The notes under the pieces were generated by a model. It did no database searches. It was given only the letters and a program-made list of their open reading frames with translations, and had not been told where the DNA came from. Below, one piece after another: positions 1 to 64,000 of a DNA stretch of 64,000 bases. Where the stretch lies: the NCBI GenBank assembly GCA_964474885.1, contig CAYYWO010000003.1, positions 57,337-121,336 on the forward strand. Reading direction: 5' to 3'. Origin of the DNA: Candidatus Hadarchaeota archaeon (GTDB lineage: Archaea > Hadarchaeota > Hadarchaeia > Hadarchaeales > JAWBSP01). How positions within the stretch are numbered: the stretch's first letter is position 1; every line of letters begins with the position of its first letter. Both the position numbers and the translations under genes were made by a program.

Positions 1-1
1 C

Positions 2-442
2 TTCGTGGACAACAAAAGATGCGAGGAAAACTTCAAGATAAGGGGAACACCGAGGTACGTTTACCTGATCCAGAAGCTTCCAGCAGGGGTGCACTACTTG
101 CACCTCGAGAACGAGAACAAGCAGTGGAGAGTTAAAGTGACCAGCGCTGGGGCAGTCGGGACCGTACCCATTGAAATAGAGTCCTTCAAAGTCGAACCAG
201 TCGATGTCAAGCTCTGGGAAACTTTCTTTGTTAAGGTAAGAGTCAGAAACAAATCGACTGACACGGGTTGGGCAACTGTCCGCCTGTGGGTGGACAATGA
301 GCCCATCGAGCGCAGGGTTTTGATTGGCGGGGGCAGACTGAAGGACATTTGCTTCCGACTACAGGCTGATAAGCCCATACTGAAGATTCGAGTTGAGAAC
401 TGTCCCCAGCCCGAGGAAAACCTAAGACCCTCACTGTGGTGA
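2..442 (+). CDS. Partial CDS (3' end). C-terminal fragment of a CARDB-like repeat surface protein; the gene starts upstream of the window.
   Basis: The open frame continues to base 2 with no upstream stop in the window. The motif 'VRVRNKSTDTGWATV' resembles the CARDB beta-sandwich repeats of the neighbouring 443..2347 protein. Confidence 0.35.
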   Translation, partial: FVDNKRCEENFKIRGTPRYVYLIQKLPAGVHYLHLENENKQWRVKVTSAGAVGTVPIEIESFKVEPVDVKLWETFFVKVRVRNKSTDTGWATVRLWVDNEPIERRVLIGGGRLKDICFRLQADKPILKIRVENCPQPEENLRPSLW

Positions 443-2347
443 TTACAGCTGGGAGAGGTTGGTGAGACTGTAATCTAGTAGCTCCATGTTGGTTTCGCTT
501 ATGATGGTGAACTGCTGCCCCATGTAAGTCACCTTTGACGTAGTTCGCTCCTCTGACTTGAGGAGTATGCCCACGCGGTTCAGTCGCCTTGTTATCACGG
601 TATCCGATACCACGTCACAAACTTCTCCTCTAAATGTGGCCTGCCCTTCTAGGTGGATTGTTACTACGACGACAAAGGCCTCAACGGGCTGGCCCTTCAC
701 CACGACGGTCTCGGTTCCCACCACTTCGTACTGGCAAGTGCACTGCCCGCTTAGGGTGATGTCTATCGGGTAGTAGTTGTGTACCGTCATGGTTGAGGTG
801 GAAGAGGAAGTGGCACCAACTTCCAGGGGGAAGGAAGCGATCTGGAGCGGGGGATCGTACTCTACCTCGGTGGTTTTGGAGCCTTGGTAGTAGTTGATCA
901 GGGCGAAAAGATAAGCAGCGGTGTCTGTGTCGGGTGAGTAGAAGATTTGATAGCTCTCCTCTCCACCTTCTATTTCAGACACAACTTTCCTGCACTTCTT
1001 TCCTCCTATTTCCACCATGCCCTTGTAACTAACCGTGACGGTTGCCGTCCCAGACTCCGGGAAGTTGTACTCCTGTCCTAGCTCTGGGATTCGGTTGGTG
1101 GATGAGAAACGGTATTTCAGCCAGTCAACATCCTCCAGCATGAGATCTTTGTATCCCAGCACACGGACGCTTTTCTGCTTCCCCCCGATCTCGATGTACA
1201 TGATGCCCTTTTGGGTGGCTTGAACAGTAGCGTCCACAATTTTCTCTTGGCCCGGAGCTACTTCAGCCGTTACGGTCTGGGTGCCTCCTGGGGATGCGAT
1301 CAAGTCCTCGGAGAAGGTCTGAGTAGAGGTACCGTTGTTCCGGATGGTTATTCTGACGGGTACGGAACTCCCAACGATAACAACTTCTGGGACCGAAATG
1401 TCCTTCACGAAAACCTCCGGTTTTTCCGAGACCTGCAGAATGCGACTGTAGTCACCAGCTTTAATGGTGTGGGAGCCTGTTGTTAGCTCGCCGAGGTTGA
1501 ATACGAAGATCTTCTCCTCCCCGGGTGCTATACTCTCGGCCCTCGGATAAGTAATTCTCTCACCGTCTACGAGGATTTCGGGCTTGTACTGACCGGTATC
1601 GTTACCGACGTTTTTCACGACCACCGTGGCCTGAGCTTCACCTACATAGGCGAAGGAGGGCACCATGAGATCCTCGATGCTGAACTCCGGTCTCGACTCC
1701 TCTACAGTTATCTTGACTGGGGACCCAACGTAGTTTTCGATCGTCACATCGAACTTGCCCGCTTCTGTTGGTGTGAACCTGAATGATATCATCCTCGTGG
1801 CTTTCGGGCCGATCGTCACGGGGTATCTCTGATGGATGTCTTGGGCTCCGATGTGTAGAACACCCGAGTATGAACCCTCCATCTCCCCTTCATTGACCAC
1901 CTCTATGCACGCCACTACTTCCTTTCCCACAATCGCCCTAGAGGGGATATCGATCTTGGTCACCTTGAATGATGGGGGTGTGGGTTCGTGTACGCTGAAG
2001 CTGATAGGCGCAACCTCAGGAGCTACAACCTCGAAGGATCCGGCTTGCATTGGGATGTATTCAAAATCCACAAGCAAGACTTGTCCAGCATTCTCAACTT
2101 CTACTGACTTTGTCAGTTCCTCTCCCCCTATACTGATACTCACGTCAATCCAACCTGTTTTAAGGGCTTTGACTTTGGCGGTCACGTAAACCTTAGATCC
2201 CACAGGTGTGTCCTCCGGGTACACTTTTAGCTCCATGACCTCATAACTTGCTTTCTCAGTTACAGGTTGCTCGGGTTTCAGGAAAAGGAAGTACGCTGCC
2301 ACGCCCAGGATCAGGACGACAACAATTGCAGGCACTGCCTTATTCAT
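443..2347 (-). CDS. Secreted or membrane-anchored protein with multiple CARDB-like repeats (adhesin or S-layer-associated-like).
   Basis: The start is at M41 of the track ORF ('MNKAVPAIVVVLILGVAAYFLF', an N-terminal TM or signal). Repeats such as 'VVNEGEMEG', 'VKNVGNDTG' and 'IRNNGTSTQTF' are typical of CARDB domains. Confidence 0.5.
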   Translation of the reverse strand: MNKAVPAIVVVLILGVAAYFLFLKPEQPVTEKASYEVMELKVYPEDTPVGSKVYVTAKVKALKTGWIDVSISIGGEELTKSVEVENAGQVLLVDFEYIPMQAGSFEVVAPEVAPISFSVHEPTPPSFKVTKIDIPSRAIVGKEVVACIEVVNEGEMEGSYSGVLHIGAQDIHQRYPVTIGPKATRMISFRFTPTEAGKFDVTIENYVGSPVKITVEESRPEFSIEDLMVPSFAYVGEAQATVVVKNVGNDTGQYKPEILVDGERITYPRAESIAPGEEKIFVFNLGELTTGSHTIKAGDYSRILQVSEKPEVFVKDISVPEVVIVGSSVPVRITIRNNGTSTQTFSEDLIASPGGTQTVTAEVAPGQEKIVDATVQATQKGIMYIEIGGKQKSVRVLGYKDLMLEDVDWLKYRFSSTNRIPELGQEYNFPESGTATVTVSYKGMVEIGGKKCRKVVSEIEGGEESYQIFYSPDTDTAAYLFALINYYQGSKTTEVEYDPPLQIASFPLEVGATSSSTSTMTVHNYYPIDITLSGQCTCQYEVVGTETVVVKGQPVEAFVVVVTIHLEGQATFRGEVCDVVSDTVITRRLNRVGILLKSEERTTSKVTYMGQQFTIISETNMELLDYSLTNLSQL

Positions 2348-2394
2348 TTGTCTTTTCCCCCAAATACCTTTTAAGCTTTTTAAGGGAAAACAGA

Positions 2395-4854
2395 ATGTCA
2401 AAACGGATCCGTACTCAGAGGGCCTCCTTCCTCCTTGTAGTCTTTGCAGTCCTGGTTTACATAGCACTCTGTGCTATTTTCAATCCAGGGGTCCCAGCCA
2501 CTTCATATCTTCTCCCCGCTTGTGTCTTGGTTCTGGCCACAATTATGTACCTCAATGTGAACAGAGTTTCCGAGTTTGTCAGAGAGCACCCCAAAGAGGT
2601 GGTCATCGCCATCTTAATCGTGACCGCGTGTTTAGCGACGGGTCTTCCCAAACTAACCTTCAATGTCGAGCTCAGGTCATATTTGCCACCCAGCTATGAA
2701 TCGGCTAGGACGACACTGGAGGTGGAAAACATGCTGGGAGGTGTGAGCAGTGAGGTGATCCTGCTTTACTCGGACAATCTCTTAGATCCAGCGTGCGTTG
2801 CGGCCGCCCATAACCTACGTGTCGCTCTGGAGAATGAGCTTGATGGTTATCTCGTTGCAAGACTGTTCTGGTACCTTGAGCCCATCGAGCGGGAACTTGG
2901 GGAGAACTTTCCGACAGGCCCTGAGCTGGAGAACAGACTCCGGCAGTTGCTTTCAGATCCAACCATTTTGGGGGAAGTGGAGCCCCACATAAGGCGAGTT
3001 GAACCCGAGCTCGCTGAAAACTTTCGGATAGTCAGGGGAAAGGAGGGCAAGCAAGTAGCCAGGCTCGTGTACAGGGTGGCCAAAATGCCTAGCTGGGAGG
3101 AAATCTCTTACGCTAAGAAGCTGGAGCGGATCGTGAAATCCTGTGTGGAAGACTCCGGCTATGTATTCGAGGCGACGGTGGGTGGTGACCACTCGACATC
3201 TAAAGACTTGATGAGGACGATCGAGGAGGAGCGGATTTATCTCTTCGGTACAGCAGGAATCCTGGTCTCACTATGTCTCTTCCTCACCTTCAGAAAACCT
3301 AGGGACATTCTCCTCGCACTGTTCACCATCGGTCTAGCCATCGCCTGGGTGGTTTGTCTGATGGGGTGGCTGGGGATAGAGTTCTCACCCGTGGTTGTGG
3401 GGGTCTTCCCACTCCTCATAGGCTTGGGGATAGATTATTCGGTCTACATGAACTACAGGTACTCTGAGGAAAGGTTGAAAGGGAGAGGCCCGGGTCTTGC
3501 CGCTGGCTTGGCAATAGCCACGGTGGGGACGGCCATTTATCTATCATGTATGACTACCATGTTTGGTTATGGATCTTGGTTGACTTCCCCTATGGAGCCC
3601 TTGTTTGACTTCGGCGCACTGAGCATGGCAGGCATAGGATTCGCTTACATGCTTTCCGTAACGTTCTTGCCCTCCTGCAGGATCCTCTTAGACCGGGGTG
3701 TTCGGAAGGGAGAACTGGTAGACAGGTTCTCCGCTAGGGCACTTGAGACGGGCCTCTCCAAACTGGCAGTGGTCGTCGAACGTCATGCCAAATGGTTCTT
3801 GGTTGGAGCGGTGATCGTTACTCTACTGGCGGCCTACAGTGCGATGCATACCAGAACGGCTCTCGAATGGGAGAAGATGACCCCTCAGGGTATGGAGAGC
3901 CTTGAAACCTCGGACTTGTATCTCAAGCTGTGGCCGGAATACAATCCCATGGGTGCCATTCTTGTTATGGTCAAGGGAGACATAGCTTCTCCGGAAACTC
4001 TACGATGCATGGATCAGATACAGACTTATGCTCCTCAAAGGTGCAGGTATGTAACGGATGCGTGGAGCATCGTGGACTTTGTCAAACAGAAGAACGGTGG
4101 GATACTCCCGAGCACTAGAGAAAGGGTAGTTGAGATATTGTCGGAGCTAAGTGAACCGACCTACGCTTCCCTGATATCTCCCACCTACGACCGGACGATC
4201 ATGTTTATTACGACATACACGACTACCGATCAGGAAGTACTTGCTGCCACAGAAAACGTGAGGTACTTGGTGGAGAAGTACGGGCAAGTAGAGAACACGA
4301 AGTTCCTAGTCGGAGGACTGCCAGCCATCGGTGCAGATCTCTTGTCAGAATTGGTCCCCTCACAGCTGAGGACGACTCTTATAGCCCTAATCGGGTGCTT
4401 CCTCATCTTGTGGGCGGTGTTCCGGAACCCAAAGGAGGCCGGGATTTGTATGGTACCCGTCGTGCTCACGGTGGTCTGGGGACTGGGTATGTTCTGGCCT
4501 CTGGATATTCCCATAAATATCGTCACGGTTCTGGTTTCTGCAATCCTGATTGGTATTGGTATAGATTACGCGATCCATGTGCGCCACAGGTACGTGGAAG
4601 AGCTGAGCAAGGGGAGGAGTATAAAGCACGCCATCAGGGAGACCATGGTCAGGATAGGGGGAGCAGTCTTCGGTGCCGCGACGACCTCTCTGTCCGCTAT
4701 GGGCACCCTGATGGCCTCTAGGATGCCCGCGATTGCTGTTTTCGGGAAAATGATCGCCTTGGAGTTTGTAGCTTGTCTATGCGCGGTTTTCTTCGTGCTT
4801 CCGGCTTTGTTGGTCTGGCTGACCAAGAGAGGGAGCATACGTGTAACCACTTGA
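2395..4854 (+). CDS. MMPL/RND-superfamily membrane transporter.
   Basis: The start is trimmed to M50 ('MSKRIRTQRASFLLVVFAVLVYIAL'). There are two hydrophobic TM bundles separated by large soluble loops, and a 'GIDYSVYMNYRY' motif typical of the MMPL/SSD family. Confidence 0.6.
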   Translation: MSKRIRTQRASFLLVVFAVLVYIALCAIFNPGVPATSYLLPACVLVLATIMYLNVNRVSEFVREHPKEVVIAILIVTACLATGLPKLTFNVELRSYLPPSYESARTTLEVENMLGGVSSEVILLYSDNLLDPACVAAAHNLRVALENELDGYLVARLFWYLEPIERELGENFPTGPELENRLRQLLSDPTILGEVEPHIRRVEPELAENFRIVRGKEGKQVARLVYRVAKMPSWEEISYAKKLERIVKSCVEDSGYVFEATVGGDHSTSKDLMRTIEEERIYLFGTAGILVSLCLFLTFRKPRDILLALFTIGLAIAWVVCLMGWLGIEFSPVVVGVFPLLIGLGIDYSVYMNYRYSEERLKGRGPGLAAGLAIATVGTAIYLSCMTTMFGYGSWLTSPMEPLFDFGALSMAGIGFAYMLSVTFLPSCRILLDRGVRKGELVDRFSARALETGLSKLAVVVERHAKWFLVGAVIVTLLAAYSAMHTRTALEWEKMTPQGMESLETSDLYLKLWPEYNPMGAILVMVKGDIASPETLRCMDQIQTYAPQRCRYVTDAWSIVDFVKQKNGGILPSTRERVVEILSELSEPTYASLISPTYDRTIMFITTYTTTDQEVLAATENVRYLVEKYGQVENTKFLVGGLPAIGADLLSELVPSQLRTTLIALIGCFLILWAVFRNPKEAGICMVPVVLTVVWGLGMFWPLDIPINIVTVLVSAILIGIGIDYAIHVRHRYVEELSKGRSIKHAIRETMVRIGGAVFGAATTSLSAMGTLMASRMPAIAVFGKMIALEFVACLCAVFFVLPALLVWLTKRGSIRVTT

Positions 4855-5279
4855 AACACATTTACACACTCGGTTATGGGGGGAGGAAATGGGAGGAGTT
4901 CCTATCGCTGGTTCGCGAGCATGGAGTGAAGATGGTGATCGATGTTCGCGCCTTTCCTAAGTCGAAATACCCCGAATACTCCGCCCAGTCGATGGAAGAG
5001 AACCTGAGGAGAGCGGGCATCGGCTACGCTAGGATCCCTGAGCTTGGGGGCTATAGGAGAGGGGGTTACCAAGCCTACACTAGGACGGAGGAGTTCAAAA
5101 AGGGGGTGAAGATGCTGGAGGAGCTGGCAGGAAAGCAAACCTCGGTTGTGGTCTGTCTGGAGAGGGACCCCAAGGGTTGCCATCGCAGATTTATCGCAGA
5201 TGAGCTCGCGCGCAGGGGATGGAAGATCCTGCACATCCTGAAGAAGGGGGAAGTAATTGAGCATGCCGCTCTCCGCTGA
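4851..5279 (+). CDS. DUF488 family protein.
   Basis: 'IYTLGYGGRKWEEFLSLVREHGVKMVIDVRAFPKS' matches the DUF488 N-terminal signature. No ATG follows the MMPL stop; the start is probably TTG 4851 overlapping the MMPL stop. The track ORF is 4773..5279. Confidence 0.45.
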   Translation: MKHIYTLGYGGRKWEEFLSLVREHGVKMVIDVRAFPKSKYPEYSAQSMEENLRRAGIGYARIPELGGYRRGGYQAYTRTEEFKKGVKMLEELAGKQTSVVVCLERDPKGCHRRFIADELARRGWKILHILKKGEVIEHAALR

Positions 5280-6387
5280 AGAAATGCGTAGGCTGGATGA
5301 GGCAGCTGAGCGGGTAGGGATACCGCGAGTGTTACTGATGGAGAACGCAGGGGCCGCGGTGGCGAGGAGGGTGATCCAGCGGTTCGGGGCGAGGAAAGTT
5401 CTAGTCCTGGCGGGAACGGGAAACAATGGGGGAGATGGCATGGTGGCGGCGCGGCACCTGTCAAATCTCGGGTGTGAAGTCAGCGTTGTCTTGGTGGGCG
5501 AGCCTTCCGCCATAAGGACGCAAGAGGCTAGGTTGAACTGGGAGATCCTGTCGAGGCTTGAGAGAGTGAGGACCTCCGTCTTCAAGAACTTGGATGAAAT
5601 CACTCGTGCAATAGATCAGTCCGAGCTGATCTTGGATGCCATGCTGGGGACGGGTGTTAGAGGGGAGCTCAGAGAGCCATTCCTGTCGATCGTGAGGAAG
5701 GTGAACTCGTCCGGAAAACCAGTGGTAGCTGTGGACAGCCCAACTGGCTTGGATCCCACGTCGGGCCAGGTCTGCGGTGAGGCCATCAGGGCAACGATGA
5801 CCATCACCTTCCATTCGCCGAAGTCAGGACTGCCGCTGGTTAAGGATTACACGGGGGAGCTCTTGGTAGAGGACATCGGGATCCCTCATGAGCTCGAAAG
5901 AAGGGAAATAGGGAGGGAAGTTGAGCATACCAAGCCTGAGGCACCCGTTCTCGTATCGGCCTGCCTTCTAGGGGTGAACTGCAGGTACGACGGGGGGAAC
6001 TGTTACGAGGAGAAAGTTCTGAGGCATGTGCGGGGCAGACTTGTCATCCCAGTTTGCCCGGAGCAGCTTGGTGGGCTCCCCACTCCTAGGAGGCCTAACA
6101 GGCTCTTGGGCCCCGGATCAGAGGTCCTAGCGGGGAGGGCCAGAGTTGTGAACGACTTGGGGAAGGATGTCACGGAGAACTTCGTTCGGGGGGCTCAGGA
6201 GGTCCTCTCTATAGCCAAGCTCTTCAATGTCAGGGAGGCGATCCTGAAGTCGGGAAGCCCCTCCTGTGGGGTCGGGAGGGTGAAGCTCCCCGATGGAAGC
6301 TGGCTACGGGGAGATGGTGTGGCGGCTGCATGCTTGAAAAAGGAGGGCTTGAGGCTCATCACCGAGCATGAGATTTCTGGCTTCTGA
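5257..6387 (+). CDS. Fusion protein: N-terminal YjeF-N domain (NAD(P)H-hydrate epimerase) plus C-terminal DUF523.
   Basis: The N-terminal half has 'LVLAGTGNNGGDGMVAARHL', a YjeF-N Rossmann signature. The C-terminal ~150 aa has 'PVLVSACLLGVNCRYDGGN...SPSCG', typical of DUF523/COG1683. The two halves form a single continuous frame. Confidence 0.55.
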   Translation: MSMPLSAEEMRRLDEAAERVGIPRVLLMENAGAAVARRVIQRFGARKVLVLAGTGNNGGDGMVAARHLSNLGCEVSVVLVGEPSAIRTQEARLNWEILSRLERVRTSVFKNLDEITRAIDQSELILDAMLGTGVRGELREPFLSIVRKVNSSGKPVVAVDSPTGLDPTSGQVCGEAIRATMTITFHSPKSGLPLVKDYTGELLVEDIGIPHELERREIGREVEHTKPEAPVLVSACLLGVNCRYDGGNCYEEKVLRHVRGRLVIPVCPEQLGGLPTPRRPNRLLGPGSEVLAGRARVVNDLGKDVTENFVRGAQEVLSIAKLFNVREAILKSGSPSCGVGRVKLPDGSWLRGDGVAAACLKKEGLRLITEHEISGF

Positions 6388-6907
6388 GCTGAAGCAGATC
6401 CTCTGCTCTATTTTGATTCTAGCCATTGCGGTCTCGGGCCTCAGCCTGCACCGCTTGACAGTCTTTTCCCTTCCTCTTGTGTTGGGCTTCTTCCTGCACG
6501 AGATGTCCCACAAGTGGATGGCCCGCAGGTACGGTTTCTTCTCGGTTTACTCATGGTGGCCTCCCGGCTTGCTATTTGCTTTGTTCTTGGGTCTGGCCTC
6601 TGGGGGAGAGGTGATTTTCGCAGCGCCCGGAGCAGTGGTCATCCTGAGCAGCTTCTTTTCCAAGGATCAAGCGGGGAAGATAGCCCTTGCAGGCCCCTTC
6701 ATGAACGTGTTGCTAGCAGCCATCTTTTACCCCCTTGGCTCCCTGCTGGGGGAGCTGGCTCTCCAGGGTTTCTACATAAACCTGTGGCTGGCCGTCTTCA
6801 ACCTCCTCCCCTTCCCCCCTCTGGACGGCTACAAGGTCTTTCACTGGAGCCCCTTGCTGTGGGCACTCGTCGAAATACCCCTCCTTTCACTACTCTTCCT
6901 CAGCTAG
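6368..6907 (+). CDS. Small M50-family (site-2 protease-like) membrane metalloprotease.
   Basis: The HExxH motif 'FLHEMSHKW' sits in a TM helix. A downstream 'NLLPFPPLDG' motif and a polytopic hydrophobic profile are also present. Confidence 0.5.
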   Translation: MRFLASELKQILCSILILAIAVSGLSLHRLTVFSLPLVLGFFLHEMSHKWMARRYGFFSVYSWWPPGLLFALFLGLASGGEVIFAAPGAVVILSSFFSKDQAGKIALAGPFMNVLLAAIFYPLGSLLGELALQGFYINLWLAVFNLLPFPPLDGYKVFHWSPLLWALVEIPLLSLLFLS

Positions 6908-8530
6908 CTTCCTGATTTGATCCAGAGTGTCGGCTTCTTCCGGTTTTTTATCCTCTCTTATGCTCTTTATCCTCGCGAAGCGGAGGGCCATCCCGCAGGG
7001 GTATTTGGGGCTCCTCTGGACCTGATTGAAGGATACCTCCACCACCACCTCAGGCCGAACCCAGACGGTCCTCCCCTGACTGGAGATCTCCAGTTGCTTC
7101 AGCCTCCGGGTCATGTGCTCCAGCTCCTGGTCGGTTAGCCCTTTGAACGTCTTCCCCACCACCTCGAACTTCCCGGTTTTCGGATCCAGGGCTGCCAGGT
7201 AGTAATCAGAGAGGAACTTGGCCCTCCTTCCATGTCCCCATTCAGCTCCCACCACCACGAGATCCAGCGTGAGGGTCTTCTTGACCTTTAGCCAGCACTT
7301 TTCCCTCCTCCCCGGCACGTAGGGGCTGGAGGGATGTTTGGCCATGACCCCCTCGTGACCAGCATCTAAGGCCTGCTTTAAGAAGTCCTCCGCATCTCCG
7401 AGATCCAGGCACAGACGGTTAACGATTACATGATCCCCTGCGACCTCCTCCAGTTTGGATCTCCTCTCGGAGTAAGGGAGCTCGAGCAGAGACTTTCCCT
7501 CTAAAAACAAGATATCGAAGAACCAGAGCCGGAGGGGTACCTCCTCCCTCAGCTTCCTGATCTCCCTCTCCCTCCTGAACCTGCGGAGCAGGAACTGAAA
7601 GGGCAATGGTTTTCCTTCCCTCAGCGCCACGACCTCTCCCTCCAGGATTCCCTCCTTAAGCTCCAGCTCCCTGCACTGCTCCACAACCTCCGGCATGCTT
7701 TGGGTGACATCCTTCGGCCCCCTGCTGAAGATCCTCACCTGGTCGAGTTTTTTATGGACTTGGACCCTGGCCCCGTCCAGCTTGAACTCTAGGTAGGTCC
7801 GTCCCTGGTGCTCATGCAAGACTTCTTTCAAGTCTTGGGCCTGGTGTGCCAGCATGGGCTGTATGGGTCTGAAGACCTTGAGGTGGAAGCTGGACAGGTC
7901 CCTGCCGCAAGCTAGGGCCTCAGAGACCTCAGCCAGGCTCGTCAAGCTCCACGCCAGGTGCAGCTGCTTTGGATCCACCGAGTAGGCCTTCGCCAGGGCG
8001 GGCAACAGTAGACCCTCACTGAACCCCATCCTCATTTCCCCGATCAGGAGCTTCGTGAGCAGCCTGGACTCCGCGGGGGAGCATCTGAGGAACAGACCCT
8101 CGATTATCTTCCGCTTCCTGCTGACGGAGGACTCACCAGATATTTCCGTGACTTTTTGGATGGAATCCCAAACCTCCAAAATGGCGAGGGGGCGGGTATC
8201 TAGAGACCTGAAGAGAATGCCCTTCTTATCTAGTAGCCTGTAAACGGCCTCCCCAAGGTCTCCAGTTTCTTGGAAGAGGCGGAAAAGCTCCTCCTCCCTC
8301 GCACCTGTCACTTCAAGTACGATGTGCTTGAGGGTGGACCATCCCACGCCGAGCTGCGGAACCTGCCCGGCTAGCATGCAGGCGGCAGGTTTCACCTCCT
8401 TAGGCTCCAAATTCTTGAAGAATTCGGCAACGAGGTTTATCATTTCCTTTCTGCTGTGCATTTTTTCCAAGTTTAAGCAGAGCTCGGCTAGCCTGCTAAA
8501 CTCCATCAAATTTCTGGCGGGAAAAATCAA
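6890..8530 (-). CDS. lig: ATP-dependent DNA ligase.
   Basis: Adenylation motif 'EFKLDGARVQV', 'EGVMAK', 'CWLKVK', and an OB-fold C-terminus. The length is about 540 aa. The start may be M9 instead. Confidence 0.8.
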   Translation of the reverse strand: MIFPARNLMEFSRLAELCLNLEKMHSRKEMINLVAEFFKNLEPKEVKPAACMLAGQVPQLGVGWSTLKHIVLEVTGAREEELFRLFQETGDLGEAVYRLLDKKGILFRSLDTRPLAILEVWDSIQKVTEISGESSVSRKRKIIEGLFLRCSPAESRLLTKLLIGEMRMGFSEGLLLPALAKAYSVDPKQLHLAWSLTSLAEVSEALACGRDLSSFHLKVFRPIQPMLAHQAQDLKEVLHEHQGRTYLEFKLDGARVQVHKKLDQVRIFSRGPKDVTQSMPEVVEQCRELELKEGILEGEVVALREGKPLPFQFLLRRFRREREIRKLREEVPLRLWFFDILFLEGKSLLELPYSERRSKLEEVAGDHVIVNRLCLDLGDAEDFLKQALDAGHEGVMAKHPSSPYVPGRREKCWLKVKKTLTLDLVVVGAEWGHGRRAKFLSDYYLAALDPKTGKFEVVGKTFKGLTDQELEHMTRRLKQLEISSQGRTVWVRPEVVVEVSFNQVQRSPKYPCGMALRFARIKSIREDKKPEEADTLDQIRKLAEEE

Positions 8531-8629
8531 TTACCAAGAGGCTTCAATCTCGGGGACTGTAGAGCCCTTACGATTGTGCGTGCGGATTCACTCAAGCTGA
8601 AACAGAAAAAGAAAAAAGCAACTGCTTAT

Positions 8630-8729
8630 TTGTTGCAAACACTTCACGCCAAAGTGTTTATAACCGGTAAACACTTTGGGGAACTTTTATTTGTTTATCA
8701 ACTTCCTGCAAGCTGTTTATAAACACTTG
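8630..8729. promoter_or_regulatory. AT-rich intergenic region with the palindrome AAACACTT-N7-AAGTGTTT plus GTTTATAAAC/TTTGTTGCAAACAC motifs. Candidate transcription factor operator.
   Basis: Direct reading gives 'ttgttgcaaacacttcacgccaaagtgtttataacc', 'ggtaaacactttgg' and 'ctgtttataaacacttg'. The same half-sites recur at 16850-16985. Confidence 0.4.
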
Positions 8730-8818
8730 TCTGCTGTCATGGTAGCTTGTTAGAGTTGCACAGTCAATCCTCAATTAACTAGGCCTGGGAGCCTCCTTTC
8801 AAGTGGACAAATCCAGAG

Positions 8819-10333
8819 CTAGCTCACTCTGATGCAATTCGCTGTGTGTGGAGGTATTATCAGCACATCCTTCCTCACCTTGACTTTGTTCCTCTCTATC
8901 CCAACGAGATCTGGATTCGATGGAGAGTTGGCCGCCCAGGGGCCCGCCGTACCCACGGTGAACGTCTCCCGCGCTTCCTCTTTCAGTCGAATCGTGACGC
9001 TCTCGCTGTAACTGCGGTTGACGATGAACACGGAGGTTCCTCTCCTATCTTCAACCGCAGCTGCATCGACCACGGGAGCCCGGAGCGACCGCGTCTCTAT
9101 CTCGGGCGAGTTAACGCGAACCTCCAAAACAGTATCCCGCAGGTTCTCCGCATACATCCTAAAAACGACGCCGGGAGGGGCCAGGTACGCCCCAGATTCG
9201 TGGGTCACGATCGAACCCAGAGCGTTGATCATTTGCGCGTAGTTGGCACAAAGCAGATTTTTTATCCGGAGCAGGGAGTTCAACATACAGGCCGTATAGA
9301 GGCCCTCCGCCACCGTGTAGTTGCACCTCCGGTGCGAGGGCAGATCGTATCTGACATTCCACTCATCCAGACAGAGGGGTACCTCCACCTCCTCCTGCAC
9401 TCTGAGGAGCATGCGCTCGGTCTTTATGTTCCCTGTCACCACCCAGTAGAAGTTCTCCTCCGTGGGTTTGGGCCTCCAGTGCCAGAGCCTCATGACATCC
9501 GGAAAGTAATCGTGGATCGAGAGTGCATCGATCTCATGCCCGGCGATCTTCAGAAGCCTCCGATTCCAGTCCTTCCAGTTCAGGGGATTAAAGAGGGGGC
9601 GCAAGGGTTCAAAAAGAGGACGGAGTAGCAAGCAGGGCAGGAGTTGCGCCCAGACACTTTCTCCCCATGGGATGCCAAGCCCGCAGGCTATGAGCTTTAT
9701 GTCCGGGTCGACCCTCCGCATGGCCCTCGCGAATTTCAGGAATTTCTCGCCATATTTCTCAGGGGAGCAGGATCCCTTCTCTAGGGGCATCCACTGTTCG
9801 TTCCCGATGCACCACAGCTTCACACCCCATGGCTCTCTCCTCCCCATGGAAGCCCTGACCCTGCCCCACCTAGTGCTGGGATCCCCATTGCAGAACTCCA
9901 CCCACTCAGCAGCTTCCTCAGGGGTACCGGTTCCAGCGTTCACCGTAAGCATCGGTTCGGCCCCAACAGCTTCACAGAACATGAGGAACTCTTGGGTTCC
10001 GAACTGATAGCTCTCCGGCTTGCCTATCCCGGATCCTGACCACCTCCAGTAGTAATTCGGCTTGACGGGCCTGGACTTCCTGGGACCAATCCCAAACTTC
10101 CAGTGGTAGTAATCGGCGGCACACCCACCCGGGAAGCGGATGACCTGCGGCCTGATGGACTTGACAAGTTCGAGCACGTCCTTCCTGATCCCGCCCAGCC
10201 ACAGGTTTGAGGGGGGCTGGCTTGGGTCCCAAATCCCGCCGTAGATGTTGTCCCCTAGGTTCTCCACGAAGTGTCCCAGTATCATGGGGGTTTTCCACAA
10301 CCTGCCTCCCAGCTGGATCTTAGCCTCGATCAT
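8819..10333 (-). CDS. GH51 alpha-L-arabinofuranosidase-like glycoside hydrolase.
   Basis: 'IRFPGGCAADYYHWKFGIGP', 'WCIGNEQW' and 'LCLDEWNVRY' mirror the conserved GH51 blocks (IRYPGG.., WCLGNE, acid/base and nucleophile Glu regions). The start is trimmed to M46 ('MIEAKIQ'); the track N-terminus is low-complexity and overlaps the LmbE gene. Confidence 0.7.
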   Translation of the reverse strand: MIEAKIQLGGRLWKTPMILGHFVENLGDNIYGGIWDPSQPPSNLWLGGIRKDVLELVKSIRPQVIRFPGGCAADYYHWKFGIGPRKSRPVKPNYYWRWSGSGIGKPESYQFGTQEFLMFCEAVGAEPMLTVNAGTGTPEEAAEWVEFCNGDPSTRWGRVRASMGRREPWGVKLWCIGNEQWMPLEKGSCSPEKYGEKFLKFARAMRRVDPDIKLIACGLGIPWGESVWAQLLPCLLLRPLFEPLRPLFNPLNWKDWNRRLLKIAGHEIDALSIHDYFPDVMRLWHWRPKPTEENFYWVVTGNIKTERMLLRVQEEVEVPLCLDEWNVRYDLPSHRRCNYTVAEGLYTACMLNSLLRIKNLLCANYAQMINALGSIVTHESGAYLAPPGVVFRMYAENLRDTVLEVRVNSPEIETRSLRAPVVDAAAVEDRRGTSVFIVNRSYSESVTIRLKEEARETFTVGTAGPWAANSPSNPDLVGIERNKVKVRKDVLIIPPHTANCIRVS

Positions 10334-10922
10334 GTACTTCCCGGAAACTTTCGAAGGAGGAGAAGATTCTCCACCTCCCCTTGGTTGCGAGCGGGAGGAG
10401 AAAGGACCAGACGTACCATTGGCTCCTGTGGAACATGATTGCGCGCATCTTCTCTTTCCTGAAAGCACGTATGTCCACGCGGAGGTTCGGTCGAAGCGAG
10501 TGGTAGAGCCTGACTGGGCGGAAGCTCAGGGAAAGCTTCCCGACGAACAGGTGGTCCGGATGCAGGTAGTATGGGGTCTCGGGCTCAGGGGCGTAGATGA
10601 GATCGGGGGACTCCCTCCGGACGGACCGAACTATGGGCTGACCATCGTCCCGCTTCAGCTCCCCGTCCATCAACCCCAGAGGCCTTATCTCAATGTTGAG
10701 GAAGCGGGCGGCCGATTCGGCCTCCGCCCTCCTCCTTTTTCCGACATCCTTAAGGGGTTTTCCACCTGAAAGAGAGACTGCAAAATTCTCCGGGCACCCC
10801 TTCTGTCCATCGGTCACCAAGATTTCAACGACCTCATCCCCCCGGGCCAGATGCTTGAGCACCGTGCCCCCGACGAACAGTTCTAAATCGTCTGGATGAG
10901 GGGAGAGGACCACAACTTTCAT
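10320..10922 (-). CDS. LmbE/PIG-L family N-acetylglucosaminyl deacetylase.
   Basis: 'VVVLSPHPDDLELFVGGTVL...VTDG' at the N-terminus is the PIG-L/LmbE signature (HPDDE motif). Confidence 0.65.
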   Translation of the reverse strand: MKVVVLSPHPDDLELFVGGTVLKHLARGDEVVEILVTDGQKGCPENFAVSLSGGKPLKDVGKRRRAEAESAARFLNIEIRPLGLMDGELKRDDGQPIVRSVRRESPDLIYAPEPETPYYLHPDHLFVGKLSLSFRPVRLYHSLRPNLRVDIRAFRKEKMRAIMFHRSQWYVWSFLLPLATKGRWRIFSSFESFREVHDRG

Positions 10923-10941
10923 TCACTAGTCTGACGAAAGT

Positions 10942-11151
10942 TTGATAATGGGAGCAGTGATAGGAGGACAAAATCTCCTGAAAGGGAGGAGGAAAGCCCT
11001 GGCGGAGGCGGCCAGGGATTTGGGCCCGGATCAGCTGAAGAGGGTGGAGGAGCTCCTAAAAAGCTGGAGCGATGAGAACAGAGCGGAGCTGACCAAGCTC
11101 TTGGGGCCGGACCGGGCGAAGCGTCTACTCAGAGACTTGGGGATCGTTTGA
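10942..11151 (+). CDS. Hypothetical small protein (69 aa).
   Basis: An ORF in an otherwise tight gap. It is charged and helical with no recognisable family. Confidence 0.25.
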   Translation: MIMGAVIGGQNLLKGRRKALAEAARDLGPDQLKRVEELLKSWSDENRAELTKLLGPDRAKRLLRDLGIV

Positions 11152-11776
11152 GCAGGCGCATCCTCCTGACGAGTAGGAACTTGACCTCCTCCCAAGGGGA
11201 GAAGAGGCGGGCCGGGCCTATTCTGGTTCTGCCCTTCCTGATGGCCTCGAGGACGCCTTCCATGCTAGATGCCTCAACGAGGGTGTAGGCTCTCCCCAGA
11301 GTCTCTAGGAGGTGGGCATCGGATCCGGCGGTCATGGGTTTCCCCAGCTCTCTGCAGACCTGTAGAGCCCTCGCGTTCCTGGAAAAGATGTGGGGATTGA
11401 GGACCTCGATGGCATCCAAGTCCAGGCGCCTTATAGCGTCCTTCAGACTGGATCTGCCCACTGCATACGGATGAGCGGCCACGGCGATGCCTCCCTTCTC
11501 GTGTATCAGCTCGACGGTTTCCTCCGGGGACAGACCAGCTGGTATGTCCTCCACCACGCCGAGACCTAGGATGTCCCCTTTTGCGGAGCGCACCTCAATC
11601 CCGGGTAGCACGAAGTCCTTGTCGATTTTTCTCCCGACTAAGCTCCCCCGAACGGTATTGTGATCTGTTATGGCTATGCCGTCTAGCCCGATTTTCCTCC
11701 CCCACCTGATGAGTTCCTTGGGAGTGGGGATGGCATCCTCCGAGTAGACTGAGTGGACGTGCAGGTCGATCTTCAT
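11129..11776 (-). CDS. PHP-domain metal-dependent phosphoesterase.
   Basis: 'MKIDLHVHSVYS' is the PHP motif I. There are further His/Asp motifs, and the length is about 215 aa. Confidence 0.65.
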   Translation of the reverse strand: MKIDLHVHSVYSEDAIPTPKELIRWGRKIGLDGIAITDHNTVRGSLVGRKIDKDFVLPGIEVRSAKGDILGLGVVEDIPAGLSPEETVELIHEKGGIAVAAHPYAVGRSSLKDAIRRLDLDAIEVLNPHIFSRNARALQVCRELGKPMTAGSDAHLLETLGRAYTLVEASSMEGVLEAIRKGRTRIGPARLFSPWEEVKFLLVRRMRLLKRSPSL

Positions 11777-11798
11777 ATCAAAAGCCTCGCACTAGCTT

Positions 11799-12410
11799 AT
11801 GATGGCAACCGCTGGTTTTGACGAGGCTGGCAGGGGGCCGATTCTAGGGCCGATGGTCCTCTGCGGGGTCAGCTTTGCACGTGAGGTGCTCCCGGATCTG
11901 AAAAGAGCCGGGGTGAGGGACTCCAAGCAGGTCGGCCCGAAAAAGAGAGAAGACTTAGCCAAACTCATCCAGGGACTTGCCACAGACATCAGAGTGGTGG
12001 AGCTCTGGCCCAGGGAAATCGACGAGCTGAGGACCTGCAAGAACCTGAACGAGATAGAAGCGGAGGTCTTTGCCAGGATGATCGACGAGCTCCAGCCCGA
12101 GGTGGCATTCATAGACTCCCCCGATCCGAGACCGGAGCTCTTCCTCTTCAGAATGGAACGGTATCTGCGCAGTAAGCCTAAATTGGTCGTGGAGAACGGA
12201 GCCGACCGAAAATACGTGGAGGTCTCGGCGGCCTCAATAGTGGCTAAAGTGACCAGGGAGGCAAGGATACAGGAACTCCACCAAAAGTACGGGGATTTTG
12301 GGTCGGGTTACCTGACGGATCCAAAAACCGTCTCCTTCTTGAAAAAATGGTTGAGGGAGAAGGGGATGTATCCGAGTTTTGCTAGGAGGTCTTGGAAATT
12401 CTCTCTGTAA
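11799..12410 (+). CDS. rnhB: Ribonuclease HII.
   Basis: 'AGFDEAGRGPILGPMV' and 'IDSPD' are the RNase HII catalytic motifs. The length is about 203 aa. Confidence 0.8.
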   Translation: MMATAGFDEAGRGPILGPMVLCGVSFAREVLPDLKRAGVRDSKQVGPKKREDLAKLIQGLATDIRVVELWPREIDELRTCKNLNEIEAEVFARMIDELQPEVAFIDSPDPRPELFLFRMERYLRSKPKLVVENGADRKYVEVSAASIVAKVTREARIQELHQKYGDFGSGYLTDPKTVSFLKKWLREKGMYPSFARRSWKFSL

Positions 12411-12499
12411 TAATTAGCGGCCTGCCTCTGTCCCATCCATTGAGGGCGATGATGGAGGGTGTTACGGTGCAAAGTGCCACCAACACATCCATTACACCG

Positions 12500-12960
12500 T
12501 CCACATCGCCGCCTGTTAGGTGAGCCCCCCTTACCAAACTAAGTCCGTGACGCTCCAAGCCGGCAGCCCGGAAATTGAAGCCCCTGTCGCGCGCCGTGGT
12601 TAGCTCCGGGTCACAGCGGGGTGGTCCACCAAGGGCTTCCCGGAGGCCTGGCGGGCGCGCCTTGTGGGGCTCTAAAAATTAACCGACGGATCAAAAAAGG
12701 GCCCCGCTGTCCCCCAGCACACTAACCCCGGGGCTCATAGGTTGCCTTTCCGGCGTCCTCCGCCCGGTAACCCTCGTGGTGGGGCGAGCGGGGCCAACCC
12801 CGCCTGTCACGCGCCAGGGTTGACCCGAGTTCATAGCGAGGTGGTCCACCAATTTGCTCCCCGAGGACCCATTGGCGCGCCTTCACGGCGGGGTGGCTCC
12901 AGTGTCCCCGCGACGATGCACCGGTGATCCCTTGTCACACCAGCTCTCGCTTCCCGCGGG
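12500..12960. ncRNA. Candidate structured non-coding RNA of unknown identity (possibly an RNase P RNA, SRP RNA or 5S-like element). GC-rich, with two ~77 nt repeat units.
   Basis: A ~600 nt gap with no credible ORF and much higher GC than its surroundings. Unit A (12585-12661) and unit B (12818-12893) both run GYCRCGCGCC...GGUGGUCCACCAA...GGCGCGCC, with internal complementarity (GCGCGCC/GGCGCGC and CUCCGGG/CCCGGAG). 'CCCGGAAAUUGAAGCC' resembles the 5S loop C 'CCCGGAAGUUAAGCC'. Strand and ends are unknown. Confidence 0.25.
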
Positions 12961-13030
12961 ATATCCCCATCATCGCCAACTAACTTCTTTCTCTGTCCAA
13001 AAAATGTTATTTTTTCGCTCAAGAGTTGCT

Positions 13031-13435
13031 ATGGAGGAAGACTGGGAACTTCGGCAGATAAGGTTGAAGAAGATGGGAGAGATGCTCACCCGGGAGGAGC
13101 GAGGAGCAGGGCATGAGGCCAAAGTGCACGAAATATCGGACGACGAATTCGACCGAATTGTCCAAGAAAAGGAGTACGTCCTCGTTGACTTCTGGGCACC
13201 TTGGTGCCCCCCATGTCTCATGATAGCACCGATCGTGGAAGAGCTGGCAAGGCAGTACCCGCAGGTCTTCTTTGCGAAGATAAATGTCGATCAGCACCAG
13301 AGGGTAGCCACGAGGTACGGCATCATGAGCATACCCACCCTGCTCCTGTTTAAGAGAGGCAAGCTAGTAGACCAGCAAATCGGAGCGGTCCCCAAGAGTA
13401 GGCTGGAGGAGAAGATCCGGAAGTTGCTGGGATAA
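13031..13435 (+). CDS. Thioredoxin.
   Basis: 'DFWAPWCPPCLMIAP' is the WCPPC active site. The start is trimmed to ATG 13031 ('MEEDWEL'); the track ORF begins at 12854 inside the GC-rich ncRNA-like region. Confidence 0.75.
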   Translation: MEEDWELRQIRLKKMGEMLTREERGAGHEAKVHEISDDEFDRIVQEKEYVLVDFWAPWCPPCLMIAPIVEELARQYPQVFFAKINVDQHQRVATRYGIMSIPTLLLFKRGKLVDQQIGAVPKSRLEEKIRKLLG

Positions 13436-13458
13436 TTTATCTGCTTAGAGTTTCATGG

Positions 13459-14502
13459 ATGAAAATTGCTATCGTCTGCCCTCCCTGGATTAGAGTACCC
13501 CCTGAGGAGTACGGGGGGATAGAGTACGTTGTTTGGTTGCTGGCCGACGGCCTGGTGGATCGGGGGCATGAGGTGACCCTTTTTTCCGTGGCAGGCTCCC
13601 AGACTAAGGGTAAGCTGCGCTGGGTTTTCGAGGGACCCAGACTGGATACTCTGAAGAAAGTCTCACCAATCTTCCTCACGGAGGCGCTGACTCATTCGAT
13701 AGCGGCTTATGACGAGATAAGAAGAGGGGACTTCGATCTCGTCAGCGACCACACGTGGAAGGAGGGCTTGGCTTCTGCCCGCTTCTTGGATATCCCCGTC
13801 GTCCACACCATACACGGGCCAATGGGGGAAGAAAACAAAAGGTTCTACAGCATGTTCAGGGGGGTACCGCATATACATTTCGTCACCATAAGCAACCATC
13901 AGCGGAAGTGCTTGCCGGATTTGAATTATGCAGGGACGGTTTACAACGGCATTCGTGTCAGAGACTTCCCCTTTTACGAGGAGAAAGAAGACTATCTCCT
14001 TTACTTGGGTAGGTTCAACCCGGAAAAGGCACCCCATTTGGCATGCGAGGCGGCAAAGAAGCTGGGGAAAAGGTTGATCTTGGCGGGGAAGGTGCGCGAG
14101 CCCGCTGAGCAGAAGTATTTCGAGGAGTTCGTCAGACCGCGTTTGGGCCCTGAGATGGTTTTCGAGGGGGAGGTTTCAGATGGAAGGAAGAAGGAGCTCC
14201 TGTCCAGAGCCTCTGCTCTCCTCGTCCCAATTCAGTGGGATGAGCCCTTTGGGATAGTCATGATAGAGGCCATGGCTTGCGGGACTCCCGTTGTGGCCTT
14301 TGCGCGGGGGGCAGCTCCGGAACTCGTGAGGGAGGGAGAAACGGGGTACCTGGCTAAGGATTTTAAAGAGTTTGTGGAGAAAATTGGAAAAGTTGATCAG
14401 ATTGAGCCAAAGAGTTGCAGGAAGTGGGTGGAGCGGCAGTTCAATGAGGATGTCATGGTTGCCAAGTACGAAGAAGTCTTCAAGAGAGTCTTGGGAAGAT
14501 AA
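13459..14502 (+). CDS. GT4-family glycosyltransferase.
   Basis: 'MKIAIVCPPW...GGIEYVVWLLADGLVDRGHEVTLF' is a GT-B N-terminus. The C-terminal 'EPFGIVMIEAMACGTPVVA' is the GT4 E-x7-E region. Confidence 0.7.
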   Translation: MKIAIVCPPWIRVPPEEYGGIEYVVWLLADGLVDRGHEVTLFSVAGSQTKGKLRWVFEGPRLDTLKKVSPIFLTEALTHSIAAYDEIRRGDFDLVSDHTWKEGLASARFLDIPVVHTIHGPMGEENKRFYSMFRGVPHIHFVTISNHQRKCLPDLNYAGTVYNGIRVRDFPFYEEKEDYLLYLGRFNPEKAPHLACEAAKKLGKRLILAGKVREPAEQKYFEEFVRPRLGPEMVFEGEVSDGRKKELLSRASALLVPIQWDEPFGIVMIEAMACGTPVVAFARGAAPELVREGETGYLAKDFKEFVEKIGKVDQIEPKSCRKWVERQFNEDVMVAKYEEVFKRVLGR

Positions 14503-16765
14503 CTGGCTCATAAGAGAGGTCGGCTGGGAAGAAGCCAAGCAAAGGTTCTATGAGGCGATTTTTGCCCTGAGCAACGGGTACCTGGGCCTCAGGGGGAGCT
14601 TGGAGGAGATACCCAGGGGCTCTTACCCGGGAACGTACATTGCCGGGGTCTACGATGACTATGGGCTTGAGGTTCCGGAGATCGTGAACCTGCCAAACCC
14701 TCTAATGGTTGAGATCGAGACGGATGCCGGAAGGCTGGGCGTGGGGAAGGGCGAGTTCTTCGATCACGACCGGATTCTCGACATGAGGAATGCTACGCTT
14801 TGGCGCTGGACGACCTTCCGGGATGAGAAAGGCCGCTCGTACCGATACGAGTCCTGCAGGTTCGTCAGCATGGTCGATCCGCACTTGGTCGTCCAACATT
14901 TCTCCATCAGGCCCCTCGATGGACCTTGTGAGATCGAGTTACGGACTGGAGTGGACGCGACCACGAAAAATGAGATGAGGCCCTTTGGGGGCCCGATCGC
15001 GCACTATGAGATAGCCAAAATATGGAAGAAGAGGCCGACCTTACTGGTCCGCACCAAAAGAACGGGACTTTGGATCGCCTATTCTTGGCTCTGCAGGTTC
15101 TCGGGCGGGAGGTTGCTAGAGCGGTGCACAGTCTTCAAGGACAAGAAGCTCCTGGAGTGTTTCAGGGTCAAGATCCCCAAAGACAAAGTCTGCTCGATTG
15201 ACAGATTTTCCTACATTGTTGCAGGCCCCTCCAGAAAGGTTGCCCGGATGGCGAGAAGGGGTGCCCAAACGTCCGCCTCGCGGGGCTTTCGGGAAATCCA
15301 CGATCTCCATTCCAGGAAGTGGAGGGAGAAGTGGGAGGTGGCTAACGTCGAGATAGAGGGAGACAAGCAGTGTGACTTGGCACTCAGGTTTTGCATCTAC
15401 CACCTCTGTTCGGCCCTAAGCGACAGGGACTTCGACGTGAGCATTCCTGCGAAGGCGCTGACAGGGGAGTGGTACGGCGGGCACGTTTTCTGGGATACGG
15501 AGATTTTCATGTTGCCCTTCTACGCGCTGACCTTCCCCCATCTGGCGAAGCACCTCCTGCTATACAGGTACCGCAGGCTGGATGAGGCGAGGAACAAGGC
15601 AAGACGGATGGGCTATGCGGGTGCCCTCTTTCCCTGGGAGTCGGCACAAACCGGCGAAGAGGTCACGCCCAGACGCTGGAGGGATTTTAACGGGAGGGTG
15701 GTAAAGGTCCTGACTGCGGACAGGGAGCAACACATAGCCTCGGATGTGATGTATGCTCTCCGGACGTACCTGCTGGCGACTGGAGACTGGAAGTTCATGA
15801 GGCAGGCGGGTGCGGAGATGCTGTTCGAGACGGCCAGATTCTGGGCCAGCCGGGTCAGGCGTAACCGCAAGACTGGGGAGTACGAGATAAGGGGCGTAAT
15901 AGGCCCAAATGAGTTCCAGGAGTGCGTGGACAACAACGCCTTCACGAACTACTCGGCTCGGTGGTGCCTGCGGTGGGCGGCGGAGATATACAGGGAGCTC
16001 TCACTGAAGTATCCCTCAGATCTGAGGAGGATAAGCAGGAAGATCCGTCTGGATCCCTCAGAGGTAGAGAACTGGGTCAACATAGCGGGCAAAATCAGAT
16101 TCCCGCAAAGGCCCGACGGTCTGATTGAGGAATTCGATGGATACTTCGGCTTGAAAGATGTCCAAGTGAAGTTTGACAGACAGGGGATGCCAACTTGGCC
16201 GGGGGAAGTCCCCCTGCCCGAGGTCCGGCACACGAGGTTGGTAAAGCAGGCGGATGTGGTCTTGTTGCTTGCGCTCTTCAGGGATGAGTTCGATAAGGCA
16301 ACCAAGGCGAAGAACTTGGATTTCTACGAGCGCAGATGCGTGCACAAGTCCTCCCTGAGTCCGGCGGCACACGGCCTCGTGGCGGCCGATATAGGTGACG
16401 CAAACCGTGCCTTAAGATATTTCAAGTTCGCCTCTTGTCTCGACCTTTTTGACCTGCACCAGAACACTGGAAAGGGTATACATGGGGCGGTAATGGGTTC
16501 GGCTTGGCAGCTAGCCATTTTTGGCTTCGGTGGTGTGCGCCTGGGGGAGAAATTGAGCGTGAATCCGCTGCTTCCCCCGGGATGGCATTCCATTCGATTC
16601 AAGCTCAGGTGGAGGGGGAACCTACTAGAGGTTCACGCTACGAGTCGGGAAGTGAGGGTCAAGGGTGTGAAGACGCGGGGCCCCGTGAGCCTTGAGGTTC
16701 TTGGGAAACGAGTAACAGTTACCGAAAACTCCATTGTATCTTCGCGGTATGTAGAGGAACAGTAA
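14444..16765 (+). CDS. GH65 glycoside hydrolase/phosphorylase (maltose-, trehalose- or kojibiose-phosphorylase-like).
   Basis: An N-terminal beta-sandwich ('FALSNGYLGLRG'), an (alpha/alpha)6 catalytic domain and a C-terminal domain; about 770 aa. No ATG follows the GT4 stop (14502). The start is assigned to ATG 14444 or 14450 inside the GT4 3' end. The track ORF starts at 14372. Confidence 0.7.
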   Translation: MRMSWLPSTKKSSRESWEDNWLIREVGWEEAKQRFYEAIFALSNGYLGLRGSLEEIPRGSYPGTYIAGVYDDYGLEVPEIVNLPNPLMVEIETDAGRLGVGKGEFFDHDRILDMRNATLWRWTTFRDEKGRSYRYESCRFVSMVDPHLVVQHFSIRPLDGPCEIELRTGVDATTKNEMRPFGGPIAHYEIAKIWKKRPTLLVRTKRTGLWIAYSWLCRFSGGRLLERCTVFKDKKLLECFRVKIPKDKVCSIDRFSYIVAGPSRKVARMARRGAQTSASRGFREIHDLHSRKWREKWEVANVEIEGDKQCDLALRFCIYHLCSALSDRDFDVSIPAKALTGEWYGGHVFWDTEIFMLPFYALTFPHLAKHLLLYRYRRLDEARNKARRMGYAGALFPWESAQTGEEVTPRRWRDFNGRVVKVLTADREQHIASDVMYALRTYLLATGDWKFMRQAGAEMLFETARFWASRVRRNRKTGEYEIRGVIGPNEFQECVDNNAFTNYSARWCLRWAAEIYRELSLKYPSDLRRISRKIRLDPSEVENWVNIAGKIRFPQRPDGLIEEFDGYFGLKDVQVKFDRQGMPTWPGEVPLPEVRHTRLVKQADVVLLLALFRDEFDKATKAKNLDFYERRCVHKSSLSPAAHGLVAADIGDANRALRYFKFASCLDLFDLHQNTGKGIHGAVMGSAWQLAIFGFGGVRLGEKLSVNPLLPPGWHSIRFKLRWRGNLLEVHATSREVRVKGVKTRGPVSLEVLGKRVTVTENSIVSSRYVEEQ

Positions 16766-16849
16766 GCGGACAGTTATTTCCCGACGACTTGTCAGGAATT
16801 GACACCGATTTCAAGGCGAGCCTGAAGACAAGGGTGATGTAAACTTAAC

Positions 16850-16985
16850 AAATAAACAGTTTATGCGAAGTGTATAACAAAATAAACAGTTGGCTCAAAG
16901 TGTTTATAACAATAAAACACTTGCGAGGCGTGTTTGCAACAAAATAAACAGTTGACATGAACTGTGATAATAGATAACAGTTGTT
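16850..16985. promoter_or_regulatory. AT-rich region upstream of the beta-PGM gene with three copies of AAATAAACAGTT, the palindrome AAGTGTTT-N9-AAACACTT, GTGTTTGCAACAAA and the palindrome AACAGTTGTT. Candidate operator cluster.
   Basis: Read directly from the sequence. It shares the AAACACTT/AAGTGTTT half-sites and the TTTGTTGCAAACAC element (reverse complement) with 8630-8729. Confidence 0.4.
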
Positions 16986-17056
16986 ACCAAGTTTCACCCT
17001 CACTTTACGGTGACAGGAGAGATGTTACAGCCTAATGAGGCGGTGACAAAGTTTGA

Positions 17057-17827
17057 ATGAGAGTCGAGGACAGAGTCGCGTTCATCTGGGACATCGATGG
17101 TGTGGTCGTGGATAGTCCCCATGAGCACGCTTGGAGGCAGACGGCACTAAGATGGGGGGCGAAAGAGCTGACTCCGGAGTTCTACTTCCAGCACGTTGCG
17201 AGCAAACCTAGGTATGTCGGGGGTCACGCGATACTGGAGCTCCTAGGCATATACGAAAAGCACGGTGCAACAGATGAACCCTCCCGCAAAGAACTCTTAG
17301 CCCGCTTCTGCGAGGAAAAGAACCGGATGATTCAGCAGCTGATCAGAGAGGGGAAGTTTGAGGTTTTCAAGGATGCCGTCGGATTGCTCCTTCAAGCGAG
17401 GAAACGTGGAGTAAAGCAAGCTGCAGCCTCAGCTTCGAAAAACGCGAGGCCCATGCTGGAGAGAGTAGACGATGAGAGGTTGAGGCAGTTGGGTTTCGGG
17501 GATCTCATCGGGGACATTAAACGCCTGTATCAGGCATTCGAGGTCGATGTCTGCGGCCTAGATATCGAGGAAAAGGCAGGGATTCAGCGTTTCGCGGCGG
17601 AGCGGTTGAAGGAGAAGTTCCCCTCCCTCGCACACTTTGTGGTCTTTGAGGATGCACCGGCGGGGGTGGGAGCTGCACATCAACTCGGATTTTTTGCAGT
17701 CGGTGTTAGGCGCATAGGGAGTCGGGAGGAGCTGGTCCGAGCGGGAGCGGATGTGGTAGTGGACTCCCTGACGGAACTGACCTTAGATCAGCTGTTACGG
17801 CAGGTATCCAAGAAGTTCAGCCTTTAG
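17057..17827 (+). CDS. HAD-superfamily beta-phosphoglucomutase-like hydrolase.
   Basis: '[20 protein letters not shown]' is HAD motif I (DxDG). It sits next to the GH65 phosphorylase, the classic GH65 plus beta-PGM pairing. Confidence 0.6.
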
Positions 17828-20702
17828 CAACACCTATCGGTACCATCCTGGCGACCCTCTTGGCTATGCCTGCTCTGTCCGAGATCTCCGCAACTTTGTC
17901 CACATCCTTGTAGGCTTCGGGGGCTTCCTCAGCGATGACGGACACCTGAGCAGCCCTTATGTATATCCCCTTGGAGGCCAATCTTCTCCTCACCTCGTCC
18001 CCCCTGTACTGCCTTAGGGCTGCGTGGCGGCTTAAGTGCCTTCCAGCTCCGTGGGCGGTTGATCCGAAGGTTTCCTCCATAGCCCTCTGGGTACCCACCA
18101 GGATGTAGGAGGCAGTCCCCATGTCACCGGGGATGAGAACAGGCTGCCCCACCTCCCGATACAAGGCAGGGATGTCGGGATGCCCGGGACCGAAGGCGCG
18201 TGTTGCTCCCTTGCGGTGGACCACAACCTCTTTCACTTCCCCATCGATCCTGTGCCTTTCCAGCTTGGCGATGTTGTGTGCAACGTCGTAGACGATGTGG
18301 AGCCCCAACGATTCCGCATCCCTTCTGAAGACCTGCTCGAACGATTGTCTCACCCAGTGCACGATCATCTGGCGGTTTGCCCAAGCGTAGTTCGCCGCGC
18401 ACTTCATGGCTGAGAAGTAGTCCTGGCCTTCGGGGGATCGGAATGGAACGTTCACGAGCTCACGATCCAGCAGGCGGATGCCGTACCGCCTGACTGCGTG
18501 CTCCATCCGGCGGAGGTAGTCGGAGCAAACCTGGTGCCCCAGACCGCGGGAGCCCGTGTGGATCATAACCGTGACCTGCCCCTCGTGCGTTATCCCGAAA
18601 GCCTTGGCTACCCGAGGCTCGTAAATTTTATCCACCACTTGGACCTCTAGGAAGTGATTTCCGCTTCCCAAGCTACCAAGCTGGGGGAGCCCACGGTTCT
18701 TCGCCCCCGTACTCACCTTCGACGCCGAAGCTCCCTCCATACATCCCCCCTCTTCCAGCCGCTCGAGGTCCTCCTGCCAGCCGTATCCGTTCTCCACGGC
18801 CCACCTGGCACCGTGCTCGAGCACCTCATCCAGCTGGGGCATGGAAAGGCGTACTTTGCCGCGGCTCCCTAGGCCTGAGGGGACGTTCCGGAAGAGGGTG
18901 TCAACCAGCTCGCGGAGCTTGGGCTCGACATCTTTTTTGTCCAAATTCGTCTTAACTAGGCGCACCCCGCAATTCGAAGTAACGAATCCCTCCGCAACAA
19001 AGTTGTGGTGGGAGTCGGCAACCGTGAAGTCGTACACCCAACCGTCATGGGGTATGCTTTCTATCTGCACCACCTTGTCGAAGACCACTTCTCCGTCCAC
19101 GTGCTCCTTCATGAACCGTTCGAAGGTCGGGAAGTTTTGCGGAACTCGGGCATCACCAGTACCCTCGTAGAGACTGCGTTCAATGAGCCGCCGGTTGACC
19201 ACACCACGGTAGCGCCGCAGGAGCTCTGCGGATCGCCCGTGGCCCTCTTGGATCTCGCATCTGAGGAGCTCTCTCTCACGTTTCACGGCCTCTTTGAATT
19301 TCAGGAAAACGACGGCGGCCAAGGCACGTGCTTTCCTCTCCCGGTTGTACTCGTAACCGATCTTGCTCCACAGTGCTATCAGGTTCTCCGGCCGCTCGTG
19401 AACGCTCAGTCGATAAACGATCCTTCCATTGTCCCTCTCCGCCACTCCGACGGTCGAGGAGACCCCGAATTCGTTCAGGATCCGCTTCAACTCGTTGAGG
19501 AAACGCCGTCCATCCACCTCCTTTCCCTGCTTTCTTGATACTTTCACTTCAGGCATGTAGAAGTTGTAGCCGTTCATCGTCTTGGGGGCGGACATTTCAG
19601 CACCGAAGTAGGCTGCGAGGAAGAGGCGCTTCAACCACAGGGGCAGCCTGGAGATCCAGTGCGGGACTTCCAGCCTGACCTGGGTCTTCTTCCCCCTGGG
19701 ATAGCCCAGAGCCAGCAGGAGCTCAGCCAGGCTGCGAGCGGAGACCTTAAGGGAAGCCTCTGTTCGAACAAACTCACGCCCCTTGAGCCTGTGTCTCCTC
19801 CTGCGCGTGTAGATGGAAGACTTGTATCCTAAACGCTTCAGATCCGCTTGGATGTCCTGCAGGTCCTCCAGCTTGCCGTAGAATATCACGCTTTTCCCGC
19901 AGATGGTCCCGTCACCTAGCAGGTACCCGAGCAACTTCAAGAGGAGGGGCAGCTTGGGATTCCGGGCTGTTAGGGGTAACAGGCCGCGCTTTTTGAGTTC
20001 TTCTCTGATGGCTGACCTGAACGCGGTCTCACGGACTATCTCGAAGTCAGTTGCCTCCTCATACGGAACTCCCTCGAATGGGTGCAACCCTACTTCCGTT
20101 CCCACGGTGAGTCCTCCCGCTTCCCTCATTCCCTCGCGGGTCAAAATCGGGTGGTCGGGGGAAAGTGCCAGCTCGAATCCCGATGCTGTCTTTATTTTCA
20201 TGACAGATTTGTCATTCCTGCGGAGTGTCAGGATTACGGGGGTCGGTTTCGCTCGATTCTGGTTGAGAACCACCACCTCTTGTCCCACCGAGACCCTCTC
20301 TATGGGCAGCCAGAAGCCAAGCGGGGTCAGCACCCGCGTGCCAGCCGGCAGGCAGTTTATATCGTAGCCCACGCCGCCTGGCGAGATGACCCCGGTTTCA
20401 GCATCAGTTGCTGCGACTCCTCCTATCGGGAAGCCGTAGCCCTGATGCCCGTCGGGGAGGACGATAGAATACTTGTAGATGCCGTCGAGGGAGGCGACAT
20501 TCGCCCCCTGCTCCAGCGTTAGATCCTTGCCCATCTCCTGCAACATTTCCCGGTCCGCGTAGATCCTCGCCGGCACGCGCATCCCCGGCTTGTAATCTGG
20601 TGGGATTTCCCACCGCACCTCGTCGATCTGCCTGATCTTCCCCGGCAGCGGCATCATACTATTCGAGGGAGGAGGTATGACTAAAAAGCTAGATGTCCAC
20701 AA
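17817..20702 (-). CDS. rtcB: RNA-splicing ligase RtcB interrupted by a ~461 aa intein.
   Basis: Extein blocks 'GGVGYDIN' | intein | 'CGVRLVKTN...' reconstitute the conserved RtcB 'GYDINCGVRL' metal-binding motif. The C-terminal extein carries the RtcB His-rich motifs ('NHFLEVQ', '[10 protein letters not shown]', 'HNIAK'). The true start is probably M16 or M17. Confidence 0.85.
18972..20354 (-). mobile_element. Intein with a LAGLIDADG homing-endonuclease domain inside rtcB.
   Basis: It begins with Cys ('[11 protein letters not shown]') and ends '...[12 protein letters not shown]' followed by Cys+1. An internal '[13 protein letters not shown]' is the LAGLIDADG motif. Coordinates come from counting residues (N-extein 116 aa, C-extein 384 aa). 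Confidence 0.75.
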
Positions 20703-21114
20703 CCGCCTGCACGCAGCAGGCCCCGGGCTTTTCCTCTACCCGCATCATGTGATAGGTCATGGCCTTCACCGAAGTCTTGGCGGGATGTTTTTCCGGGTTG
20801 AAGGCCTCACCCCAAGCTTTCCCTTCTAGGCAGAGCCCCGACGCGCTCCGCTCGATCTTCACCTCGAACTTGGAGAAGAGCAAATTCTGACTGTCGTGAT
20901 AAGAGATCAGTGAGTCCAGCCAGTCGTAAAGAAGGGCCTCCTTATCCTCCGCCTGCAACTCCAGCTTGACCATCTCTTTCGGTTCTACTTTGCTGGTGTC
21001 CGTCATTATCTCGAAAAGCGCGAGTGCGGCGTTTTCGAAAGCCTCCGCCAAGGTTTTCCCGTAGGCTCTAAAGCCGACATCGGAAGGGTGCTCCACCCAC
21101 TCGAAACGCTTCAT
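20689..21114 (-). CDS. Archease (RtcB activator).
   Basis: '[34 protein letters not shown]' is the archease N-terminal signature. The gene is immediately upstream of rtcB and overlaps it (operon). Confidence 0.8.
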
Positions 21115-21136
21115 TCAGATTTACTCGTCGGACATT

Positions 21137-21943
21137 TTGATGAGGAGGTCGGTTTATTTACCGGGCTCTCTCGTTGCGGATTGTGGCAGTTTGCTCCAAA
21201 AGACGATCAAGATCGGACAGGTCGCCCGGGCTCTGGCGATCTTCAGGATTCAGCACGTGGGCATCTACGATGACTCCCACCCCTCCTGCAAGCAGGACAC
21301 ACCACTCATCGTCAAGCTGCTGAGGTACGCGGAGACCCCGCAGTACCTGAGAAAACTCCTATTCCCGAAGGATGCGGACCTGAGATACGTCGGACTCTTA
21401 CCCCCGCTCCGCACGCCGCACCATCCGCTCAGGGGGGAGAGGGAAGAGGTCGGCGCGGTCAGGGAAGCACTTGTCTTGGAGCAAAAGCGGGAGGGGAGCA
21501 TTCTGGAGCTCGGTCTTCCGAAAAAGGGGCTCTGCAAGGACAGGCTTAGGAGGAACCAGAGGGTAACGGTTAAACTGGTGAAAGGTTCTGGGAGGTTCTA
21601 TGAGGTGGTCCCGTGCCCGCCGGATGACTACTGGGGGTTCAGCATTTCTACCCACGGAAGCTTGCGGCAGGCCCTCCGGGCAGCGAGCGGCCTGCGGGTG
21701 GCTACCTCCAGGTACGGGAGACACATAAGAGCTCAGGATGAGCTGGTAGAGCAGGCCAACCGTCAGGGCTTCTCGCTCTTCTTCGGCGGTCCTTACTGGG
21801 GTATCCTTGAGACAAGCAGGAAACAGGGCGTCCCATCCTCCCTATTTGACGATGTGGTGAACGTCATCCCGAAACAGGGAACAGCGACCGTGAGGACGGA
21901 GGAGGCTCTTTTCTGCGCCCTTGCTCTCTTCCACCTCGGGTGA
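21137..21943 (+). CDS. Conserved archaeal protein, possibly a SPOUT-class RNA methyltransferase (COG2106/DUF171-like).
   Basis: Weak recollection of the family from 'ETPQYLRKLLFPKD'. It sits next to the ribosomal operon. The assignment is tentative. Confidence 0.3.
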   Translation: MMRRSVYLPGSLVADCGSLLQKTIKIGQVARALAIFRIQHVGIYDDSHPSCKQDTPLIVKLLRYAETPQYLRKLLFPKDADLRYVGLLPPLRTPHHPLRGEREEVGAVREALVLEQKREGSILELGLPKKGLCKDRLRRNQRVTVKLVKGSGRFYEVVPCPPDDYWGFSISTHGSLRQALRAASGLRVATSRYGRHIRAQDELVEQANRQGFSLFFGGPYWGILETSRKQGVPSSLFDDVVNVIPKQGTATVRTEEALFCALALFHLG

Positions 21944-21950
21944 TATATTC
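21943..21950 (+). promoter_or_regulatory. Candidate TATA box for the L3 ribosomal operon.
   Basis: 'gatatatt' lies about 22-29 nt upstream of the L3 ATG (21972). The spacing fits a leaderless archaeal mRNA. Confidence 0.3.
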
Positions 21951-21971
21951 CCTTTTAAAACCAATTAATTC

Positions 21972-22976
21972 ATGCCCAAGGAGCACAAGCCCAGGAGGGG
22001 GTCCTTGGCTTACAGCCCTAGGGTTAGAGCGGCTTCTCAGGTCCCGCATGTTAGGTCCTGGGTGCTCTGTCCCGAGCCGAAGCTGTGCGGGATCGCGGGC
22101 TACAAGGCCGGCATGACCCACGTCATGATGATCGACGACAGAAAGACGAGTTTAACCGCTGGGCAGACCATAACAGTCCCAGTGACCGTCATAGAGATAC
22201 CACCCATCTTTGTGTTCGGGATCAGGTTGTACGAGTGTACTTCTAGGGGCCTCAGAGTTGTAGGGGAAGTTTGGACGAAGGACGTCCCAAAGAACTTCGA
22301 GCGCAGGCTCAAGCCCCCCAAGAAGATGGAGGAGCAAAGGCTTGATCAAATGGAAGAGCTCGTCAAGAGCGGCAGGGTATGCGAGGTGAGATTGTTGTGC
22401 TGCACCCAGCCCTGGTTGACCAACTTACCCAAAAAGTCCCCCGACATCTTTGAGGTACCGATAGGCGGTTCCGGCATAAAGGAGAGGTGGGAGAATGCTA
22501 GGAAAATGCTGGGGAAGGAGGTCAAGGTGTCGGAAGTCTTTGATGCCGGGGAGTACATCGATGTGATTGCTGTAACAAAGGGCAAGGGATTCCAAGGGCC
22601 GGTCAAGAGATGGGGCGTGAAAATACTGCCCCGGAAGACTGAAGGTGGGAGAAGGCAGGTTGGCACGCTCGGTCCCTGGCATCCAGCCAAAATCATGTGG
22701 ACGGTCCCCCAGGCGGGGCAGATGGGTTATCATCAGAGAACCGAATATAATAAGCGCATCTTGAAGATAGGCTCCGATGGAGGGGAAGTAACACCTTCCG
22801 GTGGATTCCTCCGGTACGGACCGGTTAAGACCGATTATGTGATGGTGGCAGGTTCTGTCCCTGGTCCAGCAAAACGTCTTGTTATCCTGAGGAAAGCCGT
22901 CAGACCACCCAGGGGACGCCCTATGTCACCCCCCACCATCACCTACGTGAGCTTAGCTTCTAAGCAGGGGAAGTAA
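21972..22976 (+). CDS. rpl3: Ribosomal protein uL3.
   Basis: 'MPKEHKPRRGSLAYSPRVRA' is the archaeal L3 N-terminus. The length is about 334 aa. Confidence 0.9.
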   Translation: MPKEHKPRRGSLAYSPRVRAASQVPHVRSWVLCPEPKLCGIAGYKAGMTHVMMIDDRKTSLTAGQTITVPVTVIEIPPIFVFGIRLYECTSRGLRVVGEVWTKDVPKNFERRLKPPKKMEEQRLDQMEELVKSGRVCEVRLLCCTQPWLTNLPKKSPDIFEVPIGGSGIKERWENARKMLGKEVKVSEVFDAGEYIDVIAVTKGKGFQGPVKRWGVKILPRKTEGGRRQVGTLGPWHPAKIMWTVPQAGQMGYHQRTEYNKRILKIGSDGGEVTPSGGFLRYGPVKTDYVMVAGSVPGPAKRLVILRKAVRPPRGRPMSPPTITYVSLASKQGK

Positions 22977-22977
22977 G

Positions 22978-23748
22978 ATGGTAGCCGTTAGAGCACTGGA
23001 CGGTGGTATCGTCAGGGAGGTGGAGTTACCTGAGGTTTTTAGAGCGGAGCTCAGGCCGGATCTTATCAGGAGGGCTTTCTTGGCTGAAACCTCCCTCAAC
23101 TACCAGCCCAAGGGGACGGATGTCAGGGCGGGGAAGCGTACGACTGCGGAGCCATGGGGTAAAGGGTTTGGTGTCTCCCGAGTTCCCAGAATTAAGGGTA
23201 GTCGGTATCACGCGGCAGGCAAGGGGGCCTTCTCCCCCTCAACTGTCGGTGGTCGTGCAGCTCACCCTCCGAAGGTGGAGAAGCGGCTCGTGCAGAAAGT
23301 GAACAAGAAGGAGTACCGTTTGGCTCTGAAGTCTGCCATTGCTGCCACGGCCAAGAAGGAGCTGGTCGAGGCTAGAGGACATGAGTTTGAGGCTGCAGAT
23401 TTGCCCATAATAGTCGTAGCTGACGCCGAAAAACTGAAGAAAACCAAGGAAGTAATGGAGCTGTTCAAGAGGCTGGGTTTGTGGTCAGATGTAGAGAGGG
23501 CGAAGGAAGGGAAGAAGATCAGGGCAGGGAAGGGAAAGATGAGAGGAAGGAGATACAGAAAGCCGAAGGGCCCCCTAGTAGTGACAGGTAGCCCGGATTG
23601 TGATTTACTAAAAGCCGCCAGGAACCTGCCTGGAGTCGACGTGGCGGATGTGCGTGCACTGAACTTAGAATTGCTGGCACCTGGAGGGGTGCCGGGGAGA
23701 TTGACCGTCTGGACGGAAAGCGCGATCGAGCAGCTCAAGTCCCTATGA
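22978..23748 (+). CDS. rpl4: Ribosomal protein uL4.
   Basis: Position in the operon (after L3, before L23) and sequence character. Confidence 0.9.
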   Translation: MVAVRALDGGIVREVELPEVFRAELRPDLIRRAFLAETSLNYQPKGTDVRAGKRTTAEPWGKGFGVSRVPRIKGSRYHAAGKGAFSPSTVGGRAAHPPKVEKRLVQKVNKKEYRLALKSAIAATAKKELVEARGHEFEAADLPIIVVADAEKLKKTKEVMELFKRLGLWSDVERAKEGKKIRAGKGKMRGRRYRKPKGPLVVTGSPDCDLLKAARNLPGVDVADVRALNLELLAPGGVPGRLTVWTESAIEQLKSL

Positions 23749-24005
23749 AGGATCCGCAAAAAGTGATCCTGTATCCCGTCACGACGGAGAAGGCCGTCAG
23801 ATTGGTCGAGAGGGAAAACACCGTTACCTTCATGGTCTCTGAGGATGCGAACAAGGTGGACATCAAGAGAGCTGTCGAGATCCTCTACGGGGTCAAGGTA
23901 AAAGACGTCAGGACGGTTAAGACCTTTGATGGGAAAAAAGCATATGTCAGGCTCTCCCCCGAGTTCTCGGCGGATGAGCTGGCAGCCAAGCTGGGGGTGA
24001 TATAG
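23745..24005 (+). CDS. rpl23: Ribosomal protein uL23.
   Basis: About 86 aa. 'VILYPVTTEKAVRLVEREN' is typical of L23. Confidence 0.9.
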   Translation: MKDPQKVILYPVTTEKAVRLVERENTVTFMVSEDANKVDIKRAVEILYGVKVKDVRTVKTFDGKKAYVRLSPEFSADELAAKLGVI

Positions 24006-24721
24006 TGGGAAAGAGGATCCGGGCTCAAAGGGTTGGACGCGGTTCCCCTAGGTATAGATCCAATCCTTGGAGGAGGGTAGGCCCCCTCAAAATGCCCCCC
24101 TTGGTGAGTGGTACTCTGACCGGGCAGGTCACGGACATTTTTCACAATCCGGGGATATCTACACCCTGCGCTATGGTGAAGCTTCAGAATGGGGAGACGT
24201 TCTGCGTCCCCGCCTGTGACGGCCTGAGGGTGGGTCAGACCATAAGCGTCGGGCCCGGCGCGCCTGTTCAACCCGGAAACATCGTGCCCTTAGGAAATGT
24301 ACCCGAGGGGAGTAAAGTGTACATGATCGAAGCTCAGCCGGGGGACGGGGGGAAGTTCGTGAGGGCGAGCGGGACCTACGGTATCGTAGTAGGGAGAGAG
24401 GGCAGGGAGACGATAGTCCAGTTGCCCTCCGGCAAAACGCGCAGGTTTCTCTCAGAGTGTAGAGCTATCGTAGGGATCGTTGCTGGAGGGGGTAGGGTGG
24501 ACAAACCTTTCGTTAAGGCTGGAAAGAAGTACCACCATATGCGTGCAAAAGCGAAACCCTATCCCAGGACGAGGGGAGTTGCCATGAATGTGGTTGACCA
24601 TCCCTTCGGTGGGGGAAGGAGACAGCACTGCGGGAGACCCAGATGTGTCAGCAGGAATGCGCCTCCCGGACAGAAGGTGGGCCTAATAGCCGCGAGGAGA
24701 ACAGGGATCAAGAAAGTGTAA
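24005..24721 (+). CDS. rpl2: Ribosomal protein uL2.
   Basis: The '[19 protein letters not shown]' N-terminus and a Gly/Arg-rich C-terminus. Confidence 0.9.
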
Positions 24722-24722
24722 C

Positions 24723-25118
24723 ATGCCGAAGAAATTCACATATCGGGGTTACACGCTGGAGCAACTGCAAGCCATGCCGCTAGAGAAATTTGCCGAACTC
24801 TTACCGGCCCGCCAGCGCCGCTCTCTCCTAAGGGGTCTCACACCGGCTGAGCAGAGGCTGCTCGAGAAAGTGAGGAAATACAAGGACAAGGGAATCCAAA
24901 AACCCATCCGGACGCATTGCAGGGACATGATAATACTCCCTGAAATGGTTGGTATGAAGTTCGCCGTCCACAACGGGAAGGATTTCGTTGTCTTTGAGGT
25001 CCTTCCGGAAATGATAGGCCACAGACTCGGAGAGTTCTCGCAAACGAGGAAGAGAGTTGTCCACGGAGCACCCGGGGTGGGGGCCACTAGGAGCTCGATG
25101 TACGTACCGCTGAAATAA
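24723..25118 (+). CDS. rps19: Ribosomal protein uS19.
   Basis: '[14 protein letters not shown]...[10 protein letters not shown]' is the S19 pattern. Confidence 0.9.
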
Positions 25119-25571
25119 ATGCCACACCACGAGTATTCGGTCCAGCTCTCCGAGCCGTGTGCCAAGGCATATGGAAGGGAGCTGAGGATCTCGAGGAAGC
25201 ATGCGGAGGAAATTTGTAGGGCTATAAAAGGCATGAGGTTAGAGGAATGTAAACGCTTCTTGGAAGGGGTGATAAAAAAGAAGGTACCTGTCCCCTTCCG
25301 CAGGCACAACAAGAAACTCCCTCATAGGAGAGGATGTAGAGGGGCGGGTCGATACCCAGTCAAGGCAGCCAAAGAAATCCTTAAGGTGATCAAGAACGCC
25401 GAGGCAAACGCTTCTTACAAAGGCTTGAAGCCAGAGAAGCTGAGAGTGGTGCATGCGTGTGCCAAGAAAGGCCTCGTGATTCGAAACTTCATGCCCAGGG
25501 CCTTTGCGAGAGCCACACCTTGGAACCAAGAACTCACAAATGTAGAGGTAGTTCTTCAGGAAAAGGACTGA
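25119..25571 (+). CDS. rpl22: Ribosomal protein uL22.
   Basis: Operon position and length (~150 aa). Confidence 0.9.
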   Translation: MPHHEYSVQLSEPCAKAYGRELRISRKHAEEICRAIKGMRLEECKRFLEGVIKKKVPVPFRRHNKKLPHRRGCRGAGRYPVKAAKEILKVIKNAEANASYKGLKPEKLRVVHACAKKGLVIRNFMPRAFARATPWNQELTNVEVVLQEKD

Positions 25572-26197
25572 TGGCGCCCTCGTCAGATATAAAATTCATC
25601 CAGTATGGATGGGACAGAGCCAGCCTCGAGGAGTTTCTCAGCGAAAAGTTAGGACACGCAGGATATGGTGGGATAGACATCCAGAAGATGACTGGGAGCA
25701 CGAAAATCACCCTGTATGTGGAGAGACCGGGAGTTGTCATAGGCAGGGGTGGTGAAAGCATAAAGGAGCTGCAGGAAATTTTGGAAAAACGCTTCAAGCT
25801 GGAGAAGCCCGAGATAGAAGTCCTCGAACTCCAAAATGCTGACCTCTGTGCTCCAATCGTGGCAAAAAGGATAGCATCGGCCTTGGAGCGGGGGATAAGT
25901 TACAGGAGGATTGCTCACGCTTTCTTGAGAAGGGTAATGGCAGCTGGGGCAAAAGGAGTTGAGATCAGGATTTCGGGGAAGATAGCCGGCGAGAGAGCTA
26001 GATCGGAGAGGTTCTTCCAGGGATACCTGAGTAAGACGGGGGAGCCAGCGGAGAAATACGTCAGCAAGGGTCAGGCCACGGCCAAGCTGCCACCTGGCAT
26101 TGTGGGGGTCAAAGTCAGAATAATGTTGCCTTTCCCAGTTGAAGATTTGAAGAAAGGAGCAAAGAAGGAGGGGGAAGGTGCCCAAGCTTCGAGCTGA
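25571..26197 (+). CDS. rps3: Ribosomal protein uS3.
   Basis: The KH domain and '[16 protein letters not shown]'. The start is trimmed to ATG 25571, overlapping the L22 stop (TGATG). The track ORF starts at 25457. Confidence 0.9.
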
Positions 26198-26390
26198 CGA
26201 ATTGAGGGGTATGAGTATAGAAGAATTAAAGGAGAAGTTAAGAGAGTTGAGGGCTGAACTGGCTAAAGAAAGGGCTGTGGCGAGGGCTGGTGGCACGACA
26301 GAGAACCCAATGAGGATCAGGGAGTTACGGAGAGCCATAGCCAGGGTCTTGACGGTGATCCGGGAGGTTCAGCTCAGGGAAGGTCGCTGA
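26178..26390 (+). CDS. rpl29: Ribosomal protein uL29.
   Basis: '[24 protein letters not shown]' is the L29 coiled helix. Confidence 0.85.
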
Positions 26391-26698
26391 TGCAGGAGAT
26401 TTGTAAAATCTGTGGGCTACCTAAGGAACTATGCATATGCGAGGGCATAGCAAAAGAGCAGCAGAGGATAAACATCTACACCCAGGAGAGGAAGTTCGGT
26501 AAGAAGGTTGTGATAATTGAAGGATTGGACTCTAAAGCCCTTAACCTGAAAGACCTGCTTAAGAAACTCAAATCGAAGCTCGCCTGCGGCGGGACAATCA
26601 AGAATAACATAATCGAACTCCAAGGAGGGAACAAGGAGCGAGTGAAGGAGGCATTGGTTGAGTTGGGTTTCCCTGTGGATTCTATTTACGTTAGGTAA
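26390..26698 (+). CDS. Translation initiation factor SUI1 (aSUI1/eIF1).
   Basis: An N-terminal Cys cluster '[15 protein letters not shown]' followed by a SUI1 fold ('KKVVIIEGL...IELQGG'). Confidence 0.85.
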
Positions 26699-26730
26699 GG
26701 AGGGAAAGCATCCCCATAACACCGAGAAAT

Positions 26731-26979
26731 TTGCTCAAACACGAGTGGATCGGACTGACGGTTGAGATAGTGGATAGTCTTGATCCCACGCTGAAGGGGA
26801 GACAAGGGAGGGTGATAGATGAGACGAAAAACACGCTGGTTATCGAAGAAGGCACGCGCAGAATTCGCATCCCCAAAGCAGTAGTCACCTTGAAGTTCAT
26901 CTTGCCTGGAGGGAAAGAAGTGCTTGTGGATGGAAGGAAAATCGTTATGAGACCAGAAGAGAGAGTTAAGAGACTATGA
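26731..26979 (+). CDS. rnp1: RNase P protein component 1 (Rpp29/Pop4).
   Basis: A small Sm-like barrel ('[37 protein letters not shown]') in the conserved position before S17. Confidence 0.75.
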
Positions 26980-27320
26980 GCGAGAATCCTCCGGCTAGAA
27001 ACATAGGGCTTGACGTAAAACCGCCCACCTCTTCATGCTCTGACCCCAGATGCCCCTTTCACGGGAATCTGAAGGTTAGGGGGAGGGTGATGGAGGGAGT
27101 TGTAGTGAGCGACCGTATGCAGAAAACGGTCACAGTGGCAATTGAGAGGTTGCATTATGTTCCCAAGTATGAGAGGTACGAGCGAAGGACTTCGAAAATC
27201 CATGCTCACAATCCCCCGTGTATAAATGCCAAGGTTGGAGACAGGGTGAAAATTGCGGAATGCCGGAGGCTAAGCAAGACGAAGGCTTTCGTTGTGGTTG
27301 AGAAAAGCGAGGTGAAATAA
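26976..27320 (+). CDS. rps17: Ribosomal protein uS17.
   Basis: '[20 protein letters not shown]' and the OB fold. Confidence 0.9.
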
Positions 27321-27746
27321 ATGGGAAAGAAGGGGGCCGGCGAGACGAGGGGAATTTCTCCTGTCACCCCTGTCAGGGCGATCAACGTGGGAGCTAGGCT
27401 TGCATGTATCGACAACACAGGGGTTAAGGAGATCCAAGTTGTTTCCGTAGTGGGGTATAAGGGAGTTAGGCGGCGGATGGGCAGGGCTGGTGTTGGGGAT
27501 CAGGTGGTGGCATCTGTGAAAAAAGGAACGCCGGAGTGGAAGAAGAAGATAGTCAGGGCGGTCATAGTCAGGCAGAAGAAGGAGTACCGGCGCGTTGACG
27601 GCATAAGGGTGAAATTCGAGGACAACGCGGCAGTCATAGTCAATCCGGATGGGACACCCAGAGGTACGCAGATAAAGGGAGCGATTGCGAGGGAAGCTGC
27701 CGAGAGGTGGCCTAAAGTGGCTGGGATAGCCTCTATCGTGGTATGA
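27321..27746 (+). CDS. rpl14: Ribosomal protein uL14.
   Basis: '[20 protein letters not shown]' is the L14 N-terminus. Confidence 0.9.
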
Positions 27747-28078
27747 AGACCGTACAACCGCGGAAGCAGAGGTACCGACTGTATCACGCACCCCTCCACG
27801 CGCGGGGGAAGTTCCTGCACGCCCACCTGAGCGATGAGCTAAGGAAGAAGCTGGGGAGGAGGAGTCTCAGGGTCAGGAAGGGTGACAGGGTGAAGATTCT
27901 GCGGGGTGATTTCAAGGGCTTGGAAGGGGAGGTCGTCCAGGTGTTCACCAAGCAGAGGAGGGTGGCCGTTCAGGGCGCTTCTTTGAGGAAGGCGGATGGA
28001 ACGGAGGTCCCCCTCAAGATACACCCCTCGAATTTGGTGATCACTAGACTGGCGGAGGACAAGAGGAGGCTCAAATGA
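27743..28078 (+). CDS. rpl24: Ribosomal protein uL24 (KOW).
   Basis: '[23 protein letters not shown]' is the KOW motif. Confidence 0.9.
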
Positions 28079-28680
28079 GGAAACTCGGGCTCTCCGCCCT
28101 GGTTCTTGCGGTAGCGACAGGCATATTTTTGCTTTTCGGGAAGTTTGAGAGCGAGATGCCTTCGATCAAAGGTAAGAAAGTGCTGATGGTCATAGCCCCG
28201 GAGAACTTCAGGGACGAGGAACTGTTTGAGACGAGGGCCCAGCTCGAGGCAGCTGGAGCGGAGGTAAAGGTCTGCAGCTCGACCCGCGAACCCGCTGTGG
28301 GCATGCTGGGTGGAAAGGCTGTCCCGGATTTCTCCTTAGATCAAGTCCGGGCCGCCGACTGGGATGCGATAGTTTTTGTTGGTGGCGTGGGAGCCCAGGT
28401 TTATTTCAATGATAACCGGGCTCTAAACCTGGCGAGGGAGGCCTATCGGCTGGGGAAGAAGGTATGTGCCATTTGCATAGCTCCCATGATCTTGGCCAAT
28501 GCGGGAATTCTGAAGGGGAGAAGGGCAACGGTCTGGTCTTCTTTTGCCAACCAGCTCGAAGATGCCGGGGCCGTTTACGTGCAACAGAACGTAGTGGTCG
28601 ATGGAAACATAGTAACAGCTCCCGGGCCTCAGGCCGCGGTCGAATTTGGCAAGGCCATTGCCAGGGAACTAGCCGGGTAA
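28075..28680 (+). CDS. DJ-1/PfpI family protein with an N-terminal signal or TM segment.
   Basis: 'KKVLMVIAPENFRDEE' plus the nucleophile elbow 'KKVCAICIAPMILA'. The N-terminus '[21 protein letters not shown]' is hydrophobic. Confidence 0.65.
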   Translation: MRKLGLSALVLAVATGIFLLFGKFESEMPSIKGKKVLMVIAPENFRDEELFETRAQLEAAGAEVKVCSSTREPAVGMLGGKAVPDFSLDQVRAADWDAIVFVGGVGAQVYFNDNRALNLAREAYRLGKKVCAICIAPMILANAGILKGRRATVWSSFANQLEDAGAVYVQQNVVVDGNIVTAPGPQAAVEFGKAIARELAG

Positions 28681-28681
28681 A

Positions 28682-29968
28682 TTGTCAAGTCTTCTCCTCC
28701 AGGGGGGCTGGTACCTTTCACCCCAGTTCCAGGTGCTGAAGGGAGACGTGCTGATTGAAGATGACAGGATCGTAAAGGTCGGTGAGGTGAGGGGTCCGGC
28801 TGACCACGTGATCGACGCAAGGGGAAAACTCATAGTCCCCGGATTCGTGAACGCCCACACGCACTCCCCCATGAGTCTCATGAGGGGCTATGCGGAGGAT
28901 CTAGGCTTGGAGGAGTGGCTGGCTGGGAAGATCTGGCCAGTCGAGGAGAAGCTAAAACCCCATCATGTGAGGGCAGGGGCACTGTTGAGCTGTCTCGAGA
29001 TGATCAAATCGGGAATAACCTGTTTCTTCGACATGTACTTCTTTATGGAGGAAGTTGCGAGGGCAGTGGAAGCCTCAGGCCTCAGGGCGGTCCTTTCTTA
29101 TGGGATAATCGATCTGGGGGATCCGGATAGAAGGAAGCGGGAACTCGCCAAAGCTCGGGAACTTTTGGTCCTCCGGGGAAGTGCAGAGGGAAGGATTGAG
29201 ATCGCGTTGGGCCCTCACGCCCCTTATACGTGTTCCGAAGAATGCTTGCTCGAGGTTAGGAGGCTGGCTGAGAAGCACCAGACGCGGATACACATGCATC
29301 TCTCGGAGTCCATGGGAGAGGTCCAGAGGTTTTTAGAGCAAAAGGGAAAGAGACCCGTCGAGTACCTGAGAGAGATAGGGTTCTTGGGGCCGAATCTGAC
29401 GGCGGCACACTGTGTGCACTTGGATCAAAGGGAAATCAAAATCTTGGCCCAAGAGGGGGTATCGGTGGTGCACAACCCAACAAGCAATCTAAAGCTCGGG
29501 TGTGGCATAGCACCGGTGATCGAGATGATCGACCAGGGCATTAATTTATCTCTGGGAACGGATGGACCCGCGAGCAACAACACGCTGAATATCTTCCAGG
29601 AGATGAAACTCTGTGCCCTCTTGCAGAAAGGAAAGAGGCGAGATCCTACCCGACCTAGAACCACGGAGGTTTTGGGAATGGCGACCCAAGGGGGCGCGAG
29701 GGCCTTGGGCCTGCAGGACGTGGGCAGGATCGAGCCCTCGGCCAAGGCGGATGTGGTGCTAATCGATTTGAAAGCACCAAATCTCAGACCCGTTCTAGAC
29801 CTCCGTGCAGCCTTGGTTTACTCCGCTAGGCCGGAGAACGTGTCGCACGTTATAGTGGGGGGAAAGCTCCTCATGGAAAATAGGCAGATCCTGAGCTTGG
29901 ATGAAGAAGAAGTGCTTGAGAAGGCTGAGAAAGCCTCTCAGGAGCTCCTTTCAGATGACGAGGATTAA
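28682..29968 (+). CDS. mtaD: Amidohydrolase, 5'-methylthioadenosine/S-adenosylhomocysteine deaminase-like.
   Basis: 'GFVNAHTHSPMSLMRG' is the metal-binding HxH. 'HLSES...E' and 'HCVHL' motifs are also present. It lies adjacent to ahcY. Confidence 0.7.
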   Translation: MSSLLLQGGWYLSPQFQVLKGDVLIEDDRIVKVGEVRGPADHVIDARGKLIVPGFVNAHTHSPMSLMRGYAEDLGLEEWLAGKIWPVEEKLKPHHVRAGALLSCLEMIKSGITCFFDMYFFMEEVARAVEASGLRAVLSYGIIDLGDPDRRKRELAKARELLVLRGSAEGRIEIALGPHAPYTCSEECLLEVRRLAEKHQTRIHMHLSESMGEVQRFLEQKGKRPVEYLREIGFLGPNLTAAHCVHLDQREIKILAQEGVSVVHNPTSNLKLGCGIAPVIEMIDQGINLSLGTDGPASNNTLNIFQEMKLCALLQKGKRRDPTRPRTTEVLGMATQGGARALGLQDVGRIEPSAKADVVLIDLKAPNLRPVLDLRAALVYSARPENVSHVIVGGKLLMENRQILSLDEEEVLEKAEKASQELLSDDED

Positions 29969-31196
29969 GCATCCCGAGCTGGCTGCTTTGGGCCGGTCAA
30001 GGATAGAATGGGCTACCCAGCACATGCCCGTTTTGGCCAGGATAGCCAAGGAGTTGGAGGAGAGAAAGCCCTTGAAAGGCCTGCGTGTGGGGTTAGCGCT
30101 CCACGTAGAGGCAAAGACTGCAGTTCTCGTGAGAACTCTGAGCCGAGCTGGAGCAAAAATCACCATTGCGGGTTGCAACCCCTTGTCTACTAAGGATGAG
30201 TGTGCTGCGGCCCTGGCGGAGGAGGGGCACGAGGTCTTCGCGTGGAGGGGTGAGACGGAAGAGGAGTATTGGGAGAACTTGCGTTCTGTCCTTGAAACGC
30301 GTCCCCAGCTTATCATCGATGATGGCGGGGACCTGACCTCCTTAGCCCACAGGATGGGTGTGAGTGGGATCTTTGGTGCTTGCGAGGAGACTACCACGGG
30401 AGTGAACCGGGCAAAGCAAATGGAGAGGGAGGGCATCCTGAGGTTCCCCATAATAGCGGTTAACGACACGCCGTCAAAACGTCTGTTCGACAACAGATTC
30501 GGAACGGCCGAGTCCACCCTCCAGGCAGTGTTAACGATAACAAATCTGCAGCTATCTGGGAAAAGGGTGGTGGTAGCGGGGTACGGGCATGTTGGGAGGG
30601 GGATAGCCTCTAGGATGAAGGCAATGGGTGCAGTTGTTTACGTGGTTGAGGTGGATCCGATCAGAGCCCTGGAGGCAGCCATGGACGGTTTCATCGTCAC
30701 GGACATGCAGGAAGCCTCTCGCGTGGGGGACATCTTCATTACGTGTACAGGGAGCGTCAACGTGATAAGGAAGGAGCACTTCTCCCAGATGAAGGATGGG
30801 GTCTTGCTGGTGAATGCCGGGCATTTTGATGTCGAGATAGACCTCAGGTCCCTCAGAGACATGGCAAAGGAGCACAGGAAGGGCATCCAGGATGTTGAGG
30901 AGTTCGTGCTGCCGGATGGTAGGAGACTCTACGTCCTGTGTCAGGGGAGGCTGGTAAACCTAGCCGGGGAACACTCAATGGGGCACCCATGTGAGATAAT
31001 GGACATGAGTTTTTCGCTCCAAGCCCTCTCGCTCTGCTATCTAGTGGAGCACAGGGATGAAATGAAACCAAAGGTCTACCCAGTACCGGAGGAAATCGAC
31101 AAGAAAGTAGCCACATTAAAACTCCTCTCCTTGGGAGCAAAGCTGGAGGCTCAAACAGAGGAGCAGATCAGGTACAGATCAAGTTGGTTGCTCTGA
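29955..31196 (+). CDS. ahcY: Adenosylhomocysteinase.
   Basis: 'RIEWATQHMPVL', the NAD-binding 'VVVAGYGHVGRG' and the C-terminal 'HLPKKLDEKVA-like' region. The start is trimmed to ATG 29955 (M19 of the track ORF). Confidence 0.85.
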   Translation: MTRIKHPELAALGRSRIEWATQHMPVLARIAKELEERKPLKGLRVGLALHVEAKTAVLVRTLSRAGAKITIAGCNPLSTKDECAAALAEEGHEVFAWRGETEEEYWENLRSVLETRPQLIIDDGGDLTSLAHRMGVSGIFGACEETTTGVNRAKQMEREGILRFPIIAVNDTPSKRLFDNRFGTAESTLQAVLTITNLQLSGKRVVVAGYGHVGRGIASRMKAMGAVVYVVEVDPIRALEAAMDGFIVTDMQEASRVGDIFITCTGSVNVIRKEHFSQMKDGVLLVNAGHFDVEIDLRSLRDMAKEHRKGIQDVEEFVLPDGRRLYVLCQGRLVNLAGEHSMGHPCEIMDMSFSLQALSLCYLVEHRDEMKPKVYPVPEEIDKKVATLKLLSLGAKLEAQTEEQIRYRSSWLL

Positions 31197-32720
31197 GAAT
31201 GCCCAGGCGAATTTCCTGAGAAGGCTGCGAGTGTAAATCCGCTCAACCTCCACCTCCACTTGTTTCGCCCACCTAGCGTAGATCTCAGGATTTATGTAGC
31301 TCCTCAATGAGGTGGCCAAGTTGTAGCCCTTAGTCTTTTTTACAAGATCGAGCTTGAGTTTTTGCTCTCTCAACCTCTGTCTCAGCTTGCGCAACCTCTC
31401 CCGGTTTCTCTTGGTCATCCTCTTCTTTTTCAACTTCTCTATCCGCTCCTGAATCTGCTTTATCCTCTGTTGCATTCTCTCAACCCTCTCCTTCCACTTT
31501 TTCGGCGGTTTTTTCTTGTGGTTCAGAATTCTAGCTGCTCTGAGGTTCGCCATCTTAGCGACATAGACTTTTTTGTAGGGATGGTCCCTACTGCTTAGCC
31601 TGGCTTCCCTCAAAGCTTTTTCAACCTCCTTGCTCGCATAATAGGTCCTGAAGACCTTTGCGGTGATGCCGGGCACTATTTTTCCAAGGAACTCATTAAC
31701 CTGCTCGCACCTCACGTCCGGGAAAATCCTGGAACTTTTGCTCTTTTCCATACATTCCTTGAGATTCCTGACGACTTGGGGCGGCATTCTGACGATTCGC
31801 CGGAATCTAACGGCCCCCTTGCCCAAGAAGTCGAATTTGACCTTGTCCTCCCCTAGTATTTTCACGTTTGACTTCTTGAGAGTGGTTGCACCAACTGTGT
31901 CGAGCTCGTCGGGATCTTTTTCATCCCCTACCCTTATCTTCAGGAGGTCGATGAGGTAAGCGACCGTGGCTATCTTCCTTACTTGGGGGTCGGGGGACTC
32001 TAAGCCTCTTAAGATGTGTTTCTGCATCTCAGGAAGCTTCTTCTCGAGTTCTTTAGCGAGTTCAAACTTCTTTTTCTCTCTTTCTTGCTTGATCTTGGCT
32101 GTATCCGCAATCCAAATGTACTTCATTTTTCCGGTTAATTTGTCCCTCCACTTCGCAATCCAAAGAGCATTCGGTTCCCATACCCTTCCTCCCCAAGAGC
32201 TTCCATCTGGGGTTGGGGGAGTGGGAGCGTCTGGGGATAGGTTCAGGATTATGTCAGAGTAGTGAACTCGGGGTTTCCACCTGCCCCTGAGAGGATGTTT
32301 TCCTCTTCCCACAAAAATGCAGGGGGGCTCAACTCTGTAATTGACTTCCACTTTCTGGCCATCGATTATAGCATACCCATATTTCTGCTTTCTTTCTTCG
32401 TTTTCCTTCTTCCGTCTTTCCGCCAATTCTTTTTTGTGCTCCTTGGTCAATGCTTGGTTTGTTTCAATCCACTTCCTGATCTCACTAAAATCGAAGTCCT
32501 CCAGTTTTCCGCCGTCCAAGTTCAGTGCCTTGCAGAAGTCCCGTAGGAAGTTGCGGACGAAGACAGGATCTTCCAGACGTTCGGGAGAGCATTTGACGAA
32601 AGCCAAGGCCATCTCTTCTTGTTCCGGGTTCAACTTGATTTCCTTTCCTCGGAAACGAATCTTAAGACCTTTTGGTTCATACGGTGGAATAAATACTCCG
32701 TTGTGAACGAGTTGGAGCAT
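31179..32720 (-). CDS. Eukaryotic-type DNA topoisomerase IB.
   Basis: The core and catalytic regions include 'KYIWIADTAKIKQ', 'RIVRMPPQVVRNL' and the C-terminal 'LATSLRSYINPEIYARW' (equivalent to the active-site Tyr motif 'SKINY'), separated by a Lys/Arg-rich linker. Confidence 0.8.
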   Translation of the reverse strand: MLQLVHNGVFIPPYEPKGLKIRFRGKEIKLNPEQEEMALAFVKCSPERLEDPVFVRNFLRDFCKALNLDGGKLEDFDFSEIRKWIETNQALTKEHKKELAERRKKENEERKQKYGYAIIDGQKVEVNYRVEPPCIFVGRGKHPLRGRWKPRVHYSDIILNLSPDAPTPPTPDGSSWGGRVWEPNALWIAKWRDKLTGKMKYIWIADTAKIKQEREKKKFELAKELEKKLPEMQKHILRGLESPDPQVRKIATVAYLIDLLKIRVGDEKDPDELDTVGATTLKKSNVKILGEDKVKFDFLGKGAVRFRRIVRMPPQVVRNLKECMEKSKSSRIFPDVRCEQVNEFLGKIVPGITAKVFRTYYASKEVEKALREARLSSRDHPYKKVYVAKMANLRAARILNHKKKPPKKWKERVERMQQRIKQIQERIEKLKKKRMTKRNRERLRKLRQRLREQKLKLDLVKKTKGYNLATSLRSYINPEIYARWAKQVEVEVERIYTRSLLRKFAWAFSEQPT

Positions 32721-32738
32721 AACAAATGGACGGAAGAC

Positions 32739-33167
32739 TTATGTTACCCTTATGTAGCGCAGGATTTGATTGGCAGGCTTGTAGACGATCGTTATTACGT
32801 CGCCGAAGGCAAGTGGCTTTGGAGCTTGGACATATAGAACATCTCCTGCACTCAAAGTGATCATGCCTTGAGGATTGTTATCCCCGTTGTACGACACAAT
32901 AGTGGCATTTTGACCATTTACCCGTACAATAAGGTTGTTCCAGCTTTTACCGTTAATGGCATCCTTGATGTTATCCCCACCCATATGGTAGATTGTGAAA
33001 TTTTCGTAGCCGCTTGATGCGTTCTCTAACATGAGGTTTACATTCACTGGAGTGGGAACAGTTCCAACAAGTCCCGTTGCGATCACGGCCACCATCGAAA
33101 CCAACAAGACTGTAACGACAATCAGTAGAACTGTTGCTATTACTGGAGATACTCCGTTCTGTTGCAT
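32739..33167 (-). CDS. Archaeal type IV pilin/archaellin-like protein with a class III signal peptide (DUF361-type).
   Basis: 'MQQNGVSPVIATVLLIVVTVLLV' is a prepilin-peptidase site (G|VSPVIA) followed by a hydrophobic helix, then a beta-rich C-terminus. Confidence 0.65.
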   Translation of the reverse strand: MQQNGVSPVIATVLLIVVTVLLVSMVAVIATGLVGTVPTPVNVNLMLENASSGYENFTIYHMGGDNIKDAINGKSWNNLIVRVNGQNATIVSYNGDNNPQGMITLSAGDVLYVQAPKPLAFGDVITIVYKPANQILRYIRVT

Positions 33168-33182
33168 TATAATTATCTTCCC

Positions 33183-33191
33183 TATAAATAT
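33183..33191 (-). promoter_or_regulatory. Candidate TATA box for the pilin gene.
   Basis: 'ctataaatatt' lies about 17-24 nt upstream of the pilin ATG (33167) on the minus strand. Confidence 0.3.
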
Positions 33192-33193
33192 TA

Positions 33194-33976
33194 GTGGAGG
33201 GAGGGCAGGTGATCCCGACTGGGGTTAAGTCAGTCGACCTATTAGTTGGAGGGGGTGTAAGAGCTGGATCCCTTATCCTTTTATATGGACCACCCAAGGC
33301 ATTCAAGTCGGAATTTCTAGCAAATGTAGCAGTCATTTGGGCGGCAATGAAAGAAGGCAAACTCAAACCACCAAGAAACGTGAAGATCCCTAGGACAACT
33401 TGGTATCTTTGTTTATCAAAATCTCCTACTGAAATAACCAGCTCGGTCAAAAATATGTTCAGCAAGAAGTACTTTGAACTCTTCAAGAGGAATGTCAAGT
33501 TTTTAGACTTGAGCAAGGAGTACTCAGCCCTTGTAGGTTCATTCTGGGAAAAGCAGAAAACACCAGATGTGAGAAAATTCGTCCTCAGCATCGTCAACAA
33601 ACTCAAAAAGATCGGCCCGGAATCCCTACTGTTCATCTACACGCTGACTGACATAGCGAGACTCCTGCATGAGAGACCGGTAGAGTTCTTGTCCTTTATG
33701 GAGGGTCTTCGCACGGCCGCACACTCTTGGAAGGGAGTGGTTTATGGAATCCTGAGGAAAGGGGCCCTTCCAACAGCTATGGAGGAAGATATTTTATCCA
33801 TCTCCGACGGCACATTTTACTTTGATGTTGAGAAGGTTGGTACCAGCGAGAGATACACTTTGACGTTACTGGCCCTCAGTGGAGTCCCCACCTCTGCCTT
33901 AGGTCAAGTTTTCGAAATTTCAGTCACTTCAGATGGATTTCACGCTGAGGCAGTCAAATCCATCCTCGGGGTCTAG
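33194..33976 (+). CDS. ArlH/FlaH-like KaiC/RecA-family protein with a degenerate Walker A (probable pseudo-ATPase).
   Basis: 'IPTGVKSVDLLVGGGVRAGSLILLYGPPKAFKSEFLANVA' aligns to the FlaH N-terminus ('GGGIP.GSL.LIEGD.GTGKS') but has GPPKAFKS in place of GxxGxGKS. It uses a GTG start. Confidence 0.5.
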   Translation: MEGGQVIPTGVKSVDLLVGGGVRAGSLILLYGPPKAFKSEFLANVAVIWAAMKEGKLKPPRNVKIPRTTWYLCLSKSPTEITSSVKNMFSKKYFELFKRNVKFLDLSKEYSALVGSFWEKQKTPDVRKFVLSIVNKLKKIGPESLLFIYTLTDIARLLHERPVEFLSFMEGLRTAAHSWKGVVYGILRKGALPTAMEEDILSISDGTFYFDVEKVGTSERYTLTLLALSGVPTSALGQVFEISVTSDGFHAEAVKSILGV

Positions 33977-34122
33977 TCTATTTTTTCGATCTCCTTGGAG
34001 CAGCAAAAAGGGCAGAGTAGAATCTTGTTTCCACGGTCTAAAAACAGTGCTGGTTCGGAAAATTCGTACGAGCAATTTTTACATCGAAATTTAGCTTTAG
34101 CTTTCTTCTGCTTCTCCTTCAT
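33973..34122 (-). CDS. Small zinc-ribbon protein (49 aa), absent from the supplied ORF track.
   Basis: Hand translation of the minus strand gives MKEKQKKAKAKFRCKNCSYEFSEPALFLDRGNKILLCPFCCSKEIEKID, a CxxC...CxxC pattern with a Lys-rich N-terminus. It fills the gap between the ArlH-like and MinD-like genes. Confidence 0.35.
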   Translation of the reverse strand: MKEKQKKAKAKFRCKNCSYEFSEPALFLDRGNKILLCPFCCSKEIEKID

Positions 34123-34157
34123 CTTCCCTCCGTATCATTATCGGTATAAACGGATTA

Positions 34158-34874
34158 TTGGATTGGAGGATGATATACGCGATAATATCCGGGAAAGGGG
34201 GGGTGGGGAAAACAACCTTGGCCGCGAACCTAGGCCCACTAGCTGCGGAGCTTGGTAAAAAGACGCTTTTGGTTGATACAGATTTAGCCGCTGGAAATCT
34301 TGCTCTTTATCTGGGCTTAACCGAACCGAGTAAGACCCTCCACGACTTGTTGGCAGGGGAGAAAGATATACATTCCTGCATATATTCCCTCCGTGAAGGT
34401 CTCGATGTCCTGCCAGCTGGCCTTTCCCTAAAGGGATTTTTGAAAGCAGACATAGCCGGGCTCCCGCAACTCATGAAGAAAGTAACCAAAGGTTATGAAG
34501 TCGTAATTTTAGACACGCCCCCTGGTATAAGCAGGAATAGCATAGTCCCGTTGAAGTGCGCAGATCTAGCAGTTCTCGTCACCACGGCGGATCCACCCTC
34601 CCTAACCGTTAGCGTAAAGATGAAGGCCATAGCTTCCATTCTCGATAGGAGGATTGCTGGAACGGTCATAAACCGAGTAGAGAAAGGATTTTTAAAGAAG
34701 AACAAGCCAGCGGTCATTGCCAAGCAGCTGGGAACGGAAATCGTGGGCACTATCCCCGAGGACGATAAAGTAAAACAGTCAATTGAGCTCGGGAAGCCCA
34801 TTGTTCTCCACCGACCCAAATCGCAGGCTTCTAAAGCTCTTAGAGCGATCGCGTTAAGTCTTTTTGGCGGATAA
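34158..34874 (+). CDS. MinD/ParA-family P-loop ATPase (TadZ/CpaE-like).
   Basis: The deviant Walker A 'ISGKGGVGKTTLAANLG', 'VLVDTDLAAGNLALYLG' and 'VVILDTPPG'. Confidence 0.7.
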   Translation: MDWRMIYAIISGKGGVGKTTLAANLGPLAAELGKKTLLVDTDLAAGNLALYLGLTEPSKTLHDLLAGEKDIHSCIYSLREGLDVLPAGLSLKGFLKADIAGLPQLMKKVTKGYEVVILDTPPGISRNSIVPLKCADLAVLVTTADPPSLTVSVKMKAIASILDRRIAGTVINRVEKGFLKKNKPAVIAKQLGTEIVGTIPEDDKVKQSIELGKPIVLHRPKSQASKALRAIALSLFGG

Positions 34875-34897
34875 ATCAGTTCTACTTTAGGTAATAG

Positions 34898-36547
34898 ATG
34901 AAAAAATCTAAACTTAAGTCCAAACTCAAATCGGAGCAGCTCAGTTTGCTGAAGATTGAGGAAAGGGATGAAGAACTGGAGCAGCTCAGGAGTTATAGTG
35001 ATAAAATAATGGGTGAGAGCATTCACCTCTCTCCCTCTCCAACCACCTACGATCCGATCAGATTCGGCCCCCTCGTCTCTTTCCGCTTGCCAGAAGGGTA
35101 CACAGAAGTCGAGAGGTATTGGCTGGATCCTCCTTTCGCCTTCGTGGTGGTTCTTGAAGACAAGGGTACAGGCAAAACAACTTATCATATAGTCGAACCA
35201 GAGCTAACACCATTCGAGCGCGCACTCTTGGACAAAATAAAGGATGAATTGTACGATAGATTGCCCTATGAGGGTTCTAGAGAACCGGAAAAAGTGTTTG
35301 AGAGAGCCTACGCGGAAGTTGCTAGAGCTCTAGGAGTGAAGGATTGGCGCATGTACCACAAGCTGTTGTACTTCCTGAAAAGAGAAACACTCGGGTTCGG
35401 CAAGCTGGATCCAATTTTTAAAGACAGGAATGTCGAGGATATTTCATGTGATGCTCCTGGTGTGCCAGTTTTTCTTTACCACAGGAAGTACTACAACATA
35501 GAAACTAATCTCATCTTCGATCGGGAGGAACTAGATACCTATGTGATGAGACTCGTTGAAAGGAGCGGAAAGCATGTTTCACTAGCCAGGCCAGTTGTGG
35601 ATGCTACACTCCCAGGAGGTCATCGTCTTGAGGCAACCTTTGCAACTGAGGTGACGAGCAAGGGAAGTTCTATGTCCATTCGAAAATTCATGGGCGGCAC
35701 TTTTACTCCAGTTGACTTGATAAGATTCGGAACTTTCAGTCCATCTATGCTCGCCTACCTCTGGATAGCAGCGGAGAATAGAAAAAGCATAATGGTTATT
35801 GGGGGCACAGCTGCGGGGAAGACCTCCACCCTGAACGCCCTCGCCTTCTTCATACCACCGGACGCCAAGATAGTGACGATAGAGGATACACGTGAGCTCT
35901 CCTTGTACCAACAGAATTGGATCCCTATGGTGACTAGGGAGGCTCCAGGGGAGGCGATGAAGATAGACATGTATGAGTTGCTCAGGCAGGCTCTCAGGCA
36001 GAGACCAGAGTGTTTGATTGTAGGAGAAGTGAGGGGAAGGGAAGCGATGACAATGTTTCAAGCTCTCTCAACTGGACATACCGCATACTGTACATTGCAT
36101 GCCGGAAACGTTCAGGAGGCAATTTTGAGACTGGAGAGCGATCCGATGAACGTTCCACACACCATGATATCTGCGCTGGATATAATATGTGTTCAAACGA
36201 TTGCCTATTTGGGAAAGAAAAGAGTCAGGAGAAATCAGCTTATCGCAGAAATCGTGGGGGTCACCCCACAAACTAAGGAGGTCAAACTTGTGGAGCTGTT
36301 CAGTTGGGATCCGTCAACTGACTCCTTTAAGGAATTGGCTGAACCCCCAAGTTGGAAGGAGATATGCAAGATGAGAAACATAGACAGGCTGGATCTCGAG
36401 AAGGAATATGAGAGGAGGGCGGAGTTTTTGGCAACAATGGCGGAGAAGGGCGTGACCGATTACGATGATGTATCGAGGCTGATAAACCTTTACTATTTCA
36501 ATCCGGAGAAGGCATTTGCCGAGTTGAGGGCATTTAAGAAACGGTAA
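34898..36547 (+). CDS. ArlI/FlaI-like type IV filament assembly ATPase (TadA/VirB11 superfamily).
   Basis: Walker A 'IMVIGGTAAGKTSTLNAL', the Asp box and Walker B 'IVTIEDTRELS', and the His box 'ALSTGHTAYCTLHA'. Confidence 0.8.
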   Translation: MKKSKLKSKLKSEQLSLLKIEERDEELEQLRSYSDKIMGESIHLSPSPTTYDPIRFGPLVSFRLPEGYTEVERYWLDPPFAFVVVLEDKGTGKTTYHIVEPELTPFERALLDKIKDELYDRLPYEGSREPEKVFERAYAEVARALGVKDWRMYHKLLYFLKRETLGFGKLDPIFKDRNVEDISCDAPGVPVFLYHRKYYNIETNLIFDREELDTYVMRLVERSGKHVSLARPVVDATLPGGHRLEATFATEVTSKGSSMSIRKFMGGTFTPVDLIRFGTFSPSMLAYLWIAAENRKSIMVIGGTAAGKTSTLNALAFFIPPDAKIVTIEDTRELSLYQQNWIPMVTREAPGEAMKIDMYELLRQALRQRPECLIVGEVRGREAMTMFQALSTGHTAYCTLHAGNVQEAILRLESDPMNVPHTMISALDIICVQTIAYLGKKRVRRNQLIAEIVGVTPQTKEVKLVELFSWDPSTDSFKELAEPPSWKEICKMRNIDRLDLEKEYERRAEFLATMAEKGVTDYDDVSRLINLYYFNPEKAFAELRAFKKR

Positions 36548-38307
36548 TGAGGTTGATCAATCCGGAAAAATATTCTGACCTCCGCTTAACACTCAGGAAA
36601 CTGAGGAAACCTCTCTCCCTGAATGAGTATCTGAACCAGAGCTTATTGCTGGCTTTAGTTGTGGGAATAGTTGTGGCAGCTGCTCTCTTTTTGTTCTCCT
36701 TTCTATTACACTTGCCTTCTCTCTTCATGTATCTGCCTTTCTTCTTGGCTCCGCTGAGCTCTTACTTGGTTTGGAGGATCATGCTGTGGTATCCCTGGAG
36801 CGCCGTAAAGGGTAGGGAAGTTAAGATAGATCTCATGCTTCCCTCAGCTGTTTCTTTCATGTATGCTCTCAGCAAGGGGGGGTTAACGGTAGCCGAGATT
36901 TTCCGGATGTTGAGTCAAGAGAGGGAAGACTATGGGGAAGTAGCGGTTGAGGCGGCTAGTTTCGTCCGAGAACTGGATTATCTTGGATATGATCCTGTTA
37001 CCGCCCTAAGGAACCTAGCTTCCACGACTCCCTCTCAGAAATTCAGGAGGCTAATAGAATTCCTCATCCCGGTGGTCCAGACGGGGGCAAATCTAGCAGA
37101 TTATTTTGCCCAGAAATGCAAAGAGCTATACGAGGCTGCCGAGGTCGATCAAAAAAGGTACTTGGACACCTTGGCATTCTATGCAGAATTCTATGTCATC
37201 CTGATGCTCTTTGCCCCATTGGTTCTGATCGTGACCCTGATGGCAGTCATGGCTTTTTATGGAGCCTCTATGATGATACTCTATATCTTGGGATATCTGC
37301 TCATCCCGCTCGGTTCAATCTTCTTTATAGTTCTCCTTAGCATGAAAGGCTTCGGAGTTATAGGTAGTAGGAAAGTTGAGCGCAAGAAATACTTCCGTAA
37401 AGTGCGCCCCCGCAATCAGATTGAGAAGAGCATGCTTAGGAGGCTGCTTCCAGCTGAGACAATGCCGGAAATCTTACTTCACCCAATGAGAGTTTTCAAA
37501 ACACAACCGCACCAGGTTATGTTTTTCAGCGGAGGTGCAGCTTCTCTCTTTTTGTTTTCTTTCTTCCCCCATATCAACTTGACTACACTATTCTATGCGT
37601 TTCTGATCCTCGTGGTACCTTTTATTATTTTCCATGAGATCTGGAGCAGGAAGTTGAGCCAACTGGTGGAATACCTGCCAGAGTTTCTTCATTCTTTTGC
37701 GAGTGCAGCCTCCGCTGGTGTCCCCCCAGCTCATGCCATAAAGCTGGTGCCCGCAAGGGAACTAGGCCCCCTGAGAGAGGATGTACAGAGGATGGTGAAA
37801 TACATTAATTGGGGGGACTCCTCAGTTGAAGCAGTTCACAAAGTGGAGAGAGAGTGCGGAAACAATTATCTCTCAAGGACGATGGCAGTAGTGAGAAGGG
37901 CATGCTTAGCAAAAGGTGAAATCGCTGATGTCCTCCAGGTTCTCGCAACCGACGCCACTCAGCTGAGAGCTTTGAAGAGGGAAAGATGGGCAGCGATGTT
38001 TTCATATGCGCTCATAGTCTACATTTCTTTTGCGGTCTTTCTTTTCTGCATGGTCATGCTGACGCGTTTTCAATCTCTAGGCCAATTAGCTACAACTACT
38101 CCAACCACAACAAAACTCGGCATGACGGCCCCAGTTTACCAGGTCAAAACGACAACCCCATCTGTTGTGTGGCATGCAACAATGCTGCAGGCATTTTTTT
38201 CTGGCTTGATAGCGGGGCAGTTCTCAACTGGTAGATTGTTCTCGGGGTTGAAGCACTCAGTTATAATGATGACGGTAGCATTTGTTGTTTTGAACTTTTT
38301 TGCCTAG
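36547..38307 (+). CDS. ArlJ/FlaJ/TadC-like polytopic membrane platform protein.
   Basis: 586 aa with two repeats of the T2SSF-like helical domain. It directly follows the ATPase, overlapping by one base. Confidence 0.7.
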   Translation: MRLINPEKYSDLRLTLRKLRKPLSLNEYLNQSLLLALVVGIVVAAALFLFSFLLHLPSLFMYLPFFLAPLSSYLVWRIMLWYPWSAVKGREVKIDLMLPSAVSFMYALSKGGLTVAEIFRMLSQEREDYGEVAVEAASFVRELDYLGYDPVTALRNLASTTPSQKFRRLIEFLIPVVQTGANLADYFAQKCKELYEAAEVDQKRYLDTLAFYAEFYVILMLFAPLVLIVTLMAVMAFYGASMMILYILGYLLIPLGSIFFIVLLSMKGFGVIGSRKVERKKYFRKVRPRNQIEKSMLRRLLPAETMPEILLHPMRVFKTQPHQVMFFSGGAASLFLFSFFPHINLTTLFYAFLILVVPFIIFHEIWSRKLSQLVEYLPEFLHSFASAASAGVPPAHAIKLVPARELGPLREDVQRMVKYINWGDSSVEAVHKVERECGNNYLSRTMAVVRRACLAKGEIADVLQVLATDATQLRALKRERWAAMFSYALIVYISFAVFLFCMVMLTRFQSLGQLATTTPTTTKLGMTAPVYQVKTTTPSVVWHATMLQAFFSGLIAGQFSTGRLFSGLKHSVIMMTVAFVVLNFFA

Positions 38308-39534
38308 TCAGGTGGGAATTTCCCCAGGAGCGGCTCTCCTCCGGAGAAGCACTATGAGCACAACGATCACAACGACCAACACGACCGCAACGAGCACCAT
38401 GTTGGTGCCAGCGGGCAGGGCGGTGGGTTGAGAAGGTGTCTTTACTTCCTTCCCGAAGATGTAGACTTTGTGCTCCTTGTCTGACCTAGAGGTGCAGGCT
38501 ATCATATAGTCCCCCCCATCTGACATGTCTATACTTTCCACGTTCCCCTCAATACCAGTGACCAAGGTAGACTTCCATTTCAAACTCTGCCCTTCGAGGT
38601 AGTAAACAGTAGCCATGTCAGCTGCGAAAACTTTAGTACCATCTGAGCTTATGGCTACCGAAGAAGCGGGGGAGGTGCTCTCCATGAGTAAGGTACTCGT
38701 CCCATCCCGCTTGTAAAGAATGAACTTCGCTGTTTCGCTTCCGGCAGCAGCGACCGCGCTGTTACCATCAGGTGTCACATCAACTCCGAATACGCAAACA
38801 CCAGGATTCCACTCTCTTACCACGCTTCCATTATCTGTCAGCATTAGCACCTTTCCATCTCGGGTCCCCGCAACTATCGTACTTCCATCGGCAGAGATAG
38901 CGACGCAGGTAGTGTATCCTTCCTTTACAAAGCGGAGGCCGCTATCATCGAAAATGTATAAACCATTGTCTGTGGCAGCTGCCGAAATCCGACCGTTTCT
39001 CGACAGAGCCACGGCAATTACAATGTATCCATATTTGCCCCTCCATAGGGGGGTTCCATCCTCCGAGAAAAGTGTAACGTGACCATCAGATGAGCCAGCG
39101 ATCACTCTTTTGCCATCACCCGAAATGGCCACAGCTCTAGCGTAAGGAGATATTTTCTCGACCTGATACTCCCACGACAGGGTTGCTTGTCCCGTTTGCT
39201 CCAAGGTGTTTGAGTAGCATCTTACCCACCCATCATTACATCCAGCTACGAAGGCCGAACCATCGGCAGAGATAGCCACGGAATTGACATAGGAGTAGCC
39301 ACTGTATTTGTACTCCCATGCTTTGGAAACTTTATTCCCCATAAGCTTGAACACCCAAATCTTCATCAAATCACCTCCCGCTACGAACCACTTTCCATCG
39401 GCGGACACTGATACCGAGTTTACCCAGTCACCACCTTCGTACTTAAAAATAGGTGAAGATTCGGTTTGGGCTAATGCTGCCAAGATGAGAGCTAGGCATG
39501 CAAGAACGCTGACAGTTCTTGCATCCTTCTTCAT
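38308..39534 (-). CDS. Secreted beta-propeller repeat protein with a C-terminal TM anchor.
   Basis: An N-terminal signal ('MKKDARTVSVLACLALILAALA'), at least 7 repeats of the form 'V.IS.DG...VAG..DG.V', and a C-terminal 'VLVAVVLVVVIVVLIVLLRRR'. The start is trimmed to M5. Confidence 0.5.
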   Translation of the reverse strand: MKKDARTVSVLACLALILAALAQTESSPIFKYEGGDWVNSVSVSADGKWFVAGGDLMKIWVFKLMGNKVSKAWEYKYSGYSYVNSVAISADGSAFVAGCNDGWVRCYSNTLEQTGQATLSWEYQVEKISPYARAVAISGDGKRVIAGSSDGHVTLFSEDGTPLWRGKYGYIVIAVALSRNGRISAAATDNGLYIFDDSGLRFVKEGYTTCVAISADGSTIVAGTRDGKVLMLTDNGSVVREWNPGVCVFGVDVTPDGNSAVAAAGSETAKFILYKRDGTSTLLMESTSPASSVAISSDGTKVFAADMATVYYLEGQSLKWKSTLVTGIEGNVESIDMSDGGDYMIACTSRSDKEHKVYIFGKEVKTPSQPTALPAGTNMVLVAVVLVVVIVVLIVLLRRRAAPGEIPT

Positions 39535-39962
39535 ATTATTCCCCATTTGGGTCTTCCCTTGTAGGTTAGTGAAAGGTAAGCGCCCACTATTAAGAGGAAA
39601 GCTCCAGCGGCATATAACACCAATGCGGCCCCCACTCCGCCGACGGCGCTCAGGATCATCAGTCCACCTCCTCTTTTTGGTTCATCCAGGACTACAACGG
39701 CCCCCACCAAGCCTATTAGTGCGAACGCCGCACCGATTGCTGGGAGGAAAATATTTTTAGGTGTAATCAGTGCGGTATAGGTCGCATATTCTTCGGGGAA
39801 CAAACCAGCTTGGCCGAGGAAGAAGGTTGCATAGCCTGCTAATGATCCAATCAAGCCCATTAGTCCACCCAACAGACCTATGATGCAAGCAGCGATGGCA
39901 CGCCGAGATAGTGAAGGCCTTGGACCTTCCGGAGAGGGTGTGGAGCTTGGCTTTACATCCAT
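39531..39962 (-). CDS. Small polytopic membrane protein.
   Basis: Three or four hydrophobic helices rich in Gly and Ala. It is upstream of and overlapping the beta-propeller gene. Confidence 0.35.
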   Translation of the reverse strand: MDVKPSSTPSPEGPRPSLSRRAIAACIIGLLGGLMGLIGSLAGYATFFLGQAGLFPEEYATYTALITPKNIFLPAIGAAFALIGLVGAVVVLDEPKRGGGLMILSAVGGVGAALVLYAAGAFLLIVGAYLSLTYKGRPKWGII

Positions 39963-39991
39963 CCGTATATCAACAAAGGGTTTAAAAAGCG

Positions 39992-40543
39992 ATGCGGACG
40001 AAAAATCTCTTTTTAACCGGTAGGCCTGGCTCGGGGAAAAGCAGCATAATCCAGAAGATCGTTGATGTGGTCTCCTCTCAGGGTCTAGATATTTGTGGTG
40101 TACTATGTCCAGAGATCCGAATAGGAGGAAAAAGAGTCGGTTTTAAAATAATAGAGCTCCGGACTCGTCAAGAGGACATTTTGGCCCATGTAGAGTTAAC
40201 GAATGGACCTCGCGTTGGGAAGTATAGGGTCAATTTGGTTGGAGTCGAGAAAATCGTGAGGGGGGCAATGAGTCTGATTGATGGCTCGGATATCATCGTT
40301 ATAGATGAGGTGGGTCCAATGGAGGTGACCAGTCAAGCCTTCAGAGCCTTCGTTCTAAAGAGCCTCGATAGTACGAAACCCGTTCTGGGGGCAATCCACA
40401 TGAGGACCCAAAGCGGTTTCATTGGAGGTATAAAAAGAAGATCGGATGTCCTGCTTCTGCATGTACAGCCCGAAAAGAGAGAGGAAATGTTTCAACGAGT
40501 TCTAGACATTGTTAAAGACATGCTAGACATTAAGGTAAGATGA
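39992..40543 (+). CDS. THEP1-family nucleoside triphosphatase.
   Basis: 'LFLTGRPGSGKSSII' (Walker A), 'IIVIDEVGPME' (Walker B), and a length of about 183 aa. Confidence 0.7.
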   Translation: MRTKNLFLTGRPGSGKSSIIQKIVDVVSSQGLDICGVLCPEIRIGGKRVGFKIIELRTRQEDILAHVELTNGPRVGKYRVNLVGVEKIVRGAMSLIDGSDIIVIDEVGPMEVTSQAFRAFVLKSLDSTKPVLGAIHMRTQSGFIGGIKRRSDVLLLHVQPEKREEMFQRVLDIVKDMLDIKVR

Positions 40544-40818
40544 AGATACCTTCAAAAATCAGAACTTACTGTCCCTATTGCGGCGCACACACCGAGCATG
40601 AAGTCTCGGTCCAAAAGAAAAGACCTGCGAGGAGCTTAAGTTGGGGCCAGAGGCAGTTTGCTAGAATAATGAAAGGTTATGGGAGCCAGCCACGTTCGGA
40701 GCAGCGACACTTCGCGAAAATAAGTAAGAAGGTATCACTCGTTCTCAGGTGCACCAAATGTAAGAAGGCTCACCAGAAGGTTGGTTTTAGGGCAAAGAAG
40801 TACGAAATCAAAGGGTAA
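40540..40818 (+). CDS. rpl44e: Ribosomal protein eL42 (L44e).
   Basis: 'YCPYCGAHTEHEV...RCTKCKKAH' is the C4 zinc ribbon typical of L44e. Confidence 0.85.
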   Translation: MKIPSKIRTYCPYCGAHTEHEVSVQKKRPARSLSWGQRQFARIMKGYGSQPRSEQRHFAKISKKVSLVLRCTKCKKAHQKVGFRAKKYEIKG

Positions 40819-40976
40819 TGCCGGGTAGATTCATCGTTGTTAAGTGTGAATGTGGTCACCAACAGGTGGTCTTCAGCCATGCTTCCATTCCCGTGAAGTG
40901 TCTGAAATGTGGGAAGACCATTGCCGTACCCACTGGGGGGAAAGCCCAGATCCTAGGTAAGGTGATAGCGTGGTGA
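40818..40976 (+). CDS. rps27e: Ribosomal protein eS27 (S27e), 52 aa, absent from the supplied ORF track.
   Basis: Hand translation gives MPGRFIVVKCECGHQQVVFSHASIPVKCLKCGKTIAVPTGGKAQILGKVIAW, a C4 zinc finger. The ATG overlaps the L44e stop (TAATG). Confidence 0.8.
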   Translation: MPGRFIVVKCECGHQQVVFSHASIPVKCLKCGKTIAVPTGGKAQILGKVIAW

Positions 40977-41755
40977 GGAAGGAGGCGGAGTACCCATCGG
41001 TGAACGAGCTAGTCGTTTGTACTGTGATTCAGGTTTTTGATGAAGGGGCCTTCGTGAGTTTGGACGAGTACGGTGGGAAAAGGGGGATGATACACTTGAG
41101 AGAAGTCGCCTCAGGTTGGATAAAGAATATCAGGGATCATATAAGGGAAAATCAGAAAGTAGTTTGCAGGGTGATCTCAGTCGACCCTAACAGGCGAATC
41201 ATAGACCTTTCAATTCGTCGAGTGGCAGAAAGCGAAAAGAAGCATAAGTTGAAGGAGTTCGAGATCGAAAATAGGGCGGAGAAATTACTTTTGCTAGCGG
41301 CAAAAAAACTCAGGAAAAACCTAGACAAGGCTTATCGTGAGGCAGGCTTTCCTCTCATGAGAAAGTACGGATCCCTATCTCAAGCTTTTGAACAGATCGC
41401 GCAGAAGGGTGAGGAGGCCTTGAAAGGCTTATCTCTATCAAGAGGGTGGGTTCGCTCATTGCTCTCAGTTTCTAGGGGTTTGGTGAGGCCCTCAGTTTAT
41501 CAAGTGAAAGGATACCTCATCCTAACCTGCGACAAACCGAACGGAGTCGAGGTGCTGAAAAACGCGATGTTGGAGGCAAAGCGAAAGGTTGGAGAAAAAG
41601 TTGAGTTTTATCTTGAAGGCTCACCACGGTACAGGATAGTCGCGAGAGGAGACTCATATAAAGAGGCGGAGGAGATCCTGCAGGAGGCATCAAATGCTGT
41701 TTTAGCTTTTGTCAAATCGGCCGGCGGAGAAGGGGAATTCAGGAGGGAAAAATGA
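40970..41755 (+). CDS. Translation initiation factor aIF2 alpha subunit.
   Basis: An S1 domain ('ELVVCTVIQVFDEGAFVSLDEYGGKRGMIHLREV'), then helical and alpha-beta domains. It uses a GTG start overlapping S27e. Confidence 0.85.
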   Translation: MVRKEAEYPSVNELVVCTVIQVFDEGAFVSLDEYGGKRGMIHLREVASGWIKNIRDHIRENQKVVCRVISVDPNRRIIDLSIRRVAESEKKHKLKEFEIENRAEKLLLLAAKKLRKNLDKAYREAGFPLMRKYGSLSQAFEQIAQKGEEALKGLSLSRGWVRSLLSVSRGLVRPSVYQVKGYLILTCDKPNGVEVLKNAMLEAKRKVGEKVEFYLEGSPRYRIVARGDSYKEAEEILQEASNAVLAFVKSAGGEGEFRREK

Positions 41756-41928
41756 GACTCAAGAGATGTCGAGCATGTGGGAGATACACCATGAGGGAGA
41801 TATGCCCCTCATGTGGTAGCAAGACGGGCTCACCACACCCACCTAAGTTTTCTCCTGAGGACAGATATGGTAAGTATCGTAGGCTTATGAGACTGGAAGC
41901 TCAGAAAAATGATGGATTCAAAAGTTAG
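41752..41928 (+). CDS. nop10: H/ACA RNP protein Nop10 (58 aa).
   Basis: Hand translation gives MRLKRCRACGRYTMREICPSCGSKTGSPHPPKFSPEDRYGKYRRL..., a Zn ribbon plus the conserved 'PPKFSPEDKY' motif. It follows aIF2alpha in the usual conserved order. Confidence 0.8.
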   Translation: MRLKRCRACGRYTMREICPSCGSKTGSPHPPKFSPEDRYGKYRRLMRLEAQKNDGFKS

Positions 41929-42649
41929 GTTCCTGTTCAAACCCCAGCTGAAAAATCCGGTCCTGATAGCTGGTTTGCCAGGTGTGGGTCAGATCGGAAA
42001 ACTTGCTTCTGACTTCCTTATTCAACAGCTATCCGCAAAAAAATTTGCCGAGCAACTGTCGCCATACTTTCCCCACTATGCAACTCTGGATCGTTCAGGT
42101 ATGCTCAGACCCACGTGCCATGAGTTCTTCTATGCCAATCACTCTAGGCGAGATCTCATAATCCTAACCGGTGAATATCCATTGACGAGCTGTGAGGGCC
42201 ACTACAAGGTGGCAATCGAAATCTTGAACGCAATGGAGAAGGTAGGAGTAAGGGAAATTTACACAATAGGCGGTTATATTCCTACTTCGGGGAAAGAAAA
42301 GGGGGAGGTTGTGATCATGCCGAACACCGAAGTCCTTTCTCGGTTGAGTTCAGGAATCGAGGTAGAAGTAGGCCCTGTGATCGGCTTGACGGGATTGCTT
42401 GTTTCTCTAGCTGGGTTAAGAGGGATCAAGGGGGCGATCCTCTTAGCGGAGGCTGGCGACCCGCTTGTAGATAGCCGATCAGCCAAGAAGGTTTTACAGA
42501 CTCTCTGTGGCATTCTCGATCTCAAGCTGAACTTGTCAGATTTGGATCGGCAAGCTGAAGTGCTGAGAGAGTGGGTCGAGAGGTTAAAGAAAGAGATCAG
42601 GAAGAGGGAGGCACCACCGGCGAAGGAAGAAACTTGGTATATATCCTAA
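41909..42649 (+). CDS. PAC2-family (proteasome assembly chaperone-like) protein.
   Basis: 'NPVLIAGLPGVGQIGKLASDFLI' is the PAC2 N-terminal motif. The length is about 246 aa. Confidence 0.55.
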   Translation: MMDSKVRFLFKPQLKNPVLIAGLPGVGQIGKLASDFLIQQLSAKKFAEQLSPYFPHYATLDRSGMLRPTCHEFFYANHSRRDLIILTGEYPLTSCEGHYKVAIEILNAMEKVGVREIYTIGGYIPTSGKEKGEVVIMPNTEVLSRLSSGIEVEVGPVIGLTGLLVSLAGLRGIKGAILLAEAGDPLVDSRSAKKVLQTLCGILDLKLNLSDLDRQAEVLREWVERLKKEIRKREAPPAKEETWYIS

Positions 42650-43959
42650 GGGACGAGCCTGTGCCGATCTCGGGGGAAGAGGACGCACTCCCGGATGTTC
42701 TGTTCCCCCGTGAGAACCATCAAAAACCGATCGAGTCCAAGACCCCATCCCGCATGAGGAGGGATCAGTCCCCACCTGAAGTGCCTCAAATGGGGCTCGA
42801 AGTTCTCGGGATTGAGTCCGTTCTCCTCTAGCCTGCGCTCGAGGAGCTGAGGATCGTGTATTCTGGTGCCCCCCGACGCCAACTCGAGGTCTTTCCACAT
42901 TAGATCGAAGGTTTCCGTGACTCTCTCGTCGTGCTTGCATGGCATGGCGTAGAAGGGCTTCGTTTTCGTGGGCCATTCGGTAATGAAGTAAAACCCCCTA
43001 TCCTCTCCGAGCGCTTTCTCGGCAGGGGTTGGGAGATCTTCCCCCCACTCGATCCGGATTCCTTTCTTCTCCAAGATCTGTAGGACTTCGGTGTATGAGT
43101 ATCGCGGAAACGGAGCTTCAGGAACCTCAAGCTTTCTCCCCAGCACCTCAAGTTCTTTTTCCGCAAGCTCTTTTGTTTTCTTCAAGGTGAAAATGATGAG
43201 TTCTTCTAGGACTCGCATGACGTCATCGCAGTTCGAGAAGGCCATTTCAATATCCACGGATGTGCACTCGTTCAAGTGTTTGTTAGTATTGAACTCCTCA
43301 GCCCTGAAAATGGGTCCTATTTCGTAAACTTTCTCAAAGCATCCCGTCAGTATTTCTTTGAATAGTTGAGGACTCTGGCTGAGAAAAGCTTCTTTTTCGA
43401 AGTAGGCTACGGGAAAGAGTGCAGATCCGCTCTCAGTTGCGGTGGCCACGATTTTTGGTGTTTGGACTTCCAAGAAGCCTCTTGAGTTCAGAAATTCGCG
43501 GATAGCGTTGGTCACAACATGACGGATCTTGAAAATGGCTCTTCTTTTCGGATGCCGCAGATCGAGAATCCTTGCATTCAACCTAGTATCGAGCGACGAC
43601 TTGATTCTCCCAGTGGGATCGAGGGGTAAGGGGACGGAGGCTCTGCTGAAGACTTCGATTTCCTGAGGAATCACCTCCACCCCTCGCGGGGCTTGGGGAG
43701 TCCTCTTGACCCTTCCTCTCACCCAAACTGTGCTCTCAGGGGTTATCTGGTCAATTTTGGTGAAGACTTCAGGAGGAGTCTGGACTCTGGGTGCAGCTAT
43801 CTGAATTTCTCCATCCCTGTCATAGAGAATGAAGAATTTGATGCCCCCTAAGTCTCTGATGACCCTGACATATCCTGCTAAACAGACTTCCTGGCCCTCG
43901 AGTTCCCCATGTATCTCAGAACACGAGTGAGTTTTAACCCGTCTATCCTTTAACCGCAT
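42646..43959 (-). CDS. aspS: Aspartyl-tRNA synthetase (archaeal type).
   Basis: An N-terminal OB fold, class II motif 2 'IGPIFRAEEFNTNKHLNE', motif 3 'GGFGLGLDRFLMVL', and the archaeal AspRS ending 'FPRDRHRLVP'. Confidence 0.85.
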   Translation of the reverse strand: MRLKDRRVKTHSCSEIHGELEGQEVCLAGYVRVIRDLGGIKFFILYDRDGEIQIAAPRVQTPPEVFTKIDQITPESTVWVRGRVKRTPQAPRGVEVIPQEIEVFSRASVPLPLDPTGRIKSSLDTRLNARILDLRHPKRRAIFKIRHVVTNAIREFLNSRGFLEVQTPKIVATATESGSALFPVAYFEKEAFLSQSPQLFKEILTGCFEKVYEIGPIFRAEEFNTNKHLNECTSVDIEMAFSNCDDVMRVLEELIIFTLKKTKELAEKELEVLGRKLEVPEAPFPRYSYTEVLQILEKKGIRIEWGEDLPTPAEKALGEDRGFYFITEWPTKTKPFYAMPCKHDERVTETFDLMWKDLELASGGTRIHDPQLLERRLEENGLNPENFEPHLRHFRWGLIPPHAGWGLGLDRFLMVLTGEQNIRECVLFPRDRHRLVP

Positions 43960-43987
43960 CGATAGCTACGGGTCCAAAAAGTTAGTC

Positions 43988-44284
43988 TTACTCGCCCTTG
44001 GCTAGGGTTATCTCGATGGTGGAGACGTTGACTTTTCTTCCGTCTTCGGTTTGCACAGTCTCCGTCCCTATGGAGATGTTTTTCACGCTGACGTCTGGCA
44101 GGAATCTCTGTCTCACGACTTCGGCCGTATCAACAGCCCTGTTTATTGCCCTACCCCTAGCCTTTATCGAAACCTCCTTGGCACCCTCGTGGAACTGTGT
44201 TATAACCGCCAAGACATAGTTCATCACTGGCTTGGACCCAATAAAGACGGCATTCCCCGCCTGTGTTTTTTGCTCGGCTGCCAT
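43988..44284 (-). CDS. albA: Chromatin/RNA-binding protein Alba.
   Basis: '[46 protein letters not shown]'. The start is trimmed to M14. Confidence 0.8.
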
Positions 44285-44302
44285 TATTACCCTCAAGGGT
44301 TC

Positions 44303-44311
44303 CTTTAAATA
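44303..44311. promoter_or_regulatory. Shared divergent TATA region for Alba and the thermosome gene.
   Basis: 'cctttaaatac' lies about 20 nt upstream of the Alba ATG (minus strand) and about 50 nt upstream of the thermosome ATG. Confidence 0.35.
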
Positions 44312-44361
44312 CCCGTATCCCACCGAAAAAGCTAAAAAAGGGGTTGAGCTCTTTGGACTTG

Positions 44362-46011
44362 ATGGCAGCGGTTGCCCAGCTAGGAGGAAGGCCCATTCTA
44401 GTCCTCCCCGAGGGGACGAGGAGAGTTGTTGGTAGGGATGCTAGGAGAATGAACATCATGGCTGCAAGAGTCGTTGCTGAAGCTGTGCGGAGCACACTCG
44501 GCCCCAAGGGTATGGACAAGATGCTGGTGGACAATTTGGGAGATGTTGTGATAACTAACGACGGTGCAACTATCCTCAAGGAAATGGAGGTCGAACATCC
44601 AGCCGCGAAGTTAATGGTTGAGGTGGCGAAAACACAGGACGATGAAGTCGGCGACGGCACGACAACAGCGGTAGTTTTGGCAGGTTCTCTGTTGGAGCAG
44701 GCGGAAAAACTCCTCGATCAGGGCATCCATCCGGCGGTGATTTCAAAGGGGTTCATGATAGCCAACCAAAAAGCTCAAGAGCTTTTGAAGGAGTTCGCTG
44801 ACAGCGTATCCCCTGAAGACGAGGAAATTCTGAAGAAAGTCGCTATGACAGCAGTCACAGGAAAGAAGGCAGAGGCAGGAAAGGCCTTGCTTGCGGACCT
44901 TGTGGTTCGAGCCGTCAAAAAGATCGCCGATCGCGTGGATGGGCGTTATAAGGTTGACATCGACTACATAGGCGTCGAAAAAAGGCCTGGTGGAAGCATC
45001 CTAGATTCCGAACTTGTAGAGGGAGTGATAATCGATAAAGAAGTTGTCAGACCGGGTATGCCAAAATCCGTGAAGGACGCAAAGATAGCCCTGCTTGACT
45101 GTCCATTGGAAATTAAAAAGACTGAGACGGATGCCGAGATCAGAGTTGCCAGGCCCGAGGAGCTCAGAAGCTTTCTGGAAGAAGAAGAGCGGATACTCAG
45201 GGAGATGGTAGAGAAGATAAAGGCAGCTGGAGCAAATGTAGTTTTCTGCCAGAAGGGGATCGATGACACGGCCCAGTACTATTTGGCCAAGGCAGGGATC
45301 ATGGCTGCCCGGAGGGTAAAGAAGTCTGACATGGAAAGATTGGCAAGAGCTACAGGCGGGAGAATAGTGACATCTCTCGAGGATCTAACCCCGAAAGAGC
45401 TGGGGCACGCTGGGCTAGTGGAGGAGAGGAAGATCGGAGATGAAAAGATGATATTTGTCATGGGATGCAAAGATCCTAGGGCAGTAGGTCTTTTGCTCAG
45501 AGGTGGTTCCGAGCATGTGGTCGATGAGGTGGAGAGGGCAGTTCACGATGCAATCTGCGTGGTTGCTGCGTGCCTCGAAGATGGTAAGATCGTTCCCGGT
45601 GGGGGGGCCATGGAGATCGAGCTGGCGAAGCATCTGCGCAAGTATGCCGAGACAGTAGGTGGAAGAGAGGCACTGGCGGTCAAGGCTTTTGCTGATGCAC
45701 TCGAAGTGATTCCGCAGTCCCTAGCTGAGAATGCTGGCATGGACACGGTCGACACCCTAGTTGAGCTTAGAGCAGCTCATGCTAAACCCGAAGGTAAAAG
45801 CATAGGGGTTAATGTCTTTACCAGGAAGATAGCCAACATGAAGGAACTGGGAGTTCTGGAGCCCCTCCGGATGAAGAGTCAGGTAGTCAAATCTGCGAGT
45901 GAGGCTGCTTTGATGGTGTTGAGGGTAGATGACGTCATAGCAGCAGCTAAGAAAGAAACAAAGGGACCACCTGAGAAGAAGGAAGAAGAAGAGGAGAGCT
46001 CCTCAGAGTAA
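44362..46011 (+). CDS. ths: Thermosome (group II chaperonin) subunit.
   Basis: '[26 protein letters not shown]', '[13 protein letters not shown]' and the C-terminal 'GGAMEIELA'. The start is trimmed to ATG 44362. Confidence 0.9.
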
Positions 46012-46017
46012 ACAAAA

Positions 46018-46023
46018 TTTTTT
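46018..46023 (+). terminator. Oligo-T tract after the thermosome gene.
   Basis: 'aaaattttttag' occurs 7 nt after the stop. Archaeal terminators are T-runs. The tract lies between the convergent thermosome and pdaD genes. Confidence 0.3.
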
Positions 46024-46045
46024 AGCTGGAAATCCCCTGCTTTCT

Positions 46046-46525
46046 TTACGGGAGTAAGACAGCGGCAGCTATTGCAGCTCCATGATGTTTCACTGTGTGG
46101 CCAGCGGAAATCGAAAGAACTTTTTTCGGGGTTAGCCCACGGTTCTCCATCATGTACTTGACCATAGCTTCAGCCGTCTTGGCAGCAGTTCTCTCTGTTA
46201 CTCCGATGTCATGATACTCGGATATCATACCATGGGAATCTTCCCCAATAGCAATTCCTAAAGCTGCAGCAATTCTTTGGCCGGGAGTTGAACTCACTAT
46301 TTCAGACATGACGACTGGGACTATCGTGCCCGGTTCCAGATTGGGCATTTCGTCCAGAATTTCACAGTCTTTTGGCAAAATGCTTGAAACCTTCATCAAG
46401 TTGAGTTCTGCGATTCCCGCCTTCCTCAGGGCATTGTCAAAGGCTACGAGCCTGAAAGGACCATCTGCTGACGCAGCAACTAACACAGCTCGGGTAGGTA
46501 AGCTCCGCAGGACTCCTTCTTCCAC
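46046..46525 (-). CDS. pdaD: Pyruvoyl-dependent arginine decarboxylase.
   Basis: 'AFDNALRKAGIAELNLMKVSSILP' contains the self-cleavage Ser region. The length is about 159 aa. Confidence 0.8.
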   Translation of the reverse strand: MEEGVLRSLPTRAVLVAASADGPFRLVAFDNALRKAGIAELNLMKVSSILPKDCEILDEMPNLEPGTIVPVVMSEIVSSTPGQRIAAALGIAIGEDSHGMISEYHDIGVTERTAAKTAEAMVKYMMENRGLTPKKVLSISAGHTVKHHGAAIAAAVLLP

Positions 46526-46559
46526 ATCTTTCTTTCTGTCATGTTTTTAACTTTTTCTT

Positions 46560-47357
46560 TTAGTAAACCACCACAGAGTAGATTTCTGGCAATTTTCTCA
46601 GCTCAGCCAAGACGCTTTCGGGCAACGGTCGATCAGTTATCAGGGTGAGTTTGGGTTGAGGAATTAGATGAGGGTCATCCGCTACAGCTTGTCTTATGCT
46701 TATGCCGTGTGATGAAATAACATCAATAATCGCTTTAAGCACCCCAGGCTTGCTGGCGTCGTAAGGTGTTATTTCAACGACTCCCCAGCCAGCCTCTCTC
46801 CCCACATCTCTCAGGTATGGTATTGGGGAAAGGTTGCTGAAGAAAGATTTGAGCCACTCGTTTTTTAGAATCTTCTTGATCGCAGCCACTACGGTTCTTC
46901 TGTCAGTCTTTGCAACTCTGCTGATCTGCAGGTAGGGAATTCTCATTTCACCGCACAGGACTTCCCCCTTGTTTCCCACCCTCAACCCATGTTTGAATAA
47001 GACCTTCAGCACCTCGAGTTCCTTTGGATAATCCTTGAATGTTTCTTCAATCTGTCTCCAGAACTTCAGCCCACCGATTCTCATCGTTTCTTCGGAGATG
47101 GCTTGGCCCATCACCATTCTCATCAAGTTATCAGCGAAGTCCGGGTCGAGCCCCTTTTCTCTTGCGAAATTCCTAATTCTTCTGATGACATCCTTTTCTC
47201 TCGCCTCGTCCTTCACTTTCAGTCCCAAGCGCTTTTTCAAGTCGGCAATTTGTTTGGCTACATGCATGCGCTGGGTGAGCACCTCTATCAGGCTCTTATC
47301 GAGCCTGTCAATTTCCCTCCTCAACTTCTCGAGCTCCTCAACTTTCAACTCTCGCAC
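46560..47357 (-). CDS. AroQ-class chorismate mutase fused to a C-terminal putative regulatory (wHTH/ACT-like) domain.
   Basis: The N-terminal ~90 aa ('LRREIDRLDKSLIEVLTQRMHVAKQIADLKK') form the AroQ helical bundle. It lies in an operon with shikimate kinase and aroC. Confidence 0.5.
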   Translation of the reverse strand: MRELKVEELEKLRREIDRLDKSLIEVLTQRMHVAKQIADLKKRLGLKVKDEAREKDVIRRIRNFAREKGLDPDFADNLMRMVMGQAISEETMRIGGLKFWRQIEETFKDYPKELEVLKVLFKHGLRVGNKGEVLCGEMRIPYLQISRVAKTDRRTVVAAIKKILKNEWLKSFFSNLSPIPYLRDVGREAGWGVVEITPYDASKPGVLKAIIDVISSHGISIRQAVADDPHLIPQPKLTLITDRPLPESVLAELRKLPEIYSVVVY

Positions 47358-48195
47358 CCTCCTCGCTTGGTTTTGTCACGATAATTCTCCCTTTTTCCTT
47401 CCTCCAAGCAGCTTTTATGCGATTGACATCCTCTTCTCTTGCTATGGCAGCGACCGCAGGGCCTTTTCCTGTAAGGCCTGCAGCCAGTGCTCCGTTTTTG
47501 AGTGCCTTTAAGATTGGAGAGGTGGGATGCCCTAGGGCACTGGCATAGATGAGTCCGTTGAGTGTCATGGCTCCCAGAATATTCCCCGAGAGGGCCTGCT
47601 TGTATGCAATGCAGGCGAACTCCCGAATGTTGGAGAACACTGACTGATCGACCTGTGAAGTGTAAAACTTTTTGGATGGGACAAGCAAAAGAACTTTGTA
47701 CTCCGAGGGGATGCTGAATCTCCTCAGGATTTTTCTCTTGTAGTTATCCGTGATCACTCCACACCCATAATAGGAAGCGGATGCGTCATCAAATGCTCCT
47801 GTCAAGGTCACGCCCGCTTCGAAAGAGGCACCTATTCCTGTTTGGATGACTTCCCTATCGGAGGGCTCGATGCCCAAAGCGGCGTAAGTCGCGAGAACGG
47901 CAGCGTTGGATGCGGCGCTACTACTTGATAGGCCCACAGCAACGGGAATGTCGGAGTATGTACGGATTCTGGCCCCCTTCCGAATTTTCAGTTTTTCCAG
48001 AACCCTTCTGACGCATATTTCCACGAGTTGTGAGCTCTCTCTCATTCCTACAGTGATCCCCTTGATACCTTGACTTGGAGGAACTAGTTCAACTTCTGCT
48101 CTTATCCTGAGTTCAACACCAAAAGCCGCACCCTTTCCAGTAGCCATTGCGTTCAGAACGGTTACAGAGGCGCATGCCGATGCTGCTCCTCTCAT
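47338..48195 (-). CDS. Archaeal GHMP-kinase-type shikimate kinase.
   Basis: The GHMP motif 'PVAVGLSSSSAASNAAV' and its context between the chorismate mutase and aroC genes. Confidence 0.7.
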   Translation of the reverse strand: MRGAASACASVTVLNAMATGKGAAFGVELRIRAEVELVPPSQGIKGITVGMRESSQLVEICVRRVLEKLKIRKGARIRTYSDIPVAVGLSSSSAASNAAVLATYAALGIEPSDREVIQTGIGASFEAGVTLTGAFDDASASYYGCGVITDNYKRKILRRFSIPSEYKVLLLVPSKKFYTSQVDQSVFSNIREFACIAYKQALSGNILGAMTLNGLIYASALGHPTSPILKALKNGALAAGLTGKGPAVAAIAREEDVNRIKAAWRKEKGRIIVTKPSEEGARVES

Positions 48196-49292
48196 CCGAA
48201 CCGGTTAGGATGGATCTTACCTGAGCGGATCATGTGATCGGCGAGAGTTATAGCGAGCATAGCTTCTGCCACTGGTACTATCCGCGGACATAAATTGGGA
48301 TCGAACCTACCAGACAGTTGAATTGTGGCCTCTTTCATGGTTTCTAGATCAACCGTGCGTTGGGGTAGGGAAATCGAGGGCGTCGGTTTAACAGCGATTC
48401 GCACGACGATAGTCTCCCCGGTGGATATGCCCCCGAGGATGCCTCCACAATAATTCTTTTCCAATCCTATTTTCTCACCCTTCAGCACTATCGGATCGTT
48501 TGCCTGCGAGCCCCTCAGCCTAGCCAAGCGGAACCCCTCCCCGATTTCCACTCCCTTTACGGCCCCTATTGACATCATACCCTTCGCGATGTCAGCGTCG
48601 AGCTTATCAAAAACAGGCTCCCCTAATCCGGGAGGTACGCCGATGGCGAGCACCTCGATCACACCACCTGTGCTGTCACCCTCTCTCCAGGCCCTCAGCA
48701 CTTCCTCCTCCATTAGCTTTGCGGTCTCAGGATCCGCGCACCTCATCGGGTTCTTTTCCACATTCCTTTCTATTTCTTGCAGACTAGGTGCCCGCTTTAT
48801 TTTGACGCCGGCGGCCTCGATAACGTGTCCCAGGACCCGGACCCCATGGTAACCCAGGAGTTTCTTAGCGATGGCGCCGCCAGCTACCCTAGCTACAGTC
48901 TCCCGCCCAGCTGCCCTCCCTCCTCCCCGGTAGTCCACGTGCCCAAATTTTAGCCAGTAGCTGAGATCTGCGTGCCCAGGTCTTGGTTTACTCTTGATGA
49001 CCTCGTAGGGTTCCGACTTGACATCCACATTCTCCACCCATAGACAGATTGGGGTTCCGAGGGTCCTCCCTTGGAAAACACCCGAGAGAATTCTCACACG
49101 GTCCAGCTCCTTTCTAGGTGAGCTTATTGCGGACTGAGCGGGACGTCGCCTATCCAGCTCTTTCTGAACGTCTACATCGCTAAGTGGCATCCCAGCAGGC
49201 ACGCCCTCTACTACCACCCCTATTCCATTGCCGTGGGACTCCCCAAAGGTGGTTACCCTGAAAACCTTACCGAAAGAGTTTCCGCTCATCAA
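48192..49292 (-). CDS. aroC: Chorismate synthase.
   Basis: The 'FRVTTFGESHGNGIGVVVEGVPAG' N-terminus and 'GRSSARETV-like' motifs. Confidence 0.85.
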   Translation of the reverse strand: MMSGNSFGKVFRVTTFGESHGNGIGVVVEGVPAGMPLSDVDVQKELDRRRPAQSAISSPRKELDRVRILSGVFQGRTLGTPICLWVENVDVKSEPYEVIKSKPRPGHADLSYWLKFGHVDYRGGGRAAGRETVARVAGGAIAKKLLGYHGVRVLGHVIEAAGVKIKRAPSLQEIERNVEKNPMRCADPETAKLMEEEVLRAWREGDSTGGVIEVLAIGVPPGLGEPVFDKLDADIAKGMMSIGAVKGVEIGEGFRLARLRGSQANDPIVLKGEKIGLEKNYCGGILGGISTGETIVVRIAVKPTPSISLPQRTVDLETMKEATIQLSGRFDPNLCPRIVPVAEAMLAITLADHMIRSGKIHPNRFG

Positions 49293-49342
49293 ACACTGAA
49301 TGACGGATTAAATGGGCTAAAACGATCCGCACCATATTTGCA

Positions 49343-50656
49343 ATGTATGGTTACAGAGGGAGAACCAAAGAGTTGCTTCAGAAAATAGGTGCAAAACCGG
49401 GGGACAAGTTGCGGATTGAAAAAGAGGAAGAGGCTTACGAGGGTATCTTGATGCCTAGGAGTGAACTCGCAGATGACAAACATTTGGTTCTGAAACTCCC
49501 CAATGGTTATAATATAGGTGTGCGCGTCGATGAAATAACCGCGATTCGTAAATTGGCAGAGGGCGTTTTTCCGCATCCCCCCTCTCCGAAAATCCTCCAA
49601 GACGCTACAAAACCTCTAGTCGTAATAGTAGGTACGGGTGGTACTATAGCCTCGCGGGTCGATTACAGGACTGGAGCGGTTTATCCTGCCTTCACCCCCG
49701 AGGAGATCTGTTTTTCGGTACCGGAACTCAGAGAGCTAGCCAATCTGAAGGTGGTAGAAGTTTGTAACGTGTTCAGCGAACACATGACACCAGAACACTG
49801 GAAGAGAATAGCGGAGGAGGTCGCAAGGCAAATCAACAGTGGTGCTAAGGGGATCGTCATAGCTCATGGCACCGATACCATGGCATACACGGCAGCAGCT
49901 CTCTCTTTCATGCTGCGGGGACTCTCCCGTCCCGTCGTTTTGACAGGTGCTCAGCGCTCTTCAGACAGACCCAGTTCAGATGCAGCTCTGAACCTCATTT
50001 CCTCTGTTGCTGTTGCTACTTCTGACATAGCTGAGGTGTGCGTGGTGATGCATGGATCCCCTTCCGATGACTACTGCCTCATTCACCGAGGTGTGAGGGT
50101 CAGAAAGTGCCACACGAGTAGAAGGGATGCCTTTGTTTCAATTAACGACCAGCCAATTGGCCTGGTGAGAGAGGGCAGGATAGAGCTCCTGACAAGGGAG
50201 TACAGGAAAGCAAGTGAAGGAAAGGTCTTAGTGGATACAAACATAGATCCGCGGGTCGCATTGATCAAAGTGTATCCAGGTATGTCCCCTTCTCTCATCG
50301 AGTCGCTAATCGGAGATCACCACGGGGTGGTTCTTGAAGGAACTGGCCTAGGACACGCGCCCCAGGCGCTCTTCTCCGCAATCAAGCGTGCGATCGATGC
50401 AGGTATGGCAGTGGTCATGACTTCTCAGTGCCTGTGGGGGAGGGTGGATATGAAAGTTTACTCCACAGGAAGAGACTTGCTTCAGCTGGGTGTCATACCC
50501 TGTGAAGATATGCTTCCAGAAGTCGCCTATGTTAAGCTCATGTGGGTCTTGGGGAAGACGAGAGAACTTGGGGAAGTGGCTAGACTTATGAAAACAAACA
50601 TTGCAGGAGAGATATCAAAGCGGAGCAAGCCTGAGGCATTCCCTCACTTTATGTAA
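49343..50656 (+). CDS. gatD: Glu-tRNA(Gln) amidotransferase subunit D.
   Basis: An N-terminal AANH-like domain followed by an asparaginase-like domain ('VVIVGTGGTIASRVDYRTG', 'HGTDTMAYTAAAL'). Confidence 0.8.
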   Translation: MYGYRGRTKELLQKIGAKPGDKLRIEKEEEAYEGILMPRSELADDKHLVLKLPNGYNIGVRVDEITAIRKLAEGVFPHPPSPKILQDATKPLVVIVGTGGTIASRVDYRTGAVYPAFTPEEICFSVPELRELANLKVVEVCNVFSEHMTPEHWKRIAEEVARQINSGAKGIVIAHGTDTMAYTAAALSFMLRGLSRPVVLTGAQRSSDRPSSDAALNLISSVAVATSDIAEVCVVMHGSPSDDYCLIHRGVRVRKCHTSRRDAFVSINDQPIGLVREGRIELLTREYRKASEGKVLVDTNIDPRVALIKVYPGMSPSLIESLIGDHHGVVLEGTGLGHAPQALFSAIKRAIDAGMAVVMTSQCLWGRVDMKVYSTGRDLLQLGVIPCEDMLPEVAYVKLMWVLGKTRELGEVARLMKTNIAGEISKRSKPEAFPHFM

Positions 50657-51408
50657 CTTTCTTCTCCTCTTGTTAGACCAGGAAACTCATATTTCATCAG
50701 GATTGAGGGACGGTACCTTTCCTCCATATCCTCCAAGTCGACCTTTAGATCCAGCATTCGGCACAAAACTTCTAGGATGTTTCTGGCAGCCCTTACATCC
50801 GCCACGCCACCATGAGTAGTTCCTAATACACAGAGCCCCTTCATCCCCCATAGGGGAGAAAGACAGGGAAGCAATCCGTTCATCCCTACAATCACACCTC
50901 CCTGCAGGATTTCAACCCCATATCTTTTCAACAATTCGAGACCCTCCTCGTTCGTAGCAGTCCCAACAACAGGTTTTCTCCGTTCTCGAGGAGATAGGAC
51001 ATAGGCAGCAGCCGTGATCACCGTTTTGACTCCAAGCTGTTTGGCAACCTTTAAAACTTCCTCGGTCAGGCTGTATTGTCCAAAAGAGCTAACAGCTTGA
51101 GCTTCTGATGTCAACAGAATGAGGGGTTCCCCCCTGGCTTGGTAAAACTTTAACTTGATGTTGCTCACCAGTCCATCTTCCTGTTTGATGGTCCATTCCG
51201 GCAGGTACTCTGAGTACAGTTCTAAGAAGAGTTCTCCCTCCAAGGAATTTATCAGATGCTCTACCACGATTTTCCCAATACTCGCTATTCCGGGAAAGCC
51301 CGCGATAAGTATGGATGGTTCTTTGAGTTTAGGCTTCGTGATGTACCTGAGATGAGACACGCTTAAGTTGGTTACGCTTGTATTTATCTTTTTAGATTGG
51401 AGAGACAC
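50644..51408 (-). CDS. Second PAC2-family paralog.
   Basis: 'EPSILIAGFPGIASIGKIVVEHLI' parallels the 41909 gene's 'NPVLIAGLPGVGQIGKLASDFLI'. Confidence 0.5.
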   Translation of the reverse strand: MSLQSKKINTSVTNLSVSHLRYITKPKLKEPSILIAGFPGIASIGKIVVEHLINSLEGELFLELYSEYLPEWTIKQEDGLVSNIKLKFYQARGEPLILLTSEAQAVSSFGQYSLTEEVLKVAKQLGVKTVITAAAYVLSPRERRKPVVGTATNEEGLELLKRYGVEILQGGVIVGMNGLLPCLSPLWGMKGLCVLGTTHGGVADVRAARNILEVLCRMLDLKVDLEDMEERYRPSILMKYEFPGLTRGEESYIK

Positions 51409-52287
51409 GTTTTGCCATTGGCCGCCGAAAGCTTGGGCGTTAGAAGTATGGCTACTTTCATCAGAGCAGGTGATGTAAACATTCTAGTTGATCCAGGATG
51501 CGCTCTTGCAATGAGGTTCTCCTTGCGTCCCCATGAGGAAGAGTACCTGAGCCTGACTGAAGCTAGGGAAAGGATTCTTCAAGCATCCGCGAAGGCTGAT
51601 GTCGTGATAATAAGTCACTATCACTTAGATCATTACACGCCATACTATCGTGACCTTCAGTGGATCCAAAGTTCGCCAGAATATGCGAGGAAACTCTATC
51701 AAGGAAAAGTTTTGCTCGTCAAAGACTTGGAGCATTTACCGCCCGTGCAAAGGAAAAGAGGGTATTTCCTACAGAAACAAAGTAGGGAGGTCTGTAAGGA
51801 GATACAGGTGGCGGACGGCCAGCGGTTTAAGTGGGGAAAAACTGAGATAGAGTTTTCCGAGCCCCTCCCTCATGGTTTTTCCGCCCAGCCTTTGGTGCTC
51901 GGGGTTCGCGTCAAGTCTCCCAGACTTCGGCTGGCCTTCATCCCAGACTTTCAAGGTGCTAGTTCTGATGTGGTCAGACTCATTCTGAGGTGGAAACCGG
52001 ACCTGTTGATAACAGGTGGTCCACCCCTCTACCTCTCAGGTTTCCGGATAGGGAAAGAAGAAATCTCAACTGCAATGGAGAATTTCCTGAAATTGGCAGC
52101 GAGGATCCCGAGGATGGTGATCGATCACCATCTATTCAGATCAGAAGAAGGTCTAGACTTCCTTAACAAGATATCCCGTGAGGCTAAGAAGTTTGGACAT
52201 CGAGTGGAGAGTGTGGCGGGGTTTTTGAAAACTGACCTCAAGTTGCTAGAGGCTCGGAGGAAAGAATTGTATGCATCTAAATTCTAG
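51397..52287 (+). CDS. Metallo-beta-lactamase-fold hydrolase (archaeal COG2248/UPF0282-like).
   Basis: 'ILVDPGCA' and 'VVIISHYHLDHY' are MBL motifs (HxHxDH). Confidence 0.5.
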   Translation: MERHVLPLAAESLGVRSMATFIRAGDVNILVDPGCALAMRFSLRPHEEEYLSLTEARERILQASAKADVVIISHYHLDHYTPYYRDLQWIQSSPEYARKLYQGKVLLVKDLEHLPPVQRKRGYFLQKQSREVCKEIQVADGQRFKWGKTEIEFSEPLPHGFSAQPLVLGVRVKSPRLRLAFIPDFQGASSDVVRLILRWKPDLLITGGPPLYLSGFRIGKEEISTAMENFLKLAARIPRMVIDHHLFRSEEGLDFLNKISREAKKFGHRVESVAGFLKTDLKLLEARRKELYASKF

Positions 52288-54082
52288 GGGGGGCTTCGAT
52301 ACCTAGGAGATTGAGGGCATCCGCCAATACCGTTTTGACGCACGACACGAGCTTGAGTCTTGCAGCCCTCAACCCTCTCTCAGCTTTTAGCACTGGTGCC
52401 TTCTCGTAAAAGGAATTGAAGACAGAGGAGAGGGTGGAACAGTACCGTGTAAGAATGTTGGGTTTTAGTTGGGAGGCAGAAGCTCTCAGAGTTTCAGGGT
52501 ATCTCGCGAGCAACTTTACGAGCTCTTTCTCCTCCTGCAGATGCAATTTTTCCCAGTCGGGTTGCTCGATTTTTTTAGCTTTTCTGAGAATGCTGCAGGC
52601 TCGGGCATGCGAGTATTGAATAGCAGGCCCACTGTTCCGTTCCAAATTCAATGCCTCCTCCCACTTAAAGGTTATTTTCTTTTCGGGAGCAGTAGACAGC
52701 AACGAAAATCTGAGAGCCCCTATTCCGATGATCCTAGAAACCTTTTGTTTGAATCTTTCACTCTCAGAAGGGCTCTTCTGTTCCACGATCTCCCGTGCCC
52801 TATTCACGGCTTCCTTAACGGCATCATCCAGCGTATACCCTATCCAAGTTCCTTTCCTTCCCGAAAACTTCCCTGTGGGCAACTCTACATGCTCATAAGC
52901 TAGATGGAAAGAATTAGCGAATTCCTTTTCAAACCCTAGCAATTTCAGGGTTGCGAAAACTGCTTTTTGCATATCCCTTTGTTCGGATCCGATGACGTTT
53001 ATGACGATATCCGCATTTCCGAACCTTCTGCTCGATCTCCCGTTTTTGTGGGTGGTGAACATGTCAAACCAGGATTTGAATTTAAGCGCTCTTTCTGTCT
53101 TCCCGAATTTCCAGAGTTGATAAGCTATGTCCCGTGTGAGATAAAGGGAGGTCCCGTCTGACCTCACTAGGATTTTGTCTTCCAGGCCCAAGTCTGCGAG
53201 TTTTAGTACCAGCGCGCCTTCCCTTTGCTCGATCCTTCCTATCTTCTTGAGCTTACTTAGGATTTCATCCACGAGTCCCGCCTCTAGTATGTCACTTTCC
53301 CAGACGAGTAAGTCATACTTGATCCCGAGCTTTTTCGTGGTTGCGAAATTCGCCCTGAGGCAGGCTTCGGCTATGGATCTGGCCATTCGCCTAGTTCTCC
53401 TTTTCCCTCTTTCCAGCTCCTTCAGGATCCTCCTGGTCTCCCCCTGCAGGCTTGGCTCTCGCTGTAGCAGTTCTTGAATCTTCACGTACATCAGCCCCAA
53501 TGCATGGTCAAACTTGGTTTTCGGTCTGGGCACTTTTTCCCAAGCAAGCAGAATTTCTGCCATTTGGAGTCCCAGATCGTCGATGTAGTTATGCACCTCC
53601 ACCCTATATCCGAGTTTTCGGTAAATTCTAGCGAGACAATCCCCCAAGACAGCATTTCTTGCATGCCCTATGTGCAAGGGCTTGGTAGGATTTATGCTGG
53701 TATGCTCGATGATCACCTTCTTTTTCCTTTCTTCGCTACCGAATTTGGAGCCCAGCTTGTCGATCAGATCAGAGGTGAGCTGAGCCAAGAGAGGGATTTT
53801 CACCTTGAAATTCAGATAACCCCTGCACGCTTCCACCCCATCCACGAGCCCGGATGGCTCGATCTCATCTCGGATTTTCTGCGCCAAACTGTGGGGATTT
53901 TCCTTCAAGCGCTTGGCAACGGAGAAGCAGACATTGGAGGTGAGATCCCCCAGCTCTGGACTGGGCGGTATGTCAAGGCTGCTTTCCAGTTCCGGTACCT
54001 CAAGCGAGAGACGCTGTAATCCAGTGTTTAGGCATTCTAAAACCTGCTCCTTGAACTTTCCCCAGGGATCGTCTTTCCCCAT
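52277..54082 (-). CDS. argS: Arginyl-tRNA synthetase.
   Basis: Class I 'HTSINPTKPLHIGHARN' (HIGH), the DALR anticodon-binding C-terminus, and a length of about 600 aa. Confidence 0.85.
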   Translation of the reverse strand: MGKDDPWGKFKEQVLECLNTGLQRLSLEVPELESSLDIPPSPELGDLTSNVCFSVAKRLKENPHSLAQKIRDEIEPSGLVDGVEACRGYLNFKVKIPLLAQLTSDLIDKLGSKFGSEERKKKVIIEHTSINPTKPLHIGHARNAVLGDCLARIYRKLGYRVEVHNYIDDLGLQMAEILLAWEKVPRPKTKFDHALGLMYVKIQELLQREPSLQGETRRILKELERGKRRTRRMARSIAEACLRANFATTKKLGIKYDLLVWESDILEAGLVDEILSKLKKIGRIEQREGALVLKLADLGLEDKILVRSDGTSLYLTRDIAYQLWKFGKTERALKFKSWFDMFTTHKNGRSSRRFGNADIVINVIGSEQRDMQKAVFATLKLLGFEKEFANSFHLAYEHVELPTGKFSGRKGTWIGYTLDDAVKEAVNRAREIVEQKSPSESERFKQKVSRIIGIGALRFSLLSTAPEKKITFKWEEALNLERNSGPAIQYSHARACSILRKAKKIEQPDWEKLHLQEEKELVKLLARYPETLRASASQLKPNILTRYCSTLSSVFNSFYEKAPVLKAERGLRAARLKLVSCVKTVLADALNLLGIEAPPRI

Positions 54083-54094
54083 CGATTTATTACT

Positions 54095-54973
54095 CTACTC
54101 GAGACCCAGTCTTTTCCACTCTTGGTCAACGAGCTCCTGGAACTTTTGGATCTCCTCCTGCGTCAGATGTCTGAACCTCCCCTGCAGCTTCAGGTACTCC
54201 GAGACAGGGATCCTCTTGGAGGGTTTGAAAGTGACTCTCATCTGACCGTGTTCTATTTCGTAAAGCACCCAACAGCCGCTCTCCACAGCCTTTCTGGCTA
54301 CCTGTATGGTTTTGCTGGAATCGAATCTCCAGCCCGGGGGGCAGGGGCATTGGATATGAATGTAGCATGGCCCCTTTATGTATTTAGCTTTCTTTATCTT
54401 TTGGTACAAATCTAAAGGGTATCCGACGGAGGCTGTAGCAACGTAAGGAGCGCGGTGGGCAGCTATTATGGCGGGCACATCCTTCTTCCATTGCCTCTTC
54501 CCCCTACCCACTTTTCCAGCAGGAGTTGTGGTTGTCCAGGCGAGAAAGGGGGTAGTTCCGCTTCTTTGTATGCCCGTGTTCATGTAAGCCTCGTTGTCTG
54601 TGCAAATGTAGATGAAGTCGTGTCCCCTTTCGACGGCTCCAGAGAGCGCCTGCAGTCCGATGTCGGCAGTTCCTCCATCCCCCGCGAAGGCAACGACTTT
54701 CACATCCTTTTTACCCAATTTCTTTAGAGCGCATTCAATCCCGGATGCTACCGCGGCAGCGTTTTCGAACGCAACGTGTATGTACGGCACCCTCCAGGCA
54801 GTCTGTGGGTAGGGTGTGCTCACTACTTCTCCACACCCAGTTGCCTGAACAACGATCACGTTCCTGCCTAGAGCCTTCAGGGCAATCCTTATAGCTAGGG
54901 CCTCGCCACAGCCAGGACAGGCCCTATGGCCGGGAGCTAGCAGCTCTTCCTCAATCTCGAGCAGTTCCTTCAT
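54095..54973 (-). CDS. porB: Pyruvate/2-oxoacid:ferredoxin oxidoreductase beta subunit (TPP-binding).
   Basis: '[15 protein letters not shown]' (Cys cluster) and 'GDGGTADIG' (TPP motif). Confidence 0.85.
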
Positions 54974-54974
54974 G

Positions 54975-56147
54975 TCAGAGGACCTCCTTCCTGAGCCCTA
55001 GCCATTTCACAGGGGTCTCTATCTTCCTCCTAGCGACGCACTTTTTGATCGTTTCGATTGTTTCCTCCACATGGTCGAGCTTCACGTCCCTCCCCCCCAA
55101 ACCGCAGATGAAGTCCATCACCAGGGGACGTCGGTCAGAGTTTTGGATGGCAGTTGTTACGTCAGCGTACAGCGCACCAGTTGCGCCCAAGGAGATGTCC
55201 TTCTCCATCACCGCGATTCCTTCAGCACTCTCCAGCGAACCTAGGATCTCTCGGTGGGGGAATGGTCGGTAGCACCTAACCTTAATCATTCCTACTTTGT
55301 CACCCCGCTCTCTTCTTTTGTCTATTACTTCTTTAACGGTCCCGCTGAGCGAGCCCATTGTTATCACCACGACTTCAGCGTCGTCGCACCGATAATTTTC
55401 GATCAATCCATACCCGCGACCGAATCTCCGTTCAAAGTCTCGGTCGACTTCGATGACTTTTTCTTTTGCCTCCCTCACAGCCTCGTGGAGCGCGTATCTG
55501 AACTCCTGATAATACTCCGGTACTCCTACGGGCCCCATGGTCACCGGGTTCTCAGGATCAAGTTTGTAAGGCGGCTGATAGGGCGGAAGGAATTCGTCAA
55601 CCGAGCTCTGGTCTGGGACATCAACCACTTCCGCTGTGTGTGAAAGGATGTATCCATCATAGCAGACCATGACGGGCAGGTGCACGCTTTCGCCAATCTT
55701 ATACGCCTGAATGATGGAATCTAGTATCTCTTGGTTGTTCTCGCAGTAAAGCTGGATCCAGCCGCAATCGCGGACTGAGATGGAATCCTGCTGGTCGCAC
55801 CATATGCTGATGGGGGCAGAGAGGGATCGGTTGACGTTTGCCATCACGATAGGCAGCCGCAGCCCGGCGGCTATGTACAGTATTTCGCTCATGAGCGCCA
55901 AACCTTGGGAAGAAGTGGCAGTAAAGGCCCTAGCCCCTGCGGCAGCCGCACCCACACAGACGCTCAGGGCACTGTGCTCGGACTCCACTTCGACGAATTC
56001 GGCATCCAGCTCACCATTGGCGACAAACTCAGCTAATTTTTCCACCGAGACCGTCTGGGGGGTTATGGGATAAGCAGAAATCACTTGTGCCCTGGCCAGT
56101 TTCGCCCCGAAGGCGGCAGCTTCGTTTCCCGTTAAGACGAGCTTCAT
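54975..56147 (-). CDS. porA: Pyruvate/2-oxoacid:ferredoxin oxidoreductase alpha subunit.
   Basis: '[32 protein letters not shown]' is the POR alpha N-terminus. Confidence 0.85.
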
Positions 56148-56416
56148 TTGGTCTCCTCCATTTCCATTCGTATGGCTTTTCTAGGACACTCAGTGCTGCA
56201 AATACCACAGCCCTTGCAGTAGCGGTAGTCTATCTCGATGGGCTTTCCTTTCTTTATCGCACCATCGGGGCAGTACAACCAGCAGAGACCGCATCCTACG
56301 CATTTCTCCGCATCGACAACGGGTTTGAGGGTTCTCCAGCCCCCAGTCTCATATTCGACGGTGCTCCCAGGCTTTGTGATCACAGCTCCCAGCGTTATTT
56401 TTTCAGCTCCTTTCAT
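56144..56416 (-). CDS. porD: POR delta subunit (2x[4Fe-4S] ferredoxin).
   Basis: Two CxxCxxCxxxCP motifs ('[12 protein letters not shown]', '[12 protein letters not shown]'). Confidence 0.8.
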
Positions 56417-56939
56417 AAGCCTCCCTCACAGCTTGCAGGTTCTTCTGAATCAGCTGCTCTTTTCCCACAAAATGGGAACGTATGGCCTCCATCACTGAAT
56501 CAAGGGTTACAAGTTTGGTCGCCTTGGCAAGCACGCCCAAGATGGCTGTATTGGTGATGGGGGCGCCCAGCCACTTCAGCGCAATCGATGTCACGTCGAA
56601 ATGAACCACTTTACCACACCATTTCAGTTTCGGCATTTTATCTGAATTGATTATTAGCATACCCTCCTTTTTCAGACCAGCAGTAACGTTAACTGTTTCA
56701 AGCAAGGTAGAGTCCAAAACCACCACGTAATCTGGAGTGTATATTTGGGATCTCAACCTGATGGGGGAATCCGAAATCCTGGTGTAGGACGTGACAGGTG
56801 CCCCCCTTCTTTCAGCTCCAAAGAATGGGAATGCTTGACAATACTTTCCTTCCAAATGAGCAGCTTTGGCGAGCAATTGGGCGGCAGTAACAGCTCCTTG
56901 ACCTCCCCTACCATGCCAACGGACTTCAATCATAGGCAA
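56403..56939 (-). CDS. porG: POR gamma subunit.
   Basis: '[25 protein letters not shown]' is the POR gamma N-terminus. Confidence 0.8.
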
Positions 56940-56967
56940 AAAACTTCTACCTCAGCCTTAAATCATT

Positions 56968-59203
<2,236 letters not shown>

Positions 59204-59239
59204 CAGTTTTAGAAGTCTAGGTTAAGAATAAAGATTTGT

Positions 59240-59313
59240 GCGGCCGTAGTCTAGCCAGGTTAGGACTCAGGCTCCCCGGGCCTGATGCGCGGGTTCAAAT
59301 CCCGCCGGCCGCA
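59240..59313 (+). tRNA. tRNA with a non-canonical anticodon loop 'UCCCCGG'. The best reading is Gly(CCC) with C at position 33.
   Basis: A hand-folded cloverleaf: acceptor GCGGCCG/CGGCCGC, D arm, anticodon stem CAGGC/GCCUG, T arm GCGGG-UUCAAAU-CCCGC, discriminator A, followed by T5. Confidence 0.65.
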
Positions 59314-59341
59314 TAGTTTTTGAGAAGTAGAAGATGAGTAG

Positions 59342-60097
59342 ATGGAGCTTAGGACAACGTCCACCATCATCGATCGGGCTCTTTATAGGTTCAGGGAAGG
59401 TTTGGAAGCGGATGTGATTATTGCAGGGGCTGGCCCCTCCGGGATGGTAGCTGCCAGGCAACTAGCGAGGAAGAATCTGAGGGTCGTGATCTTTGAGAGA
59501 AACCTTTACACGGGAGGGGGACTTTGGGGGGGCGGAATGTTCCTCCCTTGTGCGATCGTGGAGAAAGAAGCCAGCTCAATTTTGACCGAGTGTGGGGTCA
59601 GGTTGAAAGAGGCTGAGGAAGAATTTCTCAGCTTCGATCCTGTGGAGGCGGCGTGCAAGCTTACAGCCTCTGCCATCGATGCGGGTGCACGTATCTTTGT
59701 TGGAATAGCTGTAGAGGACCTGATAGTGAAAGATGGCAGAGTACAGGGTGTGGTTGTGAACTGGACGGCTATTGAGAGGGCTGGGATGCATGTCGATCCA
59801 CTTGGCATCCCAGCTAAAGTAGTGGTGGACGCAACCGGACATGATGCAAACCTCGTCAGAATCTTGAAGCATAAGCTCAGGAAAGATTGGGATATCGGAG
59901 AAGGGCCGATGTGGGCGGAGGCAGCCGAGAGGGACATCATCAACAGAACTGGCGAATTTTTCCCAGGGCTTTTTGTCACAGGAATGGCGGTTGCGTCCGC
60001 CTACAGATTGCCCCGCATGGGACCCATCTTCGGTGGTATGCTTTTGTCAGGGGTAAGGGTAGCGGATCAGATAGCTTCTCACTTGAGCAGAAGGTAA
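59342..60097 (+). CDS. thi4: Thiazole synthase Thi4 family.
   Basis: 'DVIIAGAGPSGMVAARQLA' (FAD/NAD Rossmann), 'GGGMFLPCAIV' and 'VDATGHDA'. Confidence 0.85.
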   Translation: MELRTTSTIIDRALYRFREGLEADVIIAGAGPSGMVAARQLARKNLRVVIFERNLYTGGGLWGGGMFLPCAIVEKEASSILTECGVRLKEAEEEFLSFDPVEAACKLTASAIDAGARIFVGIAVEDLIVKDGRVQGVVVNWTAIERAGMHVDPLGIPAKVVVDATGHDANLVRILKHKLRKDWDIGEGPMWAEAAERDIINRTGEFFPGLFVTGMAVASAYRLPRMGPIFGGMLLSGVRVADQIASHLSRR

Positions 60098-60408
60098 CTG
60101 AAAAGGGAGACAGTTATGTAGACAAGGATTCCAAGGAGTATCGAGATCAGTCCGATTCTCTCGGTGGCGTAGTAAACAACGGACAGGTATAGAAGCCAAG
60201 CGGGTAGCACGAAGAAAAGCCCTAAGATGTAATCACGAACAGGCTGTATCCCCCCTTCAATGTAGACGGTGACGAAAGTCATGACGGTCATAGCAGGAAA
60301 CATGGCGACGAAAGCTGCTACCCACCCCCTTCCCTGCGAGCCCAAATAGGTCACCAAGGCTATCACTGTCCCCCCTACCACAAAATAAAGCAGGTATCTT
60401 TCGAGCAT
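60079..60408 (-). CDS. Small membrane protein (3 TM helices).
   Basis: Hydrophobicity pattern only. Confidence 0.3.
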   Translation of the reverse strand: MLERYLLYFVVGGTVIALVTYLGSQGRGWVAAFVAMFPAMTVMTFVTVYIEGGIQPVRDYILGLFFVLPAWLLYLSVVYYATERIGLISILLGILVYITVSLFSYLLLK

Positions 60409-60467
60409 TCTAATCCAATTTCCTCATGCAGCAATTTTTAGCACCATAGTAGCTGTAACTTCATTTT

Positions 60468-61394
60468 TTGATGCCAGCCAACCTCCCGCCTGAGTACCTC
60501 AAGGTTGAGGAGGAGTACAGGCGAGCTAGGACTCTCGAAGAGAAACTGAGGCTGACGGAGGAGTTGATCAGGCTGGCGCCGAAACACAAGGGAACCGAAA
60601 AGCTTCTGAAGATGCTCAAGCAAAGGGTGAAGAAGCTCCGCCAAGAGATGGAAAGTAAAAAATTGAAGAAAACGGGGGCAGCGATATCTTTCGCCATCAG
60701 GAAAGAGGGTGCGGGTCAAGTAGTTTTGCTTGGACTGCCCAATTCGGGAAAATCCACTCTACTGGCCCGTCTCACCTCAGCGAAACCAAAAATAGAGGAG
60801 CACCCCTTTACTACGGTTAGACCCATCCCCGGAATGATGAACTACGAAGATGTACGGATCCAACTGGTCGAGGCTCCTGCGATCATTGAGGGCTCAGCAG
60901 AGGGGAAGGGTTTTGGTTTGGCCCCGTTGAGCCTTGCTAGGACAGCAGATGCCGTGCTATTGGTTGTGGAGGCACCCGATGCTTCAAGGCAGCTTTCGGT
61001 TTTGCTTGGCGAGTTGAAGAAGGCCGGAGTAGATTTGGATCTGGAGCGTACGGCAGTCGTATTAACAAAGTGCGGCAATTTCCCAGCGGAAAGCTCATTC
61101 TCAGATTTCAAAGTGTTTCGGTGGGATGATCCGTCTCTTCCTAAGCACATCTTTCAGCTTCTAAATGTGATCAGGGTTTACACGAAGAAACCGGGGGAGA
61201 GTCCAGTCGATAAGCCTATGATACTCCCAAAGGGCTCAACGGTTTTGGACGCCGCCGAGAGGATACATAGGGAGTTCGCGGAAAAACTCTCATTTGCGAG
61301 AGTTTGGGGATCCTCCCGTTTTCCGGGTCAAAGAGTCTCAAAAGATTACGTGCTGGCGGATGGAGATATCGTAGAGTTCCACTTGAAAGGTTAA
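60468..61394 (+). CDS. Obg/DRG-like GTPase with a C-terminal TGS domain.
   Basis: G1 'GLPNSGKSTLL', G2/G3 'FTTVRP', 'LVEAPAIIEG', and the C-terminal TGS region ('VYTKKPGE...DGDIVEF'). Confidence 0.6.
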   Translation: MMPANLPPEYLKVEEEYRRARTLEEKLRLTEELIRLAPKHKGTEKLLKMLKQRVKKLRQEMESKKLKKTGAAISFAIRKEGAGQVVLLGLPNSGKSTLLARLTSAKPKIEEHPFTTVRPIPGMMNYEDVRIQLVEAPAIIEGSAEGKGFGLAPLSLARTADAVLLVVEAPDASRQLSVLLGELKKAGVDLDLERTAVVLTKCGNFPAESSFSDFKVFRWDDPSLPKHIFQLLNVIRVYTKKPGESPVDKPMILPKGSTVLDAAERIHREFAEKLSFARVWGSSRFPGQRVSKDYVLADGDIVEFHLKG

Positions 61395-61417
61395 TTAGCT
61401 GGTCGAGTTTTATTTTT

Positions 61418-61966
61418 ATGCCGCTTCGACCAGGAAAGTGCTACAGGCACTTCAGCGGTCCCCCCTACACGAGAAAAGAGTTCATCAAGGACTTTCCACC
61501 CATGAGAATCCAGCTATTTGACATGGGAAATCCCTCAGGGGATTTTCCGCTGGAACTCACTTTAAGGGTTCTGGGCACTGGTCAAATCAGACACAACGCT
61601 CTAGAGGCGGGGAGGATGGCAGCCAACAGATACTTGGAAAAAATCGTTGGGAAGAGTAACTATCACTTCAAGATTAGAGTGTACCCACATCACATTCTGA
61701 GAGAACATTTGCTGGCTGTAGGAGCAGGAGCGGATCGGGTTTCCCAAGGTATGAGACAGGCCTTTGGGAGGGCATGTGGAACCGCAGCTAGGGTTGAGAG
61801 TGGTCAGCCCATCGCTACGATTCGAACAAAGGAAGAATTCGCGGAGGCGGCAAAGGAGGCACTAAGAAGAATGGCCCATAAGCTACCTTTCAAGTGCAGA
61901 GTTGAAGTTAAAACTAAAGCAAGTGGGCCAGAATCTGGTAAAGAACCCTCGCAGCAGCAAAACTAG
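61418..61966 (+). CDS. rpl10e: Ribosomal protein uL16 (L10e).
   Basis: 'MPLRPGKCYRHFSGPPYTRKEFIKDFP' is the L10e N-terminus. The start is trimmed to ATG 61418. Confidence 0.85.
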   Translation: MPLRPGKCYRHFSGPPYTRKEFIKDFPPMRIQLFDMGNPSGDFPLELTLRVLGTGQIRHNALEAGRMAANRYLEKIVGKSNYHFKIRVYPHHILREHLLAVGAGADRVSQGMRQAFGRACGTAARVESGQPIATIRTKEEFAEAAKEALRRMAHKLPFKCRVEVKTKASGPESGKEPSQQQN

Positions 61967-62759
61967 CACAGCCGTTGTCGAAAGGGGGACAAACCTCTAC
62001 TAGGTCCACTCCACACAGACTCAGGGGACCTAAATGTCGAATGAGTTCCAAGAGCTGTGAAGTTGAAATCCCTCCGGGTTCGGGGCAACTGACACCGGGC
62101 GCGTATGCTGGATCTAGCACATCCATGTCGATTGTCAGGTAAACCTTTTTCGCCTCGGCAACTCCTTTGATTTTTCCTGCAAGTTCTTTTGGATTCGAAA
62201 AATCGCTCAATATTTCTATCTGTTGGTGCTTGATAAATTCTGCCTCCTCCACAGAATACGAGCGCGTTCCAACGAAGATCACGTGATCCCCCCCCATCTC
62301 CTCCACCAGTTGTCTGGCGACAGTAGCGTGGCAAAGTCTTTGGCCAATCCACTCGGACCTGAGGTCGGCGTGAGCGTCAATGTAGATGATGTTCTCAGGT
62401 TTTAGCGCCTTGCAGGCGAAGTACGTCAGCGTGTGCTCGCCCCCCAAAATTACAGGTGTCTTCCCTTCCCTTGAGACACGATTAACCGCATCTTGGATTA
62501 CCTTTCCAGCCTCTTCAAGCTCACTTGGGAGGAAGAGGTCACCCATGTCGTGTATTTTTAGCGACTCGAAAAGGTCCTTTCCGGCACTTGGGACATAGGT
62601 TTCTAAGTTAAAGGAGGCTTCTCGTATCTTTTGGGGAGCGAATCGACATCCGGTTCGGTAGGTGGAAGTGAGGTCAAGGGGAATACCTAGGATTACAATA
62701 TCTGACGATTGATAGTCGGTCTCAAAACCCCCAAAGGGAGGCTTGATCGGGATCCACAT
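61914..62759 (-). CDS. speB: Agmatinase (arginase family).
   Basis: 'ILGIPLDLTSTYRTGCRFAP', 'IYIDAHADL' and 'LTIDMDVLDPAYAPG' are the Mn-binding motifs. Confidence 0.8.
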   Translation of the reverse strand: MWIPIKPPFGGFETDYQSSDIVILGIPLDLTSTYRTGCRFAPQKIREASFNLETYVPSAGKDLFESLKIHDMGDLFLPSELEEAGKVIQDAVNRVSREGKTPVILGGEHTLTYFACKALKPENIIYIDAHADLRSEWIGQRLCHATVARQLVEEMGGDHVIFVGTRSYSVEEAEFIKHQQIEILSDFSNPKELAGKIKGVAEAKKVYLTIDMDVLDPAYAPGVSCPEPGGISTSQLLELIRHLGPLSLCGVDLVEVCPPFDNGCASFAAARVLYQILAHLL

Positions 62760-62768
62760 CTTCCCTCT

Positions 62769-63278
62769 CTAGGTCAGAACTTTTAGTCCAGTCACCGCAC
62801 CCAAGGTTATCAATCCTGCGGCGTACACTCCGAGTGCGATGGCAGCAGCTGATTTTTTCCTGTCCAGATCCAGCAAATAAGCGATGAGCGTGCCAGTATA
62901 AGCCCCAGTGACGGGCAGAGGTACAGCAATAAAGGCTACTAAGGCAGGAAACGTCCAATTTCTTTTGCTAGCCTTTTGCGAGGCATAGTCCACCAGTTTT
63001 CCGATGAACTCTATCTTCCCTCGCAGAGGAGGGAAGAGCAGATCCATAAAACCATAAACGGCGGGAATCACGAGCAGATTAAGACTCGTGCACAGTAGGT
63101 ATGCCCGAAAAGGGGAGTACCCTCCCAACTCGATCGAGAGGGGTATTGCATACCTTGATTCTATGAAAGGAGCTAGAGAAAGAAGCGGGAGCGCTATTTC
63201 TAAGCCCAACTTGTAGGCAAAGAGAAAAAAGCAACCAGCAATCAGTAGGGCAACCCCTACAAGGTCAGTCTTGTTCAT
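62769..63278 (-). CDS. Polytopic membrane protein of unknown function.
   Basis: Four or five TM helices. The start is trimmed to M33 ('MNKTDLVGVALL'). Confidence 0.35.
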   Translation of the reverse strand: MNKTDLVGVALLIAGCFFLFAYKLGLEIALPLLSLAPFIESRYAIPLSIELGGYSPFRAYLLCTSLNLLVIPAVYGFMDLLFPPLRGKIEFIGKLVDYASQKASKRNWTFPALVAFIAVPLPVTGAYTGTLIAYLLDLDRKKSAAAIALGVYAAGLITLGAVTGLKVLT

Positions 63279-63437
63279 CACAATTTCTGATGGTCTTCTA
63301 AACTGAGCTAAGCAACGAAATGCGGGTAGAGGAATGGGGATAACCGATTCTGGGCTTTTTCGAGAGGTGCCCAAGATTCCGGGAGATACGATTGAATAGA
63401 AATGCCAAATGCCTAAAGGTGGCAGAGCGAAATTTTT

Positions 63438-63512
63438 GGGGCCGTGGGGTAGCCTGGACTAGCCTACCAGCTTGGGGTGCTGGTGACCTGGGTTCGAATC
63501 CCGGCGGCCCCA
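63438..63512 (+). tRNA. tRNA-Pro (anticodon GGG).
   Basis: A hand-folded cloverleaf: acceptor GGGGCCG/CGGCCCC, anticodon stem CCAGC/GCUGG with loop UUGGGGU (U33, G37), T loop UUCGAAU. Confidence 0.8.
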
Positions 63513-63562
63513 CCTCAAAAAGTAAAGAAAAAAATATGGATGGTTTGTTTTGAGATCGGTAG

Positions 63563-64000
63563 GACCGGGGGGATGTGGATTTGGTTCGTTGGCATGTTCA
63601 TACTTTTCTTCCACATTTTTTTGACGCAGTCACGCAAGGAAATCAAGTCTATTGCCCTGGCAGTTCCGCCCTCCTTCCTTTTGGTTTTACCTTTCTACAG
63701 GTTCAACCTTGAAGATTACTTGGCAGATGCACGTTTTTTCGTAGATCTCTGTTTGCAGAATCTGAATTGGGTAGCCCTTGGTGTTTTCCTTCTCTCCATA
63801 GAATTCGCCATCATGTGGATATCCTCCTCAAAGATGGAGAGGGAAGTGTACAGACATTTCGGTCATCTAACTGGCATATTGTTGGTTGCATACTTCCTGG
63901 CAATAAACGAGGATCTGGCTTACATGGTACTGTGCTTTTACATAGCATGCTTCTGTCTAGGCACGTACTTTAGGTATGCCCCCTTCGCTTCCCCCGAGTT
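63563..64000 (+). CDS. Partial CDS (5' end) of a hydrophobic membrane protein that continues beyond the window.
   Basis: An ATG at 63563 opens a 146-codon frame with no stop up to the window edge ('MWIWFVGMFILFFHIF...'). It is absent from the track because it has no stop. Confidence 0.3.

Follow-up and report, generated by a model that had tools for sequence, protein, structure and literature searches.

The YjeF_N domain of NAD(P)HX epimerase is usually joined to the YjeF_C dehydratase, an arrangement reported for 97% of the prokaryote genomes that possess both genes and correctly described as usual in an earlier note on this DNA, and the physiological role of the epimerase is debated (PMC5938422). 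The second family concerned here, PF04463, was formerly DUF523 and was still called uncharacterised in that note. This label is outdated, since PF04463 corresponds to TudS, a [4Fe-4S] desulfidase that converts 4-thio-UMP and 4-thiouracil into their oxo forms and for which crystal structures (6z92 and related entries), kinetics and mutagenesis have been published (PMC10611767). When fused to DUF1722, TudS constitutes RudS, an eraser of s4U in tRNA (PMC11417400). In the 64-kb stretch of DNA that we analyzed (the window), YjeF_N and TudS are encoded together by one gene, a combination that was apparently previously undescribed.

A single reading frame for YjeF_N and TudS

The ORF listing contains one uninterrupted frame at 5257-6387 (+), 376 aa from a TTG codon, exactly where the earlier note had placed it, and both domains are full length by Pfam; the single-frame fusion of YjeF_N and DUF523 that had been noticed is thus genuine. 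Although the mechanical ORF begins at TTG 5257, ATG 5263 is the likely start, because the alignments of homologues begin at 'ITAEEM', before the next ATG (5284) is reached. The gene as predicted from this start spans 5263..6387 (+) and comprises 374 codons and a TGA stop at 6385-6387, with a Shine-Dalgarno-like G-rich stretch, AAGGGGGAAG, about 10-15 nt 5' of the ATG.

The junction between YjeF_N and PF04463 contains neither a stop nor a frame change, and the GC of the two halves is close (0.585 vs 0.598). Both domains were found in the same order in 59 clusters at 90% identity (P0001-P0059; 49-100% identical), which represent independent assemblies from four sources (NCBI, JGI, ENA and Logan), and the full-length fusion was seen in the DNA itself at L001, L002 and L081-L091. 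That two separate genes had been merged by a frameshift, by mis-assembly or in a chimeric contig was considered only for the rarity of the architecture, and no point in support of this was found. Since errors of sequencing or assembly are ruled out by the recurrence in 59 clusters from independent assemblies, and the fusion is present in the DNA of many loci, this explanation was dropped as having practically no chance of being correct.

Conserved residues in both halves and an eroded hairpin

The YjeF_N domain occupies 5335..5829 (+) as a Pfam envelope (PF03853, residues 27-191, E 5.6e-47, profile 4-169 of 169), with a score of 160.3 bits against a curated cut-off of 24.9. TIGR00197 of NCBIfam spans 5272-5886 with 193.5 bits against a cut-off of 88.6. 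On the plus strand, this half carries the GTGNNGGDG motif (5413-5439), D125 (5635-5637), D158-x-P-T161 (5734-5745) and K187 (5821-5823), the catalytic lysine by homology. The epimerase motifs GxGNNGGDG, DAxLGTG and DxPTG are invariant across the 57 fused sequences aligned, as is K187 in TFHSPKSG, the equivalent of K192 of E. coli YjeF (motif TFxxxKxG; the E. coli context, ITFIAL-K-PG, was taken from a published mutagenesis primer). We take GxGNNGGDG, DAxxGTG and D-x-P-S/T-G to be the nucleotide and K+ binding motifs (HAMAP MF_01966, TM0922 and AIBP structures). Thr161 stands in place of the commoner Ser, which is also the case in P0078 and P0119, neighbouring epimerases of archaea. With archaeal epimerases, whether bifunctional or standalone, this half shares 47-54% identity, and in the structural model it matches TM0922, yeast YNL200c and AIBP (Foldseek). 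By domain and motifs, it is a predicted NAD(P)HX epimerase (EC 5.1.99.6 class). The fused protein had no Pfam match to PF01256 (YjeF_C) and reached 102 bits against the NCBIfam cut-off of 703 for NF007856; it does not qualify as a bifunctional Nnr.

The domain scan proposed in the earlier note identified the C-terminal part as PF04463, at 5947..6372 (+) by Pfam and by fold match (residues 231-372, E 2.6e-38, profile 1-141 of 141; 131.6 bits against a cut-off of 34.7). The motifs quoted in that note, CLLGVNCRYDGG and SPSCG, are both present in the protein. A phmmer search matched 6z92 (E 1e-18), and the TudS half of the model superposes on 6z92, 6z96 and 6zw9 with a target-normalised TM of 0.82-0.84 and an rmsd of 1.7-1.8 A (Foldseek). 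Standalone TudS proteins from bacteria and from other archaea share 48-61% identity with the domain. In the alignment, the predicted cluster ligands C234 (5962-5964), C265 (6055-6057) and C335 (6265-6267), which correspond to Cys10, Cys43 and Cys104 of TudS, are invariant, and so are the predicted catalytic residues E267 (6061-6063), S332 and S334 (6256-6264) and R276 (6088-6090), equivalent to Glu45, Ser101 and Ser103 of TudS and to Arg60 of RudS_KT, all on the plus strand. R241 and Y242 (5983-5988, +), the predicted phosphate and base contacts, and P333 are present as the counterparts of Arg17, Tyr18 and Pro102; in TudS, the contacts Arg17 (phosphate), Tyr18 and Pro102 (base) and Tyr110 (ribose) come from docking models and not from mutagenesis. 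Overall, the C-terminal half is by sequence and predicted fold a TudS-type desulfidase, with a putative [4Fe-4S] cluster that would have one free iron.

One part of the pocket departs from this conservation. Across the clade, the hairpin after SPSCG, which bears the ribose-stacking Tyr110 in TudS, is shortened, carries His instead of the Tyr, or is deleted. In the window protein, it is shortened and Lys341 (6283-6285, +) stands where TudS_A has Tyr110. The hairpin is wholly deleted in two sister groups (a 360-aa subgroup and P0057/P0058); among the 12 standalone TudS relatives that were sampled, 9 conserve it. The equivalent loop of RudS has been proposed to tune substrate size (PMC11417400), and the erosion of the hairpin suggests that the substrate of the TudS half in this clade may be other than canonical 4-thio-UMP. 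The clade is therefore a place to seek an altered TudS substrate scope. The change from Tyr to His also occurs in a standalone TudS (L021), so the hairpin change does not depend on the fusion.

The two domains are connected by a linker, RREIGREVEHTKPEAP (5899..5946, +), delimited by the alignments and by lower model confidence, whose length (about 17-30 aa) and sequence vary among homologues. The AlphaFold2 model reached a pLDDT of 91.7 and a pTM of 0.62, with a pLDDT of about 70 for the linker block at residues 221-230; at this pTM it contains no confident interdomain packing and leaves the domain orientation unfixed.

Distribution, neighbourhood and single-domain derivatives

A survey of related archaea, as the earlier note had suggested, located the same fusion in the 59 clusters, in Hadarchaeota-type archaea only; the window itself was placed in Hadarchaeota through named homologues. 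An exhaustive phmmer survey of 1.84 billion representatives, in which fusions totalling less than about 145 bits could have been missed, returned one two-domain representative (P0058), that is, one 50%-identity cluster, and neither independent nor reverse-order fusions. Candidates with two matched stretches were TudS-TudS, YjeF_N-YjeF_N, TP_methylase-YjeF_N or partial Nnr proteins, and Asgard and Archaeoglobus matches running to residue 282 were ordinary YjeF_N-YjeF_C proteins. Within its clade, the fusion has been kept in no fewer than three subgroups that have diverged to about 50% identity, and this persistence hints at some selective benefit beyond chance.

The fusion-bearing assembly GCA_038845025.1 encodes a standalone YjeF_C of 290 aa on another contig, and standalone YjeF_C proteins are common among Hadarchaeota-named matches. 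A displacement of the dehydratase by TudS is thereby ruled out for GCA_038845025.1, where both genes are present. The 64-kb window itself contains no YjeF_C, no second YjeF_N and no second TudS.

The fused gene follows two genes of the same strand. An MMPL/RND-type membrane transporter gene (2248..4854, +), whose true start is probably downstream of 2248, is the first of the co-directional array, and a DUF488 gene (4851..5279, +) lies directly 5' of the fusion. The latter probably starts at TTG 4851, in an overlap (TTGA) with the MMPL stop, and its own TGA stop (5277-5279) overlaps the start of the fusion, so that the three genes form a putatively translationally coupled, operon-like arrangement. 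The order MMPL, DUF488 and fusion is also found in L081-L083 (51% and 59% identity); we found no functional information on DUF488 in the literature. Downstream, the gene for a small Peptidase_M50-like membrane protein (6368..6907, +) begins with its ATG inside the fusion, with an overlap of 20 nt; L081 does not conserve this neighbour.

In other subgroups, the neighbours of the fusion are a DUF89 phosphatase gene; SufC, SufBD, ThiS, an NcsA-like gene and ThiI; or DtxR, FeoA and FeoB. These neighbours would fit an Fe-S enzyme of thionucleotide metabolism, ThiI being a source of s4U. None of DUF89, SufBC, ThiS, the NcsA-like gene and ThiI was found within the 64-kb window, where RNase HII and NTPase_1 homologues are the only neighbour genes of the relatives to occur. 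At the loci examined, no NAD-related gene was a conserved neighbour of the fusion. Rfam matched only two tRNAs in the window.

One orthologous locus, at which the DUF89 and TrmO proteins are 90% and 85% identical, has undergone reciprocal in-frame deletions in sister lineages. Of the fused protein, L100 has kept residues 1-224 alone and L021 residues 244-391 alone; the identity of either remnant to the fused form is about 85%. The YjeF_N half is also found alone at L092. Because the NJ trees are rough, the nesting of these forms rests on pairwise identities and synteny. The single-domain forms of L100 and L021 indicate that each half survives alone, and the two deletions constitute a natural experiment for domain autonomy. 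The two halves most likely work independently.

Proposed function and comparison with known systems

With moderate confidence, we favour a bifunctional housekeeping enzyme in which two autonomous catalytic modules are held on a flexible tether, for co-expression and not for channelling. The N-terminal module would interconvert the R and S hydrates of NAD(P)H, and a separately encoded ADP-dependent YjeF_C dehydratase could then restore NAD(P)H. In the C-terminal module, C234, C265 and C335 would hold the [4Fe-4S] cluster, whose fourth iron would bind the thiocarbonyl sulfur of a substrate of the 4-thiouracil type; the most likely candidates are 4-thio-UMP, 4-thiouridine and 4-thiouracil from tRNA turnover. 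Water would be activated by Glu267, Ser332 and Ser334, the sulfur staying on the cluster as a transient [4Fe-5S] before leaving as sulfide, to yield the normal uracil compound. The fusion would have arisen once in the Hadarchaeota lineage, after the epimerase had parted from the dehydratase, and its benefit would lie in the co-expression of two clean-up activities rather than in substrate channelling.

Other readings of the fusion have to be weighed against this one. YjeF_N could instead be a specificity or recruitment module that steers TudS to a different, maybe larger thiolated substrate (an oligonucleotide, a tRNA or a dinucleotide). RudS, in which DUF1722 makes TudS a tRNA s4U eraser, sets a precedent, and the TudS authors consider that added domains may alter substrate preference; the erosion or deletion of the ribose-side hairpin specifically in this clade, at the loop implicated in substrate size in RudS, the ThiI, NcsA-like and ThiS genes near the fusion in one subgroup and the TrmO gene flanking the related split loci all point the same way. 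Nevertheless, a mere binding module would not need all the epimerase motifs and the catalytic lysine, which are kept, and the hairpin change is shared by the standalone TudS of L021. TudS also survives alone once YjeF_N is deleted, AlphaFold2 places no confident packing between the domains, and we know of no RNA-binding activity for YjeF_N, so that we regard a retargeted TudS as unlikely. A closer functional coupling might lie behind the persistence of the fusion over diverged subgroups and the loss of the hairpin throughout the clade. YjeF_N would then deliver to the Fe-S site, or recognise on its behalf, a nucleotide-like substrate that is thiolated or damaged by sulfide. To this we give a small chance; if true, it would uncover the second role long suspected for NAD(P)HX epimerase, or else a new class of repair by which sulfidic anaerobes mend sulfur damage in nucleotides or cofactors.

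The earlier note had suggested that the C-terminal domain may act in nicotinamide-nucleotide or metabolite repair. A loose theme of repair and salvage is reasonable, but the specific nicotinamide-nucleotide role gains no support. Under this role, the TudS-like domain would treat nicotinamide-derived damage fed to it by the epimerase: it would either strip NAD(P)H of a sulfide adduct or work on NAD(P)HX as an ATP-independent Fe-S dehydratase. TudS does sit where YjeF_C normally stands, fusions often join steps of one pathway, and the host organisms appear anaerobic from their gene content. Moreover, a [4Fe-4S] cluster held by three Cys has a free iron able to activate a leaving group, as in aconitase-type chemistry. 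Against these points, a fusion-bearing genome retains the conventional dehydratase, the uracil and phosphate contacts equivalent to Arg17, Tyr18 and Pro102 are conserved with the catalytic Glu and Ser residues, and the domain is 48-61% identical to standalone TudS proteins. The neighbours speak for sulfur, Fe-S and tRNA thiolation and not for NAD, and either half persists alone in the natural deletion variants, including TudS after the loss of the epimerase half. We therefore consider this role highly improbable. No more credit can be given to a non-catalytic YjeF_N scaffold or oligomerisation domain that leaves the TudS half as the only enzyme. Eukaryotic Edc3 uses the YjeF_N fold for protein interaction, the model matches 3d3k (target-normalised TM 0.69, Foldseek), NADHX epimerises spontaneously, and the need for an epimerase has been questioned (PMC5938422). 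A scaffold is nonetheless difficult to reconcile with the strict conservation of the nucleotide and K+ motifs and of K187, with a TIGR00197 score of 193 bits, with the identity of this half to archaeal epimerases and with its retention alone in L100 and L092.

Both halves of the favoured bifunctional enzyme belong to characterised families, and the main value of the fusion lies in annotation and comparison. Its current labels, 'NAD(P)H-hydrate epimerase' or 'hydroxyethylthiazole kinase-like protein yjeF', miss the Fe-S desulfidase half. Compared with Nnr/YjeF (TM0922, PDB 2ax3 and 3rss; E. coli YjeF), which gave the best PDB sequence match (E 3.9e-29 over residues 9-214), the fusion has the same N-terminal epimerase domain with identical motifs and catalytic lysine, and a homologous linker start ('IGIP.E.E'), but an Fe-S desulfidase replaces the C-terminal ADP/ATP-dependent dehydratase (PF01256). 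With standalone TudS (6z92, 6z96; PMC10611767), it has in common the fold (38% identity, rmsd 1.8 A), the three Cys ligands, Glu45, Ser101, Ser103, Arg17, Tyr18 and Pro102; it differs by the YjeF_N domain in front, by the shorter hairpin after Cys104 and by Lys in place of Tyr110. RudS (PMC11417400) likewise combines the TudS catalytic domain, with the same Cys/Glu/Ser/Arg set, with an extra domain and a remodelled loop after the third Cys. This loop is extended in RudS and shortened in the fusion, and the partner is a C-terminal DUF1722 in RudS and an N-terminal YjeF_N here. Pfam found no DUF1722 in the fused protein, which ends 4 residues past the PF04463 envelope and, unlike RudS, has no evident tRNA-binding element. 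For TudS, YjeF_N is thus a non-DUF1722 partner, among the approximately 1% of architectures left undescribed by the TudS and RudS papers (PMC10611767, PMC11417400). For the epimerase, the nearest parallel is the plant epimerase-PPOX fusion (At5g49970; PMC5938422), which also joins the epimerase to a salvage enzyme of another cofactor or nucleotide pathway with the dehydratase encoded separately; its partner, in a eukaryote, is a pyridoxine/pyridoxamine phosphate oxidase that depends on FMN, whereas the archaeal partner is an Fe-S desulfidase. Beside plant PPOX, TudS appears to be a new non-dehydratase partner of the epimerase, which bears on why cells keep this enzyme and on its possible moonlighting (PMC5938422).

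The fused gene and its distribution

The region 5257-6387 (+) holds one open reading frame, of 376 codons when counted from TTG 5257. ATG 5263 is the likely start codon: the alignment with homologues begins at 'ITAEEM', which lies before the following ATG (5284), and there is a G-rich Shine-Dalgarno-like stretch ahead of 5263. The product carries two complete Pfam domains, YjeF_N (PF03853, residues 27-191, E 5.6e-47) and PF04463 (residues 231-372, E 2.6e-38). With NCBIfam models, TIGR00197 (NAD(P)H-hydrate epimerase) scored 193.5 bits and the bifunctional Nnr model 102 bits, compared to 703 required. A word-indexed search of 5.8 billion proteins recovered 59 clusters (P0001-P0059) with 49-100% identity, each with both domains and 345-401 aa long where complete; they derive from NCBI, JGI, ENA and Logan assemblies, and the named ones are Hadarchaeales, Hadarchaeaceae or Hadesarchaea. 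Direct reading of DNA showed an uninterrupted fusion in loci L001, L002 and L081-L091. The architecture shared by 59 clusters and the intact frame in these loci exclude a frameshift or a chimera and, with the two complete domains, establish as real the single-frame YjeF-N/DUF523 fusion described in the earlier note.

When phmmer was run exhaustively against 1.84 billion representatives clustered at 50% identity, exactly one hit spanned both domains (P0058, 342 bits); the second-ranked, at 219 bits, covered the YjeF_N part only. A scan of 185,579 GTDB species-representative genomes found the fusion in 3 of the 80 best loci (L001-L003), all Hadarchaeota-type MAGs. The TudS/RudS literature describes 58.9% standalone TudS and 40.1% DUF1722 fusions, with no mention of a YjeF_N partner (PMC10611767, PMC11417400). 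In the epimerase literature, 97% of the prokaryote genomes that have both genes are reported to encode epimerase and dehydratase as a fusion, and a fusion to PPOX is described in plants; TudS does not figure there as a partner (PMC5938422). Given the single representative hit, the restriction of loci to Hadarchaeota and the silence of these papers, the YjeF_N-TudS architecture is rare, clade-restricted and undescribed as far as these searches show.

Other two-stretch or C-terminal-YjeF_N hits were rejected as fusions, being TudS-TudS, tandem YjeF_N, TP_methylase-YjeF_N or truncated Nnr proteins. The phmmer hits included a tandem TudS-TudS (P0136, 287 aa), tandem YjeF_N-YjeF_N proteins of 381-419 aa (P0168, P0181, P0183 and P0193 in the unusual-architecture set) and the TP_methylase-YjeF_N protein P0124. 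YjeF_N proteins of 412-499 aa from Nitrososphaerota and Caldarchaeales (P0075, P0083, P0098, P0099, P0105) possess ~200-270 extra C-terminal residues, which had no Pfam match in P0075, P0083 and P0098 and, in P0098, no BLASTP similarity to the YjeF_C of P0119; this region may represent a further non-canonical partner or else a dehydratase domain that has degenerated strongly. In an Omnitrophota bacterium (L071), standalone TudS (1673-2107) and YjeF_N (9938-10627) genes share a strand with ~8 kb between them, probably by coincidence.

Residues, predicted structure and probable autonomy of the two halves

The earlier note called DUF523 uncharacterised, a view since overtaken: the current Pfam name of PF04463 is '2-thiouracil desulfurase', and crystal structures of TudS are available (6z92, 6z93, 6z94, 6z96, 6zw9). 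TudS, the founding member, uses a [4Fe-4S] cluster to remove sulfur from 4-thiouracil, 4-thiouridine and, as its preferred substrate, 4-thio-UMP via a [4Fe-5S] intermediate, with Cys10, Cys43 and Cys104 as cluster ligands, Glu45, Ser101 and Ser103 aiding catalysis and Arg17 touching the phosphate (PMC10611767). RudS, a TudS-DUF1722 fusion, removes s4U from tRNA (PMC11417400). By alignment, the predicted cluster ligands of the fused protein are C234, C265 and C335 (374-aa numbering) and the predicted catalytic residues E267, S332 and S334, in the same order; R241, Y242 and P333 are further TudS-equivalent residues, and R276 is the counterpart of RudS_KT Arg60, a catalytic residue nine positions past the catalytic Glu. 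Across 57 fused sequences all these residues were invariant, with the sole exception of Y242, which is replaced by His or Trp in certain subgroups. In the epimerase half of the same sequences, GTGNNGGDG, DAMLGTG..G.LR.P, D158-x-P-T161-G and K187 in TFHSPKSG were invariant. K187 corresponds to K192 of E. coli YjeF, whose mutagenesis primer reads ITFIAL-K-PGLL and whose replacement by Ala abolished >=95% of epimerase activity (PMC5938422).

From the alignment of the 57 sequences, AlphaFold2 produced a model with a mean pLDDT of 91.7, falling to ~70 in the linker block, and a pTM of only 0.62, a combination that in such a model is that of two confident domains whose mutual orientation is not fixed. 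Its C-terminal half superposed on the TudS structures (target-normalised TM 0.82-0.84, rmsd 1.7-1.8 Å) and its N-terminal half on TM0922, yeast YNL200c and mouse AIBP. Taken together, the predicted folds and conserved residues make both halves look like catalytically competent members of their families.

The linker varies from ~17 to ~30 residues among homologues and is poorly conserved. Two split loci, L100 (699-2827) and L021 (5520-7416), are the same locus, with flanking DUF89 and TrmO genes 90% and 85% identical: DUF89 is followed by a lone YjeF_N gene in L100 and a lone TudS gene in L021, then by TrmO on the minus strand. The L100 product corresponds to residues 1-224 of the fused form and no more (84% identity to P0038), and it ends in a tail, '…EAALLRRNGTSG', similar to the very last residues of the TudS domain; the L021 product comprises only residues 244-391 (85% identity) and its head, 'MRSDPRMSEIK', matches the leader of the fused protein. 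They look like reciprocal in-frame domain deletions from a fused ancestor, each leaving an intact conserved enzyme. In addition, L092 encodes a genuinely standalone YjeF_N followed by EMG1/Nep1, and L004 a more distant one. Overall, the linker, the model, the natural deletions and the standalone forms argue for autonomous halves.

In docking models, Tyr110 of TudS_A, in the hairpin after SPSCG (residues ~105-124), stacks on the ribose (PMC10611767); the corresponding RudS loop, which is extended and mobile, was proposed to open the site for tRNA (PMC11417400). Of 12 standalone TudS relatives sampled from bacteria and archaea, 9 keep the hairpin as 'G.G.(I/V)YDGTFSGK'. The window's subgroup has a shortened hairpin with Lys341 (as in the window protein, 6268-6300) or a gap at the Tyr110 position, most of the 390-aa subgroup, including standalone L021, has His, and the 360-aa subgroup and P0057/P0058 have lost ~20 residues outright (seen in the TudS halves of P0032, P0042, P0050, P0055, P0057 and P0058). 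These changes suggest a relaxed ribose-side wall of the pocket in this clade, whose preferred substrate may differ from the canonical 4-thio-UMP.

Separate dehydratase and gene context

No YjeF_C was found in the 64-kb window or within 8-10 kb of any fusion locus examined. Standalone PF01256 proteins of ~290-295 aa, named Hadesarchaea, Hadarchaeota or Hadarchaeales, are abundant, and a conventional YjeF_N-YjeF_C protein is kept in other Hadesarchaea (P0119). The earlier note proposed to look for a separate YjeF-C; another fusion-bearing assembly, GCA_038845025.1, has one, with the fusion on JAWBQX010000001.1 (L084) and standalone P0374 on JAWBQX010000004.1 (L095), so TudS has not replaced the dehydratase there. 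From these observations, the dehydratase is typically a separate gene in the phylum, and TudS was gained at the epimerase's free C-terminus. The standalone YjeF_C gene of Hadarchaeota directly precedes that of ribosomal protein L40e in two different assemblies (L095 4001-5021; L098 4001-5036), so the pair is conserved.

In the window, four co-directional genes (2248-6907, +) overlap at each stop/start: an MMPL transporter (2248-4854), DUF488 (TTG 4851 to 5279; TTGA overlap at 4851-4854), the fusion (5263-6387; 17-nt overlap) and a small M50-like membrane protein (ATG 6368 to 6907; 20-nt overlap). The closest subgroup (L081-L083) keeps the order MMPL-DUF488-fusion, without the M50-like gene; DUF488 has no known function in the literature. 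In the 360-aa subgroup (L084 6870-16432; L085-L087), the fusion lies within a compact sulfur/Fe-S cluster: Thiamine_BP (PF01910) and a DUF89/ARMT1-like phosphatase precede it, and a Pyr_redox_2 flavoprotein, SufC, SufBD, ThiS/SAMP and an NcsA/TtuA-like ATP_bind_3 protein come after it, then further downstream DUF3786, RNase HII, NTPase_1 and ThiI. ThiI supplies s4U, the expected origin of 4-thio-UMP. A DtxR/FeoA regulator and FeoB lie ahead of the fusion in the 390-aa subgroup, with a second DtxR-family regulator behind it (L001 7352-12328; L088, L089 5376-10413), which suggests iron-responsive expression. Such surroundings suit an Fe-S enzyme acting in the metabolism of sulfur and thionucleotides. 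DUF89 also immediately precedes the fusion in L002 and L003 and the single-domain genes at L021 and L100; this family is implicated in metabolite damage control, and its recurrence gives modest backing to a general theme of damage control and salvage. The window also encodes RNase HII (11796-12407) and NTPase_1 (39986-40540) homologues, and its only Rfam and ARAGORN hits were tRNA-Gly(CCC) (59239-59314) and tRNA-Pro(GGG) (63438-63514).

Proposed activities and alternatives

We consider it probable that the protein is bifunctional, with two independent housekeeping activities: the YjeF_N half would epimerise NAD(P)HX alongside the separately encoded dehydratase, and the TudS half would use a [4Fe-4S] cluster to desulfurate nucleotides or bases of the 4-thiouracil type by hydrolysis. 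The main alternative, by analogy with RudS, is that YjeF_N might retarget TudS to another substrate, which we regard as rather unlikely; the YjeF_N domain does not simply make up for the hairpin change, since the standalone L021 protein shows it too. The involvement of the DUF523 half in nicotinamide-nucleotide repair, raised in the earlier note, appears highly improbable: no NAD metabolism genes occur in the neighbourhoods examined (the window, the 360-aa and 390-aa subgroups, L081-L083, L002, L003 and the split loci), the neighbours fit sulfur and thionucleotide metabolism, and at least one fusion-bearing genome retains the dehydratase. An inert scaffold role for YjeF_N, with its invariant motifs, is equally hard to credit.

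The fusion, real, rare and apparently unreported, helps to correct annotation and adds a data point to the debate on epimerase moonlighting. It is no evidence for a new mechanism; both halves are of known kinds.

Follow-up and report, generated by a model that had tools for sequence, protein, structure and literature searches.

Phased, directional arrays of a 25-bp near-palindrome in two uncultured archaea: candidate operators for a dimeric DNA-binding protein

Two intergenic sites in the 64-kb stretch of DNA analyzed here (the window) carry tandem arrays of a 25-bp near-palindrome, AAGTGTTTATAAC-AGATAAACAGTT, in which each unit is followed by a GC-rich spacer of about 6 nt. The units are regularly phased, the 25 bp rather than the spacer sequence is under selection, and arrays of the same kind are present in a second organism. 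Judged from its sequence, each site is probably a phased operator-like array for one sequence-specific dimeric DNA-binding protein, a reading to which we assign a probability of roughly 0.55. The closest resemblance, on our best reading, is to Lrp-type operator arrays, with cooperative binding to one face of the DNA at intervals of about three helical turns. The first-pass annotation of this DNA had proposed binding sites for a dimeric, sugar-responsive regulator; sites for a dimeric protein remain the best interpretation, whereas control of a sugar regulon is unsupported. The array element is apparently undescribed, and a literature search for the motif strings returned nothing relevant.

The underlying motifs are real and occur well above chance, and every string reported in the annotation was recovered from the sequence. 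AAACA[CG]TT occurs 14 times in the 64 kb, with 9 of these occurrences inside sites 1 and 2, and AAGTGTTT was observed 9 times in the window against 1.7 expected. None of the dinucleotide-preserving shuffles matched the real counts for the N7 and N9 arrangements of the half-sites, for AAGTGTTT, or for AAATAAACAGTT, which has three copies in site 2 and a one-mismatch copy at 8620-8631 on the minus strand. For GTGTTTGCAACAAA, 4 of 100 shuffles gave two matches when two mismatches were permitted, while both real copies (8629-8642, minus strand; 16930-16943, plus strand) are exact. The palindrome AACAGTTGTT of site 2 has arms of just 4 bp. The view that the motifs are non-random, common to both sites, and dyad symmetric is upheld. 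The proposed variable spacing of the half-sites did not survive, as they form a fixed 25-bp unit repeated about every 31 bp. What is conserved as a unit is the N9 arrangement, AAGTGTTT-N9-AAACACTT, found at 16898-16922 and, overlooked previously, at 8652-8676. The N7 arrangement, AAACACTT-N7-AAGTGTTT, is indeed present in site 1 (8637-8659) but represents the junction of neighboring units across a variable spacer.

Each unit consists of 10-bp arms, AASTGTTTAT and ATAAACASTT, flanking an asymmetric 5-bp center, AACAG. The window arrays hold four to six tandem units per site with a period of 30 to 32 bp, units of 23 to 26 bp, and spacers of 5 to 7 nt (Table 1). The site 1 array is the site 2 array read on the minus strand: over about 115 to 150 nt the two align unit for unit in the same order, with conserved arms and diverged spacers, and on this alignment we regard them as paralogues. 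The copies in the window show degeneracy in the form of indels and a single inverted unit. The latter is unit B of site 1, scored as inverted relative to its neighbors because its asymmetric center fits better on the plus strand; a perfect 12-bp inverted repeat (8649-8679) is built around it. Unit C of site 1 is the top window match to the unit profile (nhmmer E = 0.004), and a further vestigial unit may be present in site 2 at 16989-17010.

Table 1. Array units and neighboring genes at the two window sites
Feature	Coordinates	Strand	Sequence or remark
ATP-dependent DNA ligase gene, 538 aa	6890..8506	-	ATG at 8506; target of site 1 array direction
T-rich run directly after site 1 array (on minus strand)	8598..8619	-	GCTTTTTTCTTTTTCTGTTTCA
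Site 1 unit C, terminal, nearest ligase gene	8620..8644	-	AAGTGTTTGCAACAAATAAGCAGTT; TTTGCAAC variant
Site 1 spacer, 7 nt, GC-rich, variable	8645..8651	.	CACGCCA on plus strand; the N7 of AAACACTT-N7-AAGTGTTT
Site 1 unit B	8652..8676	+	AAGTGTTTATAACCGGTAAACACTT
Site 1 unit A, degenerate, 23 nt	8682..8704	-	AAGTTGATAAACAAATAAAAGTT; TTGATAA variant
Site 1 distal unit, shortened to 19 nt	8710..8728	-	AAGTGTTTATAAACAGCTT
GH51-type alpha-L-arabinofuranosidase gene	8819..10333	-	Same direction as site 1 array
GH65 glycoside phosphorylase gene	14444..16765	+	Same direction as site 2 array
Site 2 unit 0, left arm degenerate	16837..16861	+	ATGTAAACTTAACAAATAAACAGTT
Site 2 unit A, 24 nt	16868..16891	+	AAGTGTATAACAAAATAAACAGTT
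Site 2 unit B	16898..16922	+	AAGTGTTTATAACAATAAAACACTT
Site 2 unit C, 26 nt	16928..16953	+	GCGTGTTTGCAACAAAATAAACAGTT; TTTGCAAC variant
Site 2 extra degenerate unit, 23 nt	16960..16982	+	AACTGTGATAATAGATAACAGTT
HAD-family beta-phosphoglucomutase-like (beta-PGM-like) hydrolase gene	17057..17827	+	Target of site 2 array direction

Four further arrays, with two to four units each, were found in JGI metagenome Ga0190319, bringing the known total to six in two organisms. These arrays are cleaner than those of the window and have an exact 31-bp period, and one on contig L054 measures 118 bp. Their contigs, which come from a different organism, have a GC content of 58 to 59% and otherwise lack similarity to the window. 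Pairwise identity in Ga0190319 is 0.89 for units versus 0.34 for spacers (Fisher p = 7e-15), and GC content is 0.27 versus 0.72. As the units are alike while the spacers are randomized at fixed length, purifying selection acts on the 25 bp and on spacer length, not on spacer sequence. The occurrence of the same arrays beside unrelated genes in a second archaeon therefore identifies the element as real. Three of the six metagenome matches (L055, L056, and L058) were discarded as unrelated AT-rich sequences.

The same data bear on the idea that the arrays have no host function and are simply a dispersed repeat (MITE-like or minisatellite), selfish or in decay. The window arrays align in order including their flanks, suggesting that whole arrays were duplicated, their copies are degenerate, and copy number varies from two to six units, all as expected of such a repeat. 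However, randomized spacers of fixed length between units that are 89% identical indicate selection rather than recent spread. Moreover, unit number varies among the copies and their spacers are unrelated, reading of the flanks by eye revealed neither terminal inverted repeats nor target-site duplications, and 67.6 kb of the source genome contain just two copies, with no matches among viral contigs, plasmids, or phages. We thus consider a selfish repeat quite unlikely. The 67.6 kb includes a 3.6-kb right-hand extension of the window (L062), in which no array was found.

The arrays are also polar. Unit variants follow the fixed order TTGATAAC, TTTATAAC, TTTG[C/T]AAC, with the last unit facing the next gene, and most of the arrays, in either organism, show this A-B-C order ending in a TTTG[C/T]AAC unit; the exceptions are one array without a recognizable unit A (L053) and one without unit B (L057). 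Site 1, which the annotation had correctly placed upstream of the DNA ligase gene, points at that gene, whose ATG lies 113 nt downstream of the end of unit C. At site 2, the corresponding distance to the ATG of the HAD/beta-PGM-like gene is 103 nt. A downstream gene co-directional with the array was found in three Pfam-supported cases (ligase, HAD, and CCA-adding enzyme), and there are two further probable cases, both on contig L054: in one the nearest ORFs are unsupported and a GATase_4 gene is the first with Pfam support, and in the other the downstream ORF has no Pfam match. The distance from array to next start codon is variable (74 to 280 nt). Promoters of the source organism look leaderless, with a TATA-like box about 27 to 33 nt before the ATG; at these distances, the presumed core promoters therefore lie outside the arrays. 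Most archaeal operators do overlap core promoters, and this difference counts against an operator function.

Control of the genes between the two sites by a sugar-responsive, TrmB-like dimer, as originally suggested, is unlikely. GH51, GH65, and beta-PGM-like genes do flank the window arrays, and in Ga0190319 galactokinase-like and sugar-1-P nucleotidyltransferase genes end at an array (L053). TrmB/TrmBL1 operators (TGM, TATCAC-N5-GTGATA) share with the arrays a dyad 6-N5-6 core and a location near glycoside hydrolase and phosphorylase genes; the inner GTTTAT-N5-ATAAAC of the unit has what we take to be the geometry of the Thermococcales glycolytic motif, and we counted this in favor of a sugar regulon. 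However, the arrays do not bracket the carbohydrate block in a manner suited to its control, as both are directed away from it, toward the ligase and HAD/beta-PGM-like genes. The layout was also described only partly correctly, since site 2 sits between the GH65 and beta-PGM-like genes rather than outside both. Between the sites, genes are found on both strands, among them those for RNase HII, thioredoxin, and a PHP phosphoesterase, and it is the stop codons of sugar genes, not their promoters, that abut the arrays. The other arrays adjoin genes for a CCA-adding enzyme, an Na+/H+ antiporter (at the L057 array), and a GATase_4 protein, as well as unknown ORFs, so array neighbors are not consistently sugar genes. 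The TGM differs in sequence and is a single site near the BRE/TATA region, not a phased array. No TATCAC-N5-GTGATA is present at either site, a TGM scan of the window allowing up to two mismatches gave matches only at 593 and 21929, which is chance level, and a Pfam scan of large window ORFs revealed no gene with a TrmB domain. A weak sugar link remains, in that GH51, GH65, and galactokinase-like genes terminate just upstream of arrays and a beta-PGM-like gene follows one, among only six arrays. The genes beside the six known arrays have no obvious common function, an observation that counts against the operator reading.

The operator-like reading has a precedent in archaeal Lrp/AsnC (FFRP) regulators. 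Archaeal Lrp-like regulators bind clusters of imperfect palindromes whose centers are two or three helical turns apart on one DNA face, and Ss-LrpB has about 100 bp wrapped around three dimers (PMC2995911). As in the three Ss-LrpB boxes of Sulfolobus solfataricus, the array units are imperfect palindromes with AT-rich centers; TTTAT-N5-ATAAA, the innermost 15 bp of the unit, resembles a box, but conservation reaches beyond it. The center spacing of about three helical turns (31 bp in Ga0190319, 30 to 32 bp in the window) would place dimers on one face, and three to four sites cover about 90 to 120 bp, as much DNA as three or four dimers wrap (PMC2995911). By analogy, one dimer would occupy each 25-bp unit, bound dimers would contact one another, and about 90 to 150 bp would be bent or wrapped into a higher-order complex. 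Such a complex could modulate transcription entering or starting toward the next gene, which is that for the ligase in the case of site 1 and the HAD/beta-PGM-like gene in that of site 2. We infer all three elements of this scheme, namely protein binding, cooperativity or DNA wrapping, and regulation of the downstream gene.

The arrays also differ from known Lrp operators. Conservation spans 25 bp, with the outer AAGTG and CA[C/G]TT invariant, versus 13 to 15 bp for an Lrp box; the units are far more uniform than typical Lrp boxes; unit variants have a fixed order; and the arrays are dispersed beside unrelated genes. The cognate lrp gene is often adjacent to its operator and autoregulated, whereas no Lrp/AsnC gene adjoins the arrays or is found in the window. 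Indeed, no regulator gene of any kind was detected beside either site or in the 64-kb window by a Pfam scan of large ORFs (about 90 aa and longer, outside the ribosomal-protein operon at about 24 to 31 kb). On L054, a 445-aa protein with AlbA_2, HATPase_c_4, and winged-helix domains, which is not an Lrp, is encoded between the two arrays at 2448-3785. The unknown ORFs of this contig have no Pfam matches, and an attempt to identify the 47-aa N terminus of the gene beside its right-hand array gave no result. The near-identity of units across loci exceeds that in most regulons, which counts against the operator reading.

Archaeal histones occupy about 30 bp per dimer. Histone positioning was considered as well but set aside, as the invariant positions would argue for base-specific recognition.

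Several features of the arrays would also suit an architectural or barrier element, either a polar roadblock or insulator at the 3' end of a transcription unit or a centromere-like or chromosome-organizing site comparable to sopC. Three arrays start between 15 nt before and 90 nt after a co-directional stop codon (that of the galactokinase-like gene and those of the GH51 and GH65 genes, 90 and 71 nt, respectively, before the first unit), and an array on L054 may be a fourth if its putative upstream ORF is real. The variable distance to the next start codon, the directionality of the arrays, and the near-identity of units across loci, as seen in high-affinity structural sites, point the same way. 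So does the T-rich run after the site 1 array, which could be an oligo-T terminator for read-through transcripts from the GH51 gene. Inverted array pairs 5 to 8 kb apart occur in both organisms, but they are opposite in geometry, pointing outward in the window and inward on L054. The F-plasmid sopC consists of tandem repeats, each holding an inverted repeat, and plasmid centromeres and iterons in general resemble the arrays in their tandem direct repeats with internal dyads, constant period, and high unit identity. Unlike them, the arrays are chromosomal, multicopy, and short (two to six units), and no partition operon, rep gene, or SMC-type gene is adjacent. Overall, we regard an architectural or barrier role as doubtful. 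The sole ParA/MinD-like gene in the window (34158-34874) lies beside type IV pilus genes.

Speculative as well is the view that the arrays are no gene-specific operators but a lineage-specific class of polar barrier or architectural element. A dedicated protein, bound to an ordered array of three to five units with a 31-bp period, would then act in one direction to block or insulate transcription or replication forks. Such arrays, located just after transcription units, would be comparable to the terminator/fork-barrier arrays of eukaryotic rDNA or to bacterial Ter sites, for which we know of no described archaeal counterpart.

A further alternative would make each 31-bp repeat a core-promoter-like module: TTTATAA would serve as the TATA box, initiation would occur some 25 nt further on, where the next unit begins, and the array as a whole would form a series of tandem promoters, with the transcript beginning at the TATA-less last unit. 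With TTTATAA at unit positions 6 to 12, the start would fall close to position 3 of the unit that follows, in keeping with the archaeal TATA-to-start distance; the terminal unit always lacks a TATA-like sequence; and the arrays are co-directional with the downstream gene. However, other window promoters have TATA-like AT-rich boxes as well but lack the invariant AAGTG, AAC, and CAGTT, and the sequence before the TATA-like box does not match what we take to be the BRE consensus, a point counted against tandem promoters. The near-palindromic symmetry of the unit is left unexplained, and 5' leaders of 100 to 280 nt would be implied although the genes look leaderless. We consider this idea unlikely. 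A scan for sigma-70 promoters and intrinsic terminators gave background levels.

No sign of selection for an RNA hairpin was found, and a structured noncoding RNA or 3'-untranslated-region element composed of tandem hairpins is accordingly very unlikely. The palindromes do fold (z-scores of -2.0, -2.0, and -4.7), and the perfect 12-bp hairpin of site 1, together with a GCAAC...GTTGC stem followed by the T-run, would fit such an element. On the other hand, 7 of the 13 distinct units, including the dominant one, have G.G at the position-3/23 pair; pairing (87.7%) equals that of shuffled controls, and covariation is absent. Predicted folds also differ from array to array, dyad symmetry is equal on both strands, and an Rfam search at E <= 5 gave nothing but one noise match (E = 5). 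The small ORFs within the sites are short, are spread over all frames, and do not convince as genes. CRISPR spacers are unique, about 26 to 72 nt long, and similar to or longer than the repeats; with spacers of 5 to 7 nt, the sites are not a CRISPR array.

An AT-rich region with repeated dyad elements beside a replication gene (ligase) also recalls the origin recognition boxes (ORBs) of a replication origin, and the ACA[C/G]TTG core resembles what we take to be the Methanothermobacter mini-ORB, which was counted in favor of this possibility. However, TTCC and GAA, the core motifs of ORBs such as TTCCAGTGGAA (PMC1904270), are present in no unit. Origins have inverted boxes flanking an AT-rich unwinding element and an adjacent orc1/cdc6 (or whiP) gene (PMC4010727), whereas the units are direct repeats, and no initiator gene (orc1/cdc6) was found in the window scan. 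Arrays 8 kb apart in the window and two within a single 5.6-kb contig of the second organism are, moreover, too dense for origins. The arrays are thus almost certainly not ORBs.

Almost nothing is known about gene control and chromosome organization in such uncultured archaeal lineages; the closest named relatives of two proteins belong to Hadarchaeales and are just 51 to 55% identical. Against this background, the element is short, sharply defined, clearly selected, helically phased, and directional, with at least six copies in two organisms. It is a ready bait for capturing its putative binding protein and a clean natural case for studying cooperative same-face assembly on DNA. Should the binder be Lrp-like or another known regulator, the arrays would add one more regulon; if they act as polar barriers or architectural sites, they would represent a new kind of archaeal chromosome element.

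A search of GTDB genomes guided by the DNA ligase protein returned no relative, and the nearest relatives of the ligase are only 55 to 59% identical, with upstream regions that hold a tRNA gene and no motif, which made phylogenetic footprinting impossible. For the beta-PGM-like protein, the relatives are scattered across taxa and reach no more than 58% identity, and no array is present at the locus of the Hadarchaeales antiporter orthologue. In the nearest relatives found, at 55 to 59% identity, the motif is not conserved ahead of the ligase or antiporter gene, which counts against the operator reading.

A scan of GTDB with a three-half-site pattern yielded 45 scattered single matches, mostly in bacterial genomes, against a rough chance estimate of about 8 that assumes uniform base composition and would be higher in AT-rich genomes. 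We judged these matches to be at or near chance, with the exception of two loci in Ca. Iainarchaeum, where tandem palindromes, AAGTGTTTCC-N4/5-GGAAACASTT, lie upstream of an AAA_14/DUF4143 ATPase gene. They share with the arrays identical outer 8-bp arms (AAGTGTTT and AAACA[C/G]TT), an arm separation of 8 to 9 bp, and a period of 32 bp, a resemblance that follows in part from the search pattern, which demanded exactly these outer arms. They differ in their inner arms (TTTCC/GGAAA), in having just two units, and in their DPANN hosts, which are very distant from the source organism. The palindromes occupy orthologous positions in both Iainarchaeum genomes.

The two longest AT-rich intergenic gaps of the window (GC of 40-42% versus ~52% overall), here called site 1 and site 2, each contain a tandem array that, read in register, has a period of 30-32 bp. 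The repeated unit is a near-palindrome of ~25 bp, AAGTGTTTATAAC-A[A/G]ATAAACA[C/G]TT, composed of a 10-bp arm, an asymmetric 5-bp centre and a second 10-bp arm, and is followed by a GC-rich spacer of 5-7 nt. All strings listed in the first-pass annotation were recovered from the window sequence, along with a second copy of the N9 arrangement absent from that list. The variable half-site spacing that it described is only apparent, as N9 is the unit itself and N7 the junction of two neighbouring units across a spacer. AAATAAACAGTT is present in three copies in site 2 and, with one mismatch, in site 1, and 9 of the 14 half-sites (AAACA[CG]TT) in the 64-kb window lie inside the two sites. No dinucleotide-preserving shuffle matched the motif counts, except for GTGTTTGCAACAAA with two mismatches allowed, whose count was reached in 4 of 100 shuffles; both real copies are exact. 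Site 1 (minus strand) and site 2 (plus strand) align in the same order over ~115-150 nt, with arms kept, spacers diverged and some similarity in the flanks; they are paralogues of a single module. In site 1 the middle unit is enclosed by a perfect 12-bp inverted repeat whose loop is 7 nt long, and the T6/T5 run directly after this array could be an archaeal oligo-T terminator.

Positions of the array units, related motifs and other features (window coordinates unless a locus is named)
Feature	Position	Strand	Remark
Site 1 units	8620-44, 8652-76, 8682-8704, 8710-28	-	
Site 2 units	starts 16837, 16868, 16898, 16928, 16960	+	vestige at 16989
AAACACTT-N7-AAGTGTTT	8637-8659		
AAGTGTTT-N9-AAACACTT	16898-16922; 8652-8676		
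GTGTTTGCAACAAA	8629-42; 16930-43	-; +	
Inverted repeat	8649-8679		CCAAAGTGTTTA...TAAACACTTTGG
T6/T5 run	8598-8619	-	
DNA ligase gene	ATG 8506		
HAD/beta-phosphoglucomutase-like gene	ATG 17057		
Geneless gap	12411-13030		
Homologous segments	~12575-12665; ~12795-12890		
HgcG/Pab40 match	12775-13016	-	
RtcB gene	17817-20702	-	
Archease gene	20689-21114	-	
Topoisomerase IB gene	31179-32720	-	
Apparent tRNA gene	L002 9870-9945; L005 9885-9958		
CTGTCTGTTACYATGGTAACAGACA/GTTACTATGGTAAC palindrome	L053 3240-3268 and 3308-3335; L002/L003 9944-9970; L004 ~34; L054 ~4090		
Tandem palindrome pair	L027 3281-3336; L040 3600-3660		Ca. Iainarchaeum
AlbA_2 + HATPase_c_4 + winged-helix gene	L054 2448-3785		

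DNA of the window was also found in the Logan assembly of SRR7051179. Matches of a pattern of three consecutive half-sites to GTDB genomes were considered to be close to or at the level expected by chance, and the same pattern gave six matches in JGI metagenomes, half of which belong to one metagenome, Ga0190319. The three contigs concerned (L053, L054 and L057) have 58-59% GC and nothing else in common with the window, and so derive from another organism. Between them they hold four arrays, with 3 (L053), 4 and 4 (L054) and 2 (L057) units, which brings the known arrays to only six, in two organisms. The Ga0190319 units are almost invariant (AAGTGTTTATAACAGATAAACAGTT), and their period is exactly 31 bp. 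Pairwise identity among the 12 units was 0.89 within the 25 bp versus 0.34 in the 6-nt spacers (Fisher p=7e-15), and GC was 0.27 versus 0.72. These contrasts mean that both the unit and the length of the spacer are under purifying selection, the sequence of the spacer being free to drift toward the base composition of the genome. Neither recent slippage nor recent transposition would leave such a pattern, and a repeat without function is very unlikely.

Several known element types were considered. A mobile element is not supported: different copies have unrelated spacers, an unsystematic reading of the flanks showed neither terminal inverted repeats nor target-site duplications, no arrays were matched among viral contigs, plasmids and phages, and only two arrays were found in 67.6 kb of the window organism's genome. 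Selection at the RNA level left no sign. Pairing in a hairpin (87.7%) equalled that of shuffled controls, covariation was absent among 13 distinct units, 7 of these 13 have G.G as the 3-23 pair, predicted folds differ between arrays and Rfam gave no match; an RNA element is thus highly improbable. Likewise, the sites hold just short ORFs spread over all frames, which speaks against coding sequence, and spacers of just ~6 nt exclude a CRISPR array. The probability of an ORB-type origin is close to nil, as the TTCC and GAA core motifs are missing, no initiator gene was found among the scanned window ORFs and the arrays are too dense (two within 8 kb of the window and two on one 5.6-kb contig). 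The arrays are therefore distinct from ORBs, CRISPR arrays and known RNAs, and equally from the TrmB/TGM site, whose glycolytic motif is missing at both sites.

The first-pass annotation had proposed operators of a sugar-responsive, TrmB-like dimer bracketing a carbohydrate gene block. The genes between the sites do not form a coherent block, comprising GH51, PIG-L/LmbE and PHP on the minus strand and RNase HII, thioredoxin, GT4 and GH65 on the plus strand, and site 2 separates GH65 from the beta-phosphoglucomutase-like gene rather than lying beyond the latter. The position of site 1 upstream of the DNA ligase gene held up, with the last unit 113 nt from the ATG. In Ga0190319, one array lies 3' of a galactokinase-like gene and 5' of a CCA-adding enzyme gene (L053); a second lies 5' of unknown ORFs, a GATase_4 gene and an AlbA_2 + HATPase_c_4 + winged-helix gene; a third is flanked by an unknown ORF and a gene without identification; and a fourth adjoins the start of a Na+/H+ antiporter gene. 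A sugar regulon is quite unlikely on this evidence. The apparent association of arrays with sugar genes on the 3' side is suggestive, as is the shared direction of array and downstream gene, but with six arrays both are statistically insecure.

The arrays are polar. Since the unit centre is asymmetric (A11 A12 C13 invariant), each unit has a direction, and only window unit 8652-76 fits better inverted. Most arrays run from a TTGATAAC unit through a TTTATAAC unit to a terminal TTTG[C/T]AAC unit; L053 has no recognisable first unit and L057 no middle unit. Sites 1 and 2 face the DNA ligase and HAD/beta-phosphoglucomutase-like genes, respectively, each gene being co-directional with its array, and overall the next downstream gene is co-directional in three Pfam-supported and two probable cases. 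Three arrays begin no more than 90 nt from the stop codon of a co-directional upstream gene, and the left array of L054 may be a fourth if its putative upstream ORF is real. The ordered variants and co-directional downstream genes suggest directional action on the downstream gene; a polar barrier or an architectural array is an unlikely alternative. Genes of the organism seem to have leaderless promoters, the TATA-like box being located ~27-33 nt upstream of the start codon, which places the arrays upstream of the presumed core promoters without overlap. Tandem promoter-like units are a rather improbable reading.

We rate the arrays as belonging with phased operator or iteron-like arrays, with a putative binding protein. 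A sequence-specific dimeric protein would occupy each 25-bp unit, and the 31-bp phase (~three helical turns) would place successive dimers on the same DNA face, so that three to five dimers could bind cooperatively, bend or wrap 90-150 bp and act directionally on the downstream gene. We assign this mechanism as a whole a probability of roughly 0.55. The sequence data show the array anatomy, its phasing, the selection, the recurrence in a second organism and the lack of any mark of selection on RNA, whereas the bound protein, its cooperative or wrapping mode and the regulatory effect are inferred. Archaeal Lrp-like regulators bind clustered imperfect palindromes whose centres are spaced by two or three turns, and Ss-LrpB wraps ~100 bp around three dimers (PMC2995911). 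This type of phased operator array is the closest functional likeness, and its phasing is shared by the arrays. The Lrp box is 13-15 bp; the inner TTTAT-N5-ATAAA of the unit is box-like, with conservation extending over 25 bp. No cognate gene is adjacent. The arrays may work most like an Lrp-type operator array, family membership not being established. Among the Pfam-scanned window ORFs (those of at least ~90 aa outside the ribosomal-protein operon at ~24-31 kb), no transcription factor, Orc1/Cdc6 or partition operon was found, and no description of the element was found in the literature searched. The two four-unit arrays of L054 (5641-bp contig Ga0190319_1000768) are inverted and face inward, enclosing ~5 kb with unknown small ORFs, a GATase_4 protein and a 445-aa AlbA_2 + HATPase_c_4 + winged-helix protein. 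The latter is a candidate for the binder or for a regulated gene.

The window ligase has no relative above 59% identity, and its nearest named relatives are from Hadarchaeales (~51%) and Bathyarchaeia (~48%). The array motif is absent at the loci of ligase relatives. An apparent tRNA gene, read from the sequence, stands in its place upstream of the ligase in the closest of them (L002, L005), which makes the array a lineage-specific gain at this locus. Two copies of a second, unrelated palindrome, CTGTCTGTTACYATGGTAACAGACA, separate the L053 array from the CCA-adding enzyme gene. The core of this palindrome, GTTACTATGGTAAC, also directly precedes the DNA ligase gene in 56%-identical relatives, and the element has the appearance of an operator for a further regulator, conserved across the lineage. 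Two Ca. Iainarchaeum (DPANN) genomes carry a tandem palindrome pair, AAGTGTTTCC-N4/5-GGAAACA[C/G]TT, upstream of orthologous AAA_14 + DUF4143 ATPase genes, with a replication factor A gene as the other neighbour in L027. The pair is possibly related to the window arrays, having identical outer arms and a 32-bp period, a likeness partly forced by the search pattern.

Other features of the window were also observed. The 620-nt geneless gap between RNase HII and thioredoxin (63% GC) contains two homologous ~90-nt segments sharing GGTGGTCCACCAA and GCGCGCC, and a weak Rfam match to HgcG/Pab40 (H/ACA sRNA; 21 bits, E=1e-3, under the gathering threshold); the gap probably represents a gene for a multi-hairpin H/ACA guide RNA. 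An intein carrying a LAGLIDADG homing-endonuclease domain splits the gene for the tRNA-splicing ligase RtcB, and archease, the partner of RtcB, is encoded directly upstream. A eukaryotic-type DNA topoisomerase IB (Topoisom_I_N + Topoisom_I + Topo_C_assoc) is also encoded; to our knowledge, this enzyme occurs in some archaeal lineages only. GC drops near position 31000: it is 0.55-0.60 over 5-31 kb, a stretch that includes the ribosomal-protein operon, and 0.46-0.50 over 31-43 kb, where topoisomerase IB and a type IV pilus cluster (pilin, PilB-like ATPase and T2SSF genes) are encoded.

Follow-up and report, generated by a model that had tools for sequence, protein, structure and literature searches.

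A probable three-hairpin box H/ACA guide RNA gene and a duplicated guide hairpin between rnhB and a thioredoxin gene in Hadarchaeota

Features of the locus

We analyzed a window of 64,000 nucleotides from a contig of Candidatus Hadarchaeota archaeon, in which the gap between rnhB and a thioredoxin gene holds the following features.

11799-12410: rnhB (Pfam RNase_HII, E 4e-41)
12428-12511, no strand assigned: segment F, a long near-perfect hairpin, GGCGAUGUGGA...UCCAUCAUCGCC
12512-12577, no strand assigned: segment E, with a small hairpin, GCUUCAA...UUGGAGC
12578-12672, minus strand: hairpin D with its outer helix GAGCCCC/GGGGCUU (hairpin proper 12660-12585), a paralogue of hairpin B with a new 5' guide, CGCCAGGCC
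12692-12979, minus strand: sRNA-1, a probable three-hairpin box H/ACA guide gene (hairpins A, B, and C), on the basis of Rfam, conservation, and covariation
12693-12698, minus strand: T6 run immediately 3' of the helix that closes hairpin C, putative archaeal terminator of sRNA-1
12700-12795, minus strand: hairpin C with its outer helix GGCCCCGC/GCGGGGCC (hairpin proper 12784-12708; ACA box 12710-12708); 5' guide (G)AGGGUUA; 3' guide GGUUAG
12798-12893, minus strand: hairpin B with its outer helix CCCCGCC/GGCGGGG (hairpin proper 12880-12805; ACA box 12807-12805); 5' guide AUGGGUC; 3' guide (UC)AACCC; K-turn GA...UAU-GA
12895-12902, minus strand: CUG-GA-GCC, 3' strand of the K-turn closing hairpin A, directly after the ACA box of that hairpin
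12903-12961, minus strand: hairpin A (ACA box 12905-12903); lower stem UCCCGCGG/UCGCGGGG; upper stem GCUGGUG/CACCGGU; 5' guide GAAGCGAGA; 3' guide GCAUCG; K-loop UGACAAGGGAU
12967-12977, minus strand: 5' strand of the box C/D-like K-turn closing hairpin A, made of GGC (C stem), GAU (bulge), GA, and UGG (NC stem)
12997-13016: AT-rich TATA-like box (AAAAAATAACATTTTTTGG on the minus strand), putative promoter common to the divergent sRNA-1 and thioredoxin transcripts
13031: real start of the thioredoxin gene (Pfam Thioredoxin, E 2e-30)

The original prediction had described the gap as a GC-rich structured RNA locus of tandem hairpin modules with no plausible ORF, and these points were borne out. 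Only ORFs of at most 63 amino acids were found, together with an extension of the thioredoxin frame to an upstream TTG. The GC content of positions 12578 to 12979 is 66.4%, against 52.3% for the whole window, and 200-nt windows from 12500 to 12900 range from 62 to 69.5%, compared with 50 to 60% in the flanks. The strand, on the other hand, had been read the wrong way round, and the RNA is encoded on the minus strand. A decayed protein-coding gene or frameshifted remnant, which the long Pro/Arg/Gly-rich stop-free stretches might suggest, is hardly credible, since the ORFs are so short, the stem substitutions among relatives are compensatory and accompanied by 1- to 2-nt indels unfit for a reading frame, and tblastx and tblastn comparisons with the fetched loci and RNase HII proteins yielded only an RNA-level match and stop-containing chance matches.

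The two repeat units noticed earlier are real. They span 81 nt each (12583-12663 and 12803-12883) with 72% identity in an ungapped comparison, and their local alignment score was 53, compared with 18 ± 2.6 for shuffled sequences. The second unit, previously placed at 12818-12893, lies at 12805-12880 (12798-12893 including the outer helix). Both the terminal complementarity (GCGCGCC/GGCGCGC) and the inner stem (CUCCGGG/CCCGGAG) described earlier could be confirmed, as could the invariant GGUGGUCCACC core. It had also been proposed that the cores of the two units pair with each other; we found instead that the GGUGGACCACC core folds locally into an apical stem, which covaries from U-A to C-G in the relatives and so argues against pairing between the units.

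Being GC-rich, structured, and noncoding, and with short resemblances to 5S loop C and the RNase P P4 strands, the gap had been considered a candidate for RNase P RNA, SRP 7S RNA, or a 5S rRNA in diverged or pseudogene form, and this reading is scarcely tenable: an Rfam scan of the whole window at gathering thresholds returned two tRNAs only, a scan of positions 12350 to 13080 on both strands at E values up to 10 gave no 5S, RNase P, or SRP match, and the conserved part is fully explained by three H/ACA hairpins. The strings that had been cited as 5S- or P4-like correspond to hairpin C read in antisense (12720-12742) or fall within segment E, which is not conserved. Although a confident Rfam match had been named as the result that would speak against novelty and, formally, no family reached its gathering score in the gap, the modules are of a described class, the box H/ACA hairpins that guide pseudouridylation.

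Anatomy of the hairpins

All four hairpins have the full H/ACA anatomy (lower stem, pocket, upper stem, K-turn or K-loop, and ACA box), and only on the minus strand, as judged by the structural rules for this family (PMC4652768, PMC7991803). The lower stems comprise 7 to 10 bp. The distance from the upper stem to the ACA box is 14 nt in hairpin A and 14 to 16 nt in hairpins B and D, depending on the closing pair; in hairpin C it is 16 nt from the first target-pairing base, and 14 to 15 nt in two relatives (L006 and L098). Hairpins B, C, and D have K-turns in which the bulge is 3 nt long and the canonical stem is GC/GC.

Hairpin A has a lower stem of 8 bp, a pocket of 9 + 6 nt, and an upper stem of 7 bp. 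Its K-loop (U-GA-CAAGG-GA-U) is placed such that 10 layers lie between the pocket and the second G.A pair, as in productive Pyrococcus folds (PMC4652768). The guide carries a G-to-A change in L006 that would keep the pairing with a target U.

Hairpin B combines a lower stem of 8 bp with a pocket of 7 + 7 nt and an upper stem of 6 bp. Its lower stem shows compensatory changes (GCGCGCCA/UGGCGCGU versus CGCACCA/UGGUGCG in relatives). In the window genome, a one-base deletion in the upper stem makes the K-turn irregular, leaving either two G-U pairs and an extra A beside the K-turn or two mismatches. The two guide strands of this hairpin are able to pair with each other (GGGU/ACCC).

In hairpin C, the lower stem has 10 layers including one mismatch, and it shows double changes from C-G to U-A; the pocket is 7 + 6 nt, and the upper stem is 5 to 6 bp. 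The third box of sRNA-1 is ACA in the window and AAA in the relatives.

Conservation of sRNA-1 and relation to known guide RNAs

Four other Hadarchaeota lineages (loci L001 to L008, L097, and L098) also have sRNA-1 immediately downstream of rnhB, where it abuts the stop codon of that gene, although the RNase HII proteins of the five distinct sequences bearing it are only 62 to 66% identical. In an alignment of these five sequences, 88.6% of the cells were paired, compared with at most 48.7% when the partners were slid, and RNAalifold recovered the same fold. The search for covariation across related genomes suggested in the original prediction found compensatory changes: seven pairs have double changes, and the covariation score was reached by no shuffle, the statistics being weak with five sequences. 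In more distant Hadarchaeota (L093 to L096 and L099), there is neither a gap nor an sRNA downstream of rnhB. Metagenome contigs retrieved by an RNase HII alignment search held relatives of at most 48% identity, in which the sRNA was absent according to nhmmer and a hairpin C covariance model.

The putative promoter and terminator have equivalents among the relatives. In the window, 19 nt separate the end of the T-run of the AT-rich box from the K-turn stem; a T-rich box lies 20 to 23 nt upstream in L002 and L097 and further upstream in L006, which also has a T5 run at the terminator position. From these elements, transcription of sRNA-1 is predicted to run away from the thioredoxin gene, from the AT-rich box near 13000 to the T6 run at 12698-12693.

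The gene beyond sRNA-1, on the side away from rnhB, is different in every lineage, implying that this is a rearrangement-prone spot.

The best minus-strand Rfam match of sRNA-1 was HgcG (RF00064; 21.1 bits, E 0.0011), and the same family was matched at the same place and on the same strand in L097 (21.5 bits), L002 (18.3 bits), and L006 (17.0 bits). All four matches (17 to 21.5 bits) miss the gathering score of 77 bits for this model, which was built from Thermococcales sequences with their AT-rich flanks included. With the gathering score not reached, the assignment to the H/ACA family rests on anatomy, conservation, and guide-target matches. On these grounds, sRNA-1 is probably the Hadarchaeota counterpart of Pab40/HgcG of Pyrococcus and Thermococcus, Pf7 of Pyrococcus furiosus, and Afu4 of Archaeoglobus fulgidus, all of which are three-hairpin H/ACA RNAs with their hairpins in the same order as in sRNA-1.

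The likeness to Pab40/HgcG extends to several details. The 5' guide of hairpin A is nearly identical to that of Pab40 motif 1 (AAGCGAG), with 8 of 9 positions matching in the Rfam alignment, and AACCCUGGC is common to the 3' guides of motif 2 and hairpin B. A K-turn or K-loop and an ACA box are present in every hairpin, and on the surrogate rRNA described below, hairpin C is predicted to act on helix 69, as motif 3 does, and hairpin B on the site predicted for motif 2 of Afu4 and Pf7. In this family, the three pockets are directed, in order, at helix 89, the site equivalent to position 2586 in the peptidyl transferase center (PTC; 1932 in P. abyssi itself), and helix 69. In the Rfam consensus of HgcG, however, the ACA box is followed at once by the next hairpin, whereas sRNA-1 has spacers of 20 to 25 nt that form closing helices. 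The box C/D-like K-turn around the first hairpin, the AAA third box in the relatives, and the lower stem of hairpin C with its 10 layers and one mismatch also set sRNA-1 apart from HgcG.

The Haloferax volcanii RNA sR-h45 is similar in that it guides the same two regions, SL1 (Ψ2605 in GGGUU[UA]GACC, 3 + 5 bp) corresponding to hairpin B and SL2 (helix-69 pseudouridines) to hairpin C, but it has only two hairpins, joined by a 56-nt linker, and no helix-89 hairpin (PMC7075261). Besides, UNUN stays unpaired in SL2, which produces two pseudouridines, whereas hairpin C can pair to the second U and leaves only UA unpaired. The H/ACA-like sRNAs of Pyrobaculum (Bernick et al. 2012, as summarized in PMC4652768) are, as is sRNA-1, a lineage-specific departure from the canonical arrangement of lower stem and ACA box; they are devoid of the lower stem, whereas sRNA-1 keeps a full lower stem and adds a helix below the ACA box.

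Predicted targets and coding strand

It has been reported that motif 1 of Pab40 guides Ψ2588 in helix 89 and motif 3 guides Ψ2016 in stem-loop 69, and that motif 2 of Afu4 and Pf7 targets a position that is a pseudouridine in Haloarcula (PMC2377435). In H. volcanii, SL1 of sR-h45 guides Ψ2605 and SL2 guides Ψ1940/1942, with 3 + 5 bp sufficing (PMC7075261). We searched for targets in a haloarchaeal (Haladaptatus) rRNA operon (L009) as a surrogate. The best match of hairpin C anywhere in this operon was helix 69 (GUAAC[UA]UGACCCUC, 4 + 8 bp), a score obtained by 2% of shuffled guides anywhere and by 0.1% at helix 69. The best contiguous match of hairpin B was GGGUU[UA]GACC at 23S U2614 (equivalent to Escherichia coli 2586; 5 + 4 bp), which was equaled by 0.03% of shuffled guides at U2614 and by 24% somewhere in the rRNA. 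Both of these best sites in the surrogate agree with what the literature would lead one to expect. Hairpins A and D performed no better than shuffled guides on the surrogate rRNA, in which helix 89 is strongly divergent.

Hairpin C is thus predicted from its sequence to guide pseudouridylation in helix 69 of 23S rRNA, at the equivalent of E. coli U1915, and hairpin B would guide a PTC uridine within GGGUU[U]AGACC (E. coli 2586; Ψ2605 in H. volcanii). By homology to Pab40 motif 1 (Ψ2588 in P. abyssi), hairpin A most likely guides a helix-89 uridine. A pattern search of the genome contigs for the helix-89 target predicted for it, GCTNTCTYGCTNNCTCGATGTCGG, gave two bacterial chance matches only; either the target-context model for hairpin A is wrong in detail or the Hadarchaeota assemblies do not contain 23S rRNA. 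Two other sites were considered and rejected. The A-loop (E. coli U2554/2555) as target of hairpin B would need three to four unpaired target bases, and the PTC site U2506 as target of hairpin A would need the upper stem to be opened.

The pockets match known pseudouridine sites only when they are read as the minus strand, and this bears on the question of whether the region might be a novel structured RNA of the plus strand, such as a 3'-UTR element of rnhB whose hairpins mirror those of the minus strand. In fact, most helices can form on either strand, the folding z-score over 581 nt is lower for the plus strand (-1.95 versus -0.83), and a K-turn-like element can be drawn on the plus strand from GGGC-GAU-GA-UGG (12444-12455) and GGU-GA-GCCC (12519-12527). 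Nevertheless, we regard a plus-strand RNA as very unlikely, because the ACA boxes, the GA/GA signatures of the K-turns, and the T-run terminator are confined to the minus strand, and on the plus strand the conserved G-U pairs (e.g., columns 48 and 74, in 5 of 5 sequences) would become A-C mismatches. In addition, all four loci with an Rfam HgcG match have it on the minus strand, a covariance model of hairpin C scored 101.5 bits there versus 21.3 bits on the plus strand, and the rnhB stop codon adjoins the RNA in the relatives, leaving no room for a UTR element. We therefore conclude with considerable confidence that the minus strand of positions 12578 to 12979 encodes a three-hairpin box H/ACA guide RNA and one extra duplicated guide hairpin. 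The RNA is of a known kind in a little-studied archaeal phylum and does not constitute a new class.

Closing helices and proposed mechanism

In an archaeal H/ACA ribonucleoprotein, each hairpin carries one set of Cbf5, Nop10, and Gar1, and L7Ae sits on the K-turn or K-loop. By analogy, Cbf5 would anchor on the lower stem and ACA box of each sRNA-1 hairpin, and the strands of the internal loop would pair with the rRNA on both sides of the target uridine, which Cbf5 would then isomerize to pseudouridine.

Every hairpin is predicted to be closed by an extra helix, so that the ACA box lies in an internal loop. The closing helices of hairpins B and C are GC-rich. As the outer helices do not vary in sequence, covariation lends them hardly any support, and the case for them comes from conservation and energy. 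Around hairpin A, the 5' end of sRNA-1 is predicted from sequence to pair with the segment that follows the first ACA box; the resulting K-turn would presumably be bound by a second L7Ae. The 5' strand of this K-turn is kept as GGY-RAU-GA-NGG in five lineages, with a perfect box C (GUGAUGA) in L006 and L097; a C-stem pair covaries (C-G, U-A, and U-G), and the helix is also predicted by RNAalifold. As in a box C/D K-turn and in Kt-7, the closure has a 3-bp GGC/GCC stem, a GAU bulge, tandem G.A/A.G pairs, and a noncanonical stem; the tandem sheared pairs and the GGC/GCC stem we take to be identical to those of Kt-7 of Haloarcula marismortui. Unlike a box C/D RNA, it has no box D consensus (only NNGA is kept), no C' or D' boxes, and no methylation guide. 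Indeed, the succession of C, D', C', and D boxes with 12-nt antisense spacers that defines a box C/D sRNA was not found in sRNA-1: the box C-like and NNGA strands are about 70 nt apart and enclose an H/ACA hairpin and not antisense elements. We suppose that the closing helices act as clamps, which may stabilize the fold and protect the RNA ends.

Hairpin D and segments E and F

The window genome carries an insertion of about 290 nt that separates the 3' end of sRNA-1 from the rnhB stop codon. Its first 95 nt are hairpin D, which has a GC lower stem of 7 bp, an upper stem of 6 to 7 bp, a pocket of 9 + 9 (or 6 + 7) nt, and an ACA box. When we applied a strict H/ACA descriptor to the 64-kb window, only hairpin D passed, apart from weak, chance-like matches. 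Sequence comparison clearly indicates that it is a duplicate of hairpin B found only in the window genome, and no such hairpin lies just downstream of rnhB in the relatives. Of about 23 differences between hairpins D and B, 7 fall within the 8-nt 5' guide, a concentration that has a probability of about 0.001 under an even spread. Candidate targets at the 5' end of 16S rRNA (GGUUGAUCCUGCCGG), in helix 89, in tRNA T-arms, and among the transcripts of the window were rejected, none having the canonical geometry.

Segments E and F, together 150 nt, have no assignable function. Segment E has no similarity to sRNA-1, the rest of the window, or the fetched loci, no Rfam match, and a folding z-score of -0.9. 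The hairpin of segment F has no pocket, no K-turn, no adjacent ACA box, and no similarity elsewhere; its folding z-score is -2.1, and its only Rfam matches were chance microRNA-like ones. Several origins of these segments were considered and rejected. They share no similarity with hairpin A or C, of which they might have been decayed copies, and similarity searches likewise spoke against a fragment of an rnhB pseudogene and against a repeat element. A box C/D sRNA would need D, C', and D' boxes, which are lacking, and neither segment has the pocket, the K-turn, or the neighboring ACA box of an H/ACA hairpin. Likewise, an 11-nt perfect inverted repeat (12445-12455 and 12967-12977), considered as a processing or circularization stem, is at chance level (E 2 to 3.6) and comes with no bulge-helix-bulge motif.

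It is possible, although in our judgment rather doubtful, that sRNA-1 is a real guide and that hairpin D and segments E and F are nonfunctional debris of a partial duplication or rearrangement. All three are missing from the four related lineages with the sRNA, they lie at a spot prone to rearrangement, segments E and F have no recognizable features, and hairpin D has no target in the surrogate rRNA or the window and no clearly placed promoter before it. Its K-turn is also nonstandard, having A.A in place of A.G at the second sheared pair (2b.2n) and thus an A at position 2n, but K-turns with A at this position still bind L7Ae (PMC3985660). Moreover, hairpin D keeps perfect lower and upper stems of 7 bp each, the apical stem, a correctly spaced ACA box, and its own closing helix, and the concentration of its substitutions in the guide is what one would expect of retargeting and not of decay. 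With stems, K-turn, and ACA box intact and the 5' guide replaced, hairpin D may be regarded as a newly born candidate guide for another uridine. Only tentatively do we go further and suggest that the Hadarchaeota H/ACA guides represent an undescribed variant, with clamps below the ACA boxes and a 5' K-turn recruiting a second L7Ae, and that the newborn guide D serves a lineage-specific or nonribosomal target.

Biological implications

No H/ACA RNA from Hadarchaeota turned up in the literature that we searched. sRNA-1 adds a pseudouridylation guide, one missed by current Rfam thresholds, to the annotation of this uncultured phylum. These findings have modest uses and do not overturn current understanding. 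They suggest that the helix-69 and PTC pseudouridines share an ancestral three-hairpin guide in Thermococcales, Archaeoglobales, Halobacteria (where it has two hairpins), and Hadarchaeota. The closing helices and the 5' K-turn clamp are possibly a new detail and, if real, would bear on how far the PUA domain of Cbf5 tolerates structure around the ACA box and on the stabilization of small RNAs by L7Ae at high temperature. Furthermore, hairpin D would show, in a clean case from nature, how duplication of a single hairpin can give rise to a new guide specificity.

Identification of a box H/ACA guide RNA gene

The region between rnhB (11799-12410, plus strand; Pfam RNase_HII, E 4e-41) and the thioredoxin gene (Pfam Thioredoxin, E 2e-30), for which the ATG at 13031 is the real start, contains no plausible open reading frame, the longest being at most 63 amino acids. 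As the original prediction had also stated, it is GC-rich, with 62 to 69.5% in 200-nt windows versus 50 to 60% in the flanks, and 66.4% over positions 12578-12979 versus 52.3% for the window. The two repeat units described in it were real (81 nt, 12583-12663 and 12803-12883, 72% identity; local alignment score of 53 versus 18 ± 2.6 for shuffles), although the second had been placed about 13 nt too high.

Two tRNAs (genes on the plus strand, 59240-59313 and 63438-63512) were the only matches in the whole window that reached Rfam gathering thresholds. A permissive scan of 12350-13080 gave RF00064 (HgcG/Pab40) as the top match (minus strand, 12775-13016; E 0.0011), its 21.1 bits being below the gathering score of 77. 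The corresponding position in three related contigs (L097, L002, and L006) likewise had HgcG as its top Rfam family. Pab40 is an archaeal box H/ACA pseudouridylation guide RNA with three hairpins. The same scan detected no RNase P, SRP, or 5S RNA at E values up to 10. We conclude that the locus encodes, on the minus strand, a box H/ACA guide RNA resembling Pab40/Pf7/Afu4 in type (sRNA-1), together with a lineage-specific duplicated hairpin. The earlier observation was thus largely right, whereas its reading as a novel RNA, RNase P, SRP, or 5S RNA was wrong.

Hairpins of the guide RNA gene and adjoining hairpin D (window coordinates)
12961-12903, minus: hairpin A; lower stem UCCCGCGG/UCGCGGGG; 5' guide GAAGCGAGA; 3' guide GCAUCG; upper stem GCUGGUG/CACCGGU; K-loop U-GA-CAAGG-GA-U
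12880-12805, minus: hairpin B; lower stem GCGCGCCA/UGGCGCGU; guides AUGGGUC and (UC)AACCC; K-turn with UAU bulge, GC/GC canonical stem, and cap GGUG-GAC-CACC; box G-ACA
12784-12708, minus: hairpin C; lower stem CCCCA-C-CACG/UGUG-C-UGGGG; guides AGGGUUA and GGUUAG; K-turn GGA...UAU-GAG; box G-ACA
12698-12693, minus: T6 run after the hairpin C box
12660-12585, minus: hairpin D (first repeat unit of the original prediction); lower and upper stems both perfect 7 bp; box G-ACA

In hairpin A, the upper stem lies 14 nt from the ACA box, and 10 layers extend from the pocket to the second G.A pair, which is the value of productive Pyrococcus folds (PMC4652768). Several features are specific to the minus strand and missing from the plus strand: ACA boxes, GA/GA signatures, the T-run, and a number of conserved G-U pairs. 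The guide strands of hairpin B (12866-12872 and 12817-12823, minus) are mutually complementary (GGGU/ACCC) in all five lineages, so that the free RNA is predicted to close its own pocket.

Conservation and structure

The best named relatives of the RNase HII are Hadarchaeales/Hadesarchaea (at most 65% identity, leaving aside one entry that is 100% identical). In relatives' contigs from four of the closest RNase HII clusters, P0002 (L001 to L004), P0007 (L005 to L008), P0003 (L097), and P0005 (L098), a gap of approximately 310 to 360 nt 3' of rnhB carries the same hairpins A-B-C on the minus strand (nhmmer E of 1e-84 to 1e-95), and the rnhB stop codon adjoins the last sRNA helix. In L002 (4609-4620) and L006 (4607-4621), this helix and the T-run abut or overlap the convergent rnhB stop with a spacer of 0 to 2 nt. 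The sRNA was absent from five more distant Hadarchaeota contigs (L093 to L096 and L099) and from 80 metagenomic rnhB loci (at most 48% identity). Linkage of the sRNA to rnhB and a PHP-domain gene is kept in L001 to L008, L097, and L098, as in the window (11129-13435). The far-side neighbor differs in every lineage (DNA ligase, cNMP-binding protein, or Oxidored_q6 subunit; thioredoxin in the window), and the promoter side of the sRNA therefore looks like a recombination breakpoint.

Our hand-drawn structure was tested on a five-sequence alignment, with statistics that are indicative rather than conclusive at this sample size: standard pairs filled 88.6% of cells versus 35 to 49% when the 3' partners were slid by 1 to 3 columns, seven pairs showed double-sided changes, and none of 500 shuffles reached the observed covariation score. 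An independent RNAalifold run predicted the same helices. Hairpins A and B showed covariation from U-A to C-G, in the upper and the apical stem, respectively, and hairpin C from C-G to U-A in its lower stem; the entire lower stem of hairpin B is changed to CGCACCA/UGGUGCG in relatives. The stems were far less conserved than the guide strands, whose variants (for A, AGCAAG in place of AGCGAG; for C, AGGGUCA in place of AGGGUUA) still fit one target.

Closing helices and the K-turn of hairpin A

Every hairpin from A to C is enclosed, in all five lineages, by an additional helix beyond its ACA/ANA box, which places the box in an internal loop.

Closing elements (all minus strand)
12967-12977 with 12895-12902: K-turn of hairpin A, GGC-GAU-GA-UGG / CUG-GA-GCC
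12887-12893/12798-12804: hairpin B, CCCGCC...ACA-GGCGGG
12788-12795/12700-12707: hairpin C, GGCCCCGC...A(C/A)A-GCGGGGCC
12666-12672/12578-12584: hairpin D, GAGCCCC...ACA-GGGGCUU

The closing helices of B, C, and D are GC-rich. For B and C, the evidence consists of conservation and energetics, since the sequence is invariant in the five lineages. In the K-turn of A, the sRNA 5' end pairs with the 8 nt that follow the first ACA box; it occurs at the same place in L002, L006, L097, and L098. Across lineages, its 5' strand reads GGY-RAU-GA-NGG, with a perfect box C (GUGAUGA) in L006 and L097, and its 3' strand ACA-CNN-GA-RCC; the third canonical pair covaries (C-G, U-A, or U-G). Judged from its sequence, the closure of hairpin A is a textbook K-turn, that is, an H/ACA hairpin enclosed by a box C/D-like kink-turn. 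In the Rfam consensus of Pab40, by contrast, the next hairpin follows directly after each ACA box, leaving no room for closing helices. These helices may clamp each module and protect both RNA ends, and the K-turn of A would provide a second L7Ae site. A shallow check of the literature found no description of such a clamped arrangement.

Predicted targets

Since the Rfam scan found none of the organism's own rRNA in the window, we scanned two surrogates for 5'-arm/UN/3'-arm matches: L009, a complete rRNA operon carried on a Haladaptatus plasmid, and L010, an operon from E. coli. The best archaeal site for hairpin C was in 23S helix 69 (GUAAC[UA]UGACCCUC, 4 + 8 bp; equivalent to E. coli U1915), and shuffled guides did as well in 2% of cases anywhere and 0.1% at this site. 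For hairpin B it was GGGUU[UA]GACC at U2614 (E. coli 2586; 5 + 4 bp), with corresponding values of 24% and 0.03%. These predicted sites are those expected from the literature: motif 3 of Pab40 guides Psi2016 in stem-loop 69, and motif 2 of Afu4/Pf7 is assigned to a position that is a pseudouridine in Haloarcula, fly, and mouse (PMC2377435). Besides, in Haloferax volcanii sR-h45, SL2 guides the helix-69 pseudouridines, and SL1 guides Psi2605, where UA is unpaired and 3 + 5 bp are enough (PMC7075261).

Neither hairpin A nor hairpin D had a site in the surrogate archaeal operon above shuffled guides, 51% and 95% of which, respectively, did as well anywhere. The 5' guide of hairpin A is almost the same as in Pab40 motif 1, which guides Psi2588 in helix 89 (PMC2377435). 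It is also complementary to the sequence CUUGCU on the 3' strand of helix 89 in the surrogate, a helix that varies strongly between lineages.

An insertion with a duplicated hairpin

Compared with the other lineages, positions 12411-12699 are an insertion, which separates the sRNA 3' end from the rnhB stop codon. Besides hairpin D, it comprises two segments.

12577-12512: segment E
12511-12428: segment F, a long, nearly perfect hairpin (z = -2.1)

Hairpin D can clearly be recognized as a copy of hairpin B: the two match closely outside the guide strands and their apical stems are identical, whereas the 5' guide has been replaced (7 of 8 positions different). By our calculation, such a concentration would have a probability of about 0.001 if the approximately 23 differences were evenly spread, and we therefore read hairpin D as a putative retargeted new guide. 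Its K-turn carries A at position 2n, and K-turns of this type bind L7Ae (PMC3985660).

Segments E and F showed no similarity to sRNA-1, the rest of the window, the fetched loci, RNase HII, or any Rfam family. The region as a whole is bracketed by a perfect 11-nt inverted repeat, a match of the kind that chance would produce in this window. A plus-strand K-turn-like arrangement around segment F, GGGC-GAU-GA-UGG (12444-12455) with GGU-GA-GCCC (12519-12527), reuses an 11-mer of the sRNA 5' K-turn strand; it is probably due to chance, because C'/D' boxes are lacking and the 4b.4n position is G.G. The flank of segment F (12426-12440) perfectly matches 25605-25619 over 15 nt in reverse orientation (blastn-short E 0.009).

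Promoter side and implications

The sRNA and thioredoxin genes are divergent, and the stretch separating them contains an AT-rich, nearly palindromic box, AAAAAATGTTATTTTTT (12997-13016), which could be a TATA box for both, in which case the thioredoxin mRNA would be leaderless or nearly so.

This kind of RNA is well known, but none seems to have been described before in the phylum Hadarchaeota. Two features keep a moderate interest, namely, the clamping of the modules, with its K-turn closure, and the recent origin of guide hairpin D by duplication.
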